From Marsupella aquatica (taxonomy: Eukaryota; Plantae; Marchantiophyta): a stretch of 64,000 nt of DNA. The notes beneath the pieces are model-generated. The model had not been told where the DNA came from, searched no databases, and saw only the letters and a program-made list of their open reading frames with translations. The position numbers and the translations under genes were made by a program. Shown here in pieces: positions 1 through 64,000 of the stretch (the first letter of the stretch is position 1; each line of letters starts with the position of its first letter). Where the stretch lies: positions 23,559,899 to 23,623,898 of the forward strand of contig OZ316891.1 of NCBI GenBank assembly GCA_973895155.1. The letters are read 5' to 3'.

Positions 1-7
1 TAAACTA

Positions 8-2590
8 GTGGAAGCCGGATTTATCACTCCAGTCCTACATTCAGATTGGGTGTCTCCAATTGTGATAGTTCCCAAGAAAGCTGGACCCGATGGTAAACCC
101 AAGATCCGGGTTTGTCAGGATTACAGAAAGCTGAATGAAGCAACGTTAAAAGACCATTTTCCCTTACCCTTTACTGATATGGTACTAGACATGGTAGCCA
201 GTCATGAACTATATTCCTTCATGGATGGGTACTCTGGTTATAACCAAATCAGGATTCGGCAGGAAGACCAAATCAAGACGGCCTTCATCACGGAATGGGG
301 GATCTATGTCTTCAATCGTATGCCGTTTGGACTTTGCAACGCACCAGCTATGTTCCAACGATTGATGGTGAACATTTTTCATGATTACTTGAGAAAGTTC
401 ATGGAAATCTTCATTGATGACTTTGCAGTATTTGGGAAGGCATCGAAACATGCTAAATATCTCAGGAAAACCTTCATGAGATGCAAAGAGGTAGGTCTCA
501 AGTTACACCCAGATAAATGTTTCTTTGCAGTAACCGAGGGGGTGCTACTAGGTCACAAGGTATCAAAGAAGGGCATTGAGATTGACAAAGGTAAGCTAGC
601 AGTATGGCTTGACATCATGCAACCTAAGAACATAAAGGATGTAAGATCCTTCTTAGGCTGCATTGGGTATTATCGTAGGTTTATTAAAGATTTTGCCAAG
701 CTAGCTTTACCATTAACCAACATGCTCAAGGCAGGGGCAGACTTTGAACCCACACCCGAACGAGTCACAGCGGTGGTAGAATTGAAGCAGATGTTAGTTG
801 AGGCCCCAGTCATGATAGCACCGGACTGGAACAAAGATTTTCATGTTTTTGTAGATGTCTCGGGCTTCTGTATCGGCTCAGTACTAAGTCAGTTGGATGA
901 GAAAGGAAGGGACCATCCCATATACTTTGCAAGCCGTCAGCTGGCCGATGCCGAACGGAACTACTCCACCACAGAAAGAGAAGCATTAGGAGTCATTTAT
1001 TCCTGTAAAAAGTTTAGGCATTATTTGCTAGGTTACAAGGTCATCTTTCATACCGATCATGAAAGTTTGAAGTACCTAGTCAATAAACCAGACCTTACAG
1101 GCAGAGTAGCAAGATGGATTTTGCTATTACAGGAGTTTGACTACGAGCTAAAGATCAAGCCAGGAAAGTTACATGCCAATGCCGACTTCTTCTCAAGGAT
1201 CACAGGTGAACCAGCCACGGATTGCATCGATGATCAATTTCCCGACGAGGAACTATTCATTGTGGACTTAGCTGAAACATGGTACCCTGAGATTTTACAA
1301 TTTCTCAGCACGTCTAGATTACAGCTAGGGCTAACCCGAGAACAAGCCGCAGTCTTTTTACGGAAGGTCAGACAGTATCAGTGCATTAAAGGCATACTGC
1401 ACAAGCATGGAATCAACGGCACGATTCAAAGATGTTTGGAAAAGGGAGAGGTAAAACGAGTCTTACGGGCTATGCATGGAGAAGAGGCCGGAGGACATTT
1501 TGCCCCAGTAACCACGGCTAAAAAGATATTAAATGCCGGTTACTGGTGGCCTACCTTGCACAGGGATGTCTATCAGTTTATCAAACAATGCAATCCTTGT
1601 CAGCGAGCAGGAGGACCAAGGGCGTCCACCAGACATCCACTGCACCCTATTCTACCTCTGGCACCATTCGAAAAGTGGGGTATTGATTACATCGGACCTC
1701 TGAAACCACTGACCCACCCTCGACGAAACAAGTACATCATCCTGGCTACGGATCATGCAACTAAGTGGGTGGAGGCCAGGCCGACCACGAAGGATGATGC
1801 AATTACTACGGCTAGATTCATGTATGAGCAGATCTTCACCAGGTATGGGGCACCCCTAGAATTAGTTAGTGATAGAGGAACCCATTTTTTGAATGATATA
1901 ATTAGTCGTTTAAATGAACAGTATTTAGTTAGACATAGGCCTACTACTCCTTACCACCCAAAGGCAAATGGATTGACAGAACGAGCCAATGGAATTATAG
2001 GAAAGATATTGAACAAGACAGTAGCTCAGAACAAACTCGATTGGGATGATAAATTGTTTGCTGTTGTTTTTGCTTACAATTTAGCTTATAAATCCACTAC
2101 CGGTCATACACCATTCTTCTTAACCTTTGGACAAGAAGCCTTGGTACCCATGCAACTTGAGATACCGACATTTCAAGTTACAATTGAGGAAAGAGCCTCA
2201 GCGGAGGAGAGCCTAAAAGAGCGAGAATATAGATTAGAAGCTTTAGAGGAGGCGAGAATGATTTCAACCGAGAGAGTAGAATATAGGCAGAATATCATGA
2301 AGCAGCAGTATGATAAAAAGTTGAAAGTAGTTAGTATTCACACCAGTGATCTTGTGTTACTTTATGACAGTAGGTATAGTAGGTTTCCAGGGAAGCTTTA
2401 CACTCGCTGGTTAGGACCCTTTAGAGTAACCATGAAGTTCTCCAATGGCTCTGTACAATTGGCCAACATTACGGGAGAAGTGTATCCAGTTCATATTCAC
2501 TACGACCGCCTCAAGAAATACTATATGGACGAAGATGAAGTTGTTCGCAAGGACGCTTCACAATTAAGTGGGGAGCTATGTGATGCCTAG
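8..2590 (+). CDS. pol: Gypsy Pol (partial): reverse transcriptase, RNase H, integrase
   Basis: RT motifs DYRKLN, MPFGLCNAP, FIDD; RNase H DVSG...YFASR...ERE; HHCC finger (H..HF..C..CQ); DDE core GIDY/SDRG/ERAN; GPF motif; no chromodomain. Stop codon lies inside the LTR start. Confidence 0.96.
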   Translation: MEAGFITPVLHSDWVSPIVIVPKKAGPDGKPKIRVCQDYRKLNEATLKDHFPLPFTDMVLDMVASHELYSFMDGYSGYNQIRIRQEDQIKTAFITEWGIYVFNRMPFGLCNAPAMFQRLMVNIFHDYLRKFMEIFIDDFAVFGKASKHAKYLRKTFMRCKEVGLKLHPDKCFFAVTEGVLLGHKVSKKGIEIDKGKLAVWLDIMQPKNIKDVRSFLGCIGYYRRFIKDFAKLALPLTNMLKAGADFEPTPERVTAVVELKQMLVEAPVMIAPDWNKDFHVFVDVSGFCIGSVLSQLDEKGRDHPIYFASRQLADAERNYSTTEREALGVIYSCKKFRHYLLGYKVIFHTDHESLKYLVNKPDLTGRVARWILLLQEFDYELKIKPGKLHANADFFSRITGEPATDCIDDQFPDEELFIVDLAETWYPEILQFLSTSRLQLGLTREQAAVFLRKVRQYQCIKGILHKHGINGTIQRCLEKGEVKRVLRAMHGEEAGGHFAPVTTAKKILNAGYWWPTLHRDVYQFIKQCNPCQRAGGPRASTRHPLHPILPLAPFEKWGIDYIGPLKPLTHPRRNKYIILATDHATKWVEARPTTKDDAITTARFMYEQIFTRYGAPLELVSDRGTHFLNDIISRLNEQYLVRHRPTTPYHPKANGLTERANGIIGKILNKTVAQNKLDWDDKLFAVVFAYNLAYKSTTGHTPFFLTFGQEALVPMQLEIPTFQVTIEERASAEESLKEREYRLEALEEARMISTERVEYRQNIMKQQYDKKLKVVSIHTSDLVLLYDSRYSRFPGKLYTRWLGPFRVTMKFSNGSVQLANITGEVYPVHIHYDRLKKYYMDEDEVVRKDASQLSGELCDA
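2566..2575 (+). other. Polypurine tract
   Basis: AAGTGGGGAG 3 nt upstream of the LTR TG at 2579. Confidence 0.75.
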
Positions 2591-5500
2591 CCAGGAATCA
2601 CTCGGCCAGTTAAGGGGGTAAAGCAGGAATACACCCTCGAAACACCTTAGTATAGGGACAAAACAAGAAAAATATAAACAATTAGGGGCAACTATGGAAC
2701 CCGGGCCGAGGCCGGAGGTAAGAACGCTGGGGGTGAAAACTCGATTAGGGTTAGGGCGTGCTAAGCGTCAGCGGCTGGGAAGGATCAACGGGAGGAAGGA
2801 CCGGAGGAGGAGAGGGATAAGGAGCGCTTGCAGGAGACGGTGGCTCATTTGCGAGCAGGAACTAGGCAGACGACTACGGGAAGCCAACTACTGTCAGCTG
2901 CTTAGGCAAGCACTCGGGGAGGGAGTAGATACCAACGATCAACCTAAGGAGGGTATGAGCAACGTCAATCAAGCGGCACATTTCTGGGGATGCCTGTTCG
3001 AACGGGCAACTGAGTACATCAAGACTTACGAGGACAAAGAATCAGAAAGAGCAGCTCGAGAACGACAGGAGCTCGCTAGATTGTGGGAGCTGCAGAAAAC
3101 AGCTTTCTTAGGAGGCGAACTCATCAAGGCCGAGTTCTTGTGGACTCCTACTTCCAATCAGCTTGACGATCTTCTGTTTTGCAAAGACAGCATCATCGGC
3201 ATCCGAGAGGCCATCAAGAACTGCAACGACATACACTGGGAATTAAAGGGTAGCACAGAAAGGTGGACCCAGGCAACAGTGCTAGGAGAAACCTCCACGG
3301 CAGCTGAGATGAAGAGGAAGGGAGTCGTCAACGATGAAGCCACCCTGGCCAAAAGAACAAGGTTGGCGGCACCAAAGAAACCAGCCGGACAGCAGAGCAG
3401 GAGGCAGAGCGAAGCCGAGGAGGAGGAAAGCGACCCCATCAACGCCATTCCAACCAGGGATGACACCTGGAAGGGCTGGGCGGCAACTCTACCAGTGGAG
3501 GTGCAATTACATTTTGCACGGGAGGAGGATGCATGCTTTACGGCCATGCAGACCAAGAAGTACCAAGGCTTCATGGCCGGATCCGGCTTGGAAGCCTTTG
3601 TAAGATTACCATGGCTGAAGCCGGAGGTGCCGGATTCAGACCTATTAGAATTCGTTGGGTCATGGGAACCCGAGACCAATTGCACGAGGATATATGGGAA
3701 GGATTTCTATCTTACTCCCAAGGTGATTGCCGAAGTATTTGGCTTGCCGATAGGCAATAAAACCAAGGTTGATACCAGGAAGACCTTGCCTGACAAAGAG
3801 TTCCGGTCGTTCCCCGGACCATCAACGAAGAATGGCTTCTTCCGGAACACCTGTACCAACCCGCACATTGGAGAGATGATCGACTTCTTGCGGGTAACCA
3901 TGCATTGTAACTTGCCGAGGGCAGAGATCGGCAAGGCACAGGTCTATCTGGCAGAGAGACCAGACCCAAGCCGGGACTACAACGGGTACCTCCTCAGCCA
4001 ATTGAAGAAAATCTTGAAGGAGGAGCAGCAGGTAATCGGCGTGGGAAGCGTATCGCGGCTTGGCTATCACATGCCGCTGTTGTGCCGGTATGCCAGAGGT
4101 TAGACCTTTGCCCCGGTACTTCCCCTACAGGCAAGGGCACCAGTTCCGGAACAGAGACAGGCAACTGAGAAACCCAAACCGCCCGACAGTCCTACAATCG
4201 ACCAGGTGTTTAGACCAAGAATGGAGGACTTGCCAATGCAGCAACCAGGCATGCAGAGTCTGCTGAAGCTGCTGGAGAAAGAAAAGAGATCGGCATCGGC
4301 AATGACAACGGCAGCGGCAACAATGCAGGACACTGCCCCAGAGGTCAACTTAAGCAGACTTAGAAGGGAAGACCCCTCTACCGGAGTCTCAAGCTCTGAA
4401 TCTGAGGCATAATTGCTGGAAGCTCCTACCAACGAAGAAGAGAGGGAGAAGCCGGAAGTAGAAGAAGTAGAGGAGGCAGTGGAGGACTGCGGCCATGATA
4501 ACTCCGGCTATGGGTCGGACCATCACGTTCCAGGAGTGAGGACCTGTGGCCGGTTTATCCCCACACTTCCAAGGGTAGTACGAGGGGACCCCAACCAGCA
4601 GAGTAGCCCTGAGTCTCCTCCACCAGATGTTGCTCCCCCGAGCTTTGACGGCATAAAACAGACGGCGCTGGAATTTCAGGAGCGAATCAGGCAGGAAGAG
4701 GAAGCAGCCCTGGCTAGGGAAAAGCATTTACCAGGAGGAGATTGGCCGGAGGACATTAGGCGGCTAGCCGAAAAAGGAAGCAAACCTCTAGCCACGATTG
4801 AAGAGACCCGCAAGACGGCTTGGGAGCAGAGGTCGCGATGGGCGATGCCGATCACTTCTACTTACTCCACCTACGCTAAGAATAGAGCCAGGGAGTATGG
4901 TGAGATGTGTGGGGAACTTGTGCTCGGCATCTTTGGGGAGGAATTGGAGGTAGGACCCTTTTTCCATAGGGAGCAGTTGGAGTAGCGCCAATTGGAAGAA
5001 GCGCTGGCCTTGGAAAGAAGCAAGAAGGACGAGGTCATTTGTCGGCTTAGGGAAAGGGAAGCCGAAATCAAGGACCTGAGGGCGGCCAAGAAAGCCCAAG
5101 ATGAGCTGCGGATTAAGCGGCATGAGCTAAATATCATGCAGGGCCAGTTGGATGCCGCACAATCTGATAACCGGATGATCGAGAATCTACTGACGCGGAC
5201 CCAAGGAGAGTTGGCCGATGCGATCAAAGAGAGGGAGAAGTGGAAGCAAGAGCTGAGGAATGCAGAGGAGGCCCACATAACAGCTAACAACCGGGCCATG
5301 GCGGAGACCCAAAGAAAGGAACGGGCGTTGAAAGGGGAGCTCGAGAAAAGCTGCGGAGCCCTTGAGCAGAAGGAGGCCGAGTTAGGGAAATCCTATCAAG
5401 GGATTATTGCGCTGCAGCAGGAGCTTGCGTCCCTAACGGCCACCTTCAAAGCCAACCTAAGGGAGAAGGACGATATGCTCGATCAGACTTATGCCAAGAT

Positions 5501-7149
5501 GAACCAGATGGAGTCTGTCATCATTGCAGAGCTCGACAAGGAGCTAAGAGCAACCCGGGAGGAGAGGGCTACCTTGAAGAAGGAATTGGAGGAAGCCCAC
5601 AGGGAGCAGGAGGAGGCCAAAAACGAGCTAGGGGGCACGTAAGGACCTGGATGAGACCCAAGAGGAGTTGGAGGAAATCACGAGGAAGATGGAGAACCTA
5701 CAGTGGCGGGCCGACAACCAAACAGAGCGGCTGAAGAAACAAGCCGCAGTATTTAAATGCTTAGCTGCAGCAGGTCCATCTCCCGTTGGGGCGAACCAGT
5801 TACCAGGGGTGGTAATTGCCGAAGGACAAGCCGCGCCACCTGCACCCGTGTCGGAAGTAAGTGGGAAGGGGAAGGGACCAGCTGCCGAGCCAGCGATGAA
5901 GAAGAAGCGGAAACCTTCAGGGTCAAGGAGTAATATGACTCCACAGGCCGTGGTGATCAAGGAGGTAGACCCAGCACCGACCCGAGACAGGGTCACGGCT
6001 AAGGATCCAACTACCCTAGAAGAAGGGGAAGCCGAAGCCGTGGGAGTGGCTGAGGCCGAAGCCGTGGGTATTGCCGAGGCCGGTGTCGAGGCCGAAGCCG
6101 AAGGTGGACCCAGTCAGGCCGAGGGAGAGTTGACTCGGTCAAGGGCAGGTAATCTGTCAGTAGGCGGGCCAACGGCAGTGGCTGAGGAGGAAGTGTTGGG
6201 GGCGTCCATTGAGGATCCACCACCGGTGTCGTGACGGTGCAAGGGCGCCGTTCCTTTTAGAAAGGGCGGACGTGGAGGTAGGAGGCGTGAGTGGGCCGGG
6301 CGGGCGCTGATCTCCAAGTTTAAGATTAGGATCAGGACCAGGAGCGGCCCTAACACTTAGCTTAGTGGGATTGCGGTTCCACTGGTAGGAGCAACACTTG
6401 TGCTCCTGCCTTGCTGTACATAGGTAGATTCGGGCAAGTAGATTATTGTCAGGTAGGTTAGGCTTACGCTGCAAAGAATTAGGCGGATCCACTACCAGGA
6501 TAAGTACTTGGGCAGCGGGGAGCTCAGGGCCTCTTCTTTAGCAAGTTTTTAGTTTGCACCAGCCGGGCTGGGATCAAGTAGTAAGAGAAGCTCTCGGTTA
6601 GTTATACCGTGACCTTGTGTATATTCATGTTTCCTCATGCCTAAGAGCTGAATAGAGTTGGCCTCACGGCTTAGTTCGCAGAGCTTGTGTATGAGATGTA
6701 CTGTTTGTATGGCAAGTGCATGGTATGACTCAGTCAGAAGGAGTCATTTTACTATTTGTGTGTCGCATTAACTTGTGTGAAGAGTGCCCACATCAACTAA
6801 TAGGGAAAGGAAAGTAAGCAAGGGAGTGAGAGTTGGATGTGTCGAGCTGAGAGAGGTCTTAGCGGCTTAACCAAGCCTATTGGGGATCATTCCGGCGGCG
6901 GAATCCAAACATACCTAACAAGAAGGAGAGGTAGACAAGGGAAGGCCTAGAGTAGGCCGGCTTCATATCTCATGACCCGATGAAGGATCTGTCCAGTATA
7001 TGTGTGTAAAATGTTAATAGATGTAGAAGAGGTTAGCAGCGTCCCATGCCGCTAAGCCACGGAAACAGCCCCGCCAAGCGCGAAACCTGCGGGAATCGGC
7101 TTGTGCTGGGGGGGTTTCTTGGGTTTAGGGAGCCATGGGACGCACCACA
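2579..7149 (+). repeat. Family A 3' LTR (4571 bp), contains a long ORF
   Basis: TGTGATGC / GCACCACA imperfect inverted ends; same boundaries as 33529-38200. Confidence 0.9.
2694..6234 (+). pseudogene. LTR-internal ORF (PMD/Transposase_32-like domain plus coiled coil), interrupted by several stops and a frameshift
   Basis: Collinear with the 945-aa ORF at 34442; stops at about 4101, 4410, 4983 and 5640. Confidence 0.85.
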
Positions 7150-8331
7150 ACAGTCCTCACCCAGCCCGCTTCAATGCACCCTGTACACCTCTCAGTGGCG
7201 CTGCTAGTCCCATCATACACTCAGATTGCCTCACACACACACACATCCATGAGAGAAATGAGGCCTGAGAGGAAAACTCAATTAGATTCAAAGATGTGCA
7301 CAATAGTTCACTGAGAACACTTGATCCGAACACTAGGGCCGAAGGCTGTCTCCTCCAGATTGTGGCGTGCTTGCCCTGCAAGCCCCATGCTTGCCATGCA
7401 AGCTCAATCCTGAACTTGAGCCCGGCTCACTCCAGATTGCGACGGTAGATTGGACTCAAACCAATCCCGTACTTGCCTTGCAAACTCAATCCTGAACTCA
7501 ACCTCCTTCACTGCACTTCATTCTTGGGGGCACATACAGATCTCACACCTCCAATTCAGAACGTCAAGTTACGCACACATAGTTGACTCGACTTCAAAGC
7601 TCGTACCAGGCCTAATGGGGGTATGATAGCCATGACAGAAAACAGAAAACAGAAAACCTGTTACCAAGGGTTTATTTTCTGTTAACAGGGAAATTGTACC
7701 TGTTACCAGTAAGCTTGTCCCTGTTACCAGTTTTGCCTGAACCATAACGTGCATATCCACCACTCTAAGGTGCATATCCACCACTCTAATGGCATAATTT
7801 TTTGGGGGGCAATAAAGTTTAAAACAAACAATTATTTTGTGCCATCTGATGGATGAAGTGTACTATCAATCCTCCATTGACACAACAATTTATTGTAGAA
7901 GATAAAAAACATGGTATTAGGAGTGTGCCTAAAGAAACATTCATGCAAATCAATCTATTTTCATCGCCAAATAGTGACCCTTAGAGTGGGACCCACCATA
8001 GCACATGTCAATCGTGGAGTCCAAATCAACCCAATCTAAAGGAGTTGATTAAATGGACCTTCAAACGTCACAAACAAATGACAAATCACATCCTCGAGGC
8101 TTTGAAGACAGTAGACAATTTAATCAACTTACAAATTTTAAATAAAACAAGAGGTCATTCTTCCACAATGCACGTACATAATGAAGCAATGAATATCCGG
8201 TTTCCTAGAACTAGCGCCCGGCGCTAACCAACAAAGTCTCAATAAAACAACTAAAATATCTGTTGGAAAAAGACAAAATAGGGAATAACCGTTATATTGA
8301 ACGACGACCTATTGGGCAGTTTCGATCTCTC

Positions 8332-11300
8332 TCATAAGCCATTCAAGTTCTGCCTCTCCAGCACAAGCCTGACTTCGCCTAAAGTCAAAATAGGTTGGCT
8401 ACAAAGAGTCGACTCCTCAATCTCAAGTTTGAAAACATTTATGTACACCCAGTATAGATGTTTGCAAGGCATGTACGACTTGCCACGCGAATGTCGGAGG
8501 AAGAAGTCTTCACAAGAGCAAGCGGGGAAGATACAGATTTGGACAAAGTATGTGCTTGGTGATCGATGGTTCTCATGGGTTCGAATTCGAAATTGCTTTC
8601 CAAAAGCATTTCCGGTCTGAACATTCCATTCCCCATCCAAACTCATCACTTCTTGTCGTGCAGACTCCATTCGCTTTGTGTGACCCACAGTGAGATTAGA
8701 CCGAGGCCTTGAGTTCCTCCCATTCCGACTACCAAGTTGGAGATTTGGCTCCAAAAACCTTATTGTTTCTGGGAACACGTTAACATTTATCCTGAGGTCA
8801 AAAGCAGATGGCGCAGATCGACTCAATCCTGTTGTTCGCGCTAAGACAAGTCCTTGCTCTTCCAAGAATGTAATTTCAGGAGACAGGCTCGTGCCCTTCA
8901 GAACAGGCAAAATGTCAGGAAAAGGAGGAAGCTTCTGAACACCACGACGCGGATGACTCTTGTAACACGCTTGGTTTGGGCAAAACCAAATCATTTCGGA
9001 GATGGGTTCGCCCCTGAAGAGACGATGGCCCTTCACGACAATTCCGACAACACCTTCAGACGAATGGAAGCCAACCTTCTTGATACGATTTCGACACTCA
9101 TCGCGATCCAAACTCCCATTCAGTGTACCATTGCATTGCAGACCTGCTCCATACTTCGATGTCCGTTGCAACTGCCACTGCCCCGGAGGGACATCCTTCT
9201 CTAGCACAATCGTGCATGGAAGTTGATTCTGAAGTGCTGCTGGGGCACTGAGCGGAGGTTTTGAGGATCTTGTTGTTTGGGTTGTTTGAGGAGTATAGTC
9301 CAGTGAATCAGTATCACTCTCTGATGTGACCATACCTGAGAGATTCACCGCCTTTGTGACAGGATGATCAGAACTTGAGGGAATAGAAGAAAAGTCAGAT
9401 CTGTTCAGGTTCTTCCTTTTCAAACCACGAGTATTTGGTGTGGTTATTAGAACGGTGTCATGCCGATGAGAATCTTGTGGAGAGACAGTCCCAGTTGCAT
9501 GTCCCTTCCTCTTCATTGACTTCGTCATTATATCTCCATTCAGGGGAGTACTTCTTTCCAAATCGAATTCTGCTGCGTTAGATAGAAGCATATTAGTCGC
9601 TTCTTCAAACAATCTTGGCAAACCTGCTTGATCGGCGGAACGGAATGCCAATTCCCATATAGTTGGCCCCTTCCCCCGGTTCAAGCCTTTACGGTATGCA
9701 CTGTATCCGGCAACTTGAGACAGAGCACGGTTTTGGTCAACTTCGCAAGCTTCATAAAGACCGACCTTTTTCTTTGTAGCCGAGGCTTTCATGGACGCAT
9801 GCCTTGATTCTGACCCTGTACAGTTGGGGATCAAGGCACCTTCCTCAGCGCTTTTGCTCTGCCATACAAAAATGTCAACCGTAAGTAGTATTCTATTACC
9901 AGCGCCCGGCGCTGGCAACATAAATATGTAGAACAGGCCTGAAATACAATTTCAATGTTTAATACTGAATTCTAACTACATATTGGCTTCAATTTCTTGT
10001 ACTACTTGTTTTGACGTGTATGGAGAAAATAACCAGCGCCTGGCGCTAATATGAAGTTGATGAACATTACAGTCTAGATAGATGGATGCCTTACCACTCG
10101 AATAAAATTGCCCCACTGGCGCCAGCAAACAACCCACCAAGATATCCAGCTTTGCAGCATCTTCAGCTTTCCGGGGACACAGTTTCCTGATTGCCACCAC
10201 ACAACAATCTCTCGGGACACCCGGTATGCTGCCACAAATGATGGAGCATTTCTCAGTTTCTCCCAAAGTCTCCGATGCTCCGATTGACATTCTTCCAGTA
10301 CTCCTTCCTTGGAATGACAATGAAAAGATTGATAAAAGTGAAATGCATCAGAGCGCTCCCTCTCCGGGTCCGGGTGTCCACAAAAAAAACATTTCGCACT
10401 GCATTCCATCCAACTTGTGCATTGTCGGCCATAAATCCTTGGATGACAACCTCCTGAAGTTCATTTTCTTTGCAAACCTCAATCATCACTCTCCATGCCT
10501 TTTCAAAAGACTCAGTGTCTTCACCTTTCAACTCGCATGTGAAAATTGTACACAGTGCACGGAAATTGTGGTCGTAGACGTGTGCGCTGAAAGTAAACCA
10601 ATCCGTGGTGACATGCTGCATCACATCGAAACTTACCCAGGCTCCTTTGAGTCTTCCACCCGATTGCATCTGCCTCAAAAGATCCACACCGGAACCGTGA
10701 CCTTTCACAGTCATTTTAAAGATGTGAGGCCTATCGTTCTGACATCCCTGACCTGGAAGCAAATACCTCTGGAGAAACGACACATGAATTTTCCTCTGCA
10801 TTTGCGAGGGAAAATCTAATTCACCCCGACCTTTTTGGTCTATCTAATGCTCCGACAAAGAGATGCAAACTTCTGCGGAGTGGAAAGGACCATCAAAGAC
10901 TTCCACATTTCAGTTTCTTCGATATCGACCATGTCGTCAACATGTTCGCAGAGAGATTTCACTAAGGACCCTGTAGCAGAATTCAAGATCCCTGCCGGTT
11001 TTGATAGAGGATTGGCTTCATGTTTTTTTTAATTAGATCCTCAGCTATCTTCTCCGCACTCCTACAGAAGGTTTTTCTACCTGGATGGTTGTGCTCACCT
11101 ATATGAATTGCCAGGCGGGACATATGACTACATGTTTCCGCATCAAGTAATACTTGGGGGTACATGTAAAACAAACGGGCAGGGCAGTACTTCACACAAA
11201 AAGGAATCTGTTCGTAGTAATGACAAACAACACCTCCCTCTTCGATGAAAGATCCCACAGCATACTGACCACTGAGCTTTGGAGTACCCTGCCATGCCTT

Positions 11301-12077
11301 AGCATTTGCCTTCTTCTTCCTTTGGAAATAGTCGCAGGACTTGTTCCTGCATTCAATGAATCCCGTACAGGTAACCTTCCCAAACTGCCAAAGGTTTTTA
11401 GGATGAATAGTTGCAGTTGTTGGAAATATGCGTGTCCAAATGTAACAATCTTTGGCACGATCCATGTCCCTAAGCCTAGAGCCTTTAGAGAGCATCTTAT
11501 CAATGGGCGACAACTCAAACACGATGTTACCATTGTACTTAGTTGGCAGACAGGACACTTGTTCATGCCTGAAATCACCCGCTGATATGAACCGTGCCAA
11601 CTCACTATGACCAATTGATTTGAGTAACGTATCCATCGCATTGCGCCGGTACACGACCTCCAACTGCTTAGAGCTTCCCGGAGTCTCAGCTTTCACGACA
11701 GCGGGGAGCGGGCTTTTCTTCTTCGACGGTGGACTTAGAGTACGATCTCCATCCTCACTTGAAGAAATCTCAACCACATCACATGGAACCGGCGGGAAAC
11801 TGGACAGTCCTGCATGCTATCTTAAACGAACCGAGTACGAGATCCCTGCGTAGAGATGCCAAAACCGTTCATCGTCATCGACATTGAACGTTGCAGCATC
11901 CTCGATATCATCAATGGATTTGAGCTCTTGAACAATGGCCTCAATGTCATTCATCTTCAAATCAAATCTCCCACAGAGATACCTCTCCCGGACCTGCTTG
12001 TACGTATCTTCCATGGGGACGGGGATAGTCACAATATCTTCAGAACTGAATCGAGAAAGAACGATAGACCGAGACAT
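8332..12077 (-). pseudogene. MULE-type DDE transposase with GCM/WRKY-like Zn domain and C-terminal SWIM finger; in-frame intron 9859-10094; stops and frameshifts
   Basis: C..C..C/CPAR..HIGEHNHP (GCM-like); FDVMQHV and FMADNAQVGWNAVR (first two D); DAFH (CxxH position); SESRH (E); SWIM CSCEDF..PCKHL. GT..AG intron restores frame. Confidence 0.82.
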
Positions 12078-13038
12078 GGTGAACAAAAACAAAAACCGAG
12101 GGCTATAGCGTTTGAAAGAAGAAAAGTTCATGGTATTGTTCAGCTTATATCTGTCGAACCTGGGAATTTGACGTTAACCGATCCGTTTGTATACGACATA
12201 AAACATTGACAATGGAGGATCTGTTGGCACCATAAATGATTTTTGTCATTTTTTCCCCGAGAAGTCCGGATGTCAGACACGAACATATTGCTAAAAAGAT
12301 CACCAACCTTACTTAAACAGACCATAAGATATGACAAGGTATTGTCAAATTTTAGTAGCGCCTGGCGCTAACTAAAATACGCCACTAAAAATGTGTCTGA
12401 AATCTCGACATTCCAAACTAGCGCCCGGCGCTAGTATAGAATAAATTCCCTGAAAATGAACATTATGACCACATACCAGGTGGTAATTGGGAATAAATGG
12501 TGCCTTCAAAGGATGGTTTTGATGGATTATGGATGATAAATGAACATTTATACTAGCGCCGGGCGCTAGTATTACATTTGAGAAATATTTCTCCGTAAAC
12601 GATGTACTGAAGGATACTTTAATAAAATATGGGGGTGGAAAGGCCAAAATTTATGTCATAGCTCCTTCCAAAAAGACCTCTAAATTTCTTCCAGTTTATA
12701 CTAGCGTCGGGCGCTATTATAAGCATACTCTAAATTGTTCACCTTGATGGTCATCATTAATGCTAGCGCCTGACGCTAGTATTGATATGATGTTAGGAAA
12801 TGTCTTTAACGGTAACATTCAACGGTAACTTATGACTTCCGTGTGTGTTACGCATCTTCTACCGTTTGATTTTGGTAATTAAACCTTCTGTATACAGACG
12901 TTGGAAACCGCCAAACACCAGAGCTAATGGATTTCCTCTAGGTTATGTCATCCTCCCGCTAGAATATATTACACGTTCAGAGATGATTATAGTTCCATAA
13001 TTTCATTGTACGACAGTTTGTACGCTTCTAGAAGAACG
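12078..13038. promoter_or_regulatory. Divergent promoter region between transposase and ParB-MTase gene
   Basis: AT-rich spacer between head-to-head ATGs, containing 5 palindrome copies. Confidence 0.55.
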
Positions 13039-16000
13039 ATGGAGGTATTCCCCTCTTCTTCCAGAGGGTATAGTGCGGTTCATGACCAGGAGCGAGCTTA
13101 TTCTGAATCTTCGCAGTCTTCGTTTACTGGTTCAGTCTATACACGTCGTGTAACTCGTTCCTCAAAGTTGTTGCCGCTCACTTCTGTCAGCGGTGTTTTG
13201 GGTCCAAATCCTTTGCGAAGAAAGATGGACAACGTAGACACACTGGCGATCCAGGATGTTGCGGATTGCGTGCTTGCTGAGATTGATCTCATTTCAAAAC
13301 ATGTCATGTCTTTTGGAAAGGATTCTCATGGATTTGACAAGGAGCCGCCTTGAATCCCTCTGTGTCGATTGGTTCACATGGAGGTGGTTCATACTCTGCA
13401 GAAAGACAGCTCTTCCATCGAGAAGCTGAAAGACTCTTTTCGTAGTATGGGTTACAACTCTTCGATAGGGATGCGTTTCTATGTGCAGCCAACGGATGAG
13501 AACGGAATTGTTCTGACCTGTACCCAGGACATTCGTGATTCATGGGATCCAATATGGCAATTGGAGAACGAGAAGTTTGAGGCTGAATGCGAGGCTGACC
13601 CAGATTTTCTCGTCTTGAAGGATAAGATGTTCTCTGTATTCGATGGAAATCACAGGCTGTACTCCTGGACGCTTGTAACAGAGGAGAACCCGGACAATCC
13701 AAAATATCATCCTCGTGTGCTCTGTACAATATTTAAAGGAGACAAGGGATCTCTCATTGAAATTGAGGCAGCTATGCACACCGTGAATCAGTAAGTTCTC
13801 ATGATTTCCAGTTCTTTCCTTAAATCTTGCGAGTGCTGTATTTACTAGCGCTCGGCGCTGCTTATACATGAATTGTTTTTCATTGACTCTTACTCTCAAC
13901 GTTTGTTTGTGTAGGCTTGGCCAAGCAGTTGTAGAGCCTTCCTGGATCCTGGATGCGGACAGAATCAAACGAATTCTGGCGCATGACCTTGAGTATTACA
14001 GTAAACTGATTGACCCGGGTAATTTCAAGAAGTTTGAAAGCATTCGGCTGAAAACTCGGAAGGGGTCATGGTATACGAAGAAGATGCCACAAGAAGCACT
14101 TGTTTACATTCTTTGTGAGAATAAGATAAAGTCGTACTCGCATCAATTCAAACTCGACATGGAGGCAGTGGAGGCTCAAGGGAGTCCATGGTTGGCGGAC
14201 GAGATTTCAAAACGGCATGCGGCCATGATGAAAGACGCAACCAAAGATTGGGCAGTGAAGTCTTCAAAAATTACGCCCTTATTAAGTCATGAATTTGAAG
14301 ATTTCCTCAGTACATGTGCAGAAATGTATGTTGTCACATAGAGAAACAAGAGAGAGAAGAAGCCTGACACCGTTGTATGTACGATGGACCGTGCACGATT
14401 GTTCACCGCTGTTTCTGCTCTAGACCCAAAGTTACGAAGCACTTTACTTGTGGCACATTGCAATCCTGAGCTGCGGAGACAGTTTTTTCACCCAGCAAGT
14501 GTTAACGATGATCTAGTCAAACAGTGGTGCCACACTTGGATCACTTGGAATAGTGTGGAGGGAATTGTTGCTGGCATGTTACATTCATGTCTACGTGAAG
14601 TTGAGCAAACCATGCCCGCGAATAGATTGGAAGAGTGGAATTGTAGTTCGTTTGATGATCTAGTTCAGTTTGTTACAAATGAATTCAAGAGATTTGGTGA
14701 TTCCATGAAGAATAAGTTCTTTCACACTATGTGGCCTTCAAAGTACCCTGACAAAGAAGATTACACCCAGAGAAACCAGAAGCGAGCGAAGAGGTTTGTG
14801 TATAGGTTCTACATGCACATGGAGGTAACCAAACCTGATTACTTCTGGGCATATCCTGCAGCTTTTATGAAGTGGATTTCAATAAGTGAAGATGATGCCT
14901 TGGCTGATTTGTACTCTATGTACCCCACGGAGGGCATATTTCCTCCGAGACCAATGACAAAATGGGAGAGAACTCACTGCCCCTGGTATCTAGATACAGA
15001 TAGATGGGATTCTCCTTTTGATCAAAGGGAAAAAGATGCCTTCCATAAGCTTTCAAAGTCTCAGATGCCAGCAAAACTTGTGTCCGACATGAAGCAGGGT
15101 CTACTTGACGATGTAGACAAGTCTGCCACAAACTTGCAAACTATCTGTGAAACAACTGTTGTGCATGTGGACCGGAGTCGCAAACCTCACGCGAAAGCCA
15201 AAGCGGAGCTAGCAGCACCGAGCAAGTCTACTAAATCTGGAAAGAAGAGTAAGTATTGCTATCCATGATTTTGCCAGCGCCAGGCGCTGGCAAAAAATAT
15301 TTTGTTGAGGGTTGTTCTCTTTCTTGGTTATTAGGCTTCGGTTGCGACTTAAGTGAATTGCATTTGGTTAGCGTCAGGCGCTAGCTTCTTTCAATACTTT
15401 AAAAGTACTTATTCTAACTACAACCTGGTTATATTTTAGGAGGGAGGAAGTCTAATACGGTGGAAACGGGAGATACGAAAAAGGATGCTACACCTGAAGT
15501 TTCCGAGGCAAACACGGGAGCTCGATCGGACCCCATTACTCCAGTCGACAAAGCGAAGGTTATAGTTTCTATCGACGCCACGAGTACCAGGAAGAAACGA
15601 AAGAGAGCTGTCGAAGGTGGACAATCTTTAAGGGAGAGTGTTATAGCTTCTGGTTTCCAACGTGAAGTTGGAAACTTCAAAACAACTGTGTCTCGCCATT
15701 GCATGGTTGAGACAAGCCTTTCTGAATTTTTTGACTCGACCTTCAACAAGGAGGAGAAGCCCGAGTGGGTTAGTGATGTGGAGAAATGGGGAAAGGACCT
15801 CGTTAAGTTGGGATTTAAAGAGAAGGGAGTTGTTCGGGGGGGAAAAGTAAGATCGTTTGGAGTGGATGCCGGCTTCATTTACCTACCGATCGGGTTCAAA
15901 CCATCTATCATTGATAAGAAGGTTCCTAAATGGAACATTCCAGATCACTCAATGGCTAGATCTTTTTTCAAATCCATGGATCCATTTTTATCAAATGATG

Positions 16001-17130
16001 GGTTCCTTGTAATTCTACACAATGGGGAGTACGATCCCATGTCGCAAGTCATTGCTGCCTGTCAGGAGTCAAGGAAATTTCAGTGTATATGCTCGCATAA
16101 TGTTGTGATGTCTGACCCGATGTATGCGGCAAAGACAAACCAAGAGATGTTTACCCTCAGGCTCGACATATTTGGCCGAATTAATGGGAAATGTAAAATT
16201 CCCAAAGACCCCAAATTTTGGCCGCTGTCCATCAGTGAGGACCCTTTCGTTACCAATTTGATCGGACTCTCTTCGCTCAAATCAGATCCATTCCCGCAAA
16301 TGGAGTTTGCTGGAAATGCTCGTCTGTCTGTGGGTTTTATGCAATCTGTTATAGAGCTTGTCACACGACCTCGTGATATTTTTATGGATTGGACTGCTGG
16401 GGCTGGAAGCTCTTACATTGCTGGCGACTTCTCTGGACGATTTGTACTCGGGATAGAACACCGGAAAGAATTTATTGAAACCGCTTCAAAGGTTTTCATG
16501 GATTTGTTGTCTCCCAAAGAGATTGCAGTGTTACCTCCACCTGTTCCTACTGCCGACAGAAAAAAGAGAGATAAGCTTCGGTCGGTTCTCAATTTTGATT
16601 CTGATGATGAATCGAGTGAAGGTGGAGAGGAACAAGGTACAAGAAACTCCGAGGAGGAAAAGGAAGAGCGTCGTGCAGCTGCAGATGAAACCGATAGTGA
16701 TGACTCTTCCGAGTAATGTTCATAAACTCGTAAGCTTCTTTCTCCATTCCCGTCAATTCATAACATTTCTTTTGTTGTTTTGGGGAAAGGCGCCTTACAA
16801 AATGGACTTTGTTATATCAGGTCAGAGTGGAATGCAAGGAGACGATTCAAACTGCGGAGGAAGATCGCGAGACACAACGTAGAAACACCAGAAAAACTGT
16901 TTGTTCTTCCCTCCTATGCAAAGAAAGCCGCAAGGAAAGCAGAAAGTGCAAGGACACTTTGTTGGGAAAACAAAGGTCTTTGGTTACGAAGGGGTGTTGA
17001 CCGAAAGTTCATTAAACATCCTTATGTTGATGACTTCTCCCGCAGCCAATACGTAGATGATGAGGCTGTGTCCACGGACAGATCCCAGAGTACAGATTCT
17101 GGTTCCGACTCAGAATCTTTGGAACCGTGA
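13039..17130 (+). pseudogene. 4-exon gene, ~1220 aa: ParB/Srx-like domain plus beta-class N4/N6 DNA-methyltransferase-like domain; two in-frame stops (13351, 14339)
   Basis: Exons 13039-13790, 13915-15248, 15440-16712, 16821-17130 joined in frame by GT-AG introns; VFDGNHRL at 13642; FMQSVIELVTRPRDIFMDWTAGAGSS..GRFVLGIE resembles N6_N4_Mtase motifs X-I-II. Confidence 0.72.
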
Positions 17131-17439
17131 GAAGTAGTGGGTAGTTGAGGCTAAATCTTTTAGCAGCGCCCGATGCTTGTAACATCTGTATTATTTCCCT
17201 CTGCTGAGGGTCCTTTTAAATTGTTGATTTCTCTCTACTTGTTGATTACTTTTGACTTCTGTTCTTTACAAGCGCCTGGCACTCGCCAAATGGAATCTCT
17301 AAATGGCCGTTTAGTCTTTGTCGTTTCCTGTCAACGGTCATCGTCATTGGATACCAACTGCCATTTGGATTGTGTTCTTTAGTCAGTCGTCGGAAAGCCG
17401 TTGGGGACCATAGTTTCGGGATGATGATTTCATAGTTTA

Positions 17440-17790
17440 GGGACCGGGCGGAAGGGACGACTATAGTTTCAGTTTAGGTTTGTTCGGGACGACGAGAGTT
17501 GGGGACGTTGATAGTTGAGGACAACGATAGTTTCGGGAGGACGATAGAACGGGACGATAGAACGGGACAATAGAACGGGATGATAGAACGGGAGGGGAGA
17601 CTTTGTTTTGGGAGGACGATAGAACGTGACGATAGAACGGGACGATAGTTTGTTTGGGAAGACTTTGTTTCGGGGAAGACGATAGAACGAGACGTTAGAG
17701 CAGGGCGATAGAACGGGACGATACCTGTTACCAAGGCGAAGATAGTTTTGGGAGGCAATAGAATGGGATGATGATAGTTTGATGGTCGTT
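17440..17790 (+). repeat. Degenerate tandem array, core GACGATAGAACGG
   Basis: Many 13-bp-type units visible directly. Confidence 0.85.
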
Positions 17791-17950
17791 TTGGAACGGT
17801 AGTGTACGCGGACCTTTATCTGGTGTCTTAGTCTTTGCGGACCTTTCTTTGACCTTTGTCGGCTATAGCACTCGCGGACGACGTTCTTACGGGAGGAGAG
17901 GTTACATATTAGATCAGGATCTTTGAAACATGGCGAGTTAGTATGAGCCA

Positions 17951-18391
17951 ATGGATTGGGAGGCAGCTTTTCGTCCTTCTCGTGTGCGTCCGGAAGAGAG
18001 CCATTTTAGCTCTTTTGAATCGCGGATGGAGACTAAAGAAACTGAAACTTCCACTTTTTGGAACCGTCATGCTCTCCCGTATGATGAGGCTATTAGTCCT
18101 GGAGAGAAGAACATCCCTTGGATTGTCGATTCCCCTGCGCCTCCGTTCTCTAGTCGGTTTTCGTCTCACCCGGGAGTTCTTGTTGATGGGGTACTCCCAA
18201 TCGATCGAAGAGTACAAGAAATGTTTGGGCGAGTTGATTTTAAGGACAGTAATATTCCTATTGAACATTTTACGAGGGCTGTTCATCGAGGACCTTTAGA
18301 GGGATACGTTCGTTTGCGTGGTCTCGGCTTCAAGAAAGATCGGCGGAGAGAAGCAGCAGGAGTGGATGATGATTGCAACTCGGAAAGCTAG
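17951..18391 (+). CDS. Small MULE-borne ORF of unknown function (146 aa)
   Basis: Protein-level conservation with the copy at 23942-24394 (SRVRP.ESHFSSFES, LPYDEAIS.GE.NIPW, LRGLGFKK, AGVDDDC). Confidence 0.65.
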   Translation: MDWEAAFRPSRVRPEESHFSSFESRMETKETETSTFWNRHALPYDEAISPGEKNIPWIVDSPAPPFSSRFSSHPGVLVDGVLPIDRRVQEMFGRVDFKDSNIPIEHFTRAVHRGPLEGYVRLRGLGFKKDRRREAAGVDDDCNSES

Positions 18392-20039
18392 ATGGAAATT
18401 TCGTTTTGCTGATCGCTTTAAGCTAGCGCCGGGCGCTGCTAAAGTTTTCCGGATTTTGTGGCATTGAAGTCGACCTCAGCTCTGGCGTTAGAGTTTTCCC
18501 GGTTGTCTACTATTTAGGTTTTGGCTAGCGCCGGGCGCTATTGAAACGACAACGGATTTTGTGGGAGGGAATGGATCTTGACTATGTTGTCTAGGTTTGG
18601 ACGCATCTTGTCTCCAAGAAACGACTAGTTTTCTAGTTAGTTTTTGGCTAGCGCCGAGCGCTGTTCATGTATTAGTCGAAAACCTCCAACGGTGTCGACG
18701 GTGACTTCATGGATGGGATTTTTAGGCCAGATTGTTGATGTTGATAACTGCATTTTGTATCACTTAAGCCGAGCGCGTTTTCTATTTTGCGATAATATAT
18801 GCGAATGTTTATTCCGGCCTTTCTTTTCTACTTGTATTTGTCTTGGATTTTGTGTATCTCAATTGGCAGCCGTCTTTTATGTTTCAAAAAATTGTTTCCG
18901 TGTTGTTCTTTATTTATCACGAGGGTTTGGTGGTTTTGTTTTCTATTCTTGTACTTTCAAATGGAGATTTTGAGACCTTTTTTTAAGATCACTGTTCACG
19001 ACCATCCAAACACTGTTCACTGGTAACAGCTCCTTTTAACTGGTACCAGTTGCTATTTCCTATTACTGTTATCTGTTTGCTGTCGTTTGTAAATTCCCCC
19101 CTAACGGCGGTCTACCCCAGATTGCAATGAGGCCCGGCCTCACGCTTGCCCTGCAAGCTCCGCTCTGGCCATAGATCCCTTAGTGCTCTCCACCAGACAA
19201 AGGCCAGGACTCCCCATGGATCACGTAGCCTTGCCAAACTGAACTGTAAATGCTCCTCCTGCTGCCCCTCAATCAATGTCTCCTCCTCCCTAATGTACTC
19301 ACCACAAATCAAATCGACATCCTCCCCACAGTTTACAATCACCAATACATCACCTATCACCAAGGCTCTGTATCGGGGGAAAAGAACCCAGTTGTGCTGC
19401 CCACTAGAAAGAGCCACAATCCAGCTCGCAAACCTAGCAACCCGTTGCTGTGAAGCTTGGCTGATTACTCCCTGAGTAATAGCACCACCAAGCTCTCCCC
19501 AACACGCAGCGTCCAAGTCCAGCCTTGCTTGCACAGAGCTCCTCCCTGCTGCTCAGTCTAAGTGAGATCACACAACTGAAGTCCCCCCTGCCTCTACCGG
19601 GGGGCTGCTCTATATACTCTCTCCTTGAGCCCAAATGGGTGGATGCTACGCTGCTGGAGCCCCATCCCAGCCCTAACAGAGCCGCCACTATCTCTAACTA
19701 CTGAACCCTAACTCGCAGCTTTATTTCTATCTCAAATTGGCTATGTACTTTGGATTTGGCCCTCCTCCATGGTTTTTGCGAGCTTGCGCCTCCTCTCCTG
19801 ATTTCTCTATTCAACCATTTGCTGCGTGGATAGCAGCGTTGGAAGTGGCTTGAGCTCCTCTTTCCAACGAGGTCAATTATAGCCGATTTGGTCAAATACA
19901 CAGAGAGTTATGCCCCCGCAACCAAGAGGGGGTACTCACTCCTGCACTAACTCGAGTTACATAGCTAGCCCGAGTTTGGCTAACCTAGCTATCCTATCTA
20001 ACCCGAGTAGAGCTAACCCGTGGTGTCGGGTTAGGCCGC

Positions 20040-20390
20040 TACCCGCTACCCGCTATCCGCTATCCGCTATCCGCTATCCGCTAACCTAGCCTAAGCTGAG
20101 CCTGAACCCAAGCTTACCTATGCTAACCTGAGCCTGAGTTTAGGCTAACCCGCGTTAAGTCTAACCCGGGATCAATCTAGTCCGAACCCGGGTTAAGCCT
20201 AAGCTGAAGCCGTGCTTACCTGAGCTAAGCTGAAGCCGCGCTGACCTGAGCTAAGCTAAAGCCGTGCTGACCTGAGCTAAGCTGAAGCTGTGCTGACTTG
20301 AGCTAAGCTGAAGCCGTGCTTACTTGAGCTAAGCTAAAGCCGTGCTGACCTGAGCTAAGCTGAAGCCATGCTCACATAAGCTAAGCCGTG
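20040..20390. repeat. Tandem repeats: (CCGCTAT)n, then ~26-bp TGAGCTAAGCTGAAGCCGTGCTGACC units
   Basis: About 6-7 visible 26-bp units at about 20195-20390. Confidence 0.9.
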
Positions 20391-20619
20391 GTCGAGCTTG
20401 GGTTAACCCGAAACTGAAGCCGAATCCGCTAATTCCGGCCACAAGTTAACCCGTCACACTAATCAGGCCGTATCTTTCTTAATACACCTCCGTTTCTCGA
20501 GTGTTTTCTATCGATTTTACTCGCCTTGACCAGATCTTTCCAATGCTCTTTACAGATCCGGATTTGGTGACATATTGAAAGAGATGTGATCATCAATCAC
20601 CCGCGACATAGCTTTTATT

Positions 20620-20754
20620 TCCCTACTCTTAACGTCATGATTGCCCTCATTCTTGCCATCTTGCTAATTGTTATGCAATATCAATAGCTACTCCTTGCAT
20701 ACAGCAACCTACTTAATCAGATTACAAAATAAGAACCATGTCATTGGCGTCACA
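20620..20754 (-). repeat. LTR-like terminus fragment (family E)
   Basis: Closely similar to 48061-48196; both end in GGCGTCACA (TGTGACGCC on minus); truncates MULE copy 2. Confidence 0.65.
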
Positions 20755-23300
20755 TGAATCTTTCAAAGCTCTCATTGATATAGTTACGAATGATTTCAAG
20801 AGATACGGAGACTCGGTGAAGAGTAAGTTTTTTAATACAATGTGGCCCTCAAAGTATCCGGACAAAGAGGACTATTCTTTCAAGAACCAGAAGCGAGCAA
20901 AAAGGTACCTCTACTGATTTTACATCCACATGGAAGTAACTAGACCTGATTACTTCTGGGCATATCCTGCCACCTTTCAGAAGTGGACAGAAATATCAGA
21001 AGGCGACAATTTATCTGATTTGTACTCTATGTACCCCGCGGAGGGAATTTTCCCAGCGAAACCTTTAAGTGAATGGGAGAGAACCCACTGTCCATGGTAC
21101 CTAGATACAGACAGATGGGACTCGCCCTTTGATCACCGAGAAAAGGATGCTTTCCACAAGCTCTCTAAGTCCCAGATACCAGTCAATATTGTTTCTGACA
21201 TGAAGCAGGGACTAGCAGACGATGTAGATAAGTCCACAACAGAATTGCAAATGAATTGTGAGACCACAGTTGTTCACGTTGACCGAAGCCAAAAGCCTCG
21301 CGCAAAAGGGAAAGCTGATACTACTGTCCCAAGTGAATCAACAAGGTTCGGGAAAAAATATAAGTATAATTTGTAGTTCTTTGGTTAGCGCCTGGTGCTG
21401 CTATGCCATTCAATATATGTTAGATTTCATTTGTCTCATTTGTTCCATGAATATATATATATATATATTATATTTGCTTCCATCTCTTCAAGAAATTTGG
21501 CCAGCGCCGGGCGTTAGTATACTTTGCATTTTCCATCCGCTCAAATTCTAACATCGCCTTCCATTTGAGCAGGGAGAAAGTCAAACGCCATAGGCAGCGG
21601 CGATACAAAGATAGATGCCACCCCAGAGGCATCTGAAGCCAATACAGGGCCTCCATCTGACCCACTTACACCCGTCGAGAAAGGGAAGTCAATTGCTCCA
21701 GTAGATGCGATTAGTACTAGAAAGAAGCGAAAAAGGGCAATTGAAGGTGGATCATCCTCCGCTCGGGAAAGTGCGGCTGCAACAGGTGTTCAACGAGAAG
21801 TTGGTCAAAAACACTCTTTCAAGGCATTGCATGGTTGAGTCTAGCATCTCTGAATTCTATGACACAACGTTCAACAAAGAGGAGAAGCCTGACTGGGTAA
21901 ATGGTGTAGAGAAATGGGCAAAGGACCTCATGAAGTCGGGATATCGAGACAAGGGAATTGTCAATGGGGGGAAGGAAAGATCATTTGGAGTACACGCAGG
22001 ATTCATTTACCTTCCTACTGGTCTGAAACCATTGCTGCTAGATAGAAAAGTCTCGAAATGGAATACCCCCGACCACACACTGGCAACATCGTTCTTTCAT
22101 GGAATGGACCCATTTTTATCAGATGACGGAATGCTAGCAGTTTTGCATAATGGGGAGTACGATCCTATGTCTCAGGTTATATCCGCATGTCAAGAATCAA
22201 AGAAGTTTCATTGCATCTCAACACACAATGTTGTTATTTCAGTTCCTATGTATGCTCCAAAGACTGACCGACAGGTAAATTCCAAGTCGTGATCTCTGTT
22301 TTTAACACTCAAGAATGTGTATGAATGCATGGAATGACATATCATTCTTGGTTTATCTCGCAGATATTCACGCTCAGGTTAGACGTCTTTTGCCGAGTAT
22401 CTCATAAAGGGAAAGTACCCAAGGACTTGAGGTTTAGACCTCTGTCTGTTATAGAAGATCCCTCCATCACTAATTTAATTGGGTTTCCCACTCTCAATAT
22501 AGATCCAACACCTGAGATGGAATTCGTAGGGAATGCCCGTTTGTCGGTTGGATTCATGCAGTCTGTGATAGAGCTCATCACTCGTCCTCGGGACATTTTC
22601 ATAGATTGGACAGTTGGTTCGAGTAGCTCTTTTGTAGCCGGAGACTATTTTGGGAGGTTTGTAATTGGACTGGAGAATCGGAAGGATTTCCTTGAAACTG
22701 GTTCCAAGGTGTTCTTAAATCTACTCTCTTCTAAGGAAGAAGAAACCTTGCCTCCCCCAATTCAACCACCGGAAAAGAAAAAGAGGGACAAGCTCTGGTC
22801 TGTACTTAATTTTGACTCCGATGATGAGTCAAGTGGGGGGACAGCAGATGAAGTGGACGGGGAGACAACTCAGGGGGGGTAAGGAGCAATCTGCTGGCGA
22901 GAGTGATAGCGATGACTCTTCCAAGTAATGTTCTGAAACTCGTAAGCTTCTTTCTCTTTTCCAGCTCCTTCATGCATTTTTTACTATTCATTGTATCTTT
23001 CAATTGGTTGTCTTACTTGGTTATCTACCCAGGTCCGAATGAAATACCAGAAAGCGCTTCCAACTCAGAAGAAAAGTTTCACGTTTTGAAATGGATACAT
23101 CGAAGAAACCATTTGTTTTGCCGTCTTACGCTGAGAACGCTGCGAGGAAGGAGGATAGTCAAAGGACTCTGTGCTGGAAAAACAAAGGTCTCCGCCTTCG
23201 AAGAGGAGTTGACAGAAAGTTTGTTAGAAACCCGTATATAGATGACTTTTCTAAGAGCAAGTATGTCGATGACGAAGCAGTCCCTCCCGACAGATCATAG
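20755..23300 (+). pseudogene. C-terminal half of the ParB-MTase-like gene, diverged paralog
   Basis: MEVTRPDYFWAYP, GFIYLPTG and FMQSVIELITRPRDIFIDWTVGSSSS align with copy 1; stops, frameshifts and a mutated donor at about 21360. Confidence 0.85.
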
Positions 23301-23774
23301 AGCTCTGGATCAGAATCTGAAACTGATAATTGATGTATTTTTCTTTTCCAGATTTTACTAGCGCCGGGTGCTGTTATGAAAAGACATGTATTTCATTTCA
23401 TATGCTCATAATAAAAATCTAAAAACCACTTGTTGTCTTCAGTAGCACCGGGCGCTATTATCGAGGTACATGTATTTCTTATATAAAAGGTTTTAAATTG
23501 GTCTCTTCGTTTAGTAGCGTCGGGTGCTCCCCAAATGTGCAAAGTTTTCCATGAACCTTTACATCATAATATTGTTCATGCGTTCTGTCGCCATCCTGTT
23601 GCCATCCGTATATTGTCGTTACCTAATTAAGTTGGGTCTGTTTCAAAATAATCGTGTCGCAATTTGATTGTTTACTCAACGGTCCTCTGCCCGTTGAAGT
23701 TCGCATGTTACGGGTGTCCACCGATGACCGTCCTTTGGTAGTCACTATGTCAACCTTTTGGAGACGGTCGAGAA

Positions 23775-23910
23775 AGGTGCGGACATTGTCGATAAATGTG
23801 CGGACATTGTCAATCTGGTTGCAGACTTTAGGGAAGGTGCGAACGTTGTCGAGCTGGGTGCGGACGTTAAGGTGCAGATGTTGTCGACCTGCGTGTGGAC
23901 ATTGTCAAGC
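23775..23910 (+). repeat. Degenerate tandem array, core GTGCGGACATTGTC
   Basis: About 6 visible units. Confidence 0.75.
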
Positions 23911-23941
23911 TAGGTGCGACCACATGGAGAGGAGGGAACCA

Positions 23942-24394
23942 ATGTTGTTGGACGAGATGCTTGCCTTCTTCAGTGCTTCCCGAGTTCGACCGGTGGAGAG
24001 CCACTTCAGCTCCTTCGAATCAGTTTGTGTCGACATTGAGACCGAGACATCAACTTTTCAGAACTGTAATTCTCTTCCTTACGACGAGGCAATTAGTCTT
24101 GGGGAGAGAAATATTCCGTGGACTGGTGACCGACAGACTCCACGCAAATTTGACGATCGGTTCTCGTTTCATCAAGTCGTTCCTGCTGATGGTCAGCAGC
24201 CCATTGAACGTCGTGTGCAAGAGCAATTGGGGCGCGTTGACTTCCTTGATGCAAATTTTGTGGGCCCTGGCCAAGCTCATGGTGAGCATTGAGTTCCCTC
24301 TTCCAATTATATTCGGCTCAGGGGTTTAGGATTCAAGAAAAACTACAAGCGGGCGAGGGCGGGAGTCGATGATGACTGTCAATCACAGAGCTAA
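23942..24394 (+). pseudogene. Paralog of the small MULE ORF, stop at about 24290
   Basis: Aligns to 17951-18391. Confidence 0.7.
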
Positions 24395-26149
24395 AGGTGT
24401 TCCAATTGCAGTCGCTTAGGTTATTTTGGAGTTCAACCCTACAGCGATTAGGTTCCTAGGTAGCTATATTTAAGCTAGCGCCAAGCGCTGCTAAAGCTGG
24501 ATGCTTTCTATATCCGTTTTTCAGTACTGAATGTTTTGTTAGGATTTGGTAATCTGGGTAATATGTTTTTGCTCATTTTTATAGGAAATGCTTTTTGGAT
24601 CGACCCATTTTCCTCTCCATGGCGTTACACATGGAAGGGCGGGATTTGTAGTTTTAAGCTAGTGTTGGGCGCTACTTATACTCATTGCTTTCCGTCGCCC
24701 ATGTAATCTCGGTGATATTTTTTCAACCATTTTTGAAGTAAATGAATTTGTGATTGGCTCAATCTCCAATGTATGGTTTTCGTACATTGGAGATTGAGCC
24801 ATCGAGAGGAAAACCATACATTCCTCCAATGTATGGTTTTCAATCTCCAATGTATGGTTTAAACTAGCAATGAGATTCGGATTTTGTTGTTGTATGACCC
24901 TGCCTCTTTTGATTTGAATTGCCTCGTTTTCAGCCGCTCATTGTCTTCTCGATTGAGGTTACGTAGATTTTTGTTGAATTTTTCCTTCTTCTATGAAACC
25001 CTACCAGCTTTCCATTCGCTTCATTGATACCAGCGCTAGGCGCTGGTAATCATCGCAAATTTGGGTCGGACTACCCAACGGGATATTTCGTCCGGAATGA
25101 GACTGTTTTAATGAAAATGACTCAAATGGGCTTTAATTTTGATTGTTTGGAATCCTTTTTTTGGTCTGATTTTTTTGGTTTTTACCTCCAATTCTCCTGG
25201 TAACAGTAACTGTTTCCTATTACTATTTCCTGTTACTGTTTCCTGGTTCCTGTCTTTTGTAAATACCCCCCTACAAGTCGCACAGTTCCTCTCCTCAGCC
25301 AAGGCCAGCAACAAATTCTTTGGCAATTTCCGCTCTTTGCAGGACATCAGCAAAATTGAACTGAATTGAAGGCCTCTGGGTGACAACAGTTCAATCCACA
25401 ACCACGACAATAGCAGCAGTAATCCGGGTCCAAAGTCTGGTCAGGCACGCATCCCTCCTATCTTATCCACATTCACCAACACCACCTGCTTTCACAGTTC
25501 GCATTCTCTCGACCTCTTTCAGTTCATTTCATTTTTCTCCCTTCCTTTGCGCGAGCACATACTGCCCTTTTTGTTCAACAATTTCCTCTCTTTCCCTCTA
25601 TTCCATCGTCGAACCTCATCACCCACTCCCTCCACTATAACAATCACCTCTGTTACTTCCATAGCAGTCACGACCAAATGAGTAACGACCACTGATGCCT
25701 CCGCCACTCAAAAAAATAAAATAAAATAATCTCAAGACCTCCACACTACAACAACATTTCCTTTCAGCTGAATCTCCCCCTTTTTCCTCTAAACTTCTGA
25801 GCGCATAGATCATCCTTTGAAAGCTTTTCGCCCTATTCCTCCCGTCCTCCTTATCCCCTCTTTACTTGATCACTTTTCAACTGCCTCCATTTTGCCCTTT
25901 GCCTTCCTCTTCTCGTTTCCTCATTCCTCTCAACTCTTTCCCAAGAATCCCTCTAACGCCCTCCGCGCCTCCAACTGCCATCTCCAACATGTCCTTATGA
26001 ATTCAAATACTCCCCAGGCCGCCACATTCCTCTTTGTTTCTTTCTTTCACAAACAGAGAACTAAATCATTCCGAGCCGGACAAAAGCAAGTCGACTAGAT
26101 CTAGCACACTCCACTTCAATTGTCAAACATTTTTCCCGACAACACCGGG

Positions 26150-27285
26150 GAGTGAGATAGAAATCCTTCCCATACACCCTTGTGGAATTGGTCTTGGGTT
26201 CCCATGATCCCACAAATTCTAATAAGTCTGAGTCCAGCACCTCCGGCTTCAGCCATGGTAATCTTACAAAGGTTTCCAAGCCGGATCCAGCCATGAAGCC
26301 CTAGTACTTCTTGGTCTGCATGGCCGTAAACCATGCATCCTCCTCCCGTGCAAAATGTAATTGCACTTCCTCTGGTAGGGTTGCCGCCCAGCCTTTCCAG
26401 GTGTCATCCTTTGTTGGAATGGCATTGATAGGATCGGCCTCCTCCTCTTCGGCTTCTCCCTGCATCTTGTTCTGATGCTCTGCTGGCTTCCTTGGTGCTG
26501 CCAACCTTGTTCTTTTTGCCGGGGTGGTCTCTTCGTTGTTGTTTCCTTTCCTCTTCATCTTGGCTATCGTGGATGTTTCTCCTAGCATAGTTGCCTTTGT
26601 CCACCCCTCTGTGCTACCCTTCAACTCCTAGTGCGCGTCATTGCAGCGGTTGATGGCTTCCCGAATGCCAACGATTTTGTCTTTGCAAAATAGAAGGTCA
26701 TCAAGCTGATTGGCAGTAGGAGTCCACAAGAACTTGGTCTTGATGAGTTCTCCTCCTAAGAAGGCAGACTTTTGTAGCTCCCACAATCGAGCGAGCTCCT
26801 GCTGTTCTTGAGCTGCTCTCTCTGATTCTTCGTCCTCGTAAGTCTTAATGTACTCAGTTGCCTGTTTGAACAGGCATCCCCAAAAATGTGCCGCTTGATT
26901 GACGTTGCTCATACCCTCGACTCAATCGTTGGTATCTGCTCCCACACCGAGTGCTTGCCTAAGCAACTGAAAGTAGTTGGCCTTCCGTAGTCGTCTGCCC
27001 AGTTTGTGCTTGCCAATGAGCCACCATTCCTCGCGAGCAGTCCTTACCCCTCTCCTCCTCTGGTCTTTCCTCCCATTGGTTACCCCTAGCCGCCGATGCT
27101 TAGCGCGCCCTAACCCTAATCGTGTTCTCTCCCCCGGCGTCCTTACCTCCGGCCACGGCCCGGGTTCCATAGTCACCCTTAATTGTTTATATTTTCCTTG
27201 TTTTTGTTACTATACTAATGTGTTTATAGGGTACACCTCTGTTTCCCCACTTAACTGGCCTAGTGATTCCTGGCTAGGCATCACA
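26150..27285 (-). repeat. Inverted 5' fragment of a family A LTR
   Basis: Reverse complement starts TGTGATGCCTAGCC at 27285; encodes MSNVNQAAHFW.. pieces with stops. Confidence 0.9.
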
Positions 27286-30200
27286 GGCGGCTTGCCAAAA
27301 AAAGAAGCAACCCTCTTGCCACCGTAGAAGAAATCCGCAAGGTGGCTTGGGAATAGAGGCCGAGGTGGTTGATGCCGATGACTTCTACTTACTCCACCTA
27401 TGCTAAAGATAGAGCCATGGAGTATGGGGAGATGTGTGGGGACCTGGCGCTCAGCACCTTTGGGGAGGAGTTGGAGCAGGGACCTTTTTTCCAGAGGGAG
27501 ATGTTGGAGAAGCACTGATTAGAAGAAGCGATGGCTTTGGAGAGAAGCAAGAAGGACGAGGTCATCCGGCGGCTTAGGGAGATGGAAGCCAAAGTGGAAG
27601 ACTTGCAAGCAGCCAAGAAAGCCCAAGATGAGCTGTGGATTAAGCGACATGAGCTAAACATCATGCAAGGACAATTGGATGCCGATCAGTGTGGCAATCA
27701 GATTATCAAAGATAAACTGACTCGGACCCAAGGAGAGTTGGTCGGCGCGGTCAAGGACATAGAAAAGTGGAAGCAGGAGCTGAGGGACGTAGAGGAGGCC
27801 CACATAACCGCCAACAACCGGGCCATGGCGGAGACTCAAAGAAAGGAGAGGGCGTTGAAAGGAGAGCTCAAGGATATCCGCGGAGCCCTTGAGCAGAAGG
27901 AGGCCGAATTAGGAAAATCCTATCAAGGGATTATTGCGCTGCAGCAGGAGCTTGCGTCCCTGACGGCCAGCTTCAAGGCCGACTTGCATGAGAAGGACAA
28001 CCAGCTCGACCAGACTTATGCCAAGATGAATAAGATGGAGTCTGAGGTTGTAGCGGAGCTTGACAAGGAGCTAAGAGCAACCTAGGAGGAGAGGGCTACC
28101 TTAAAATTGGAATTGGAGAAAGCCAGAAAGGAGCTGCAGGAGGGACAGAAGGACCTAGAGGAAGCCCAGGAGGAGTTGGAGGAAACCACCAGGAAAATGG
28201 AGAACTTACAGCGGTGGGCCGACAACCAAATGGAGCGACTAAAGAAACAGGCCGTAGTATTTAAATGCTTAGCTTCATCTGGTCCAACTCCAATTGTGGG
28301 AACTCTGTTACCAAGAGGGGTACTGGCCGAAGGACAAGCCGAGACACACGCCCCAGTGCCGGAGGTAGGTAGCAAGAGGAAGGGGCCAGCTACCAAAACA
28401 GGGAAGAAGAAGAAGCAAAAACCTTATGGGTCTGGGAGTTATACGGCTTACCAAGCCGTTGTGACCCAGGAGGTCAACCCGGCACCAACCTCCGGCATGG
28501 TCACGGCAATAGATCCACCTGTTGAAGAAGGTGGGGATGGCAAGGCCAAGGCCGGGACAGCTATCGATGAAGCCGAGGTACCGGATCCTCCACTAGAACA
28601 TGACGGGGGGGCCAAAGCCGTATTGAAGGCCGTGACCGATGCTGAGGCCAAATCCAAAGGTGGACTCGGTCTGGGGTAGGTAATCTATCAGAGGATGGAC
28701 CGACGGCAGTGGCTGCGGGGGAAGCGTTGGCAGCGTCTATTAAGGATCCGCCACCGGTGTCGTGACGGTGCAAGGGCATCGTTCCTTTAAGGAAGGGCAG
28801 ACGTGGAGGTAGGAGGCGTGAGTGGGCAGGGCGGGCTCAGATCTCCAAGTTTAGGATTAGGATCAAGACCAGGAGACTGCCCTGACACTTAGATTAGTGG
28901 GATGGCGGATCCACTGGTAGGAGCGACACTTGTGCTCCTGCCTCGCTGTACAGTTAGGTAGATTATAGGTAGGATAGATTAAGCTTACGCAACGAAGTTC
29001 TGGACAAATCCGTTGCCAGGATAAATACCTGGGCAGCGGGGAGTCCAGGGCCTCTTCTTTAACAAGTTTTTAGTTGCACCAATAGGGCTGGGATCAAGTA
29101 GTAAGAGAAGCTCTCGGTTAGTTATACAGTGACCCTTGTGTATATTCATGTTTCCTCATGCCTAAGAACTGAATAGAGTTAGCCTCACGGCTTAGTTCGC
29201 AGAGCTTTGTATGAGATGTACTGTTTGTATGGCAAGTGCATGGTATAACTCAGTCAGAAGGAGTCATTTTGCTATTTGTGTATCGCATTAACTTGTGTGA
29301 AGAGTGCCCACATCAATGAAGGGAAGTAGCAAGGGAGTGAGAGTTGGATGTGTCGAGCTAAGAGAGGTCTTAGCGGCTTAACCAAACCAATTGGAAATCA
29401 TTCCGGCGGCGGAATCCAAACATACCTAATGGAAGACCAGGAGAGGAATACAAGGGAAGGCCTAGAATAGGCCGGCTAAGTATCTCATGACCCAATGAAG
29501 GATCTGTCCAGTATATGTGTGTAAAATGTTAATAGTAGTAGAAGGAGAGTTCGCAGCGTCCCATGCCGCTAAGCCGCGGAAATGGCCTCGCCGAGGACAA
29601 AACCTGCGGGAATCGGCTTGAGCAAGGGGGTTTTCTTGGGTTTGGGGAGCCATGGGACACACCACATTTTTGGCGCTAGATGGAGGGGGCATTTCTTAAG
29701 CCGTGAGATATGAAGTTAGGAAGGAAGCGTGGGTAATGACTGAACCTACACCGAGAGAGGAAAGAGCGATTCAACGGGAGAGAGCTCGTCTGCAGCAGCT
29801 CGCCGGGTGGCATGATACACAGCGACTGAGAGGGGCAGAAAGAGCTAGTAGCTCCGTAATTGAAAGTGGCATCAAAGAAGACATACCAAAAGAAGGGTTG
29901 GTAAGGAGAAGTGAGTCTCCGACCGACATGGGGGAACCAGAGGCACGGCCAGATGAGAGGCCAGGGACCAGACTGAGCCAACGGTCGCATATTCATTACA
30001 AGGCCTTTCATGGAAGAGGAGATGAGGATCCGGACAAATGGTTGGATGACTTTGAAGGAACCGCTGCAGCAAATGGAGAATCGGCCATCAAGATGCAAAT
30101 TCTTCCCGACCTGTTCAAGGGTGAGGCTAGGCCTTGGTACAGAGCATTGGGCGTGGAAGATCAAGCCATCTGGAATACTTTCAGATCACTATTTGTCAAG

Positions 30201-31638
30201 GAGTTTCGACCCATTGGAACTTCAGAGTTAGCAGTGCTCAAGTTGGGATGACTTCGGTTCAAGGAGAACAAATCTTTCAGGAAGTTCCTGCAACGCTTCC
30301 AAAAGCTGGTAAGACGTACCAAGACCAATGCATCTGAAGGTATGCAACTTCAATGGTTAGTGAATGCTTTGCCACAGAAGATGAGTTTTGCAATTAGGAA
30401 GGAGAATCCAGAGACTTTAGTCGAGGCAATTAGAGATATTCAATTATACATTAATGCAGATATCACAAGCCGAAAGAAACAGCTTAAGTCTGAGAGTTCC
30501 TCATCGGAGGAAGGATCAACCCATAAGAAAAATGATAAGAAAAAGAAACATTCTAAGAAGTCAAGAAGTGATAACTCAAGCTCGGATAGTGGAGGTAGCA
30601 AGAGTGAGTCATCTTCTAGTTCTGAAGAAGAAAAAACTAGGAAAAGGAAGCGCAGAAGGAGGGGAAAGATGAAAGTCAAGATAGAGGCTAAAACACCAGA
30701 TAACATCATAGCCCTTACCGAGCAGCTTAAGGCTATAATAGCAGAGGTAAAACCAAAGAAGAAGGTAGTACAGGAGGATAGCTCTGTATGGTGTGCCTTA
30801 TGTTATAAAACCGGACACCATAAAGATGCGTGTCCTAAACTTAATACTAGTCATGTTCGGCATGTGGCTGAGGTCAGACCATGTCAGGGAGAAGTAGAGT
30901 ACTTTTTAGGGGATGCCGCTGATAGTGTTTTTGGCATCAGTGAGACTAGAGCACAAGACCTATCCAACAGACCTCCTAGGCCGAATGTGCAAAGATTTGC
31001 GGCATGCTATAATTGTGGTCAACCTGGTCATTTTGCTAGAGAATGCCCGAATGCACGCAAACAAGGTGATGGGCAACCAGCTCAGCTATGTATGGGATGC
31101 CGACAGGGGGGCCACCTGCTAGGACAATGTCCTACGTGGCTGGCAGGCCTGGCCGCAAATCATAAGCTCTTGCCAGTCAAGGTCTTGCCACCAGGTACTA
31201 CCCCCAGAGGAGCTCAAATCAACCACATCAAACTTGGATGGCAAACGGATGCCGAGGCAGAGTTTGGACCATCTGATGATGAGGCCGAGGCCCTATCAAC
31301 CTTCTCAGAGGAGGATTTGGATCATGATTGCTACCGGGTCTCTACTCGATCTACCAGAAGGAAGGAAAGGTGGGATGGGCTGGCCAAAAATAAAGGGAAG
31401 GATAAGGAAGAAAGAATTGACTCTTCGTCAACATCAACAGAAGGGGAAGGAAAGGCGCCGGCAACATAGGTAAGCCATGAGCCCACCAATGAGCCCAATC
31501 CTTCACAGGATAGCGACTTCAATCGAGATCACCCTAAGTTGTTCTACCCCTCTATTACGGCTAGTGTTAAGAAACAATTGCGAGAATTAGAAACCCTGGA
31601 GAATACCAAAGCCATAGCCAAGGATGTGAAACGAGCAA
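27286..31638 (+). mobile_element. Family A copy 3: truncated 5' LTR (27286-29666), PBS (29671-29688), gag remnant
   Basis: LTR end ACCACA, then TTTT, then TGGCGCTAGATGGAGGGG, then gag. Confidence 0.9.
29736..31638 (+). pseudogene. gag: Gag (retrotransposon gag domain plus 3 CCHC knuckles), internal stops, 75-bp in-frame deletion
   Basis: FHGRGDEDPDKWLDDF..EARPWY; CALCYKTGHHKDAC, CYNCGQPGHFAREC, CMGCRQGGHLLGQC. Confidence 0.9.
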
Positions 31639-32134
31639 AAGCCTAATAAAAAAGATGCCGCTGACTCCACTGGCCGGCGCGGTGCCTGCTCACACCCTTT
31701 GCTAACCACCCCTTACGTGCGTGCTATGAATGGACCAGGGTTTGTCCCCTTGTCGGGGCGAGACCTCGAGCCGCCTTGATCAGAGGTGGGCCCAGGTCGT
31801 CCCCGTTGGAGGACAAGCAGGGTAATGCGGTCCTGTAAGGCCTTGTTGTCCCGCACCGCCTCCTTTGTCTCATTTGTAGCTTCATCGGCCTCTGTCTGGA
31901 GCCGTGCTACCTCCAAGTTGAGCTGGTTAATGGAGTCGCGATGGGTCTGATCCTGCGCCAACAATTTATCCCATTCGGAGGAAAGACTAGCCACCTGGTG
32001 AGCCGCTTGTAAGAATTGGTTGTTGAGGTCGATCAGACTGGTAACCCAAGCCGAGGATTCCGAGCGCAACTGAAGCATGGTGTCATCCAGCTTTTTGAGA
32101 TCCGTTTGTGCCTCGCTCAACTCCTGGGTTAGTT
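31639..32134 (-). repeat. Fragment of family B LTR (coiled-coil C-terminus of its ORF)
   Basis: Near-duplicate of 32934-33428. Confidence 0.85.
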
Positions 32135-33528
32135 TGTCAGGCTAAGGCAATATACTTACTGGTATAACACTTATGCAACTCGTACTAATCATAGGTATAT
32201 TTGTTTTCCACCGCTGGAATATTCCCACAATTAGTGACTCGGACTAACTCCCGGCTTGGGGCTTTCAAGCCATCGACGCGACAATACCTTGTGACATGCA
32301 ATGGGTGGCAATCCCTACCATTAGTCCACACCCGGTACGTCCCTTAAAATGGCGCCTTTGCCCAGACAAAGCATACACACAACACTAGTTACTCGCGAAA
32401 ACATTAGAGGGAAAAGACTACATTTACTCAGCGAAGAATCAGTTTACATAGTTGACTTGACTTCTAAGGGGGTCAGCGGGCCCAACGGCAATCGATGCCC
32501 AGTCTCTACGAGGCCCTGCCCCGCACTTGCCCAACAAGCTCAACTTTGGCTCTCACTCCTTGGTGCACTCTAACCCTGCTCAAGCCGGGACTCCCCATGC
32601 CTCGCCTTTCCTTACGCTGAAATAACTAAGCCTTTTCCCCCTTCCACAGCGGAAGGGGAAGCCTAAATACTACATTTGCGGAAAGGAACCGGAAGATACT
32701 ACCTCCCGGGGTAATGCCTACTGGCTAACTAACTTCTAACTAACCAACCGCACTCCTCTGACCGATTGACCGTCGGCGGCAAGGGCGCTGACCGGGGTGG
32801 CAGCAGCTAATCTACTGACCAAAATCTAGTCCGTTGATGGACCCAATCCTACGTTGGCTAATCCTAACTGATCCTGTCTTAATCCTTCCTACTGCGCCGC
32901 TAATCGACGCCTAATGACAGCTATTCTGTCGTTAAGCCTAATCAAAAAGATGTCGTTGACTCCACTGCGCCGCGCGGTGCCTGCTCACACCCTTTGCTAA
33001 CCACCCCTTACATGCATGTTGTGGTTGGACCAGGGTTTGTCTCCCTGTCGGGGCGAGACCTCAAGCCGCCTTGATCAGAGGTGGGCCCAAGTCTTCCCCG
33101 CTAGAGGACGAGTAGGGTAATGTGGTCTTGTAAGGCCTTGTTGTCCCGCACCGCCTCCTCTGCCTTGTTTGTAGCTTCATCGGCCTCCGTCTGGAGCCAT
33201 GCTACCTCCAGGTTGAGCTGGTTAATGGAGTCATGATGGGTCTGGTCCTGCGCCAGCAATTTATCCCGTTTGGCAAAAAGACTAGCCACCTGTTGAGCCG
33301 CTTGTAAGAATTGGTTGTTGAGGTCGGTCAGACTGGTAACCCGAGCCGAGGATTCCGAGCGCAACTGAAGCATGGTGTCGTCTAGCTTCTTGAGATCCGT
33401 TTATGCCTCGCTCAACTCCTGGGTTAGTCCGTCCCACTGCTCGACGGTGCGGGCTAACTCTTCACAGCGGGTAGTGGCCTCCTCCTCGAGGTGTTCTACC
33501 AGCATTTGGAGGCGCCCGATCTCATTCC

Positions 33529-36500
33529 TGTGATGCCTAGACAGGAATCACTCGGCCGGTTAAGTGGGTAAAGCAGGAAGGCACCCTAGGAACACCTTAG
33601 TATAGTGACAAAACAAGGAAAATATAAACAATTAGGGGCAACCATGGAACCCGGGCAGAGGCCGGAGGTAAGGCTGAGGGTGAAAACCCGATTAGGGTTA
33701 GGGCGCGTTAAGCGTCGGCGGCTAGGAAGGATCAACGGGAAGAAGGACCGGCAGAGGAGAGGGGTAAGGAGCGCTTGCAGGAGATGGTGGCTCATTTGCG
33801 AGCACGAACTAGGCAGACGACTACGGGAGGCCAACTACTGTCAGCTGCTTAGGCAAGCACTCGGGGAGAGAGTAGATACCGACGATCAACCTAAGGAGGG
33901 TATGAGCAACGTCAATCAAGCGGCACATTTCTGGGGATGCCTGTTCGAACGGGCAACTGAGTACATCAAGACTTACGAGGACGAGGAGTCAGAAAGGGCA
34001 GCTCGAGAACGGCAGGAGCTCGCTCGATTGTGGGAGCTGCAGAAGACGGCTTTCTTAGGAGGCGAACTCATCAAGGACGAGTTCCTGTGGACGCCTACTT
34101 CCAATCAACTCGACGATCTTCTGTTTTGCAAAGACAGCGTCGTCGGCATCCGAGAGGCCATCAAGAACTGCAACGACATACACTGGGAATTAAAGGGTAG
34201 CACGGAAAGGTGGACCCAGGCAACGGTGCTAGGAGAAACCTCCACGGCAGCAGAGATGAAGAGGAAGGGAGCCGTCAACGATGAAGCCACCCCGGCAAAA
34301 AGAACGAGGTCGGCGGCACCAAAGAAGCTAGCCGAGTAGCAGAGCAGGAGGCAGGGAGAAGCCGAAGAGGAGGAGGTCGATCCCATCAAGGCCATTCCAA
34401 CCAGGGATGACACCTGGAAGGGCTGGGCGGCAACCCTACCGGTGGAGGTGCAACTACATTTTGCACGGGAGGAGGATGCATGCTTTACGGCCATGCAGAC
34501 CAAGAAGTACCAAGGCTTCATGGCCGGATCCGGCTTGGAGGCCTTTGTAAGATTACCATGGCTGAAGCCGGAGGTACCGGAGTCAGACCTATTAGAATTC
34601 GTGGGGTCATGGGAACCCGAGACCAATTGCACGAGGATATATGGGAAGGATTTCTATCTTACTCCCAAGGTGATTGCCGAAGTGTTTGGCTTGCCGATGG
34701 GCAATAAGACCAAAGTTGATACCAGGAAGACCTTGCCTGACAAGGAGTTCCGGTCGTTCCCCGGGCCATCAACGAAGAATGGCTTCTTCCGGAACACCTG
34801 CACCAACCCGCACATAGGAGAGATGATCGACTTCTTGCGGGTGACCATGCATTGTAACTTGCCGAGGGCAGAGATCGGCAAGGCACAGGTCTATCTGGCA
34901 GAAAGGCCAGACCCAAGCCGGGACTACAACGGGTACCTCCTCAACCAATTGAAGAAGATCTTAAAGGAGGAGCAGCAGGTAATCGGCATGGGGAGCGTGT
35001 CGCGGCTTGGCTATCACATGCCGCTGTTGTGCCGGTATGCCAGAGGTCAGACTTTTGCCCCGGTACTTCCCCTGCAGGTAAGGGCACCCGAGGAAGCTCC
35101 AACGCCGAGGCCGTTGGCTGAGAAGCCTCAACCACCTGTTAGTCCTACGATCGAGCAGGTGTTTAGGCCCAGGAAGGAAGACTTGCCGATGCAGCAACCA
35201 GGCATGCAGAGTCTGCTGAAACTACTGGAGAAAGAAAAGAAATCGGCATCGGCAACAACAACGGCAACGGCAACAATGCAGGACACTACTACAGAGGTAG
35301 GCCTACACCGGCTCACAAGAGAAAACCCCTTTGCTGGAGACAAGGAGAGAATCAGGCCGGAATCCAAGCCAGGTGTTCGAATGTACGTGGGAACCTCAAG
35401 CTCCGAATCTGAGGCAGAATTGCCTGAAGCTCCTACCGAGGAAGAGGAGAGGGAGAAGCCGGAAATCCAAGAGGTAGAGGAGGCAGTGGAGGACTGCAGC
35501 CATGATAATTCCGGCTATGGATCGGACCATCACGTTCCAGGAGTAAGGACCTGTGGCCGGTTTGTCCCCACACTTCCAAGGGTAGTGCGAGGGGACCCCA
35601 ACCAGCAGAGTAGCCCTGAGTCTCCCCCACCAGATGTTGCTCCCCCGAGCTTCAACGGCATAAAACAGACGGTGCAGGAATTTCAGGAGCGAATCAAGCA
35701 GGAGGAAGAGGCCGCCCTGGCTAAGGAAAAGGATTTACCAGGAGGAGATTGGCCGGAGGACATCAGGCGGCTAGCCGAAAAAGGAAGCAAACCTCTAGCC
35801 ACGATTGAAGAGATCCGCAGGACGGCTTGGGAGCAGAGGCCACGATGGGCGATGCCGATCACTTCTACTTACTCCACCTACGCTAAGAATAGAGCCATGG
35901 AGTATGGTGAGATGTGTGGGGAACTTGCGCTCGGCATCTTTGGAGAGGAGTTGGAGGTAGGACCCTTTTTCCATAGGGAGCAGTTGGAGAAGCACCAATT
36001 AGAAGAAGCGGTGGCTTTAGAGAGAAGCAAGAAGGACGAGGTCATTCGGCGGCTTAGGAGGATGGGAGCCGAGATTGAAGATCTAAGGGCGGCCAAGAAA
36101 GCCCAAGATGAACTGCGGATTAAACGACATGAGCTGAATATCATGCAGGGGCAGTTGGACGCCGCGCAGGCTGATAATCAGAATATCAAGGATAAATTGA
36201 CTCAGACGCAGGAAGAGTTGGCCGACACGATCAAAGAAAGGGAAAAGTGGAAGCAAGAGCTGAAGAATACAGAGGAGGCCCACATAACAGCCAACAGCCG
36301 GGCCATGGCGGAGACCCAAAGAAAGGAATGGGCGTTGAAAGGGGAGCTCGAGAAAATCCGCGGAGCCCTTGAGCAGAAGGAGGTCGAGTTAGGGAAATCC
36401 TATCAAGGGATTATGGCGCTGCAGCAGGAGCTTGCGTCCCTGACGGCCAGCTTCAAGGCCGACCTAAGGGAGAAGGACGAGATGCTCGAACAGACTTACG

Positions 36501-38200
36501 CCAAGATGAACCAGATGGAGTCTGTCATCATTGCAGAGCTCGACAAGGAGCTAAGAGCAACCCAGGAGGAGAAGGCTACCTTGAAGAAGGAATTGGAGGA
36601 AGCCCACAGGGAGCAGGAGGAGGCCAAAAACAAGCTGGAGGGGGCATGTAAGGACCTGGATGAAACCCAAGAGGAGTTGGAGGAAATCACGAGGAAGATG
36701 GAGAACCTACAGCGGCGGGCCGACAACCAAACAGAGCGGCTGAAGAAACAAGCCGCAGTATTTAAATGCTTAGCTGCAGCAGGTCCATCTCCTGTTGGGA
36801 CAAACCAGTTACCAGGGGTGGTAATTGCCGAAGGACAAGCCGCGCCACCTGCACCAGTGCCGGAGGTAAGTGGGAAGGGGAAGGGACCAGCTGCCGAGCC
36901 ACCAACGAAGAAGAAGCGGAAACCTTCAGGGTCAAGGAGTAATACGACTTCACAGGCCGTGGTGATCAAGGAGGTAGACCCAGCACCGACCCCAGACAGG
37001 GTCACGGCTAAGGATCCAACTACCCTAGGGGAAGGGGAGGCCGAAGCCGTGGGGTTGGCTGAGGCCGAAGCCGTGGGGTTGGCTGAAGCCGAAGCCGTGG
37101 GGGTGGCTGAAGCCGAAGCCGTGGGAGTTGTCGAGGCTGAAGCCGAAGGTGGACCCAGTCAGGCCGATGGAGAGTTGACTCGGTCAAGGGCAGGTAATCT
37201 GTTAGTAGGCGGGCCAACGGCAGTGGCTGAGGAGGAAGTGTTGGGGGCGTCCATTGAGGATCCACCACCGGTGTCGTGACGGTGCAAGGGCACCGTTCCT
37301 TCTAGGGAGGGCGGACGTGGAGGGAGGAGGCGTGAGTGGGCAGGGCGGGCACGGATCTCCACGTTTAGGATTAGGATCAGAACCAGGAGCGGCCCTGACA
37401 CTTAGCTTAGTGGGATTGCGGTCCCACTGGTAGGAGCAACACTTGTGCTCCTGCCTTGCTGTACATAGGTAGATTCGGGCAAGTAGATTACTGTTAAGTA
37501 GATTAGGCTTACGATGCAAAGAATGGCGGATCCACTACCAGGATAAGTACCTGGGCAGCGGGGAGCTCAGGGCCTCTTCTTTAGCAAGTTTTTAGTTTGC
37601 ACCAGCCGGGCTGGGATCAAGTAGTACGAGAAGCTCTCGGTTAGTCATACAGTGACCCTTGTGTATATTCATGTTTCCTCATGCCTAAGAGCTGAATAGA
37701 GTTGGCCTCACGGCTTAGTTCGCAGAACTTGTGTATGAGATGTACTGTTTGTATGGCAAGTGCATGGTATGACTCAGTCAGAATGAGTCATTTTGCTATT
37801 TGTGTGTCGCATTAACTTGTGTGAAGAGTGCCCACATCAACAGAAGGAAGGAAAGTAAGCAGGGGAGTGAGAGTTGGATGTGTCGAGCTGAGAGAGGTCT
37901 TAGCGGCTTAACCAAGCCTATTGGGGATCATTCCGGCGGCGGAATCCAAACATACCTAACAAGACGGAGGGGAAGACAGGGGAAGACAGGGGAAGGCCTA
38001 TATTAGGCCGGCTACGTATCTCATGACCCGATGAAGGATCTGTCCAGTATATGTGTGTAAAATGTTAATAGTAGTAGTAGAAGGTTAGCAGCGTCCCATG
38101 CCGCTAAGCCGCGGAAACGGCCTCGCCAAGCACAAAACCTGCGGGAATCGGCTTGAGCTGGGGGGTTTCTTGGGTTTAGGGAGCCATGGGACGCACCACA
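33529..38200 (+). repeat. Family A 5' LTR (4672 bp)
   Basis: Starts after the TSD, ends 4 nt before the PBS. Confidence 0.93.
33644..37279 (+). CDS. LTR-encoded protein (1211 aa from 33644, or 1125 aa from likely ATG 33902) with a single TAG at 34337
   Basis: FW N-terminal helix, GLEAFVRLPW..LLEFV..FYLTPKVIAEVFGLP (PMD/Transposase_32-like), long coiled coil, basic KKKRKP, AEAEAVG repeats. Confidence 0.8.
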
Positions 38201-38204
38201 TTTT

Positions 38205-38222
38205 TGGCGCTAGATGGAGGGG
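38205..38222 (+). other. Primer binding site
   Basis: TGGCGCTAGATGGAGGGG just after the LTR CA, identical at 29671; the cognate tRNA was not identified. Confidence 0.85.
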
Positions 38223-38269
38223 GCATTTCTTAAGCCGTGAGATATGAAGTTAGAACGGAAGCGTAGGTA

Positions 38270-40010
38270 ATGACTGACCTTACGCCGAGGGAAGAAAGAG
38301 TGATTCAACGGGAGAGAGCTTGACTGCAGCAGCTCGCCGGGTGGCATGATACACAGCGACTGAGAGGGGCAGAAAGAGCTGGTAGCTCCGAAACTGGAAG
38401 TGGCGTCGAAGAAGACATACCAGAAGAAGAGTTGGTAAGGAGAAGTGAGTCTCCAACCGACATGGGGGAACCAGAGGCACGGCCAGACGAGAGGCCAGGG
38501 ACCAGATTGAGCCAGCGGTCGCGCATACATTACAAGGCATTTCATGGGAGAGGAGATGAGGATCCGGACGAATGGTTGGATGATTTCGAGGGAACCGCTG
38601 CAGCAAATGGAGAATCGGCCATCAAGATGCAGATTCTTCCCGGCCTGTTCAAGGGTGAGGCTAGGCCTTGGTACAGAGCATTAGATGTGGAAGATCAAGC
38701 CATCTGGGATATCTTCAAAACACTCTTTGTTAAGGAGTTTCGACCCATTGGAACTTCAGAACTAGCAGTGCTGAAGTTGGGACAACTTCGGTTCAAGGAG
38801 AACAAATCCTTCAGGAAGTTCTTGCAACGCTTTCAGAAACTGGTAAGACGTACAAAGACCAATGCATCTGAAGGTATGCAACTTCAATGGTTGGTGAATG
38901 CTTTGCCACAGAAGATGAGTTTTGCAATTAGGAAGGAGAACCCGGAGACCTTAGCCGAAGCAATTAAGGATATTCAATTATACATTAATGCAGATATCAC
39001 AAGCCGGAAGAAACAGCTTAAGTCTGAGAGTTCCTCATCAGAGGAGGGATCACCCCATAAGAAAAAAGATAAGAAGAAGAAACATTCCAAGAAGTCTAGA
39101 AGTGATAAGTCAAGCTCGGATAGTGGGAGTAGCAAGAGTGAGTCATCTTCTAGTTCTGAAGAAGAAAAAACTAGGAAAAGGAAGGGCAGAAGGAGAGGGA
39201 AGACGAAAGTCAAGATGGAGGCTAAGCCACCAGATAACATCGTAGCCCTTACCGAGCAACTTAAGGCTATCATTGCAGAGGTAAAACCAAAGAAGAAGGT
39301 AGTACAGGAGGATAGCTCTGTATGGTGTGCCTTATGTTATAAAACCGGACACCATAAAGATGCTTGTCCTAAGCTTAATACTAATCATGTTCGGCATGTG
39401 GCCGAGATCAGACCATGTCAGGGAGAAGTAGAGTACTTTTTGGGAGATGCCGCTGATAGTGTTTTCGGCATCAGTGAGACTGGAGCACGAGACCTATCCA
39501 ACAGACCTGCATCTCTGTGGTCAGGATTAAGGAACAATCCAGGAGAGATGTATCCTCGGATTATTCAGAACCCGTCAGTACCTCCTAGGCCGAATGTGCA
39601 AAGATTTGCGGCGTGCTATAATTGTGGTCAACCTGGCCATTTTGCTAGAGAATGCCCGAATGCACGCAAACAGGGTGATGGACAACCAGCTCAGCTATGT
39701 ATGGGATGCCGACAGGAAGGTCATATGCTAGGGCAATGTCCTACTTGGTTGGCAGGCCTGGCCGCAAATCATAAGCTTTTGCCGATCAAGATCTTACCGC
39801 CAGGTACTACCCCCGGAGGAGTTCAAATCAACCACATCGAACTAGGATGGCAAGAGGATGCCGAGGCAGAGTTTGTACCATCTGATGATGAGGCCGAAGC
39901 CCTATCAACCTTCTCAGAGGAGGATTTAGATCATGATTGCTACCAGGTCTCTACTCGATCTACCAGAAGGAAGGAAAGGTGGGATGGGCTGGCCAAAAAT
40001 AAAGGGAAGG
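38270..40010 (+). pseudogene. gag: Gag, early TGA at 38321, cut by the deletion junction at 40010
   Basis: Gag domain plus three CCHC knuckles. Confidence 0.9.
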
Positions 40011-43000
40011 TCAGCTGCTTAGGCAAGCACTCGGGGAGAGAGTAGATACCGACGATCAACCTAAGGAGGGTATGAGCAACGTCAATCAAGCGGCACATTT
40101 CTGGGGATGCCTGTTCGAACGGGCAACTGAGTACATCAAGACTTACGAGGACGAGGAGTCAGAAAGGGCAGCTCGAGAACGGCAGGAGCTCGCTCGATTG
40201 TGGGAGCTGCAGAAGACGGCTTTCTTAGGAGGCGAACTCATCAAGGACGAGTTCCTGTGGACGCCTACTTCCAATCAACTCGACGATCTTCTGTTTTGCA
40301 AAGACAGCGTCGTCGGCATCCGAGAGGCCATCAAGAACTGCAACGACATACACTGGGAATTAAAGGGTAGCACGGAAAGGTGGACCCAGGCAACGGTGCT
40401 AGGAGAAACCTCCACGGCAGCAGAGATGAAGAGGAAGGGAGCCGTCAACGATGAAGCCACCCCGGCAAAAAGAACGAGGTCGGCGGCACCAAAGAAGCTA
40501 GCCGAGTAGCAGAGCAGGAGGCAGGGAGAAGCCGAAGAGGAGGAGGTCGATCCCATCAAGGCCATTCCAACCAGGGATGACACCTGGAAGGGCTGGGCGG
40601 CAACCCTACCGGTGGAGGTGCAACTACATTTTGCACGGGAGGAGGATGCATGCTTTACGGCCATGCAGACCAAGAAGTACCAAGGCTTCATGGCCGGATC
40701 CGGCTTGGAGGCCTTTGTAAGATTACCATGGCTGAAGCCGGAGGTACCGGAGTCAGACCTATTAGAATTCGTGGGGTCATGGGAACCCGAGACCAATTGC
40801 ACGAGGATATATGGGAAGGATTTCTATCTTACTCCCAAGGTGATTGCCGAAGTGTTTGGCTTGCCGATGGGCAATAAGACCAAAGTTGATACCAGGAAGA
40901 CCTTGCCTGACAAGGAGTTCCGGTCGTTCCCCGGGCCATCAACGAAGAATGGCTTCTTCCGGAACACCTGCACCAACCCGCACATAGGAGAGATGATCGA
41001 CTTCTTGCGGGTGACCATGCATTGTAACTTGCCGAGGGCAGAGATCGGCAAGGCACAGGTCTATCTGGCAGAAAGGCCAGACCCAAGCCGGGACTACAAC
41101 GGGTACCTCCTCAACCAATTGAAGAAGATCTTAAAGGAGGAGCAGCAGGTAATCGGCATGGGGAGCGTGTCGCGGCTTGGCTATCACATGCCGCTGTTGT
41201 GCCGGTATGCCAGAGGTCAGACTTTTGCCCCGGTACTTCCCCTGCAGGTAAGGGCACCCGAGGAAGCTCCAACGCCGAGGCCGTTGGCTGAGAAGCCTCA
41301 ACCACCTGTTAGTCCTACGATCGAGCAGGTGTTTAGGCCCAGGAAGGAAGACTTGCCGATGCAGCAACCAGGCATGCAGAGTCTGCTGAAACTACTGGAG
41401 AAAGAAAAGAAATCGGCATCGGCAACAACAACGGCAACGGCAACAATGCAGGACACTACTACAGAGGTAGGCCTACACCGGCTCACAAGAGAAAACCCCT
41501 TTGCTGGAGACAAGGAGAGAATCAGGCCGGAATCCAAGCCAGGTGTTCGAATGTACGTGGGAACCTCAAGCTCCGAATCTGAGGCAGAATTGCCTGAAGC
41601 TCCTACCGAGGAAGAGGAGAGGGAGAAGCCGGAAATCCAAGAGGTAGAGGAGGCAGTGGAGGACTGCAGCCATGATAATTCCGGCTATGGATCGGACCAT
41701 CACGTTCCAGGAGTAAGGACCTGTGGCCGGTTTGTCCCCACACTTCCAAGGGTAGTGCGAGGGGACCCCAACCAGCAGAGTAGCCCTGAGTCTCCCCCAC
41801 CAGATGTTGCTCCCCCGAGCTTCAACGGCATAAAACAGACGGTGCAGGAATTTCAGGAGCGAATCAAGCAGGAGGAAGAGGCCGCCCTGGCTAAGGAAAA
41901 GGATTTACCAGGAGGAGATTGGCCGGAGGACATCAGGCGGCTAGCCGAAAAAGGAAGCAAACCTCTAGCCACGATTGAAGAGATCCGCAGGACGGCTTGG
42001 GAGCAGAGGCCACGATGGGCGATGCCGATCACTTCTACTTACTCCACCTACGCTAAGAATAGAGCCATGGAGTATGGTGAGATGTGTGGGGAACTTGCGC
42101 TCGGCATCTTTGGAGAGGAGTTGGAGGTAGGACCCTTTTTCCATAGGGAGCAGTTGGAGAAGCACCAATTAGAAGAAGCGGTGGCTTTAGAGAGAAGCAA
42201 GAAGGACGAGGTCATTCGGCGGCTTAGGAGGATGGGAGCCGAGATTGAAGATCTAAGGGCGGCCAAGAAAGCCCAAGATGAACTGCGGATTAAACGACAT
42301 GAGCTGAATATCATGCAGGGGCAGTTGGACGCCGCGCAGGCTGATAATCAGAATATCAAGGATAAATTGACTCAGACGCAGGAAGAGTTGGCCGACACGA
42401 TCAAAGAAAGGGAAAAGTGGAAGCAAGAGCTGAAGAATACAGAGGAGGCCCACATAACAGCCAACAGCCGGGCCATGGCGGAGACCCAAAGAAAGGAATG
42501 GGCGTTGAAAGGGGAGCTCGAGAAAATCCGCGGAGCCCTTGAGCAGAAGGAGGTCGAGTTAGGGAAATCCTATCAAGGGATTATGGCGCTGCAGCAGGAG
42601 CTTGCGTCCCTGACGGCCAGCTTCAAGGCCGACCTAAGGGAGAAGGACGAGATGCTCGAACAGACTTACGCCAAGATGAACCAGATGGAGTCTGTCATCA
42701 TTGCAGAGCTCGACAAGGAGCTAAGAGCAACCCAGGAGGAGAAGGCTACCTTGAAGAAGGAATTGGAGGAAGCCCACAGGGAGCAGGAGGAGGCCAAAAA
42801 CAAGCTGGAGGGGGCATGTAAGGACCTGGATGAAACCCAAGAGGAGTTGGAGGAAATCACGAGGAAGATGGAGAACCTACAGCGGCGGGCCGACAACCAA
42901 ACAGAGCGGCTGAAGAAACAAGCCGCAGTATTTAAATGCTTAGCTGCAGCAGGTCCATCTCCTGTTGGGACAAACCAGTTACCAGGGGTGGTAATTGCCG

Positions 43001-44370
43001 AAGGACAAGCCGCGCCACCTGCACCAGTGCCGGAGGTAAGTGGGAAGGGGAAGGGACCAGCTGCCGAGCCACCAACGAAGAAGAAGCGGAAACCTTCAGG
43101 GTCAAGGAGTAATACGACTTCACAGGCCGTGGTGATCAAGGAGGTAGACCCAGCACCGACCCCAGACAGGGTCACGGCTAAGGATCCAACTACCCTAGGG
43201 GAAGGGGAGGCCGAAGCCGTGGGGTTGGCTGAGGCCGAAGCCGTGGGGTTGGCTGAAGCCGAAGCCGTGGGGGTGGCTGAAGCCGAAGCCGTGGGAGTTG
43301 TCGAGGCTGAAGCCGAAGGTGGACCCAGTCAGGCCGATGGAGAGTTGACTCGGTCAAGGGCAGGTAATCTGTCAGTAGGCGGGCCAACGGCAGTGGCTGA
43401 GGAGGAAGTGTTGGGGGCGTCCATTGAGGATCCACCACCGGTGTCGTGACGGTGCAAGGGCGCCGTTCCTTTTAGGGAGGGCGGACGTGGAGGGAGGAGG
43501 CGTGAGTGGGCAGGGCGGGCACGGATCTCCACGTTTAGGATTAGGATCAGAACCAGGAGCGGCCCTGACACTTAGCTTAGTGGGATTGCGGTCCCACTGG
43601 TAGGAGCAACACTTGTGCTCCTACCTTGCTGTACATAGGTAGATTCGGGCAAGTAGATTACTGTTAAGTAGATTAGGCTTACGATGCAAAGAATGGCGGA
43701 TCCACTACCAGGATAAGTACCTGGGCAGCGGGGAGCTCAGGGCCTCTTCTTTAGCAAGTTTTTAGTTTCCACCAGCCGGGCTGGGATCAAGTAGTACGAG
43801 AAGCTCTCGGTTAGTCATACAGTGACCCTTGTGTATATTCATGTTTCCTCATGCCTAAGAGCTGAATAGAGTTGGCCTCACGGCTTAGTTCGCAGAACTT
43901 GTGTATGAGATGTACTGTTTGTATGGCAAGTGCATGGTATGACTCAGTCAGAATGAGTCATTTTGCTATTTGTGTGTCGCATTAACTTGTGTGAAGAGTG
44001 CCCACATCAACAGAAGGAAGGAAAGTAAGCAGGGGAGTGAGAGTTGGATGTGTCGAGCTGAGAGAGGTCTTAGCGGCTTAACCAAGCCTATTGGGGATCA
44101 TTCCGGCGGCGGAATCCAAACATACCTAACAAGACGGAGGGGAAGACAGGGGAAGACAGGGGAAGGCCTATATTAGGCCGGCTACGTATCTCATGACCCG
44201 ATGAAGGATCTGTCCAGTATATGTGTGTAAAATGTTAATAGTAGTAGTAGAAGGTTAGCAGCGTCCCATGCCGCTAAGCCGCGGAAACGGCCTCGCCAAG
44301 CACGAAACCTGCGGGAATCGGCTTGAGCTGGGGGGTTTCTTGGGTTTAGGGAGCCATGGGACGCACCACA
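40010..44370 (+). repeat. Family A 3' LTR lacking its first ~311 bp; contains a second copy of the LTR ORF (40072-43449)
   Basis: Near-identical to 33840-38200. Confidence 0.93.
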
Positions 44371-44375
44371 ATTCC

Positions 44376-46203
44376 CTTTTGCCATGAGTTCTTCTTCCAA
44401 GCGGCTTACGATCCGTGGTTGGTGCTCTAACATGAAGAAGGCTGGTTGAAAGTACACCGAGACTTGTTGTCCGATGTACATCGCCAGCTCCCCTGATAGA
44501 GTCTGACTAAACTTCTAGACCAGGTCGTAGGCCATGGTCCCCGGGGCTACTTGGTAGTCCTCCATCCTCTCGGGCACCAGTGGTTCCTCGGGTGGGGCAA
44601 TAAGCTCCTCCGTAGTCTATACTAGGGAGGGGAAGGTTTCTGCAGGTGGTGGAGGGATTGGGGGTGGTTGTACTGGGGGTAGCGGAGGCTCAACGGAAGG
44701 GGGCGGTGGAATTTCAATAGGAGGGGGTGACGGAGTATTAATCGGGGCTTCCGGTTTGGGGTTTGCCCGAGGCACAGTAGTCTGCTTGCTCGGGGTAGCC
44801 TCCTCCGTAGTGGGGGTAACATTAGTCAGGGCTGAGGTGGCCATGTTCTTTCCCCTGGCCTCCCGCCGCGCTTTGTACCAGGCAAGGATGATGGCGATAT
44901 GACTTCCTAGGTAAGTCTTCCCCCCGATAGCCATACCTCCCTGAGCCCGCTTAAGCTCCCCCGAAAACCTACGGTAAAAACATTGGGCCCAGTTCCGTCG
45001 TTTTTACTATTCCACTTGTACGATTGTACAGAGGGAGATCTTGGATCGTGGCTCAATCATGTGAAGGGTAGTCCGTATGAAGTTAAGCCGCTCCATACAG
45101 ACTAAATTGGTGCACGACCCCTGCTTTTATCCGTTGTCTGTCTTACCCTCGGGTTTGAAGTGCCGAGGCGTATACTCCTTATCCCAAATTTGGAGTTCAA
45201 CTGACACCGGTCCGGTGGGCAGACAGAAGATCTGTGCTAACCGATGCTCCATGAGTGATAAGGTCTGCCCCGAAACCTTGGTGGTTGATGCATCAGTATC
45301 AAAATTGGAGATGAACTCACAAATCTCCTTTGGCCCAGCTGCGCACGGTCTCCATAGCAAGTGAGCAAATTGCTCCAACTGATGCCCCTTGAGATAGTCC
45401 GCGTGATCGAGTTTCTTGATCGCGATCCAGACTACTTTGGGGACGCGGATTACCTGTAATAAGTTGGACTTCAGGTTATTCGTGGGCCGTCGGGTCTGGT
45501 TGGTTGGGGGGTTGGTCGGGCCAGGTGCAGGGGCGACGTTGGTTTGCGTTGTTGCTTCGGGGGCCGGTGTCGTCCTTGCCCGCTTCCGAGAACACTGCTC
45601 AAGCTGCGGACTAACACGCTCGGAGTCCGAGGAACACTTGGTGTTGTTCACTGGACGGACTTGGGACCGGTTAGGAGGTATGCCGGTGGTCATTGGCTGA
45701 GGGGCTGGTGGTGTCGGGGTAGCCATATCCTGGGTGAAGGCGTTGGAGCTTTCCTCGAGGAACATAAGATTACGCGCCACTTCCCGTTGTCAGCTGATGT
45801 CTTCTTGGCGCTTTTTGGCCGCGATCTGCTGGTTGAGGTACCCTGGGATCTTGTCAAACTCCGCTTGAGTAAGCCGCTGGCTGCCCTTCAGCCTAAAGAA
45901 CTTTGCGGGGACTTCAAGAATCGCCTCTGCTACCGATCTAAGCCCTTTCTTGCTGAGATATAGCTTGGTGATGTAGTCTCGTAGCTTGTTGTAGCTGGAA
46001 TCCTGGGTGATGGCTGCCTTCTCGCAGTTAACCTGTGCTACCTTGGCCACCAACTTTGCGTATCTTCTTTTGTAAGCGGCTTTCTTGGGACAAGAGTACC
46101 AGTAAGTCTCGGAGAACTTAGCACCTACCTCGCCAAACAAGGTCCAAAATCCCAAGGTTGTAAGGGTCATACTAACCTTTGTAGTCTGGTTTGTTGAGTC
46201 CAC
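44376..46203 (-). pseudogene. Family B LTR ORF, N-terminal and PMD-like parts (continues at 33523 to about 33000)
   Basis: LGFWTLF; DYLKGHQLEQFAHLLW..ICEFISNFD..LAQIFCLPTG; IGGKTYLGSHIAIILAWY. Confidence 0.8.
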
Positions 46204-46959
46204 ATTCTCGTCCGGCCGGTCTGCTTGCTTGTGGAGGCCTTACTCGTCTTGACTAAATCTTGCCACAATCCGCCCTTATCCCTCGATGATCTCCTTGTAA
46301 AGGTCAGCTTGATTCAAGCCAAAGAGGCGAGAGAATGGTAGCGTCCACAGATTCTGAAAGGTGGAAATGAGCAAATGGCTCGCAGCTCCATCGACTCCGC
46401 TCTTATGGAGGTGCCAGGGTGAGCTCAAGCGTGAGAGGGAAAGGCTGTTTTGGTTGTTGATAATGAGCTAAAGTCGGCATCTCGGTCCAACCATGATTCT
46501 CCTAACGGATTTTTACTCCGCCGCCGCCACCGTACCGCGGTCGAGCATAATAATCCTCTTCCTTAATTTGTAATCATTCAATCAACTAACCTACTCCTAA
46601 TCTATTCATAATGGCAAAGACGGCTATTCGTGCTATTCTACGCTACGGCTATGGTCCTAATGACCGTATAAGTCTTAATCTAGGACCCGCGTTCGGTTAA
46701 GTGACATGTTACCCGTGTCACATGTATTAGTAAAATGAACATGGTGGAGGACGACGTTTCTTACATACAATGTACCATGCGACATTAGTAACTGCTTCCC
46801 ATACGACGTAAAAACAAAAAATGTCAGGTAGAAAGATGTAAAGTGAGATGGACAACGTAAAGTAACCAAGTAACATAGTCATATACGACGTTGTTTGAAA
46901 GAATGCAACGTTAAAAGTCAGACTTTCTTGTTCTCACATTGCGTTGAGGAAAATATTAC

Positions 46960-47723
46960 CTTTTCTGCAATCTTGTCTCCAATGGTGTCTGGTCGATACC
47001 GTGGAAGCCTACAGTGTTCCTCTAGGCAGTGAGTGTGATCCTTGTACACCCCTCTATACAAGATGCACCCACCTGGGCACATGTGGATAGTGTCTAAAGC
47101 CAATTCAATTGAGGCTAACAACTTCTTAGCCTCCCTCACACATCTAGGGAGAGTGTTTGGTTGGGGCAAGAGTTTGTCGTGGAACAATTGGAAGAGTGCA
47201 TCTGTATGGACATCCGAACCATTGAAAACTCCTTGCAAATTCAACATCAACAAAGTTGCACCCAACCTGGATTTGCAAAACCACAAACACCAGAATTTTT
47301 GTAGTTAGTCCAAGTAGCTAGATGGCATGCCTGGCACTACAACTTAGACTGCCCAATATTCACTAGATGAAATTCCAGAGTTGTGATAGTTTTAGGAAAA
47401 CCTTACCGTGAGGATGGAGATCCCTCAAATAGTGGTGTTTTGGCTTCAGTCTCCAAGTGATCCCAATCTTCTTGATCCACTTCCATGATAGGGTGCTCGG
47501 CATCAGGTGCATGAGGTCCAAAGTGAACATCAACAAGGTGGGCAAAGGCATCTTCTTCAAGGATAGGTTCATCTCCCTCATCTCCCTCATCGTCAACATC
47601 ATCATCCAACTCTCCATCATATGCATCATGGTACACTAGTACATATTTAGCTGATTTCCAATGCTCAATTTTTGCAAATAATTGGCGTCCGATTCTATTA
47701 TGGTCGCCAACCACCCGCGACAT
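46960..47723 (-). pseudogene. CACTA/En-Spm transposase N-terminal fragment with one intron
   Basis: TPLFEGSPSSR|LGATLLMLNLQ..LLPQPNTLP..EAKKLL..IHMCPGGCILY..C..C..PRY, the region upstream of Transposase_21. Confidence 0.8.
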
Positions 47724-48060
47724 AGCCTTTTATTTCCCTAACATTCTAAGACTAGACTATGAACCACTAACCTAACTAACCAAATGAAGCTACACACCCA
47801 AGACATTTAGATTTCATCCTGAGAACAATCACCATACCCCACAACTTCATATTCAACTATGGAGACTTGCTTCCTTGAATTACCACGCCTACCTCCGTAC
47901 CGGCGTCTTGAAGAGCCTCCATGCTCCATCTTGCTTGTCAAGAAGATGGTATGCTTAAAGAGCTGAATCCTCTCTTCCCAGTTTCTCCTTTGTGGCCTTG
48001 ACAGTGACTACCTAAACTGTGTCTGCCTTGGTTGTGCAGTCTTCAAGCTGAAATACCTTT

Positions 48061-48196
48061 ATCCCTACTCTTAACGCCATGATTGCCCTTATTCTTGCTA
48101 GCTTGCTAATTTTTATGCAATATCAATAGCTACTCCTTGCATATAGTAGCCTACTTAATCAGATCATAGAATAAGGACCATGTCATCGGCGTCACA
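48061..48196 (-). repeat. Family E LTR-like terminus fragment
   Basis: Similar to 20620-20754. Confidence 0.65.
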
Positions 48197-49039
48197 CTCT
48201 CCTAATGTTGTCGCTCGTTGTTTGCCAAGTCACATACTTAAAGCTCTACCTCTCTCACAGCAGATAGTGCCCAAAATCTTTGACTCAGATTCTGATGCAA
48301 GTTCTGGTCCTGAGCCCAGTTCTTACCATGTGTCGCCTAGTAAACCTGAGAATCGTCGTCTCTTGAGCGTTCCATTGCCAAGAAATGAGAAACTTTCAAT
48401 CCTAGGTTTAGGTCCGAGATGTTGCTTCAGGCCATCCATTCTAGGTTATGGAGAGGGTATCTCGGGGGGGGGGGGTCACTTCCGTGGAAGTGCCACATCA
48501 CGTGCGACAAAGTATAGGGCCATTTAATTGAGTTTGGCGGAAGACTTCTGAAGATTGGTGGAAGAACTAAAGGGTCCGTTTTAATTATTGGGTCGCTTTA
48601 AAGAACAATAGGCATTTTTTAATTGGGACATAGTCCACAGAAGTTGTCCAAAAAGTTAGGGATTTTATTGTCATATGTTCATGCGACACGCGTCATGTTT
48701 ACATTAGACCACGTGTCTCATTGTAATTACGACACGTGTTTTTAGGTGGTAAATATTAATTTTGCCGCAACATGAATGTTTCAATTTTTGCCCTATTGTA
48801 ACCAAACTTTATAATTGTCAACAATTTCTATTTGGGGTTTATTGGGACGGGGTCTAAAGTTGGTTAAGGGACCCCAGGGGACCGATGATGCCACTCAGGG
48901 TTTGTAAGGGCCGTCGATGTTTAGGGTTTAAGATCTGACGGTGCACAATGGCTCGGGTGGTGGCTGTAGGGGACGAGGACGGTGGGCCCGAGGTTGAGGG
49001 AGGACGCGCGAACATTGAGTTCCAAACTCAATGTTCACT

Positions 49040-49350
49040 TTCTTTGTGACAATTGGGAGGGCTGCATTGCACTGCTGCAACTTTCTTTGTGACAATTGGG
49101 AGGGGTTGCGCTTTGCTTTCTTTGTGACAATTGGGAGGGGTTGCGCTGCGCTTTCATTGTGACAATCGGGAGGGGCTACACTTTGCTTTCTTTGTGACAA
49201 TTGGGAGGGGTTGCGCTGTGCTTTCATCATGACAATCGGGAGGGCTGCGCTATGCTGCCGTGGAGGATCTTCAACTTTCTTTGTGACAATCGGGGCTGCA
49301 TTGCGCTGCCGCAACTTTGGAGGGTGACTGTGACTGATTTGCGCTGCCGC
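49040..49350 (+). repeat. Tandem ~35-40-bp repeats, core TTGTGACAATTGGGAGGG
   Basis: About 7 visible units. Confidence 0.9.
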
Positions 49351-51112
49351 GACATTGGAGAGGATTGAGGTAGACTGAGTGTTGCTGCTGCCACAAGTTC
49401 TGGAGTGAGTTCGGAGAGGAGGTACATTGTGAGGCCGACTGTTACTTGGTTTGGATCGAGCTTGATAGAAACTGATGAGGTCTCCACCATAGCTTTTTGC
49501 TTGTTTCCCTCCCGGTTTCCCTGCGTTCTGCTTTCTTCTTATGTTTCTCTCTTTATATGTGTTAGGAGGATGACAACGCTACACAGGAAGGTTGGCGGAA
49601 AGTTTAGGCTGCTGTCTGGTTCTTTAGTTGCGGGATTGAGCTGTGTGATTGCTTGCAAAAAGATGCAGACCCAGAAGGAATGCTTGGTGAGGGCGGAAGA
49701 GTGAAGGAAGTCTTTCATCTCCCAGGTTAGAATCTATCACTTTGCTTGCAAACTTCACAGGAGTGACAAACAAAGTCTATGTTGTCACAGTCACAAGCCT
49801 GTGTGATTGCATTGCCTTGAAAAGAGCTACCCTGAAATCCAGCGTAGAAGCTTCTGAAAAGTTGCACATCTGATCCCCACTCGCATTGGCAGGATTGTCC
49901 ATTTAGGGTGAACTTAGCAAGGGACATTCTATTTGGTCCCATTGCTTGGTGGTTCTCGGTGATCAGTTATTTCTTGGTGATTGGTGCTTCCTTTGTGATC
50001 GGTGCTCGATCTTCATTGTGATTAGTGCTCGCTATCCAAATCAGATCCAATCTGATCCTGCACTATGCTGTGCAATGAAGGTATGAATGTTGCTATGAAT
50101 GACTCATTTTGTGGGTTCCAAAGTGAATGAAAGTCTTCTTTGGTTTTGTTTTGTTGCAGCTTGGCTTAGCAGAATGCACAGCTAGAGTTGCCTTCAACGT
50201 AGGACCTCAAGGTAGAATTGTGGAGGTAGTAGACAGACAGACCCTCAGAGTCTAAATCTTCTTGGAGTATTGAAGGAAGCTTGTTGTGAACGATGTCACA
50301 ATGCAGGTCAACATTATTGTCTACAAGGGCTACATTCTGAATTATTTGCTCCATTGTTGTCTTTGTAGGGCGAGTTCACTTACTAGTGGTACGTGGGTCT
50401 CGGATCGTGTTGTTTAGGGCTGTATTCTATATCAGTGTTGTGCAGAGGACAACATACTCCAGGTGTGGATCTCCCCTCTTTTCAGTTATGGTCTGGTGTA
50501 TGTACTATAGTTGAAGTTGTGCAGAATTATTCAACTGTTTGACTGATTTGAATGTACAGAGACAGAATAACTATGATATGTTTTAATTGTGCACTGAGGA
50601 ATGTGCAGATTCAATCAATCTTGGGTGGTGAGCACGAGTTTGGGTTCTCGTTTGACTACAGAAGTTTTGGGGAGGCTAGGATCCAAGTAAGCTCCACATT
50701 GTTGCAGAGGACAACAGGGCCTTTAGCTTTAGGGTTGACTGTGCCATGGGTTGTTGTGACGCCGCCGGTATGGCGAGTAATGAGTAATTTGGTCTAAACC
50801 GTGCCTAGCATGCGCGTTAGGGGTATCTTAGGCCGCTATGATTAGCATAACGACAGTATTTAGGTAGCCATTATGAGTAGGAAATCATTAGTCAATAAGG
50901 GGAATTCATGTTCGGGCTGGCGGCACGTCCCCATTCGCACGCCCGGGTTACAAGCGTGGAGGGGCCCTCCCTCGGGTCCGTATAACAAACTTTGGGAGGC
51001 ATCCGCTGACACGTGGTGACTCAGACCGGCGGAGTGGCCGGTACACTACAAGCGTGAACGGTTCAGCCTATGGGCAGCGAGGAGATGATGGGGGATTGGC
51101 AAGCCCTCAAGG

Positions 51113-51118
51113 TATAAA
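51113..51118 (+). promoter_or_regulatory. TATA box
   Basis: TATAAA 108 bp upstream of the ATG, followed by a CT-rich leader. Confidence 0.6.
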
Positions 51119-51220
51119 GAGGGAGCCGACCCTTTGGAGTGCACCAGTCCATCAGTCCACGCGCCAGCTTTGATCCCAGCTCTCTCATTCTCTCTAAGTC
51201 GCCACTACTATCTCCTCTAA

Positions 51221-53830
51221 ATGTCGCGCACGATCCTCTCCAGTTTGGCCATTCGATTCTGGACGCAGTTCCTATCTACTGGAAGGCACTTGGCCAACTC
51301 ATTGAAACACGCCAACCCGCGCCGATACGAAATAGAACGCGAGTACGAGAGAGCCATCCGCCTAGCAGGACGACACCACTACATCCTTAACTTTGACTAC
51401 CCATCCCAGAGCGAGCTTTACCGACCAGCTGAGGTATCTGGGTACTTCTTCAACGGAGACAAATATATCGGGTTTTGGGAAGCATTGCTTTGGCTTCCGG
51501 ACGAGGTCTTCAATATCCTGGGGACGATCGACTTGCAACGACATCACTTCGACCACATCCTTGCTCAGGTTTGGGCTATCATCAACAGTGAGTCCAGTAC
51601 TAACCGTTCGACAAGGTTGTCCGCACTTGTTTCGGAGAACTTTTACCAGCACCTGCAGAGCTTCATGGGAACTAGACCCGCAACCACCGGCGCCAGCCCG
51701 ATGGACCCCATACCCGTACCCATACCAATGCAGACTCAGGTTCAGGCTCAGCCTCAGCCTCAGCCTAGCCAACCCCCACCGCCAATCGCCCCGCCAGCAG
51801 TACAAGTACGCTCCGTTATCAACGCTGTGGACCTTAGCGACGATGATGAACCTACCCCACCCTTGCTCAGGCGGCCAAGAGGAGCAAGCACTTGGGGAGC
51901 CGACACTACATCGTCCCCTCCTCGGACCCACGGAGCGGGTCCAGCAGACAACACGATGACCGTGGCCGCCCCGGGCCCATTACTAACGGCGGTAGCACTA
52001 CCTGTGCCCGATAGAGAGGATGGGGATGTGTCACCATCCCCGAGCCAGACACGGGGGAAGAAGAGGAAGGAACCCACCACTGCATCTGGGTTACCATTGG
52101 CCACGGTAGCCGTGGCCAAGGTGACAATGCACCGCATGGGGGAAAACGTGCATAACAACATCCTCCATCCCAAGCATGCGGTGTACCTGAAGACTCAGGG
52201 ATTTGAGCACCTCACCTCTCTCCCCTGGAACACTTGCAGGTACTACGGGGAGGACATGATAGAATTCGTCAAGAATTATGACGACGTACGTCAACAGACT
52301 CGGCTACGGGGAAGGAATATGTCCCTCACGGAAGAACGGCTCAAGATGATCTTCGGACTACCCGAAGGTGACCATCGAGTCGAATCACGGGCTCCCGGGG
52401 GCAAGGGAGCCAAGTACCAATCCTCAAGTTTTCCTTTGGAGGGAGCAGTGGACAACGGGTTCGTGATGAGGACCTGCCTCATGCCCGAGATAGCTGAGCG
52501 GCTGGAGTTCCAAAGGTACGCTCTCCACATGATGGAACCCCGGGGGGAGATCTCCGCCGCCCAGGTTATCCAGGTCGAGAACTATCGACCCAGGAGGTGG
52601 GCATCGTACTTTGCTAAGAAATTCCATGAAGAGATAGAGCGGCAAAAGAAGATACTATATATTGGTGGGAAGGCATATTTCGCTAGCCACATCGAGATTA
52701 TTCTTGAGTGGTACGCTTGGTTTGATCGACAAACCCTTCCCCGTGTCAATATTGCAAGGCTGGTCCCCGCTAGGTGGGTGTTCCCGGCCTTGGAGAGACG
52801 GCCCCAACCCGAGGCACGAAGTCCAATGGACACGCAAGCTTCACCCACCCCACCCCCGCAAGTAGCTGTAGTCGTGACCGAGGAGGTACCGGATGGGTCG
52901 GTTATCGCAACCATAGATGCGATCCAACAGGCTGGGCTAAGTACAGAAGTCGGTACAATGGAGGTCTTACTCGAGCCCGGGCCCCCCAATGACCTGGCGG
53001 TGGCTATTCCGGAGAACCGGACATTGCAGCAGCAGGACACTCCAGCCCCTTCCAACGCGTCACCAGGGCTGGATGTCACTGCCCCGGCCCCCGCGCGTGT
53101 TGACGTCTGCCCGTGCCCAACTCCGGACAGGCACAACCTAGACCACCCAGAACTCTTCGTACCGGGCACATTTCTGAATGGGCTTCTGGGAGATTTCTCT
53201 CATCAAATTGCCCGGGATACCGGGGAGTTCATGGCCCGGAAGGTAGCCTGTTTCTTCAATCAGGAGTTGGTTGCCGTAGTAAAAGCCGGTCGGGCCCAGT
53301 CGGAGGCCCTTCAGAGGATAGAGCGATACCGGGAGGAGTCCGTATACTTAAAGAACGAGGTTGCGGCTCAGAAGGCGGAGCTTCTGCAACTACGACCCAA
53401 GGTCGCAGCCGCCGACGAGTCGTTAGCAAAGGCGCACGCCCTTACCGCCCTAGCCAAGCAGGCCAAAGCAGGGAACGAGGCCAAGATTTCACGGCTCCGG
53501 TCCCAGATTGACAGTTTGAAGAAACAAACTGTCATCTGGCAGAAAGACTTGGAGGAGGCCGAAGAACGAGCCCAACGGGACACTACAGAAATAGCCACGC
53601 TACAAGCCGAAGCCGATAAGCAGGACCAGTTGGTAGGCAAGCTGACTAGCAACGCCCAGCAGCTGGAGGAGGCATGCCAGGAGGCAGCGGAGGAGATGGA
53701 CGCGGCAAAGCGAGAGAACGAATCTCTGCTAGACCAAGTCCAGCTCCTCAAGTCGGACAACGACAGGCTTTGCAGACAGCGGGAAGACCGCTCCCACTCG
53801 GGCGGCTCTGGCAAGCGTGCCAGACATTAG
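51221..53830 (+). CDS. Intact LTR-encoded 869-aa protein: FW helix, Pro/Gln-rich linker, PMD/Transposase_32-like domain, coiled coil
   Basis: Uninterrupted ORF; GFEHLTSLPW..MIEFV..MSLTEERLKMIFGLPEG aligns with A and B ORFs. Confidence 0.85.
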   Translation: MSRTILSSLAIRFWTQFLSTGRHLANSLKHANPRRYEIEREYERAIRLAGRHHYILNFDYPSQSELYRPAEVSGYFFNGDKYIGFWEALLWLPDEVFNILGTIDLQRHHFDHILAQVWAIINSESSTNRSTRLSALVSENFYQHLQSFMGTRPATTGASPMDPIPVPIPMQTQVQAQPQPQPSQPPPPIAPPAVQVRSVINAVDLSDDDEPTPPLLRRPRGASTWGADTTSSPPRTHGAGPADNTMTVAAPGPLLTAVALPVPDREDGDVSPSPSQTRGKKRKEPTTASGLPLATVAVAKVTMHRMGENVHNNILHPKHAVYLKTQGFEHLTSLPWNTCRYYGEDMIEFVKNYDDVRQQTRLRGRNMSLTEERLKMIFGLPEGDHRVESRAPGGKGAKYQSSSFPLEGAVDNGFVMRTCLMPEIAERLEFQRYALHMMEPRGEISAAQVIQVENYRPRRWASYFAKKFHEEIERQKKILYIGGKAYFASHIEIILEWYAWFDRQTLPRVNIARLVPARWVFPALERRPQPEARSPMDTQASPTPPPQVAVVVTEEVPDGSVIATIDAIQQAGLSTEVGTMEVLLEPGPPNDLAVAIPENRTLQQQDTPAPSNASPGLDVTAPAPARVDVCPCPTPDRHNLDHPELFVPGTFLNGLLGDFSHQIARDTGEFMARKVACFFNQELVAVVKAGRAQSEALQRIERYREESVYLKNEVAAQKAELLQLRPKVAAADESLAKAHALTALAKQAKAGNEAKISRLRSQIDSLKKQTVIWQKDLEEAEERAQRDTTEIATLQAEADKQDQLVGKLTSNAQQLEEACQEAAEEMDAAKRENESLLDQVQLLKSDNDRLCRQREDRSHSGGSGKRARH

Positions 53831-54735
53831 CAGCGGAGTAGGAATAGAATAGGGTTAGGAGTAGCTAAAGTCAGGCTATTGGGACAGGCACCTACCTTAG
53901 TTACAGCAGCACTGCCGTGCTGTCCAGCCTGCATAGATTAGGATCTTCTAATAAGACACGGCCGTTTTTTGGCCTGACGGTCAGATTAGTTAGGACCTAA
54001 GTCAGCGGATCTTCGGGCGGGAGGACACTCCGTTCCCCAGCCCTTAGTATTTAGTGCACCCCTCGGTAGAGGCAAGGGGGGGTTTTAGTCTCAGAGTTGG
54101 ACATCCGTGGTATGTGCGGGGAGTCCCGACCTCTGGGAATGAAAGAGTACCAAGGGGAGGGGGTAGGACTAAGCTCGTCAGGCGAGTGCGGAGCCGGGCT
54201 CTGTTGTAGTATACTCTCTCGGCCTTGAACCTATTCATTCCGGAGCTATCAAGTCAACCAAGTGTACGCACATGTCCCCTATGTAGTAAAATCCTTTCCC
54301 ATTATTTCCTTCATGTAAATCGAGATTGTATGCTTGTGCGCATGTATGTGTGTGTGAATCTTGTGTATAGGTGACAACGCCGGGGCCGAACGCACTACCC
54401 AAGTCGTGCACGGGGTGCAGCCTGCGGGTATGTGGTTGCGAGCACGGGTTGAGGACCTGTATCATAGAATCCGGATCAAAGGCGGACAACACGAAGGCTT
54501 AGAAGTCCTTAAGCCGGGGTCGATCCTGTTATCGACTAAGGTATGTTCCGGCGGCGGAACACAAACCATACCTAGGAGATGTCCGTATCTAACAGTAGGC
54601 GCACTTAGCGCTAGTTTTCGTGAATTAGGTGCATGACGCGCTTCCCTCACTGCCCGAACCCTCATTTTTACGAAGGAGATGCCCGTTTAAAGCTTAAGCC
54701 TGAGTTACGGCCAAGGCGGATGACGTGACAGTTGT

Positions 54736-55100
54736 AGATATGAGTCTGCACCAAAGGTTTTGCCCTGTTCAGTTTTGAAGCCAATTTTTCAAGGTGTGAA
54801 TGCCTTCTTAGTTCCAAATGAATTTTCAAGAGCCCGTTTTGAAGTTTTCCATAGAAAGCTAATTGAACGTCATGGTCAGCTTTGCATTGTTGCTTCCAGC
54901 AACACCACTCACATTGTTGCTGGTTCTTGGAGAGCAGTCATGTCCAAGTGGACATGGTCTGGTGTTAATTCACTCATTCAAGAGCAGGCATTGAAAAAGT
55001 TGTCTCATTTGAATGGATGTGCAAATCCCTCAAAGCAGGAGCCCTATTGGAAGAAGGCCCTTTCAACTTAATGTTGACTGAGGTAGAGTCCGAGGTAGAC
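54736..55100 (+). pseudogene. BRCT-like domain coding segment
   Basis: IFQGVNAFLV..KLIERHGQL..TTHIV, a BRCT beta1/GG/THI-type pattern; frameshifted. Confidence 0.55.
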
Positions 55101-55669
55101 TACACTAAGAGAACAGTAGAAAAGATGAAACAGGATAAGGCAGGTGCAGTTTGGAGAAGTGTAAACTTGATCATGCCAAAACGTAAATGTGTTTAGCTTA
55201 CTATAAATGTAACCTTTCTCAGTTTTGGAGCAATTTAATAAAGCGTTGCTTGTCTACTGCAATTCTTTGCAGATTTGCTGTTTGGTTCTTGGAGCAGTGT
55301 GTAGTTCCTTTGGTGTGTAGGTTTTTAAAAATTAGTTGCTTTGTTTTGCAGGGACATTCTAGCGCAAGGCAGAAAGTGGGGAAGTTTAGGGTCCGAGCAA
55401 AGGTTGGCCCCCGTACCCTGTTTGTTGTTGCCTTGTCATTTTGTTGGAGTGAGCACAATCTCAGTCTAGGGGCACTAAAGATGGTTGTGACACGCAGTGC
55501 ATTGTCTGAGTACCATCAACAGAAGGGTGAGCGATTCCGTGTGAAGATGATTCACAATGGGGTCGTGCCTGCAAACTGTGTTGTGACCTGGGGCTATCCA
55601 AGTCTGCCTCACCACCATTACAGGAGGCTGAATACATCCCCACTAGTCCCAAACAGTATGTTAAACAGA

Positions 55670-56660
55670 CACTTGGGGTGTTGGATGAGGACTGTGTCTT
55701 CCTGGAGGCTTGTCTCCATTGTCACACCCAAACATGTGATTGTTGTAGGGGAGGTCACTCAAACATAGTGCAGACTTTTGCACAGTACATGGCAAGAATG
55801 GCATGGGGCGGTTGCCTAGCATGGAATACTTGTCATTTCATCAATGATTGTGTCTGTGGTGGGACACGTGCAGGTTCTGCCCGTGATGATGATGCACATT
55901 CAAGTTGCTGACTTCTAATCTGCATTCCTCATATTGTAGGATGGATCAAAGGAGCCCACAAGGAAGTGATGCCCCTTGTGGAGGCTACTGGCTGTGATTG
56001 CTGGTGGACTGTTGCTCCTTCTGGTACATCACATGCCTGTCCCTAATTTTTGAAGGTAATTTTGCAGATCTTGTTCAGCATGGCACACATCGCTCGTCAG
56101 TTGCTAGATCCAAGATTTGGGCATATGGAGCACCTTCGTATGGATCCCCCTTGCTGTTTTGAATGTGACAAGGGAGGAACTGTTTTGTTCTTGATGGCCC
56201 TTGTGGTTGCCATTTTCATTATGTAGTTGATGGCCACAAGCCTGATGAAGAAGATGGCCATGGACCTACATGTCAGCGCATTGTCATTTCCAGAGGTCAT
56301 GATTGGGCTGCAGCTTGGCTCTGTGACCTCTGTTAGCAAAACAGAGGAAGATGTTTTGGTTGTGGGCTCCTTGGCAGAACCTTGAGACCCAGCACAGACG
56401 AGCCCCTTGTGGTCTAGTGTTCTCATGATGATTGCTACTCATTTTACCATGTGGGTTGCCTCCGGACACTTCTGCAATTGGGGAAAATGCCATTCACCTG
56501 CCATCCAGATAACCCTGATGCACATCCCGATGCTTTTATATGCCCACGACATTACTGTGAGGTCTGTAAGGAGTATCGGGAGGGCATTTGGGACTTTGTC
56601 CAATGTCGTAGATGCCCTCGTGCATGGTGTTGTGATGAAGGACCAACAGCAGACAAGCAC
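55670..56660 (+). pseudogene. Cys-rich PHD-like exon remnants
   Basis: FICPRHYCEVC..QCRRCPRAW resembles NSD/EDM2-type atypical PHD fingers; also CLHC..CDCC. Confidence 0.5.
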
Positions 56661-56856
56661 TTGAGGAGAGGGGTGAGGGGCCGAGACACCTGGGACATTG
56701 GACAGTGGCACATGATTTACTATAATCACCATGTCATTCCAAAGGGTTTTGATATCCCTAGTACCCATGACTAGACACATAATGACTGCTACAAATTCCA
56801 CCATCTTACAAACTTCAACCTTTTTTGTAGTGGACCCATAAGACAACCTAAATTAT

Positions 56857-56960
56857 ATGAACTTAAGTATTTGGTTGAATGCTATGGACTTAAGTATTTG
56901 GTTGAATGCTATGGACTTAAGTATTTCGATGAATGAAAGGGACCTAAGTATTTGGTTGAA
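56857..56960 (+). repeat. 27-bp tandem repeat ACTTAAGTATTTGGTTGAATGCTATGG, about 4 copies
   Basis: Visible directly. Confidence 0.85.
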
Positions 56961-59404
56961 CAAAATGGAGAGGAGGGAGGAAAGCCTGATACGCCAATCT
57001 GTGTCATGTCCTTCAAAGAAGGGCAGACTCTGGCAGATTTTTGTCTAAAATGTGTTGGTGCAGTAAAGTTTGACTTTGATTTTTGGGATGAGAGGTTGCC
57101 TGGTCGAGTCCAACGCTTTTCAGAGAAGACTGTTGGGGTGACTGAACTTCAAGGGACAATTTACGTGATTGCAGAATTACCCTCAGTTGCCTTGCCTACG
57201 GAGAGGGTCACTATTGGTTCCTCTCATTCATCTGCTGCCACTGTGTCCAATGTGGCAGGCACGACTCCATTGTCTCAAGGACAAACACAAGGGGTGCCAG
57301 TACAGGCTACTGTACAGCCTGTCACAGGCTCCTTTGAGTCTCACCTCATGTTTGAGGTTGCATCAAAGGCATGGAATGATGAGTGGTTGAAGCTACAATC
57401 CTGGGTAAACCAGAAGGGCTTTGGTGAGCACAAGTGGAAAGTGCAGACGTGGGATGAGGGAGGGGAGTGTCGAGGTCATCTTGAATGCTTAGAGTGTAGG
57501 GAGACTTATGGGAATGCAGCCACTTCACAGGTGCTCAAGTCCATCGCAAATTGCTTTAGCAACTTCAAGACAAAGCACCTGACCAACCCTAAACACAAGA
57601 AGAACTGGTGTAAGCGAAGGGGTTTAGCTAGAGCTTTGGTGACGGCTGCTGACACTATACAGCAACCACTGTTTGATCATAGTATGCAAATAGGGGCTGG
57701 TGTGGAAATTGTGGGAAAGTTGAATGCAAAGGTAGGTGGGGTGGTAGAAGTGTTCTCTATCACACCATCTCCCATTGATCCAACATTTGCACAGAGGTCA
57801 TTCCTGTTTAAGGTGAGATGTATAGTCTGTGGCAAGCTACATACTGACATGTGCCCTAAGAAATCCAATTTGGAACACAATTTAAGGCAACACCTTGTCA
57901 GTCGAGATCATATGGATGCACTTGAGAACATCGTCACCAGTACCCAGGCTGCACTGAGGGCAGGGAAGAAGGGGAGACCAAGGAAGCCTAATGCTCGTGA
58001 TCTGTTTCCATCTCAAAATTCTATTCTGAATTTCTTTAGAGAGGACAGCTCTGCTGCAAGGAGCAGTTCAGGCAGAGGTGGGTTGTATTCCTCCGTTGAG
58101 CCAAGTTTAAGTTTGCTTTGTTGGGGTCTGTGGGAGTCAGAGGTCAAGTGGACAGGGGATTCTATGGCTGAGAAGGGCATACTTGATGATCAAGAGGGAG
58201 GGAATGTCTGGGACTGTGACCGTACCACCTGTGCTGAGGTTTTCAATGTAACTAGCCAGTCAGTTATTGGTATACAAGGTTGTTTTAGGCACAAGCAATG
58301 TCACAGGGTGTCCATTAATGGACGTGGTTTTGAAAACCTCACTTGCACTCTATGTTAATGGACATAGGCGTGGTGCTTTTGGGGGCAAGGAAGGGTTGTG
58401 GGATTTCCTGACAGATGTAGCTAAGAACTTGCAGAGAGTTGCTAAGGGTTATCGATACAGTAAGAGAACCAAGGCCTTTTCCCAAGCCATGTTCCAGTTT
58501 GGAGGTAGACAAGTGGCTCATTGTTTCTAGGCAAACCTAGGTGGTCCAGGTCTGAAGACCTTTAAATGTGATAGAGCAAAACTACCACCCTTTAGAGCTG
58601 GCATTCAAAAAGAGATATTCCAGGAGGTGTGCAGAGTACTATGTGCATCAAAGCAGTCACTTGGAATTTCAGGAGATGTACCAGTAATGTTTGCTGAGGA
58701 TGAAACAAGGATAAAAGAGAGACCCAGGTTTGTGTTTTTGTCTCTGTAGTAAATTAGCTTGTTCTTTTCAATGTGTTGGATGAGTTTGCACATCATGAGC
58801 TGATGTCTGTATTGTATTGTGTGTGACAGATGGGAAGCTAAATATGACACCCTCATTGGTTTCTGTGGCCCCTTAGAGGAGCACACATGTTCTTTTGGCT
58901 TGGAAGTACTGGTTGGAGCAGGTACTGAAGGGTATGACAAGACTGTAAGTACTTTTGAGTAGTATGCCAAAGGCATGTATGCTAGAGTAATCATTGTCAA
59001 TCCTCTACATGCAAAGATGCCTAAATTGGCATTGTGTGTTCTACCAACATGTAACAAGTTTAGAGCTCCCTGGGTAAGAGAGCATTGGGTGCAGCTGAAG
59101 TCCATGTGGGACACACATTGCAGAGACAGTGTTGGTCCTTTGTTGGGCCATGCTAGTGATGGTGATGCTCGTTGTAGGAAATTGATGATGGAAGATTATA
59201 CTGCTATGAATGGTTCCTTTCCTAGGTACAGTGTAGGATGGGTTGGGTGGCAATACTCAGTGTCCATACTTCCGAATGGAGATCTATATGGTTTTGGAGA
59301 CCAAGACCCACCTCACAATGGCAAGAAGGCAATTAACCCATTGGACCGAGTGTCTGCTATGTTAGTTCTTGGTGATCAACATGCATCTTTGTCATATGTC
59401 ATAT
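56952..59404 (+). pseudogene. C2H2 zinc fingers, AT-hook and P-element-type transposase core; stops, one intron, truncated by Copia
   Basis: CLEC..HLTNPKH, CIVC..HLVSRDH, GRPRK; FAEDETRIK, LIGFCG, GHASDGDARCRK, DQDPPHNGKK (DxxH motif). Confidence 0.65.
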
Positions 59405-59568
59405 TGTTGTGTGACAATGGAGAGACTTGCAACTCGCTGTTGTGTTCCATTATGGGTGTGACTTATATAGTCACCATAGGGTTACATGTTGGGGTTGGTG
59501 TTAACCCATGTTACCCCTTCAGGATAGGGTTAGGGGTTAACCATGGTCTAGAGTAAATGGTTACAACA
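59405..59568 (-). repeat. Copia 3' LTR (164 bp)
   Basis: TGTTGT..ACAACA inverted ends, TATATAA inside, PPT AAGGGGAAG adjacent at 59569-59577. Confidence 0.8.
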
Positions 59569-59930
59569 CTTCCCCTTGGAGAGTTTAGGGGTATAAAATC
59601 ACCACACTACTAACCCTATGTTTATTTTTGGTGCTGCCCCATTAAAACCTTCTGCTTTCTTCATAAGGAAAAAGGGTTCTAGCCACCATTAGTAGGATTT
59701 TCTTAAATTTGCACTAAGGTGAGTCTACCTTATAATTTGTCCAAATGTAAAGTTTAATTTGGGTCCCCTATTACTAAAACTACTTCCCCTTAGTTTAAAT
59801 GGGGTGTTTACGATAATAATTATTCTATCTTGTATTGGTATGAGAAATCGTATTCTGTCTATGTATACAGGAATGAAAGTTTTAGGTTGCATCGTCGTCG
59901 AGTCGGCTGTCGTCTGTCGGCTTGAGCTGC

Positions 59931-62900
59931 TCATTCAAACTGTGGAGTTTCTCTCGTTTGTGTGTCGACGGGCGGGCGCAATGTCGACAATCTTGTCATG
60001 CCGATCGCTGCTACGTGCTTTCGATGGAGGCTGGCGGGTAATGGCTTCGTGAATAGATCAGCACAGTTCTCCTGGGAGCTCTTCCAGTGCACATTGATGT
60101 GCTGCCCTATCTGTTCATGGGTAAAGAAAAATTTTGGGTCGATATGCTTCGTGCGGTCTGTCTTCATATATCCTGCATTGATTTGGTCCACGCAAGCTTT
60201 GTTATCTTCATGGATAATCGTCGGTTTGGTGAGTAGTGGCTTACCAGTATTCTTGCGGATGTGGTTTATGATGTTTCGAAGCCATAGCGCTTCTCTTGTT
60301 GCTTCGTAAAGAGCTATTACTTCTGAATGATTGGACGATGTGGTAGTCAAGGTTTGTTTTGTACTGCGCCATGATATTGCTGTGTTGCCTTGCAAGAAGA
60401 CATAACCAGTCTGAGATTTCGAGTCATGCGGATCGGATAGATATCCAGCGTCCGCGTATCCTTGCAGTTCATCCGGGTTATCATTGGCGAAATACAGGCC
60501 CATATCCATGGAGCCTTGAAGATAACGAAATAGTCGTTTGATGCCGTTCCAGTGGCGAATAGTAGGTTGGGCGCTATGTCGTGCCAAGAGACTCACTGCA
60601 AATGAAATGTCGGGACGGGTGTTGTTCGCCAGATAGAGGAGAGCTCCGATTGCAGATAAATAAGGCTTGTCTGCATCAAGAAGTGGTTCATTTTCTTGTC
60701 TCCTTCTAAACATATCTTTAGTGGTGTCCAGGGATCGCATCTCCATGGGAGTCGAGACTGAGTAAGCATTCTGCATGTTAAACTGTCGAAGAATTTTCTT
60801 TGTGTAAGTTGATTGACTAATAAACATACCTTGTGGCAGGTGGTCGAACTGTAGACCGAGGCAATACGTCGGTTCTCCCAGTTCTTTCATTTCGAAGATG
60901 CCCTTCATTGTATTAATAGTCTGCTTTAATAGCTTGGGGGTGCCGAACAGATTGACGTCATCAACATATAGTGCTAATATCACGAACTCAGGTGCTAGGT
61001 GTTTTATAAAAATGCAAGGGGCGAGGTCGTCTCCTATAAAGCCAAGAGTCTGCATCTTAGTTTTGAATGTCTGATACTAGATGCGTCCGCTCTGTTTCAG
61101 TCCGTTTATTGATTTAAGGACTTGCACAGCAAATGCCTGCTGTCCAGTCCCATATTTACCTGGGTACTGGAGTGGTTCTTTGAGTGTGTTGCCACTGCTC
61201 AACACTAGGCCTTTAATGTCATCATCAGGGACAATCTGTCGAAGTCCCGACTTCATGTCCTGACTTAGGGTATGTATATTCTTCCCCTGGATGTGCTCTA
61301 CCACTCTTTCGAGCAATTCCTTTGGAGCTTTCATATATATTTCGGAGTCTAAGACTCCATATAGGTACGCAGTTACCACGTCCATGAGTATGTTTTTGAG
61401 TTTATGCTTTCTTGAAAAAGATATTAAGTACCTAAAGGTAGTTACATCCATAACTGGCGAATAGGTTAAATCGTAATCCCTTCCAGGGATTTGGGTGTAG
61501 CCTTTCGCTACAAGCCTTGCTCGATATCTTATGACATCTCCTTGGGCATTGCGTTTTCTAACGAATATAAAACGACTATCTGTATAGTCATTCTTTGGTT
61601 GTACAACCTTAACTGGGCCGAATACTTGTCTTTTGATTAATGCGTCCATTTCTGTATTGATAGCCTCTCTCCACTGTGGCCAATCGGGCCTTTTCTGTGC
61701 TTCTTTGATTGTATAGGGATCAGGTGTATCATTTGAGATGGATTGGGCTATATGATAAGCAAACTGCTCGTCTATTATTGTGTTTGATCGAGCATAAATG
61801 TGTCCTGTGTGTGTGTATTGAATAGACATTTCTTCATTATCTGGTGCCCTCTTTTTCTCTGGTTCGATACTGACCAGATTAAATGTGGTTTCAGTATTTA
61901 CCGTTTGTGCACGTCTCTGGCGAGGGCGAGAATCAGTGGATCCTAGTGGGCGTCCTCTCTTCGCCTTAGGTAAGGTTTCCTTTGCTTGAGTTGGCAGCAG
62001 CTGAATCCGAGCTGGGGTATTGACTGCTTCAACATGTGATCTGGTCACATTTGCTGTGTCATTGAAAGCGTCAGGAATCTTTTCCAACATTTCGTGGAGA
62101 TGTAATAAGCGCCTTACCTCCTCGTCTGCACTTTGAGTTCTTGGATCTTGATTGAGTAGATTTCTGCTATTCCAATTGAGCTGTACTGGTGTTATGTCGT
62201 GTGATGTAGTTGGCGCCTTAAGTAATGAGGGGAAAATTTCCTCATAGAAATGGCAGTCAGCGTGTCTTGCTTTAAATACATCAGCTGTGCTAGGTTCCAG
62301 ATAGCGGATAATAGACGAGGAGTCATGGCCAATATAAATACCTTCTCTCCTCTGTGGGCCAAGTTTGGATCGATGTGGCCCAAGGATGGGTACCATCACT
62401 TTACATCCGAATACTCTAATGTGTGAAAGATCAGGGGGTAAACCGAATGCAAGGTGATGAGGGGTTTTAGTATTAAATGCTGACGGCCGATACTTAAGCA
62501 AAGTTGTTGCATGGAGGACAGCGTGTCCCCATGCTGAAGGTGGTAGTTTAGAGTTCAATAGAAGTGGCCTTGTTATCATTTGAATCCTTTTTATGACTGA
62601 CTCTGCTATGCCGTTCTGGAAATGGACGTAAGGAACTGAGTATTCAATGTCGATCCCCGCTGTCATACAGAAGTCGTCAAATGCTCTGGAGGTAAATTCC
62701 CCTGCCCCGTCCACTCGCGATTTCTTAATTGGACAATCTGGGAATTGTACTCGAAGTTTTAATAAGTTGGCTAAGATTCTGGCAAAGACCAGGTTACGAG
62801 TAGAAATTAATGAAACTTGGAGCCATTTAGTTGAAGAGTCTACAATGGCTAAAAAATATCTGAAAGGCCCACTTGGAGGGTGTATTGGCCCGCAGACATC

Positions 62901-64000
62901 AGCATTTAGACGTTCCAGGAATTTAGGGATAGTATAGATGGTCTTTTGTGTAGCTGGGCGTGTACTCAGCTTCCCCTGAGAACATGCCAGACATTGCTTA
63001 TGATTTATAGATGGACGCACTCCTTTAGGGATTCCTCGTGAGTCATTGATGATGCTATGGTACATATTTATTCCCGGGTGCCCCAGTCGACAGTGCCAGA
63101 GGTATGTAAGATTATTTGATTCTGCTGTGGCATAGTTCGCTGTTATTGGGGCTGCATATAAACCCGGGGGTATTAGAGGTAGTATCTCTTTGATTTGAAT
63201 TCCATCTGTGGTCATGGCTACTATTTGCAAAGTAGGTTTCTGCTGGAGCATTGCTGTGCGGAGTTGATAATTATTAGCAACAACGTCTTTGAAGCTAATC
63301 AAATTTCGAGTAGCTTTTGGTGCAAAGATAGCTGCTTCGATGTTAATGACTGTTCCTTGGGGAAATTTGACAGTAGCCTTTCCTGTTCCTTCCTCAATCT
63401 TATTCGTACCTGATATGGTTGTCATTACCCTGGCAGATGGAGTGATGTCTTGGAAATAACTCCTATCTTTTAGGATAGTGTGGGATGTCCCACTATCAAT
63501 GATACCTAAATTGGGATCGTTGGAGGAGGGATATGGTGGCTCTGCTGTCACCAGATGAGCTTCAGCGTTGGATTGGTCTATCATATCAGTTTCTTCTCGA
63601 TAAGATGGTAGCTCCTCTTCCAATTCCATATAGTTGCCATCTGGATTTTGCTTTAACTTAGCTCTTGCTTCTGAGTGCCTCTTAGCCGCTTGGTCAGAAG
63701 CCCAGCAGTCTTTCTTTAGGTGGCCAATTTTTCCACATCTATAACACATTCGGTCTTCTCGTGTGTTGTCAGATGATTGGGCGTGACCTCTGCCGCATCC
63801 TCTTCCTCTACCCCGGCCACGGCTTCTGCTGCCTCAACCTCTGGTATTTTCATACTGATTTCCCCTTCCACTATAATTTGAGTTGCGACCTCGTCCTCTA
63901 TATCCACCTCTTTGTGTACCCCGGCCTCTTATATTTCGTTGTTGGTCTTCTGGGGCATTGTAATTAATTTCTGGTTTCTGTGGTATTGGTGCAGTGCCTG
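59931..64000 (-). pseudogene. pol: Copia gag-pol, one in-frame TAG at 61077-61079
   Basis: CCHC-type knuckle remnant, IIDSGT protease, LWHCRLGHP, ADVCGP..VDGAGEF..AES integrase, RLVAKG/MDVVTAYL/YVDD RT, YADAGY..ADLFTK RNase H. Confidence 0.95.

Follow-up and report, generated by a model that had tools for sequence, protein, structure and literature searches.

Why a liverwort DNA transposon should carry a spliced gene resembling a fusion of prokaryotic domains, and what that gene does for the element, is the question raised by a 64,000-nucleotide stretch of the Marsupella aquatica genome (contig OZ316891.1; hereafter, the window). A sequence-only reading had proposed that a Mutator-like transposon carries a gene joining a ParB domain to an N4/N6 DNA methyltransferase, whose product marks or protects its own transposon family. 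Our results directly establish the cargo gene, its place in a mobile unit, purifying selection on it, the loss of methyltransferase motif IV alongside retained SAM-pocket motifs, and the placement of a palindrome array (Table 1).

Table 1. Features of the two elements in the window (coordinates are window positions).
Feature	Position	Strand	Remarks
Element 1	7616..19101	.	DNA transposon; 11.5 kb; host site is repeated, retroelement-like sequence
Putative DDE transposase gene	8332..12077	-	Two exons, 12077-10095 and 9858-8332; splice sites read from sequence
Cargo exon 1	13039..13790	+	Low-complexity N-terminus, then probable ParB/Srx-like domain (about 13354-13790, DGNHR at 13642)
Cargo exon 2	13915..15248	+	Middle region of about 360 aa and Lys-rich linker
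Cargo exon 3	15440..16712	+	Predicted beta-class amino-methyltransferase fold (about 15690-16520)
Cargo exon 4	16821..17130	+	C-terminal tail; LPxYA and FVDDEA-like motifs are conserved
Third ORF (ORF3)	17951..18391	+	146 aa from its Met
Palindromes, element 1	8213..18662	.	16 copies of AGCGCCNGGCGCT (<=2 mismatches); extended consensus about TTAYYAGCGCCNGGCGCTRRYAA
Palindrome starts			8213, 9901, 10035, 12357, 12420, 12555, 12703, 12765
Palindrome starts, continued			13847, 15276, 15370, 17165, 17271, 18425, 18527, 18650
Element 2	20750..25271	+	5'-truncated diverged relative; C-terminal half of cargo gene, ORF3, 7 palindromes (21387-25032)

Element 1 starts with TGGGGG and ends with CCCCCC. 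Its empty site was recovered as a contig joint in runs X1, X2 and X3, in which 7610 is followed directly by 19100 (7611-19099 skipped). Five letters (CCTAA) fit on both sides of this joint, and the target duplication is CCTAA (5 bp) at most; TAA (7613-7615 and 19102-19104) yields the most symmetric ends, which on that choice read TGGGGG and, reversed, GGGGGG. The joint and the ends therefore define a unit of 11.5 kb with a broken transposase gene, the cargo gene and ORF3. The cargo gene had been placed inside terminal inverted repeats (TIRs); it does lie within the mobile unit, but the ends are merely short, imperfect, G-rich inverted repeats of about 25-40 bp by end comparison. That this is a multi-copy mobile family is supported by the joint and by contigs of other copies. 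In runs X1-X4, 30/30 bins were covered in every run (268-3,171 records) and in all identity bands, and the family therefore includes both near-identical and old copies. Contig depth in run X1, which is no copy number (460-604 for near-identical pieces vs 31-39 for divergent ones), hints at many copies.

The cargo gene is divergent from the transposase gene, as had been read from the sequence. In the window copy this DDE-type gene is broken by one stop and three frame changes, and at 10380 and 11022 other copies carry one letter more. The predicted layout comprises a Cys/His-rich N-terminal region, an SFD...ADN...DxxH...W-rich core and a C-terminal SWIM-like finger, motif names that we presume to apply to these regions; the CxC...CxH pattern is present, with a Pfam SWIM match below cut-off (E 0.95). 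A Pfam scan of the transposase gave no MULE match, and its score against an IS256-like profile (20 proteins from 29 loci, L119 left out) was equalled by 6/200 shuffles and is not significant; in the sole HH alignment to this profile (E 0.16), ADN and DAFH fall on the second Asp and CxxH. MULEs are described as having target-site duplications of 8-11 bp and commonly long TIRs, with members that have short TIRs or none, and some carry additional ORFs such as mudrB (PMC6446971). The label "Mutator-like" is thus not established, given a duplication of 2-5 bp (one insertion) vs 8-11 bp and no significant match to MULE or IS256 profiles. Element 1 is referred to here as a DDE element whose type is likely MULE-related.

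Four cargo exons of about 1,220 aa had been claimed, and GT-AG splicing indeed gives 1,222 codons, but the window copy cannot encode 1,220 aa, as the spliced frame contains two stops that had gone unreported: TGA at 13351-13353 (aa 105) and TAG at 14339-14341 (aa 393). Both remain under every best splice choice and are private to this copy, with other letters making up 97-100% of depth at 13351 and 96-100% at 14339 in X1, X2 and X4 contigs; in Riccia P0093, Arg stands in place of the first stop. The splice model appears to hold by sequence and comparison. The alignment with P0093 continues across junction 1, a diverged X1 contig matches both exons with 99 other letters instead of intron 1, and in L001, a 1,118-bp piece of a distant relative that contains a single short intron, exon 4 is likewise preceded by this phase-2 junction, as read from its sequence. 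The motifs read earlier were borne out, with DGNHR at 13642, FIYLPIG at 15874 and DWTAGAG at 16387, and FMQSVIE lies at 16336; the description of a prokaryotic-type cargo, now spliced, is supported.

By alignment, the architecture appears conserved from the window family to Riccia. Exon 1 shares 48% identity over 98 residues with Riccia P0093, where this region is likewise fused to the rest; the P0093 gene model is without the DGNHR stretch, and the conservation seen in Riccia is that of the rest of this region. The exon 2 middle region, which has no match in Pfam, PHROG, NCBIfam or PADLOC, is 26% identical to P0093 over 364 aa (E 1e-32), and both exon 4 motifs recur in Riccia P0071, P0092 and P0093. 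Many database homologues of the cargo protein, which has relatives in Calypogeia as well as Riccia, are fragments; a word-index search that used the single domain as query gave 0 longer homologues among 2,447 candidates, and a near-length search gave 1.

The proposed beta-class N4/N6-methyltransferase fold is supported, in that the exon 3 product is predicted to adopt a circularly permuted Rossmann fold with motif IV before motif I. The PF01555 (N6_N4_Mtase) match to the cargo protein is below the Pfam cut-off (E 8e-4), and the Riccia homologue P0068 exceeds it (27.6 bits). Motif I (DWTAGAG) and the acidic GIE (16450) are retained, and the SAM-pocket residues are widely kept across the family (D in 47/50 rows, G in 39/50 and 44/50, E/D in 43/46). 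Motif IV reads YLPI in exon 3 (15880-15891), with both YLPI and YLPT present in the window, and the canonical [DNSH]PP[YFW] occurs in 0/38 rows spanning it, counted after P0062 and the repeat artefact P0078 were dropped and with the register set by DPPT of Riccia P0045 against Pfam positions 2-212. Pro at the third position never varies, just 7/38 rows begin with D/N/S (D or S), and T, N or S predominates at the fourth position. In a 23-row tree, a quick version with long branches that keeps the plant rows as one group and names no donor, 12 plant-type rows fall on one side (SH-aLRT 100). Their deepest branch is P0045, which retains DPPT, followed by Riccia D[LMI]P[STM] rows beside [YFA]LP[TNI] rows, an order that fits a stepwise erosion of motif IV. 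Holding and activating the base is described as depending on the aromatic residue and prolines of this motif (PMC4738411). Since the family as a whole lacks the catalytic motif, the suggestion that the protein marks DNA as a 4mC/6mA writer is not supported; the accompanying caveat, that it may be a catalytically altered binder, is.

Exon 1 probably holds a ParB-like domain, judging from several weak matches. These agree with the ParB/Srx fold that had been assigned to it, but comparison with one phage ParB-methylase clade gave no significant match. DGNHR and TVN are present, and most other copies, as well as P0093, have Arg at the 13391 codon; these residues may correspond to the ParB boxes. 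ParB-parS, DGQHR/DndB and PD-Lambda-5_A share with the cargo a helix, [DE]GxxR and a later Asn, presumably in the order of the ParB/Srx fold, as well as palindromic sites; the cargo differs from them in an insertion of about 40 residues before DGNHR, and no HTH was identified in it. A Pfam scan of exon 1 gave no ParB_N match, the sole NCBIfam match was to the DGQHR domain (E 0.033, 13.9 bits vs a cut-off of 58.85), and the sole PADLOC match was to the PD-Lambda-5_A N-terminus (E 0.0038). Among 30 Atlas neighbours (score 0.95), 20 were unnamed, 8 were DUF3723 and 2 were ParB_N, at 11% of members; structure prediction for exon 1 had a pLDDT of 38.9.

Relatives of PD-Lambda-5_A, a family picked after the exon 1 match, were drawn from 5/401 actinobacterial genomes and have [DE]GNRR N-termini; one of three scanned gave a weak ParB_N match (E 0.054), and at locus L086 a PD-Lambda-5_A-type gene is followed by a D12 methylase gene. 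Exon 1 scored 23.5 against these relatives over 21 aligned columns (25 shuffles, 10.5 +/- 1.8, maximum 14.6), about equal to the 22.3 of a phage ParB domain against the same set. The best exon 1 match in the 401 genomes was a C-terminal domain of an RHS protein with QGNHR (E 7.3e-4) and no Pfam name; the other 8/9 matches in that search (E 0.04-0.09), and a 26-residue match to Nocardia (L084), were taken as chance. Against a phage ParB-methylase profile built from 76 ParB domains, exon 1 scored 15.6 vs a maximum of 19.4 in 40 shuffles, and in a second comparison 5/100 shuffles did as well, with no gain whether the insertion was kept or removed. In phage tblastn, exon 1 reached E 3 and P0068 E 0.05-1, and the viral contigs and plasmids searched held no relatives. 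Pfam matches to TRAPP (E 0.003), NRN1 (E 0.002) and, in an element-2 frame, Anthrax_toxA (E 0.025) were below cut-off and regarded as chance, as were CagT PDB matches (E 0.34 or more).

Both elements are studded with a palindrome, an array that the sequence-only reading had not reported. The core AGCGCCNGGCGCT occurs 21 times in the window at <=1 mismatch vs 0.04 expected (0/100 shuffles), and the 23 copies at <=2 mismatches comprise 16 in element 1 and 7 in element 2, with none in the other 48 kb. None lies in coding DNA, though coding sequence makes up 64% of the elements; the copies are instead found in introns (that of the transposase gene and the first two of the cargo gene) and in spacers (the divergent one and the 3' ones), and cargo intron 3 has none. 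Cargo intron 2 holds two palindromes in both elements, though the intron sequence no longer aligns, and with the flanks included the symmetry reaches about 23 bp. A two-fold symmetric site suits reading by a dimeric ParB or beta-class methyltransferase. Every one of the 16 core mismatches is a C>T or G>A change, suggesting that the palindromes may be methylated at times. The outermost 430 bp or so at either end of element 1 are free of palindromes (the first starts at 8213 and the last ends at 18662), and none was found in L001 at up to 3 mismatches. Binding motifs of VANC21 are described as having the same type of distribution, that is, in introns, intergenic and terminal non-coding DNA (PMC5735166).

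As had been claimed, the second element keeps the C-terminal half of the cargo gene, at 66-76% DNA identity (about 20750-25271); its remnant has one extra intron (about 22275-22365), and it shares the right end of element 1. A dN/dS near 1 had been named as evidence against a role for the gene, and selection between the two elements is in fact purifying, with pN of 0.13-0.19 in 5/5 blocks, far below a saturated pS of 0.72-0.91; a ratio was computable in one block only (0.068). By these comparisons, the cargo protein is apparently maintained as a pseudo-enzyme. The coding regions are CpG-depleted (observed/expected 0.62-0.83), and the family therefore has not escaped methylation over time.

Our preferred reading, to which we give slightly less than an even chance, is that this pseudo-methyltransferase cargo with its probable ParB-like domain binds the element's own palindromes and, with no methylation of DNA by the protein, shields the family against silencing by host 5mC. 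The protein would bind the two-fold symmetric sites as a dimer, the disarmed domain would have SAM as its structural ligand and hold or sense CG/CHG cytosines, and this engagement would block host methylases or recruit a remover; the ParB-like domain may use a nucleotide to load at palindromes or to spread over the 11.5 kb of the element. The window copy would be a dead one, served in trans by intact copies. The bolder form of this reading, in which ParB-parS is rebuilt in a eukaryotic nucleus as a nucleotide-gated clamp that slides from palindromes with the disarmed methyltransferase and keeps the whole element free of silencing, we consider unlikely. Against the preferred reading stand the weak ParB assignment, the palindrome-free L001 and the CpG depletion of the coding regions. 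The transposase or ORF3 could also be the palindrome binder instead of the cargo protein, and a preprint describes a Mutator transposase that alone activates cognate copies (10.64898/2026.08.24.746577).

Somewhat unlikely, in our estimate, is a role in transposition itself, with cargo or transposase binding the palindromes to join or compact the ends and methylation being irrelevant. MURB and TnpA help their transposases, ParB proteins bridge and condense DNA, and an 11.5-kb element with short, imperfect ends and palindromes throughout is consistent with such a need, as are the mudrB-type ORFs of MULEs (PMC6446971); this account, however, leaves the kept SAM-pocket motifs unexplained and sits poorly with the palindrome-free end margins. 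Retention of those motifs and of the whole fold would be expected of an active, non-canonical amino-methyltransferase that protects its own family with 4mC/6mA marks (or by modifying RNA or protein), perhaps set at the palindrome; P0045 still has DPPT, and liverworts use the bacterial-type 4mC writer MpDN4MT1 (bioRxiv 2021.02.12.428880). The lack of the canonical motif in all 38 rows, the scarcity of D/N/S at its first position and the described requirement for the aromatic residue and prolines (PMC4738411) make this decidedly improbable. We are more doubtful still of a selfish-maintenance module, a toxin-antidote or drive factor acting in haploid spores or gametes, perhaps with ORF3, like prokaryotic ParB-methylase conflict pairs. 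The PD-Lambda-5_A match, to a system described as compact RM+Abi (PMC9519451), the L086 gene pair and the RHS match point that way, but they are weak, [DE]GNxR-driven and, for PD-Lambda-5_A, limited to 21 columns, and no nuclease or toxin domain was found. A neutral, Pack-MULE-like capture with no role for the element accords with the broken window copy and the many fragmentary homologues, yet it is barely credible, being largely refuted by pN far below saturated pS and at odds with private stops and an architecture kept to Riccia.

Shielding by a palindrome-bound cargo protein has its closest parallel in VANC of Arabidopsis VANDAL elements, likewise an extra gene of a DNA transposon with a short motif in introns, intergenic and terminal DNA. 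The VANC motif is described as a 9-bp asymmetric sequence in tandem repeats (PMC5735166), whereas the palindrome here is 13-23 bp, CG-rich and dispersed; the cargo protein has prokaryotic domains, and no sequence link to VANC emerged in Pfam, which gave N6_N4_Mtase as the only relevant family. By analogy, the cargo protein appears to work like VANC. From the beta-class enzymes M.BceJIV, CcrM, M.MboIIA, M1.HpyAVI, M.PvuII and rotifer N4CMT, the cargo differs in its eroded catalytic motif and in being a spliced transposon protein of 1,220 aa. The ParB-N6_N4_Mtase protein of Vibrio phage D93 (VPHD93_0127, P0098) has its domains in the same order, provided that the ParB assignment is correct, and phage and cargo methylase profiles match over 52 columns (HH probability 90.9, E 1e-6); P0098 is 415 aa with DPPY intact, in contrast to a cargo whose two domains lie about 550 residues further apart, and the ParB parts of cargo and phage ParB-methylases gave no significant match and no donor. 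MpDN4MT1, compared by description, is also a bacterial-type amino-methyltransferase in a liverwort, but it keeps TSPPY and is described as a sperm-expressed host gene pair (bioRxiv 2021.02.12.428880); the name Marchantia occurred 0 times among 30 matches looked up. DIRS1 retrotransposons are described as carrying a likely inactive amino-methyltransferase domain (PMC4738411, whose supplements list further methyltransferase clades), there a group-2 (PCIF1-like) domain of a retroelement polyprotein, whereas the cargo is a circularly permuted fold encoded by a separate gene of a DNA transposon.

Transposon anti-silencing systems are known mainly in flowering plants (VANC, TnpA). The reach of such factors from short motifs across an entire element has been called enigmatic (PMC5735166). 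Here, a prokaryote-derived protein that Pfam does not connect with VANC lies next to a motif array of the VANC kind, has relatives in distant liverworts, and comes from a plant lineage in which a bacterial 4mC writer is also in use. This candidate variant of transposon self-protection is unusual, real and conserved, and it offers a direct test with one protein, one palindrome and an enzyme that is predicted to be dead but retains its SAM pocket. Were the ParB-like domain a clamp, it would provide a concrete mechanism for the protection of an element kilobases in length by a small number of short motifs, and a eukaryotic ParB-parS-like device, a possible tool for sequence-directed epigenome protection. 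The literature searched, in which few subscription papers were in scope, held no account of a plant or liverwort transposon with ParB and N6_N4_Mtase, nor of DUF3723 with ParB. An Rfam search of 7600-25300 gave no match, and ORF3 had none in PHROGs, NCBIfam or PADLOC; this frame, absent from the sequence-only reading, is conserved in element 2 (about 23920-24395), with a frameshift there.

The cargo gene, which encodes a probable ParB-like domain and a predicted methyltransferase fold, carries paired, close-set 5' splice donors that are kept in three copies, namely element 1 (the 11.5-kb transposon), element 2 (its 5'-truncated, diverged relative), and L001, a stretch of a distant relative. 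The upstream donor of each pair reads on to exon 4, which encodes the C-terminal tail, and the downstream donor would yield a product ending at TAA. The conservation of this pair in the three copies, with differing predicted ends, suggests from sequence that the gene has two isoforms, tail-bearing and tail-less. An intron within the methyltransferase domain is present in element 2 (22275–22365) and absent from element 1 (about 16146). Because many database fragments break at this same place, the intron was likely lost in the lineage of element 1.

Features of the elements, the cargo gene, and the surrounding repeats
Feature	Sequence	Position	Strand	Remarks
5' splice donor pair	element 1	16713 and 16730
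5' splice donor pair	element 2	about 22927 and 22943
5' splice donor pair	L001	about 559 and 566
Third short ORF	element 1	17951–18391	+	conserved counterpart in element 2
Third short ORF	element 2	about 23920–24395	+	conserved counterpart in element 1
Ends with duplication	element 1	7613–7621, 19093–19104
Right end	element 2	25263–25274
Coiled-coil-ORF repeat family		2600–7600, 26100–29900, 33500–44400		79–100% identical blocks
Tandem arrays		20036–20412		7-bp CCGCTAT; 26-bp unit, 7.2 copies

A Vibrio phage D93 gene (L002, 2080–3327), annotated as a DNA methyltransferase only, is a ParB_N and N6_N4_Mtase fusion, the patterns of which were matched by about 1,500 viral stretches. Cargo exon 1 is similar to fungal DUF3723 clusters (ESM Atlas: 8 of 30 matches, 31% of members). 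DUF3723 is a frequent cargo of Starship elements, and ParB-like cargo may be recurrent in large eukaryotic transposons.

The third ORF, preceded in element 1 by a 13-bp tandem repeat tract (17482–17723), had no family match in PHROGs, NCBIfam, or PADLOC; its product is a candidate binder of the palindrome dispersed in the elements' non-coding DNA, or a candidate partner.

MULE-like transposase motifs are combined with a 2–5-bp (TAA-like) duplication and G-run ends, which are reminiscent of PIF/Harbinger ends, and the family may represent an unclassified DDE lineage. Element 1 is inserted in sequence of the type of a repeated family with a long coiled-coil-rich ORF. Four copies of this family lie within the window, with one 6,170-bp tandem duplication and one copy partly inverted. 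Tandem arrays adjoin the truncation point of element 2 on the left.

Follow-up and report, generated by a model that had tools for sequence, protein, structure and literature searches.

Accessory ORFs have been described in several groups of plant retrotransposons. Athila elements feature a pol with RT-RH-INT and neither an aRH nor a chromodomain, a gag-stop-pol layout, and a sense extra ORF 3' of pol, and the REXdb summary table in the supplement of PMC6317226 gives them a 5-bp target site duplication (TSD) and a PBS for tRNA-Asp or tRNA-Asn. Ogre, Retand and Tekay combine very long LTRs with an accessory ORF, as in Retrosat2 ORF0 and Grande gene23, the latter having its own promoter and a nuclear product. 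The ORFs of these elements are described as internal, lying either 5' of gag or in the stretch that separates pol from the 3' LTR, and Tat has an aRH. Likewise, aORFs are placed in the internal region by PMC7264820, and the portions of PMC6317226 covered here report LTRs of up to about 5 kb and class eORFs only as up- or downstream of pol; some of those eORFs may lie in LTRs. The same portions describe Phygy with a 4-bp TSD (NCGN) and Selgy with a 4-bp TSD, a length of about 5 kb and no extra ORF. Both are non-chromoviruses of non-seed plants in which the polyprotein fills the internal region, with a tRNA-Trp or tRNA-Ala PBS, no extra ORF and a length of 5-8.6 kb. The VANC anti-silencing proteins of VANDAL Mu-like DNA transposons, which bind DNA sequence-specifically, cause a loss of methylation and have a short target motif that builds up in cognate non-coding DNA, have been described as dicot-specific. 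An accessory gene in or overlapping the U3 of an LTR is known from MMTV (sag) and HIV (nef).

The element described here shares with Athila the domain composition of pol, the 5-bp TSD, the gag-stop-pol layout and a sense extra ORF 3' of pol, and with Phygy and Selgy an internal region filled by the polyprotein. Unlike in Athila, its extra ORF lies within both LTRs, there is no 3' internal region, the product has no transmembrane helix, and pol is only about 41% identical to angiosperm matches, which form a clade of their own. MMTV sag and HIV nef are much shorter, retroviral, and encode unrelated proteins. No description of an accessory ORF inside the LTR was found in the literature on retrotransposons, in a search covering few subscription journals, nor in the parts covered of PMC12885004, PMC3485330, PMC5735166, PMC13547354, PMC2829016, PMC11963269, and bioRxiv 2024.09.27.615353.

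Structure and lineage of the giant-LTR element

Self-comparison of the window, the whole 64-kb stretch of DNA that was analysed, revealed five pieces of one LTR family (family 1, copies A-E). Their features are as follows.

2..2590, + strand: end of pol (RT-RH-INT, no chromodomain, no aRH), overlapping the LTR by 12 nt
2543..2578, + strand: conserved GTTCGC..CAC block, PPT (2566-2575) and CTA, the sole such block in the window
2579..7149, + strand: copy A, 3' LTR, 4571 bp, ORF with 3 stops and a frameshift
26137..27285, - strand: copy E, first 1.15 kb of the LTR with the same TG at its 5' end, adjoining copy D in the opposite orientation
27284..31469, + strand: copy D, 3' part of a 5' LTR (end 29666), PBS at 29671, then gag
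33524..33528, + strand: left TSD ATTCC, right copy at 44371-44375
33529..38200, + strand: copy B, 5' LTR, TG..CA, 4672 bp
38205..38222, + strand: PBS
38324..40009, + strand: gag (Retrotrans_gag, CCHC), cut by an internal deletion
40010..44370, + strand: copy C, 3' LTR minus its first 311 bp, with the same ORF and the same TAG as copy B

Copy B opens with TG at 33529 and closes with CA at 38200, and ATTCC stands on both sides of B-C. The PPT (AAGTGGGGAG) lies upstream of the same TG at 2579, and copy E begins at 27285 on the minus strand with the same TGTGATGCC in a different flank. Because copies A, B, and E share the start TG, the 5' end of the LTR is fixed three times, in three different flanks; its 3' end is fixed four times among the family 1 copies, and unrelated sequence lies beyond the 3' end of copy A. 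The PBS at 38205 is identical to that at 29671. A preliminary description of this DNA had named the same PPT, PBSs, TG..CA ends and TSD, a giant LTR, a pol running through the PPT to a stop inside the LTR (here at 2590), and an ORF wholly inside the LTR and so present twice in an element, as in LTRs B and C. All of these were found, and the giant-LTR structure is almost certainly real.

Copy C equals copy B from 33840 onward, with 6 differences in 4361 bp (K2P 0.0014). B-C interrupts the reading frame of another element, and with a single TSD included that frame runs on past the insertion, a 1-in-3 check. B-C is a 10.8-kb deletion derivative whose 3' LTR has lost its first 311 bp and from which PR-RT-RH-INT and the PPT are missing as well (junction 40009/40010). 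The deletion probably came later than the insertion, since the PPT is missing yet the 5' LTR is whole. A splice origin of the deletion was ruled out: the junction retains acceptor-like bases, and the gag of copy D has no GT there. That gag ends in TAG with the frame open behind it. No complete family 1 element lies within the window, and copies A and B together suggest a full length of roughly 16 kb.

The element has the order of a Ty3/Gypsy retrotransposon, with gag followed by RT-RH-INT, TG..CA LTRs, a PBS, a PPT, and a TSD. Pfam searches of the window pol, whose PR-RT linker lies outside the window, and of the full pol of three relatives (L002, L004, and L005) found no chromodomain and no aRH; the aRH of Tat was absent between RH and INT, after INT, and from the relatives' full pol. 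The 5-bp TSDs (ATTCC, and GTTGT in a second family), the gag-stop-pol layout, and the absence of aRH and chromodomain exclude Phygy, Selgy, and Tat and fit Athila. Among the best 120 of 4350 pol matches, the closest named relatives are liverwort proteins, from Calypogeia fissa (66%, covering 61% of the query), Riccia sorocarpa (45-55%), and Marchantia (47%), and full-length angiosperm matches are about 41% identical; no relatives in viral or prokaryote contigs were found. In a tree the element falls within a clade of liverwort and metagenome sequences, separate from the angiosperm matches, which presumably carry the Athila label. The window PBS may be of the tRNA-Asn type, and those of the relatives of the tRNA-Asp type. 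The label is kept at Athila-related.

The extra ORF and its homologues

The ORF and a repeat within it lie in copy B as follows.

33902..37279, + strand: extra ORF, 1125 codons, broken by a TAG at 34337-34339 into 145 and 979 codons
37037..37145, + strand: 24-bp coding tandem repeat, its copy number differing between copies

Comparison of copies A and B over 33902-37276 counted 131.5 synonymous differences at 751 sites and 112.5 non-synonymous differences at 2504 sites, a dN/dS of 0.23 (p 5e-28); the other two frames gave 1.06 and 1.4. This pattern in the sequence identifies the extra ORF as a gene under purifying selection. The preceding 33647-33901 is unconstrained, with a dN/dS of 0.87, differences spread evenly over codon positions, and frameshifts in copy E. 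The start is therefore placed at ATG 33902, and ATG 33647 was rejected on the same grounds. The ORF of over 1100 codons in the preliminary description thus stands as a selected gene of 1125 codons, but it is not open and it starts at 33902, not 33647.

The premature stop at 34337-34339 is absent from that description. The TAG occurs in both B and C, whereas A has CAG and E has CAT at this position; programmed read-through was rejected in view of these sense codons. Copy A carries 3 other stops and a 2-bp frameshift, and the parts of D and E that were compared carry 3 and 2 stops, so that 0 of 5 family 1 copies has an intact ORF. Both LTRs carry the TAG, so the stop was most likely already present when the element was copied. 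The ORF product would then not be needed in cis, be provided in trans, or start at ATG 34493. An ORF from this ATG has 928 codons and lacks the first 27 residues of the modelled core.

A tblastn search of the window with the extra ORF was used to find diverged homologues, and it detected 52172-52711 (27% identity, E 8e-18, core) and 45459-44791 (26% identity, E 1e-15). Two further families were delimited.

50755..54730, + strand: family 2 solo LTR, 3976 bp, TSD GTTGT (50750-54 and 54731-35), TATA at 51113
51221..53830, + strand: intact 869-codon homologous ORF within the family 2 solo LTR
32290..46722, - strand: LTR-like unit of family 3, about 3586 bp once the B-C insertion is subtracted, ends TGTGACA..TGTCACA, with a degenerate homologous ORF

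The family 2 unit ends in TGTGACG..CGTGACA and is the only TGT..ACA plus TSD pair in the ranges scanned. A plain pair of this kind is expected 0.58 times by chance, so the call rests on the TGTGA start, with which the expectation is 0.008, and on the steps in CpG count at the borders, from 4 up to 18 and from 13 down to 2 per 300 bp. Its TATA lies 108 nt upstream of the ATG. By its sequence the unit is a solo LTR that retains its gene, as the preliminary description had anticipated in proposing that the ORF survives solo-LTR formation. Family 3 features 7-bp perfect inverted ends; it is less certain as an LTR, since neither a matching TSD nor a clear PBS was found for the unit. An accessory gene in a 3.6-4.7-kb LTR is real, lineage-wide, and unusual among Athila-type Gypsy elements.

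Relatives, promoters, and origin of the LTR-borne ORF

One metagenome scan gave 75 loci, 8 of which (L001-L008) have a near-full-length pol at 53-56%; L009 and L010 are closely related as well, although the end of pol is missing from both, and all other loci are more distant. L002 is a circular contig holding a whole element. Its pol ends at 3717 and is followed by a PPT-like tract (PPT1) with no TG behind it, a 742-codon ORF homologous to the window core (E 2e-8), and then a GTTCGC..CAC block with a PPT (PPT2), TGTGATG at 6574, a 991-bp LTR, and a PBS. The two PPTs match the arrangement reported for Athila4 and Calypso (PMC2829016). An extra ORF in the 3' internal region, a common though not universal Athila trait, was seen only in this relative and not in the window element. 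In 5 of the 8 loci (L004-L008), the same block, PPT, and TG stand 12-87 nt past the pol stop, followed by a leader and a homologous ORF 500-769 nt in; for L005 and L008 the contig holds just 60-70 residues of the ORF, assessed by eye. The sequence that follows the PPT is the inverted repeat of the sequence preceding the PBS at 9 of 9 positions in L004 and 12 of 13 in L005, so the LTR of both starts right after the PPT. None of these contigs spans a whole LTR, and the downstream or LTR-end DNA present for L005, L006, and L007 has no second PPT of the same pattern. L001 and L003 have a PPT1-type tract after pol, followed in L001 by TG and the ORF, and both contigs end early.

It is extremely improbable that truncation, nesting, or mis-assembly has made a giant LTR out of a ~0.9-kb LTR that follows an ordinary 3' internal ORF. 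Such an artefact would fit with the lack of a complete element in the window, the purine run with TG at 37319-37334, and the weak PPT1-like match behind the ORF stop. However, the start TG recurs in three copies with different neighbouring sequence, the TSD directly borders 33529, and the window has a single PPT2 block, at 2543. The independent family 2 solo LTR and the inverted ends in L004 and L005 also point to long LTRs. The purine run is interrupted in A and D and was on that ground rejected as a working PPT, and all four copies share the sequence on both sides of it. A short LTR starting downstream of the ORF is already contradicted by the window evidence.

The place of the ORF within the LTR depends on the promoters, for which family 1 offers one candidate.

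33623..33628, + strand: TATAAA, kept in A, B, and E, candidate promoter of the extra ORF

The ORF probably lies in U3 as its own transcription unit. It would be transcribed from the TATA near the LTR start, with 3' UTR-like sequence after its stop, and the gag-pol promoter would be near the LTR end. The layout of L005 fits a separate unit in U3: an AATAAA is followed by 1.2 kb of motif-rich DNA and then a TATAAAA 150 nt before the LTR end. A location in R or U5 appears unlikely; here the TATA near the LTR start would be the sole promoter, gag-pol would be reached by splicing or read-through, and minus-strand strong-stop DNA would be about 4.5 kb. The best TATA boxes do precede the ORF (33623, 51113, and in L005, L006, and L008), donor-like motifs follow the TATA (GAG/GTAAG in A, B, and E; GTGGTGAGG in L004, L006, and L008), and a clear late TATA is absent from families 1 and 2. 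Against this, a TATA stands 100-150 nt short of the LTR end in L005 and L002, the likely ancestral layout has the ORF 3' of pol, and a 4.5-kb strong stop would be extreme.

On sequence grounds L002 likely represents the ancestral state, with the homologous ORF between an upstream and an LTR-proximal PPT. In the window, the best match to its PPT2 block lies at 2542 (score 60, against 28 for the runner-up) and includes the TGTGATG shared by the short LTR of L002 and the window LTR. The post-pol junction of the window is thus of the LTR-proximal type, which a plain PPT1 switch would not produce. A slight preference is given to an origin in which the GTTCGC..CAC block, PPT, and TG end were duplicated or relocated to the pol end, ahead of the ORF. 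The downstream PPT would then have been lost, and plus-strand priming would now copy the ORF into both LTRs.

The preliminary description had proposed capture of the ORF, for example through use of an upstream PPT; the ORF in the LTR and the ancestral-type L002 agree with it, but the junction is of PPT2 and not PPT1 type. A plain switch, in which PPT1 gains a TG end, is accordingly improbable for the window, although PPT1 stands directly behind pol in L002, TG and then the ORF come after a PPT1-like tract in L001, and the parts of PMC2829016 covered report an extra PPT in Athila4 and Calypso. PPT2-type blocks follow pol in both the window and L004-L008, and by the same parts of PMC2829016 upstream PPTs normally lack an attachment site. 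L001 could be a simple PPT1 switch. Insertion of an ORF cassette into U3 seems a little less probable still. A rearrangement is hinted at by one further feature.

37293..37312, + strand: possible relic 14 nt past the ORF stop, weakly matching the PPT1-type block seen in L002/L003

This is the top window match for the L002 and L003 queries, but 57 and 30 of 2000 shuffles score as high as copy B. It was missed by the L001 query and does not occur in F, G, L006, or L007.

A careful tree (19 rows) supports the window clade and L004-L008 at 100/100 each and joins them at only 85/88, with L001-L003 outside; the corresponding support in a quick 46-row tree is 95. The ORFs of L004-L008 are nearer those of L001/L002 than those of the window. 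A single origin of the LTR-borne ORF in the window clade and L004-L008 is plausible from these sequences.

The predicted protein and its possible function

Three segments of the product were recognized.

34412..35095, + strand: globular core with a predicted VANC21/DUF1985/PMD-like fold
35993..36760, + strand: coiled-coil segments (crude heptad scan)
36908-36922, + strand: KKKRK basic cluster, after the coiled coil

The core very probably has the VANC/PMD fold, as judged from structure prediction. Its sole structural match, obtained twice, is a sequence-specific DNA-binding anti-silencing protein. The Pfam DUF1985 and PMD profiles gave no match in the ORF, leaving the Atlas lead (0.84-0.89). 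Foldseek against the pdb and viral sets had no match at E<=0.001, nor did a re-examination of 273 chains; a PDB sequence search with the ORF product found none, and a word-seeded search with the 979-aa piece had 0 matches among 7988 candidates. No transmembrane helix, an env-like trait, was detected (hydropathy over 19 residues peaking at 0.46-1.30 in all 6 pieces). A search with the ORF core returned 76 representatives; of 10 looked up, 3 have a species name, all Calypogeia fissa. Together with the pol matches, this makes a liverwort the likely host.

The product resembles the group of VANC21/VANC, the PMD proteins MAIN/MAIL1, and the retrotransposon PMD-A in the predicted core fold, the coiled coil, a variable region with tandem peptide repeats, being TE-encoded, and motif-rich non-coding DNA, here in the LTRs of the sister clade. 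It differs in that it sits in a Gypsy LTR and not in VANDAL, the host is of bryophyte type, and identity to VANC/PMD proteins is 8-14%.

On balance, the locus appears to be an Athila-related element with a selected gene of predicted VANC/PMD fold in its LTR, the product of which would likely keep copies transcribable in trans. An even chance is given to the narrower proposal of a sequence-specific anti-silencing or trans-activation factor. With its predicted nuclear VANC/PMD-fold DNA-binding domain and coiled coil, the protein would act in trans, keeping the element's own copies transcribable; supply in trans would explain how copy B replicated with a stop in both LTRs. At the sequence level, arrays of putative target motifs are strong in the LTRs of L004, L005, L007, and L008; none occur in the 3 window families.

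A nuclear scaffold or chaperone, serving particle assembly, nuclear import, or integration-site tethering, is a weaker candidate for this role. Long coiled coils, window LTRs without motif arrays, and the nuclear or transport roles proposed for aORFs (PMC7264820) are consistent with it, and a common fold does not show a common function. The nature of the sole structural match, the motif enrichment in sister-clade LTRs, and the replication of copy B despite its broken cis copy argue instead for the anti-silencing or trans-activation factor. A more far-reaching and tentative proposal is that the LTR of this bryophyte Gypsy clade is a self-contained anti-silencing cassette with a promoter, a VANC-like gene, and its own target DNA.

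In earlier descriptions the extra ORFs of plant elements are internal, and their role has long been a puzzle. In this case several divergent families carry the ORF in the LTR, its likely ancestral layout is visible in a relative (L002), and the protein gains a specific structural lead (VANC21/PMD). The intact copy at 51221-53830 suits direct tests of DNA binding and anti-silencing. The arrangement predicts that the gene is not removed by solo-LTR formation and that pipelines with LTR size limits miss such elements or call solo LTRs host genes. If the cassette proposal is true, solo LTRs, ordinarily the end point of elimination by the host, would persist as active helpers that lift the silencing of the family in trans, and counter-silencing of the VANC type would predate dicots and serve retrotransposons too.

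The gag of copy D and the adjoining sequence

Copy D of family 1, the Gypsy family with the 4.7-kb LTR, features a gag (window 30252-31469) that lacks 25 codons relative to copy B and is closed by a TAG, behind which the frame stays open for at least 59 further codons. The internal region of copy D is adjoined by a second copy of the end of the ORF of family 3, the less certain LTR-like unit, which is located at window 31639-32133 and is 91% identical.

Other coding units and tandem arrays

Two-ORF units at window 14342-17090 and 20759-23302 form a diverged pair with a DNA identity of 66-77%. The ORF at 15418-16716 in the former has a weak N6_N4_Mtase match (E 8e-4, below the cut-off), and it is possibly a DNA methyltransferase-like gene borne by a transposon. 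The window also features the following:

8332-11816 (-), Cys/His-rich ORF
56937-58358 (+), Cys/His-rich ORF
59931-63833 (-), Ty1/Copia INT-RT-RH remnant, from motifs in translation
17552-17718, short tandem array, period 13/62 bp
20199-20386, short tandem array, period 26 bp
49038-49256, short tandem array, period 35 bp

The Cys/His-rich ORFs have no Pfam match, and by eye they resemble SWIM or zinc-finger DNA-transposon genes.

Motifs in leaders and LTRs

At window 33664-33672 and in the leaders of the metagenomic relatives L004, L006, and L008, splice-donor-like motifs lie shortly behind the upstream TATA; the form is GAG/GTAAG in copies A, B, and E of family 1 and GTGGTGAGG in these relatives. 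The non-coding LTR DNA of L004, L005, L007, and L008 features (A)TCCGGA(A) at extreme density, as in L005 with 26 ATCCGGA within 2054 bp. The palindrome-like 14-nt sequence TTCCGGCGGCGGAA is located at window 37931-37944 in the family 1 LTR and at 54546-54559 in the LTR of family 2, a solo LTR, and is common to the 3' parts of both, which are otherwise unalignable. TTCCGGCGGCGGAA is a candidate cis element.
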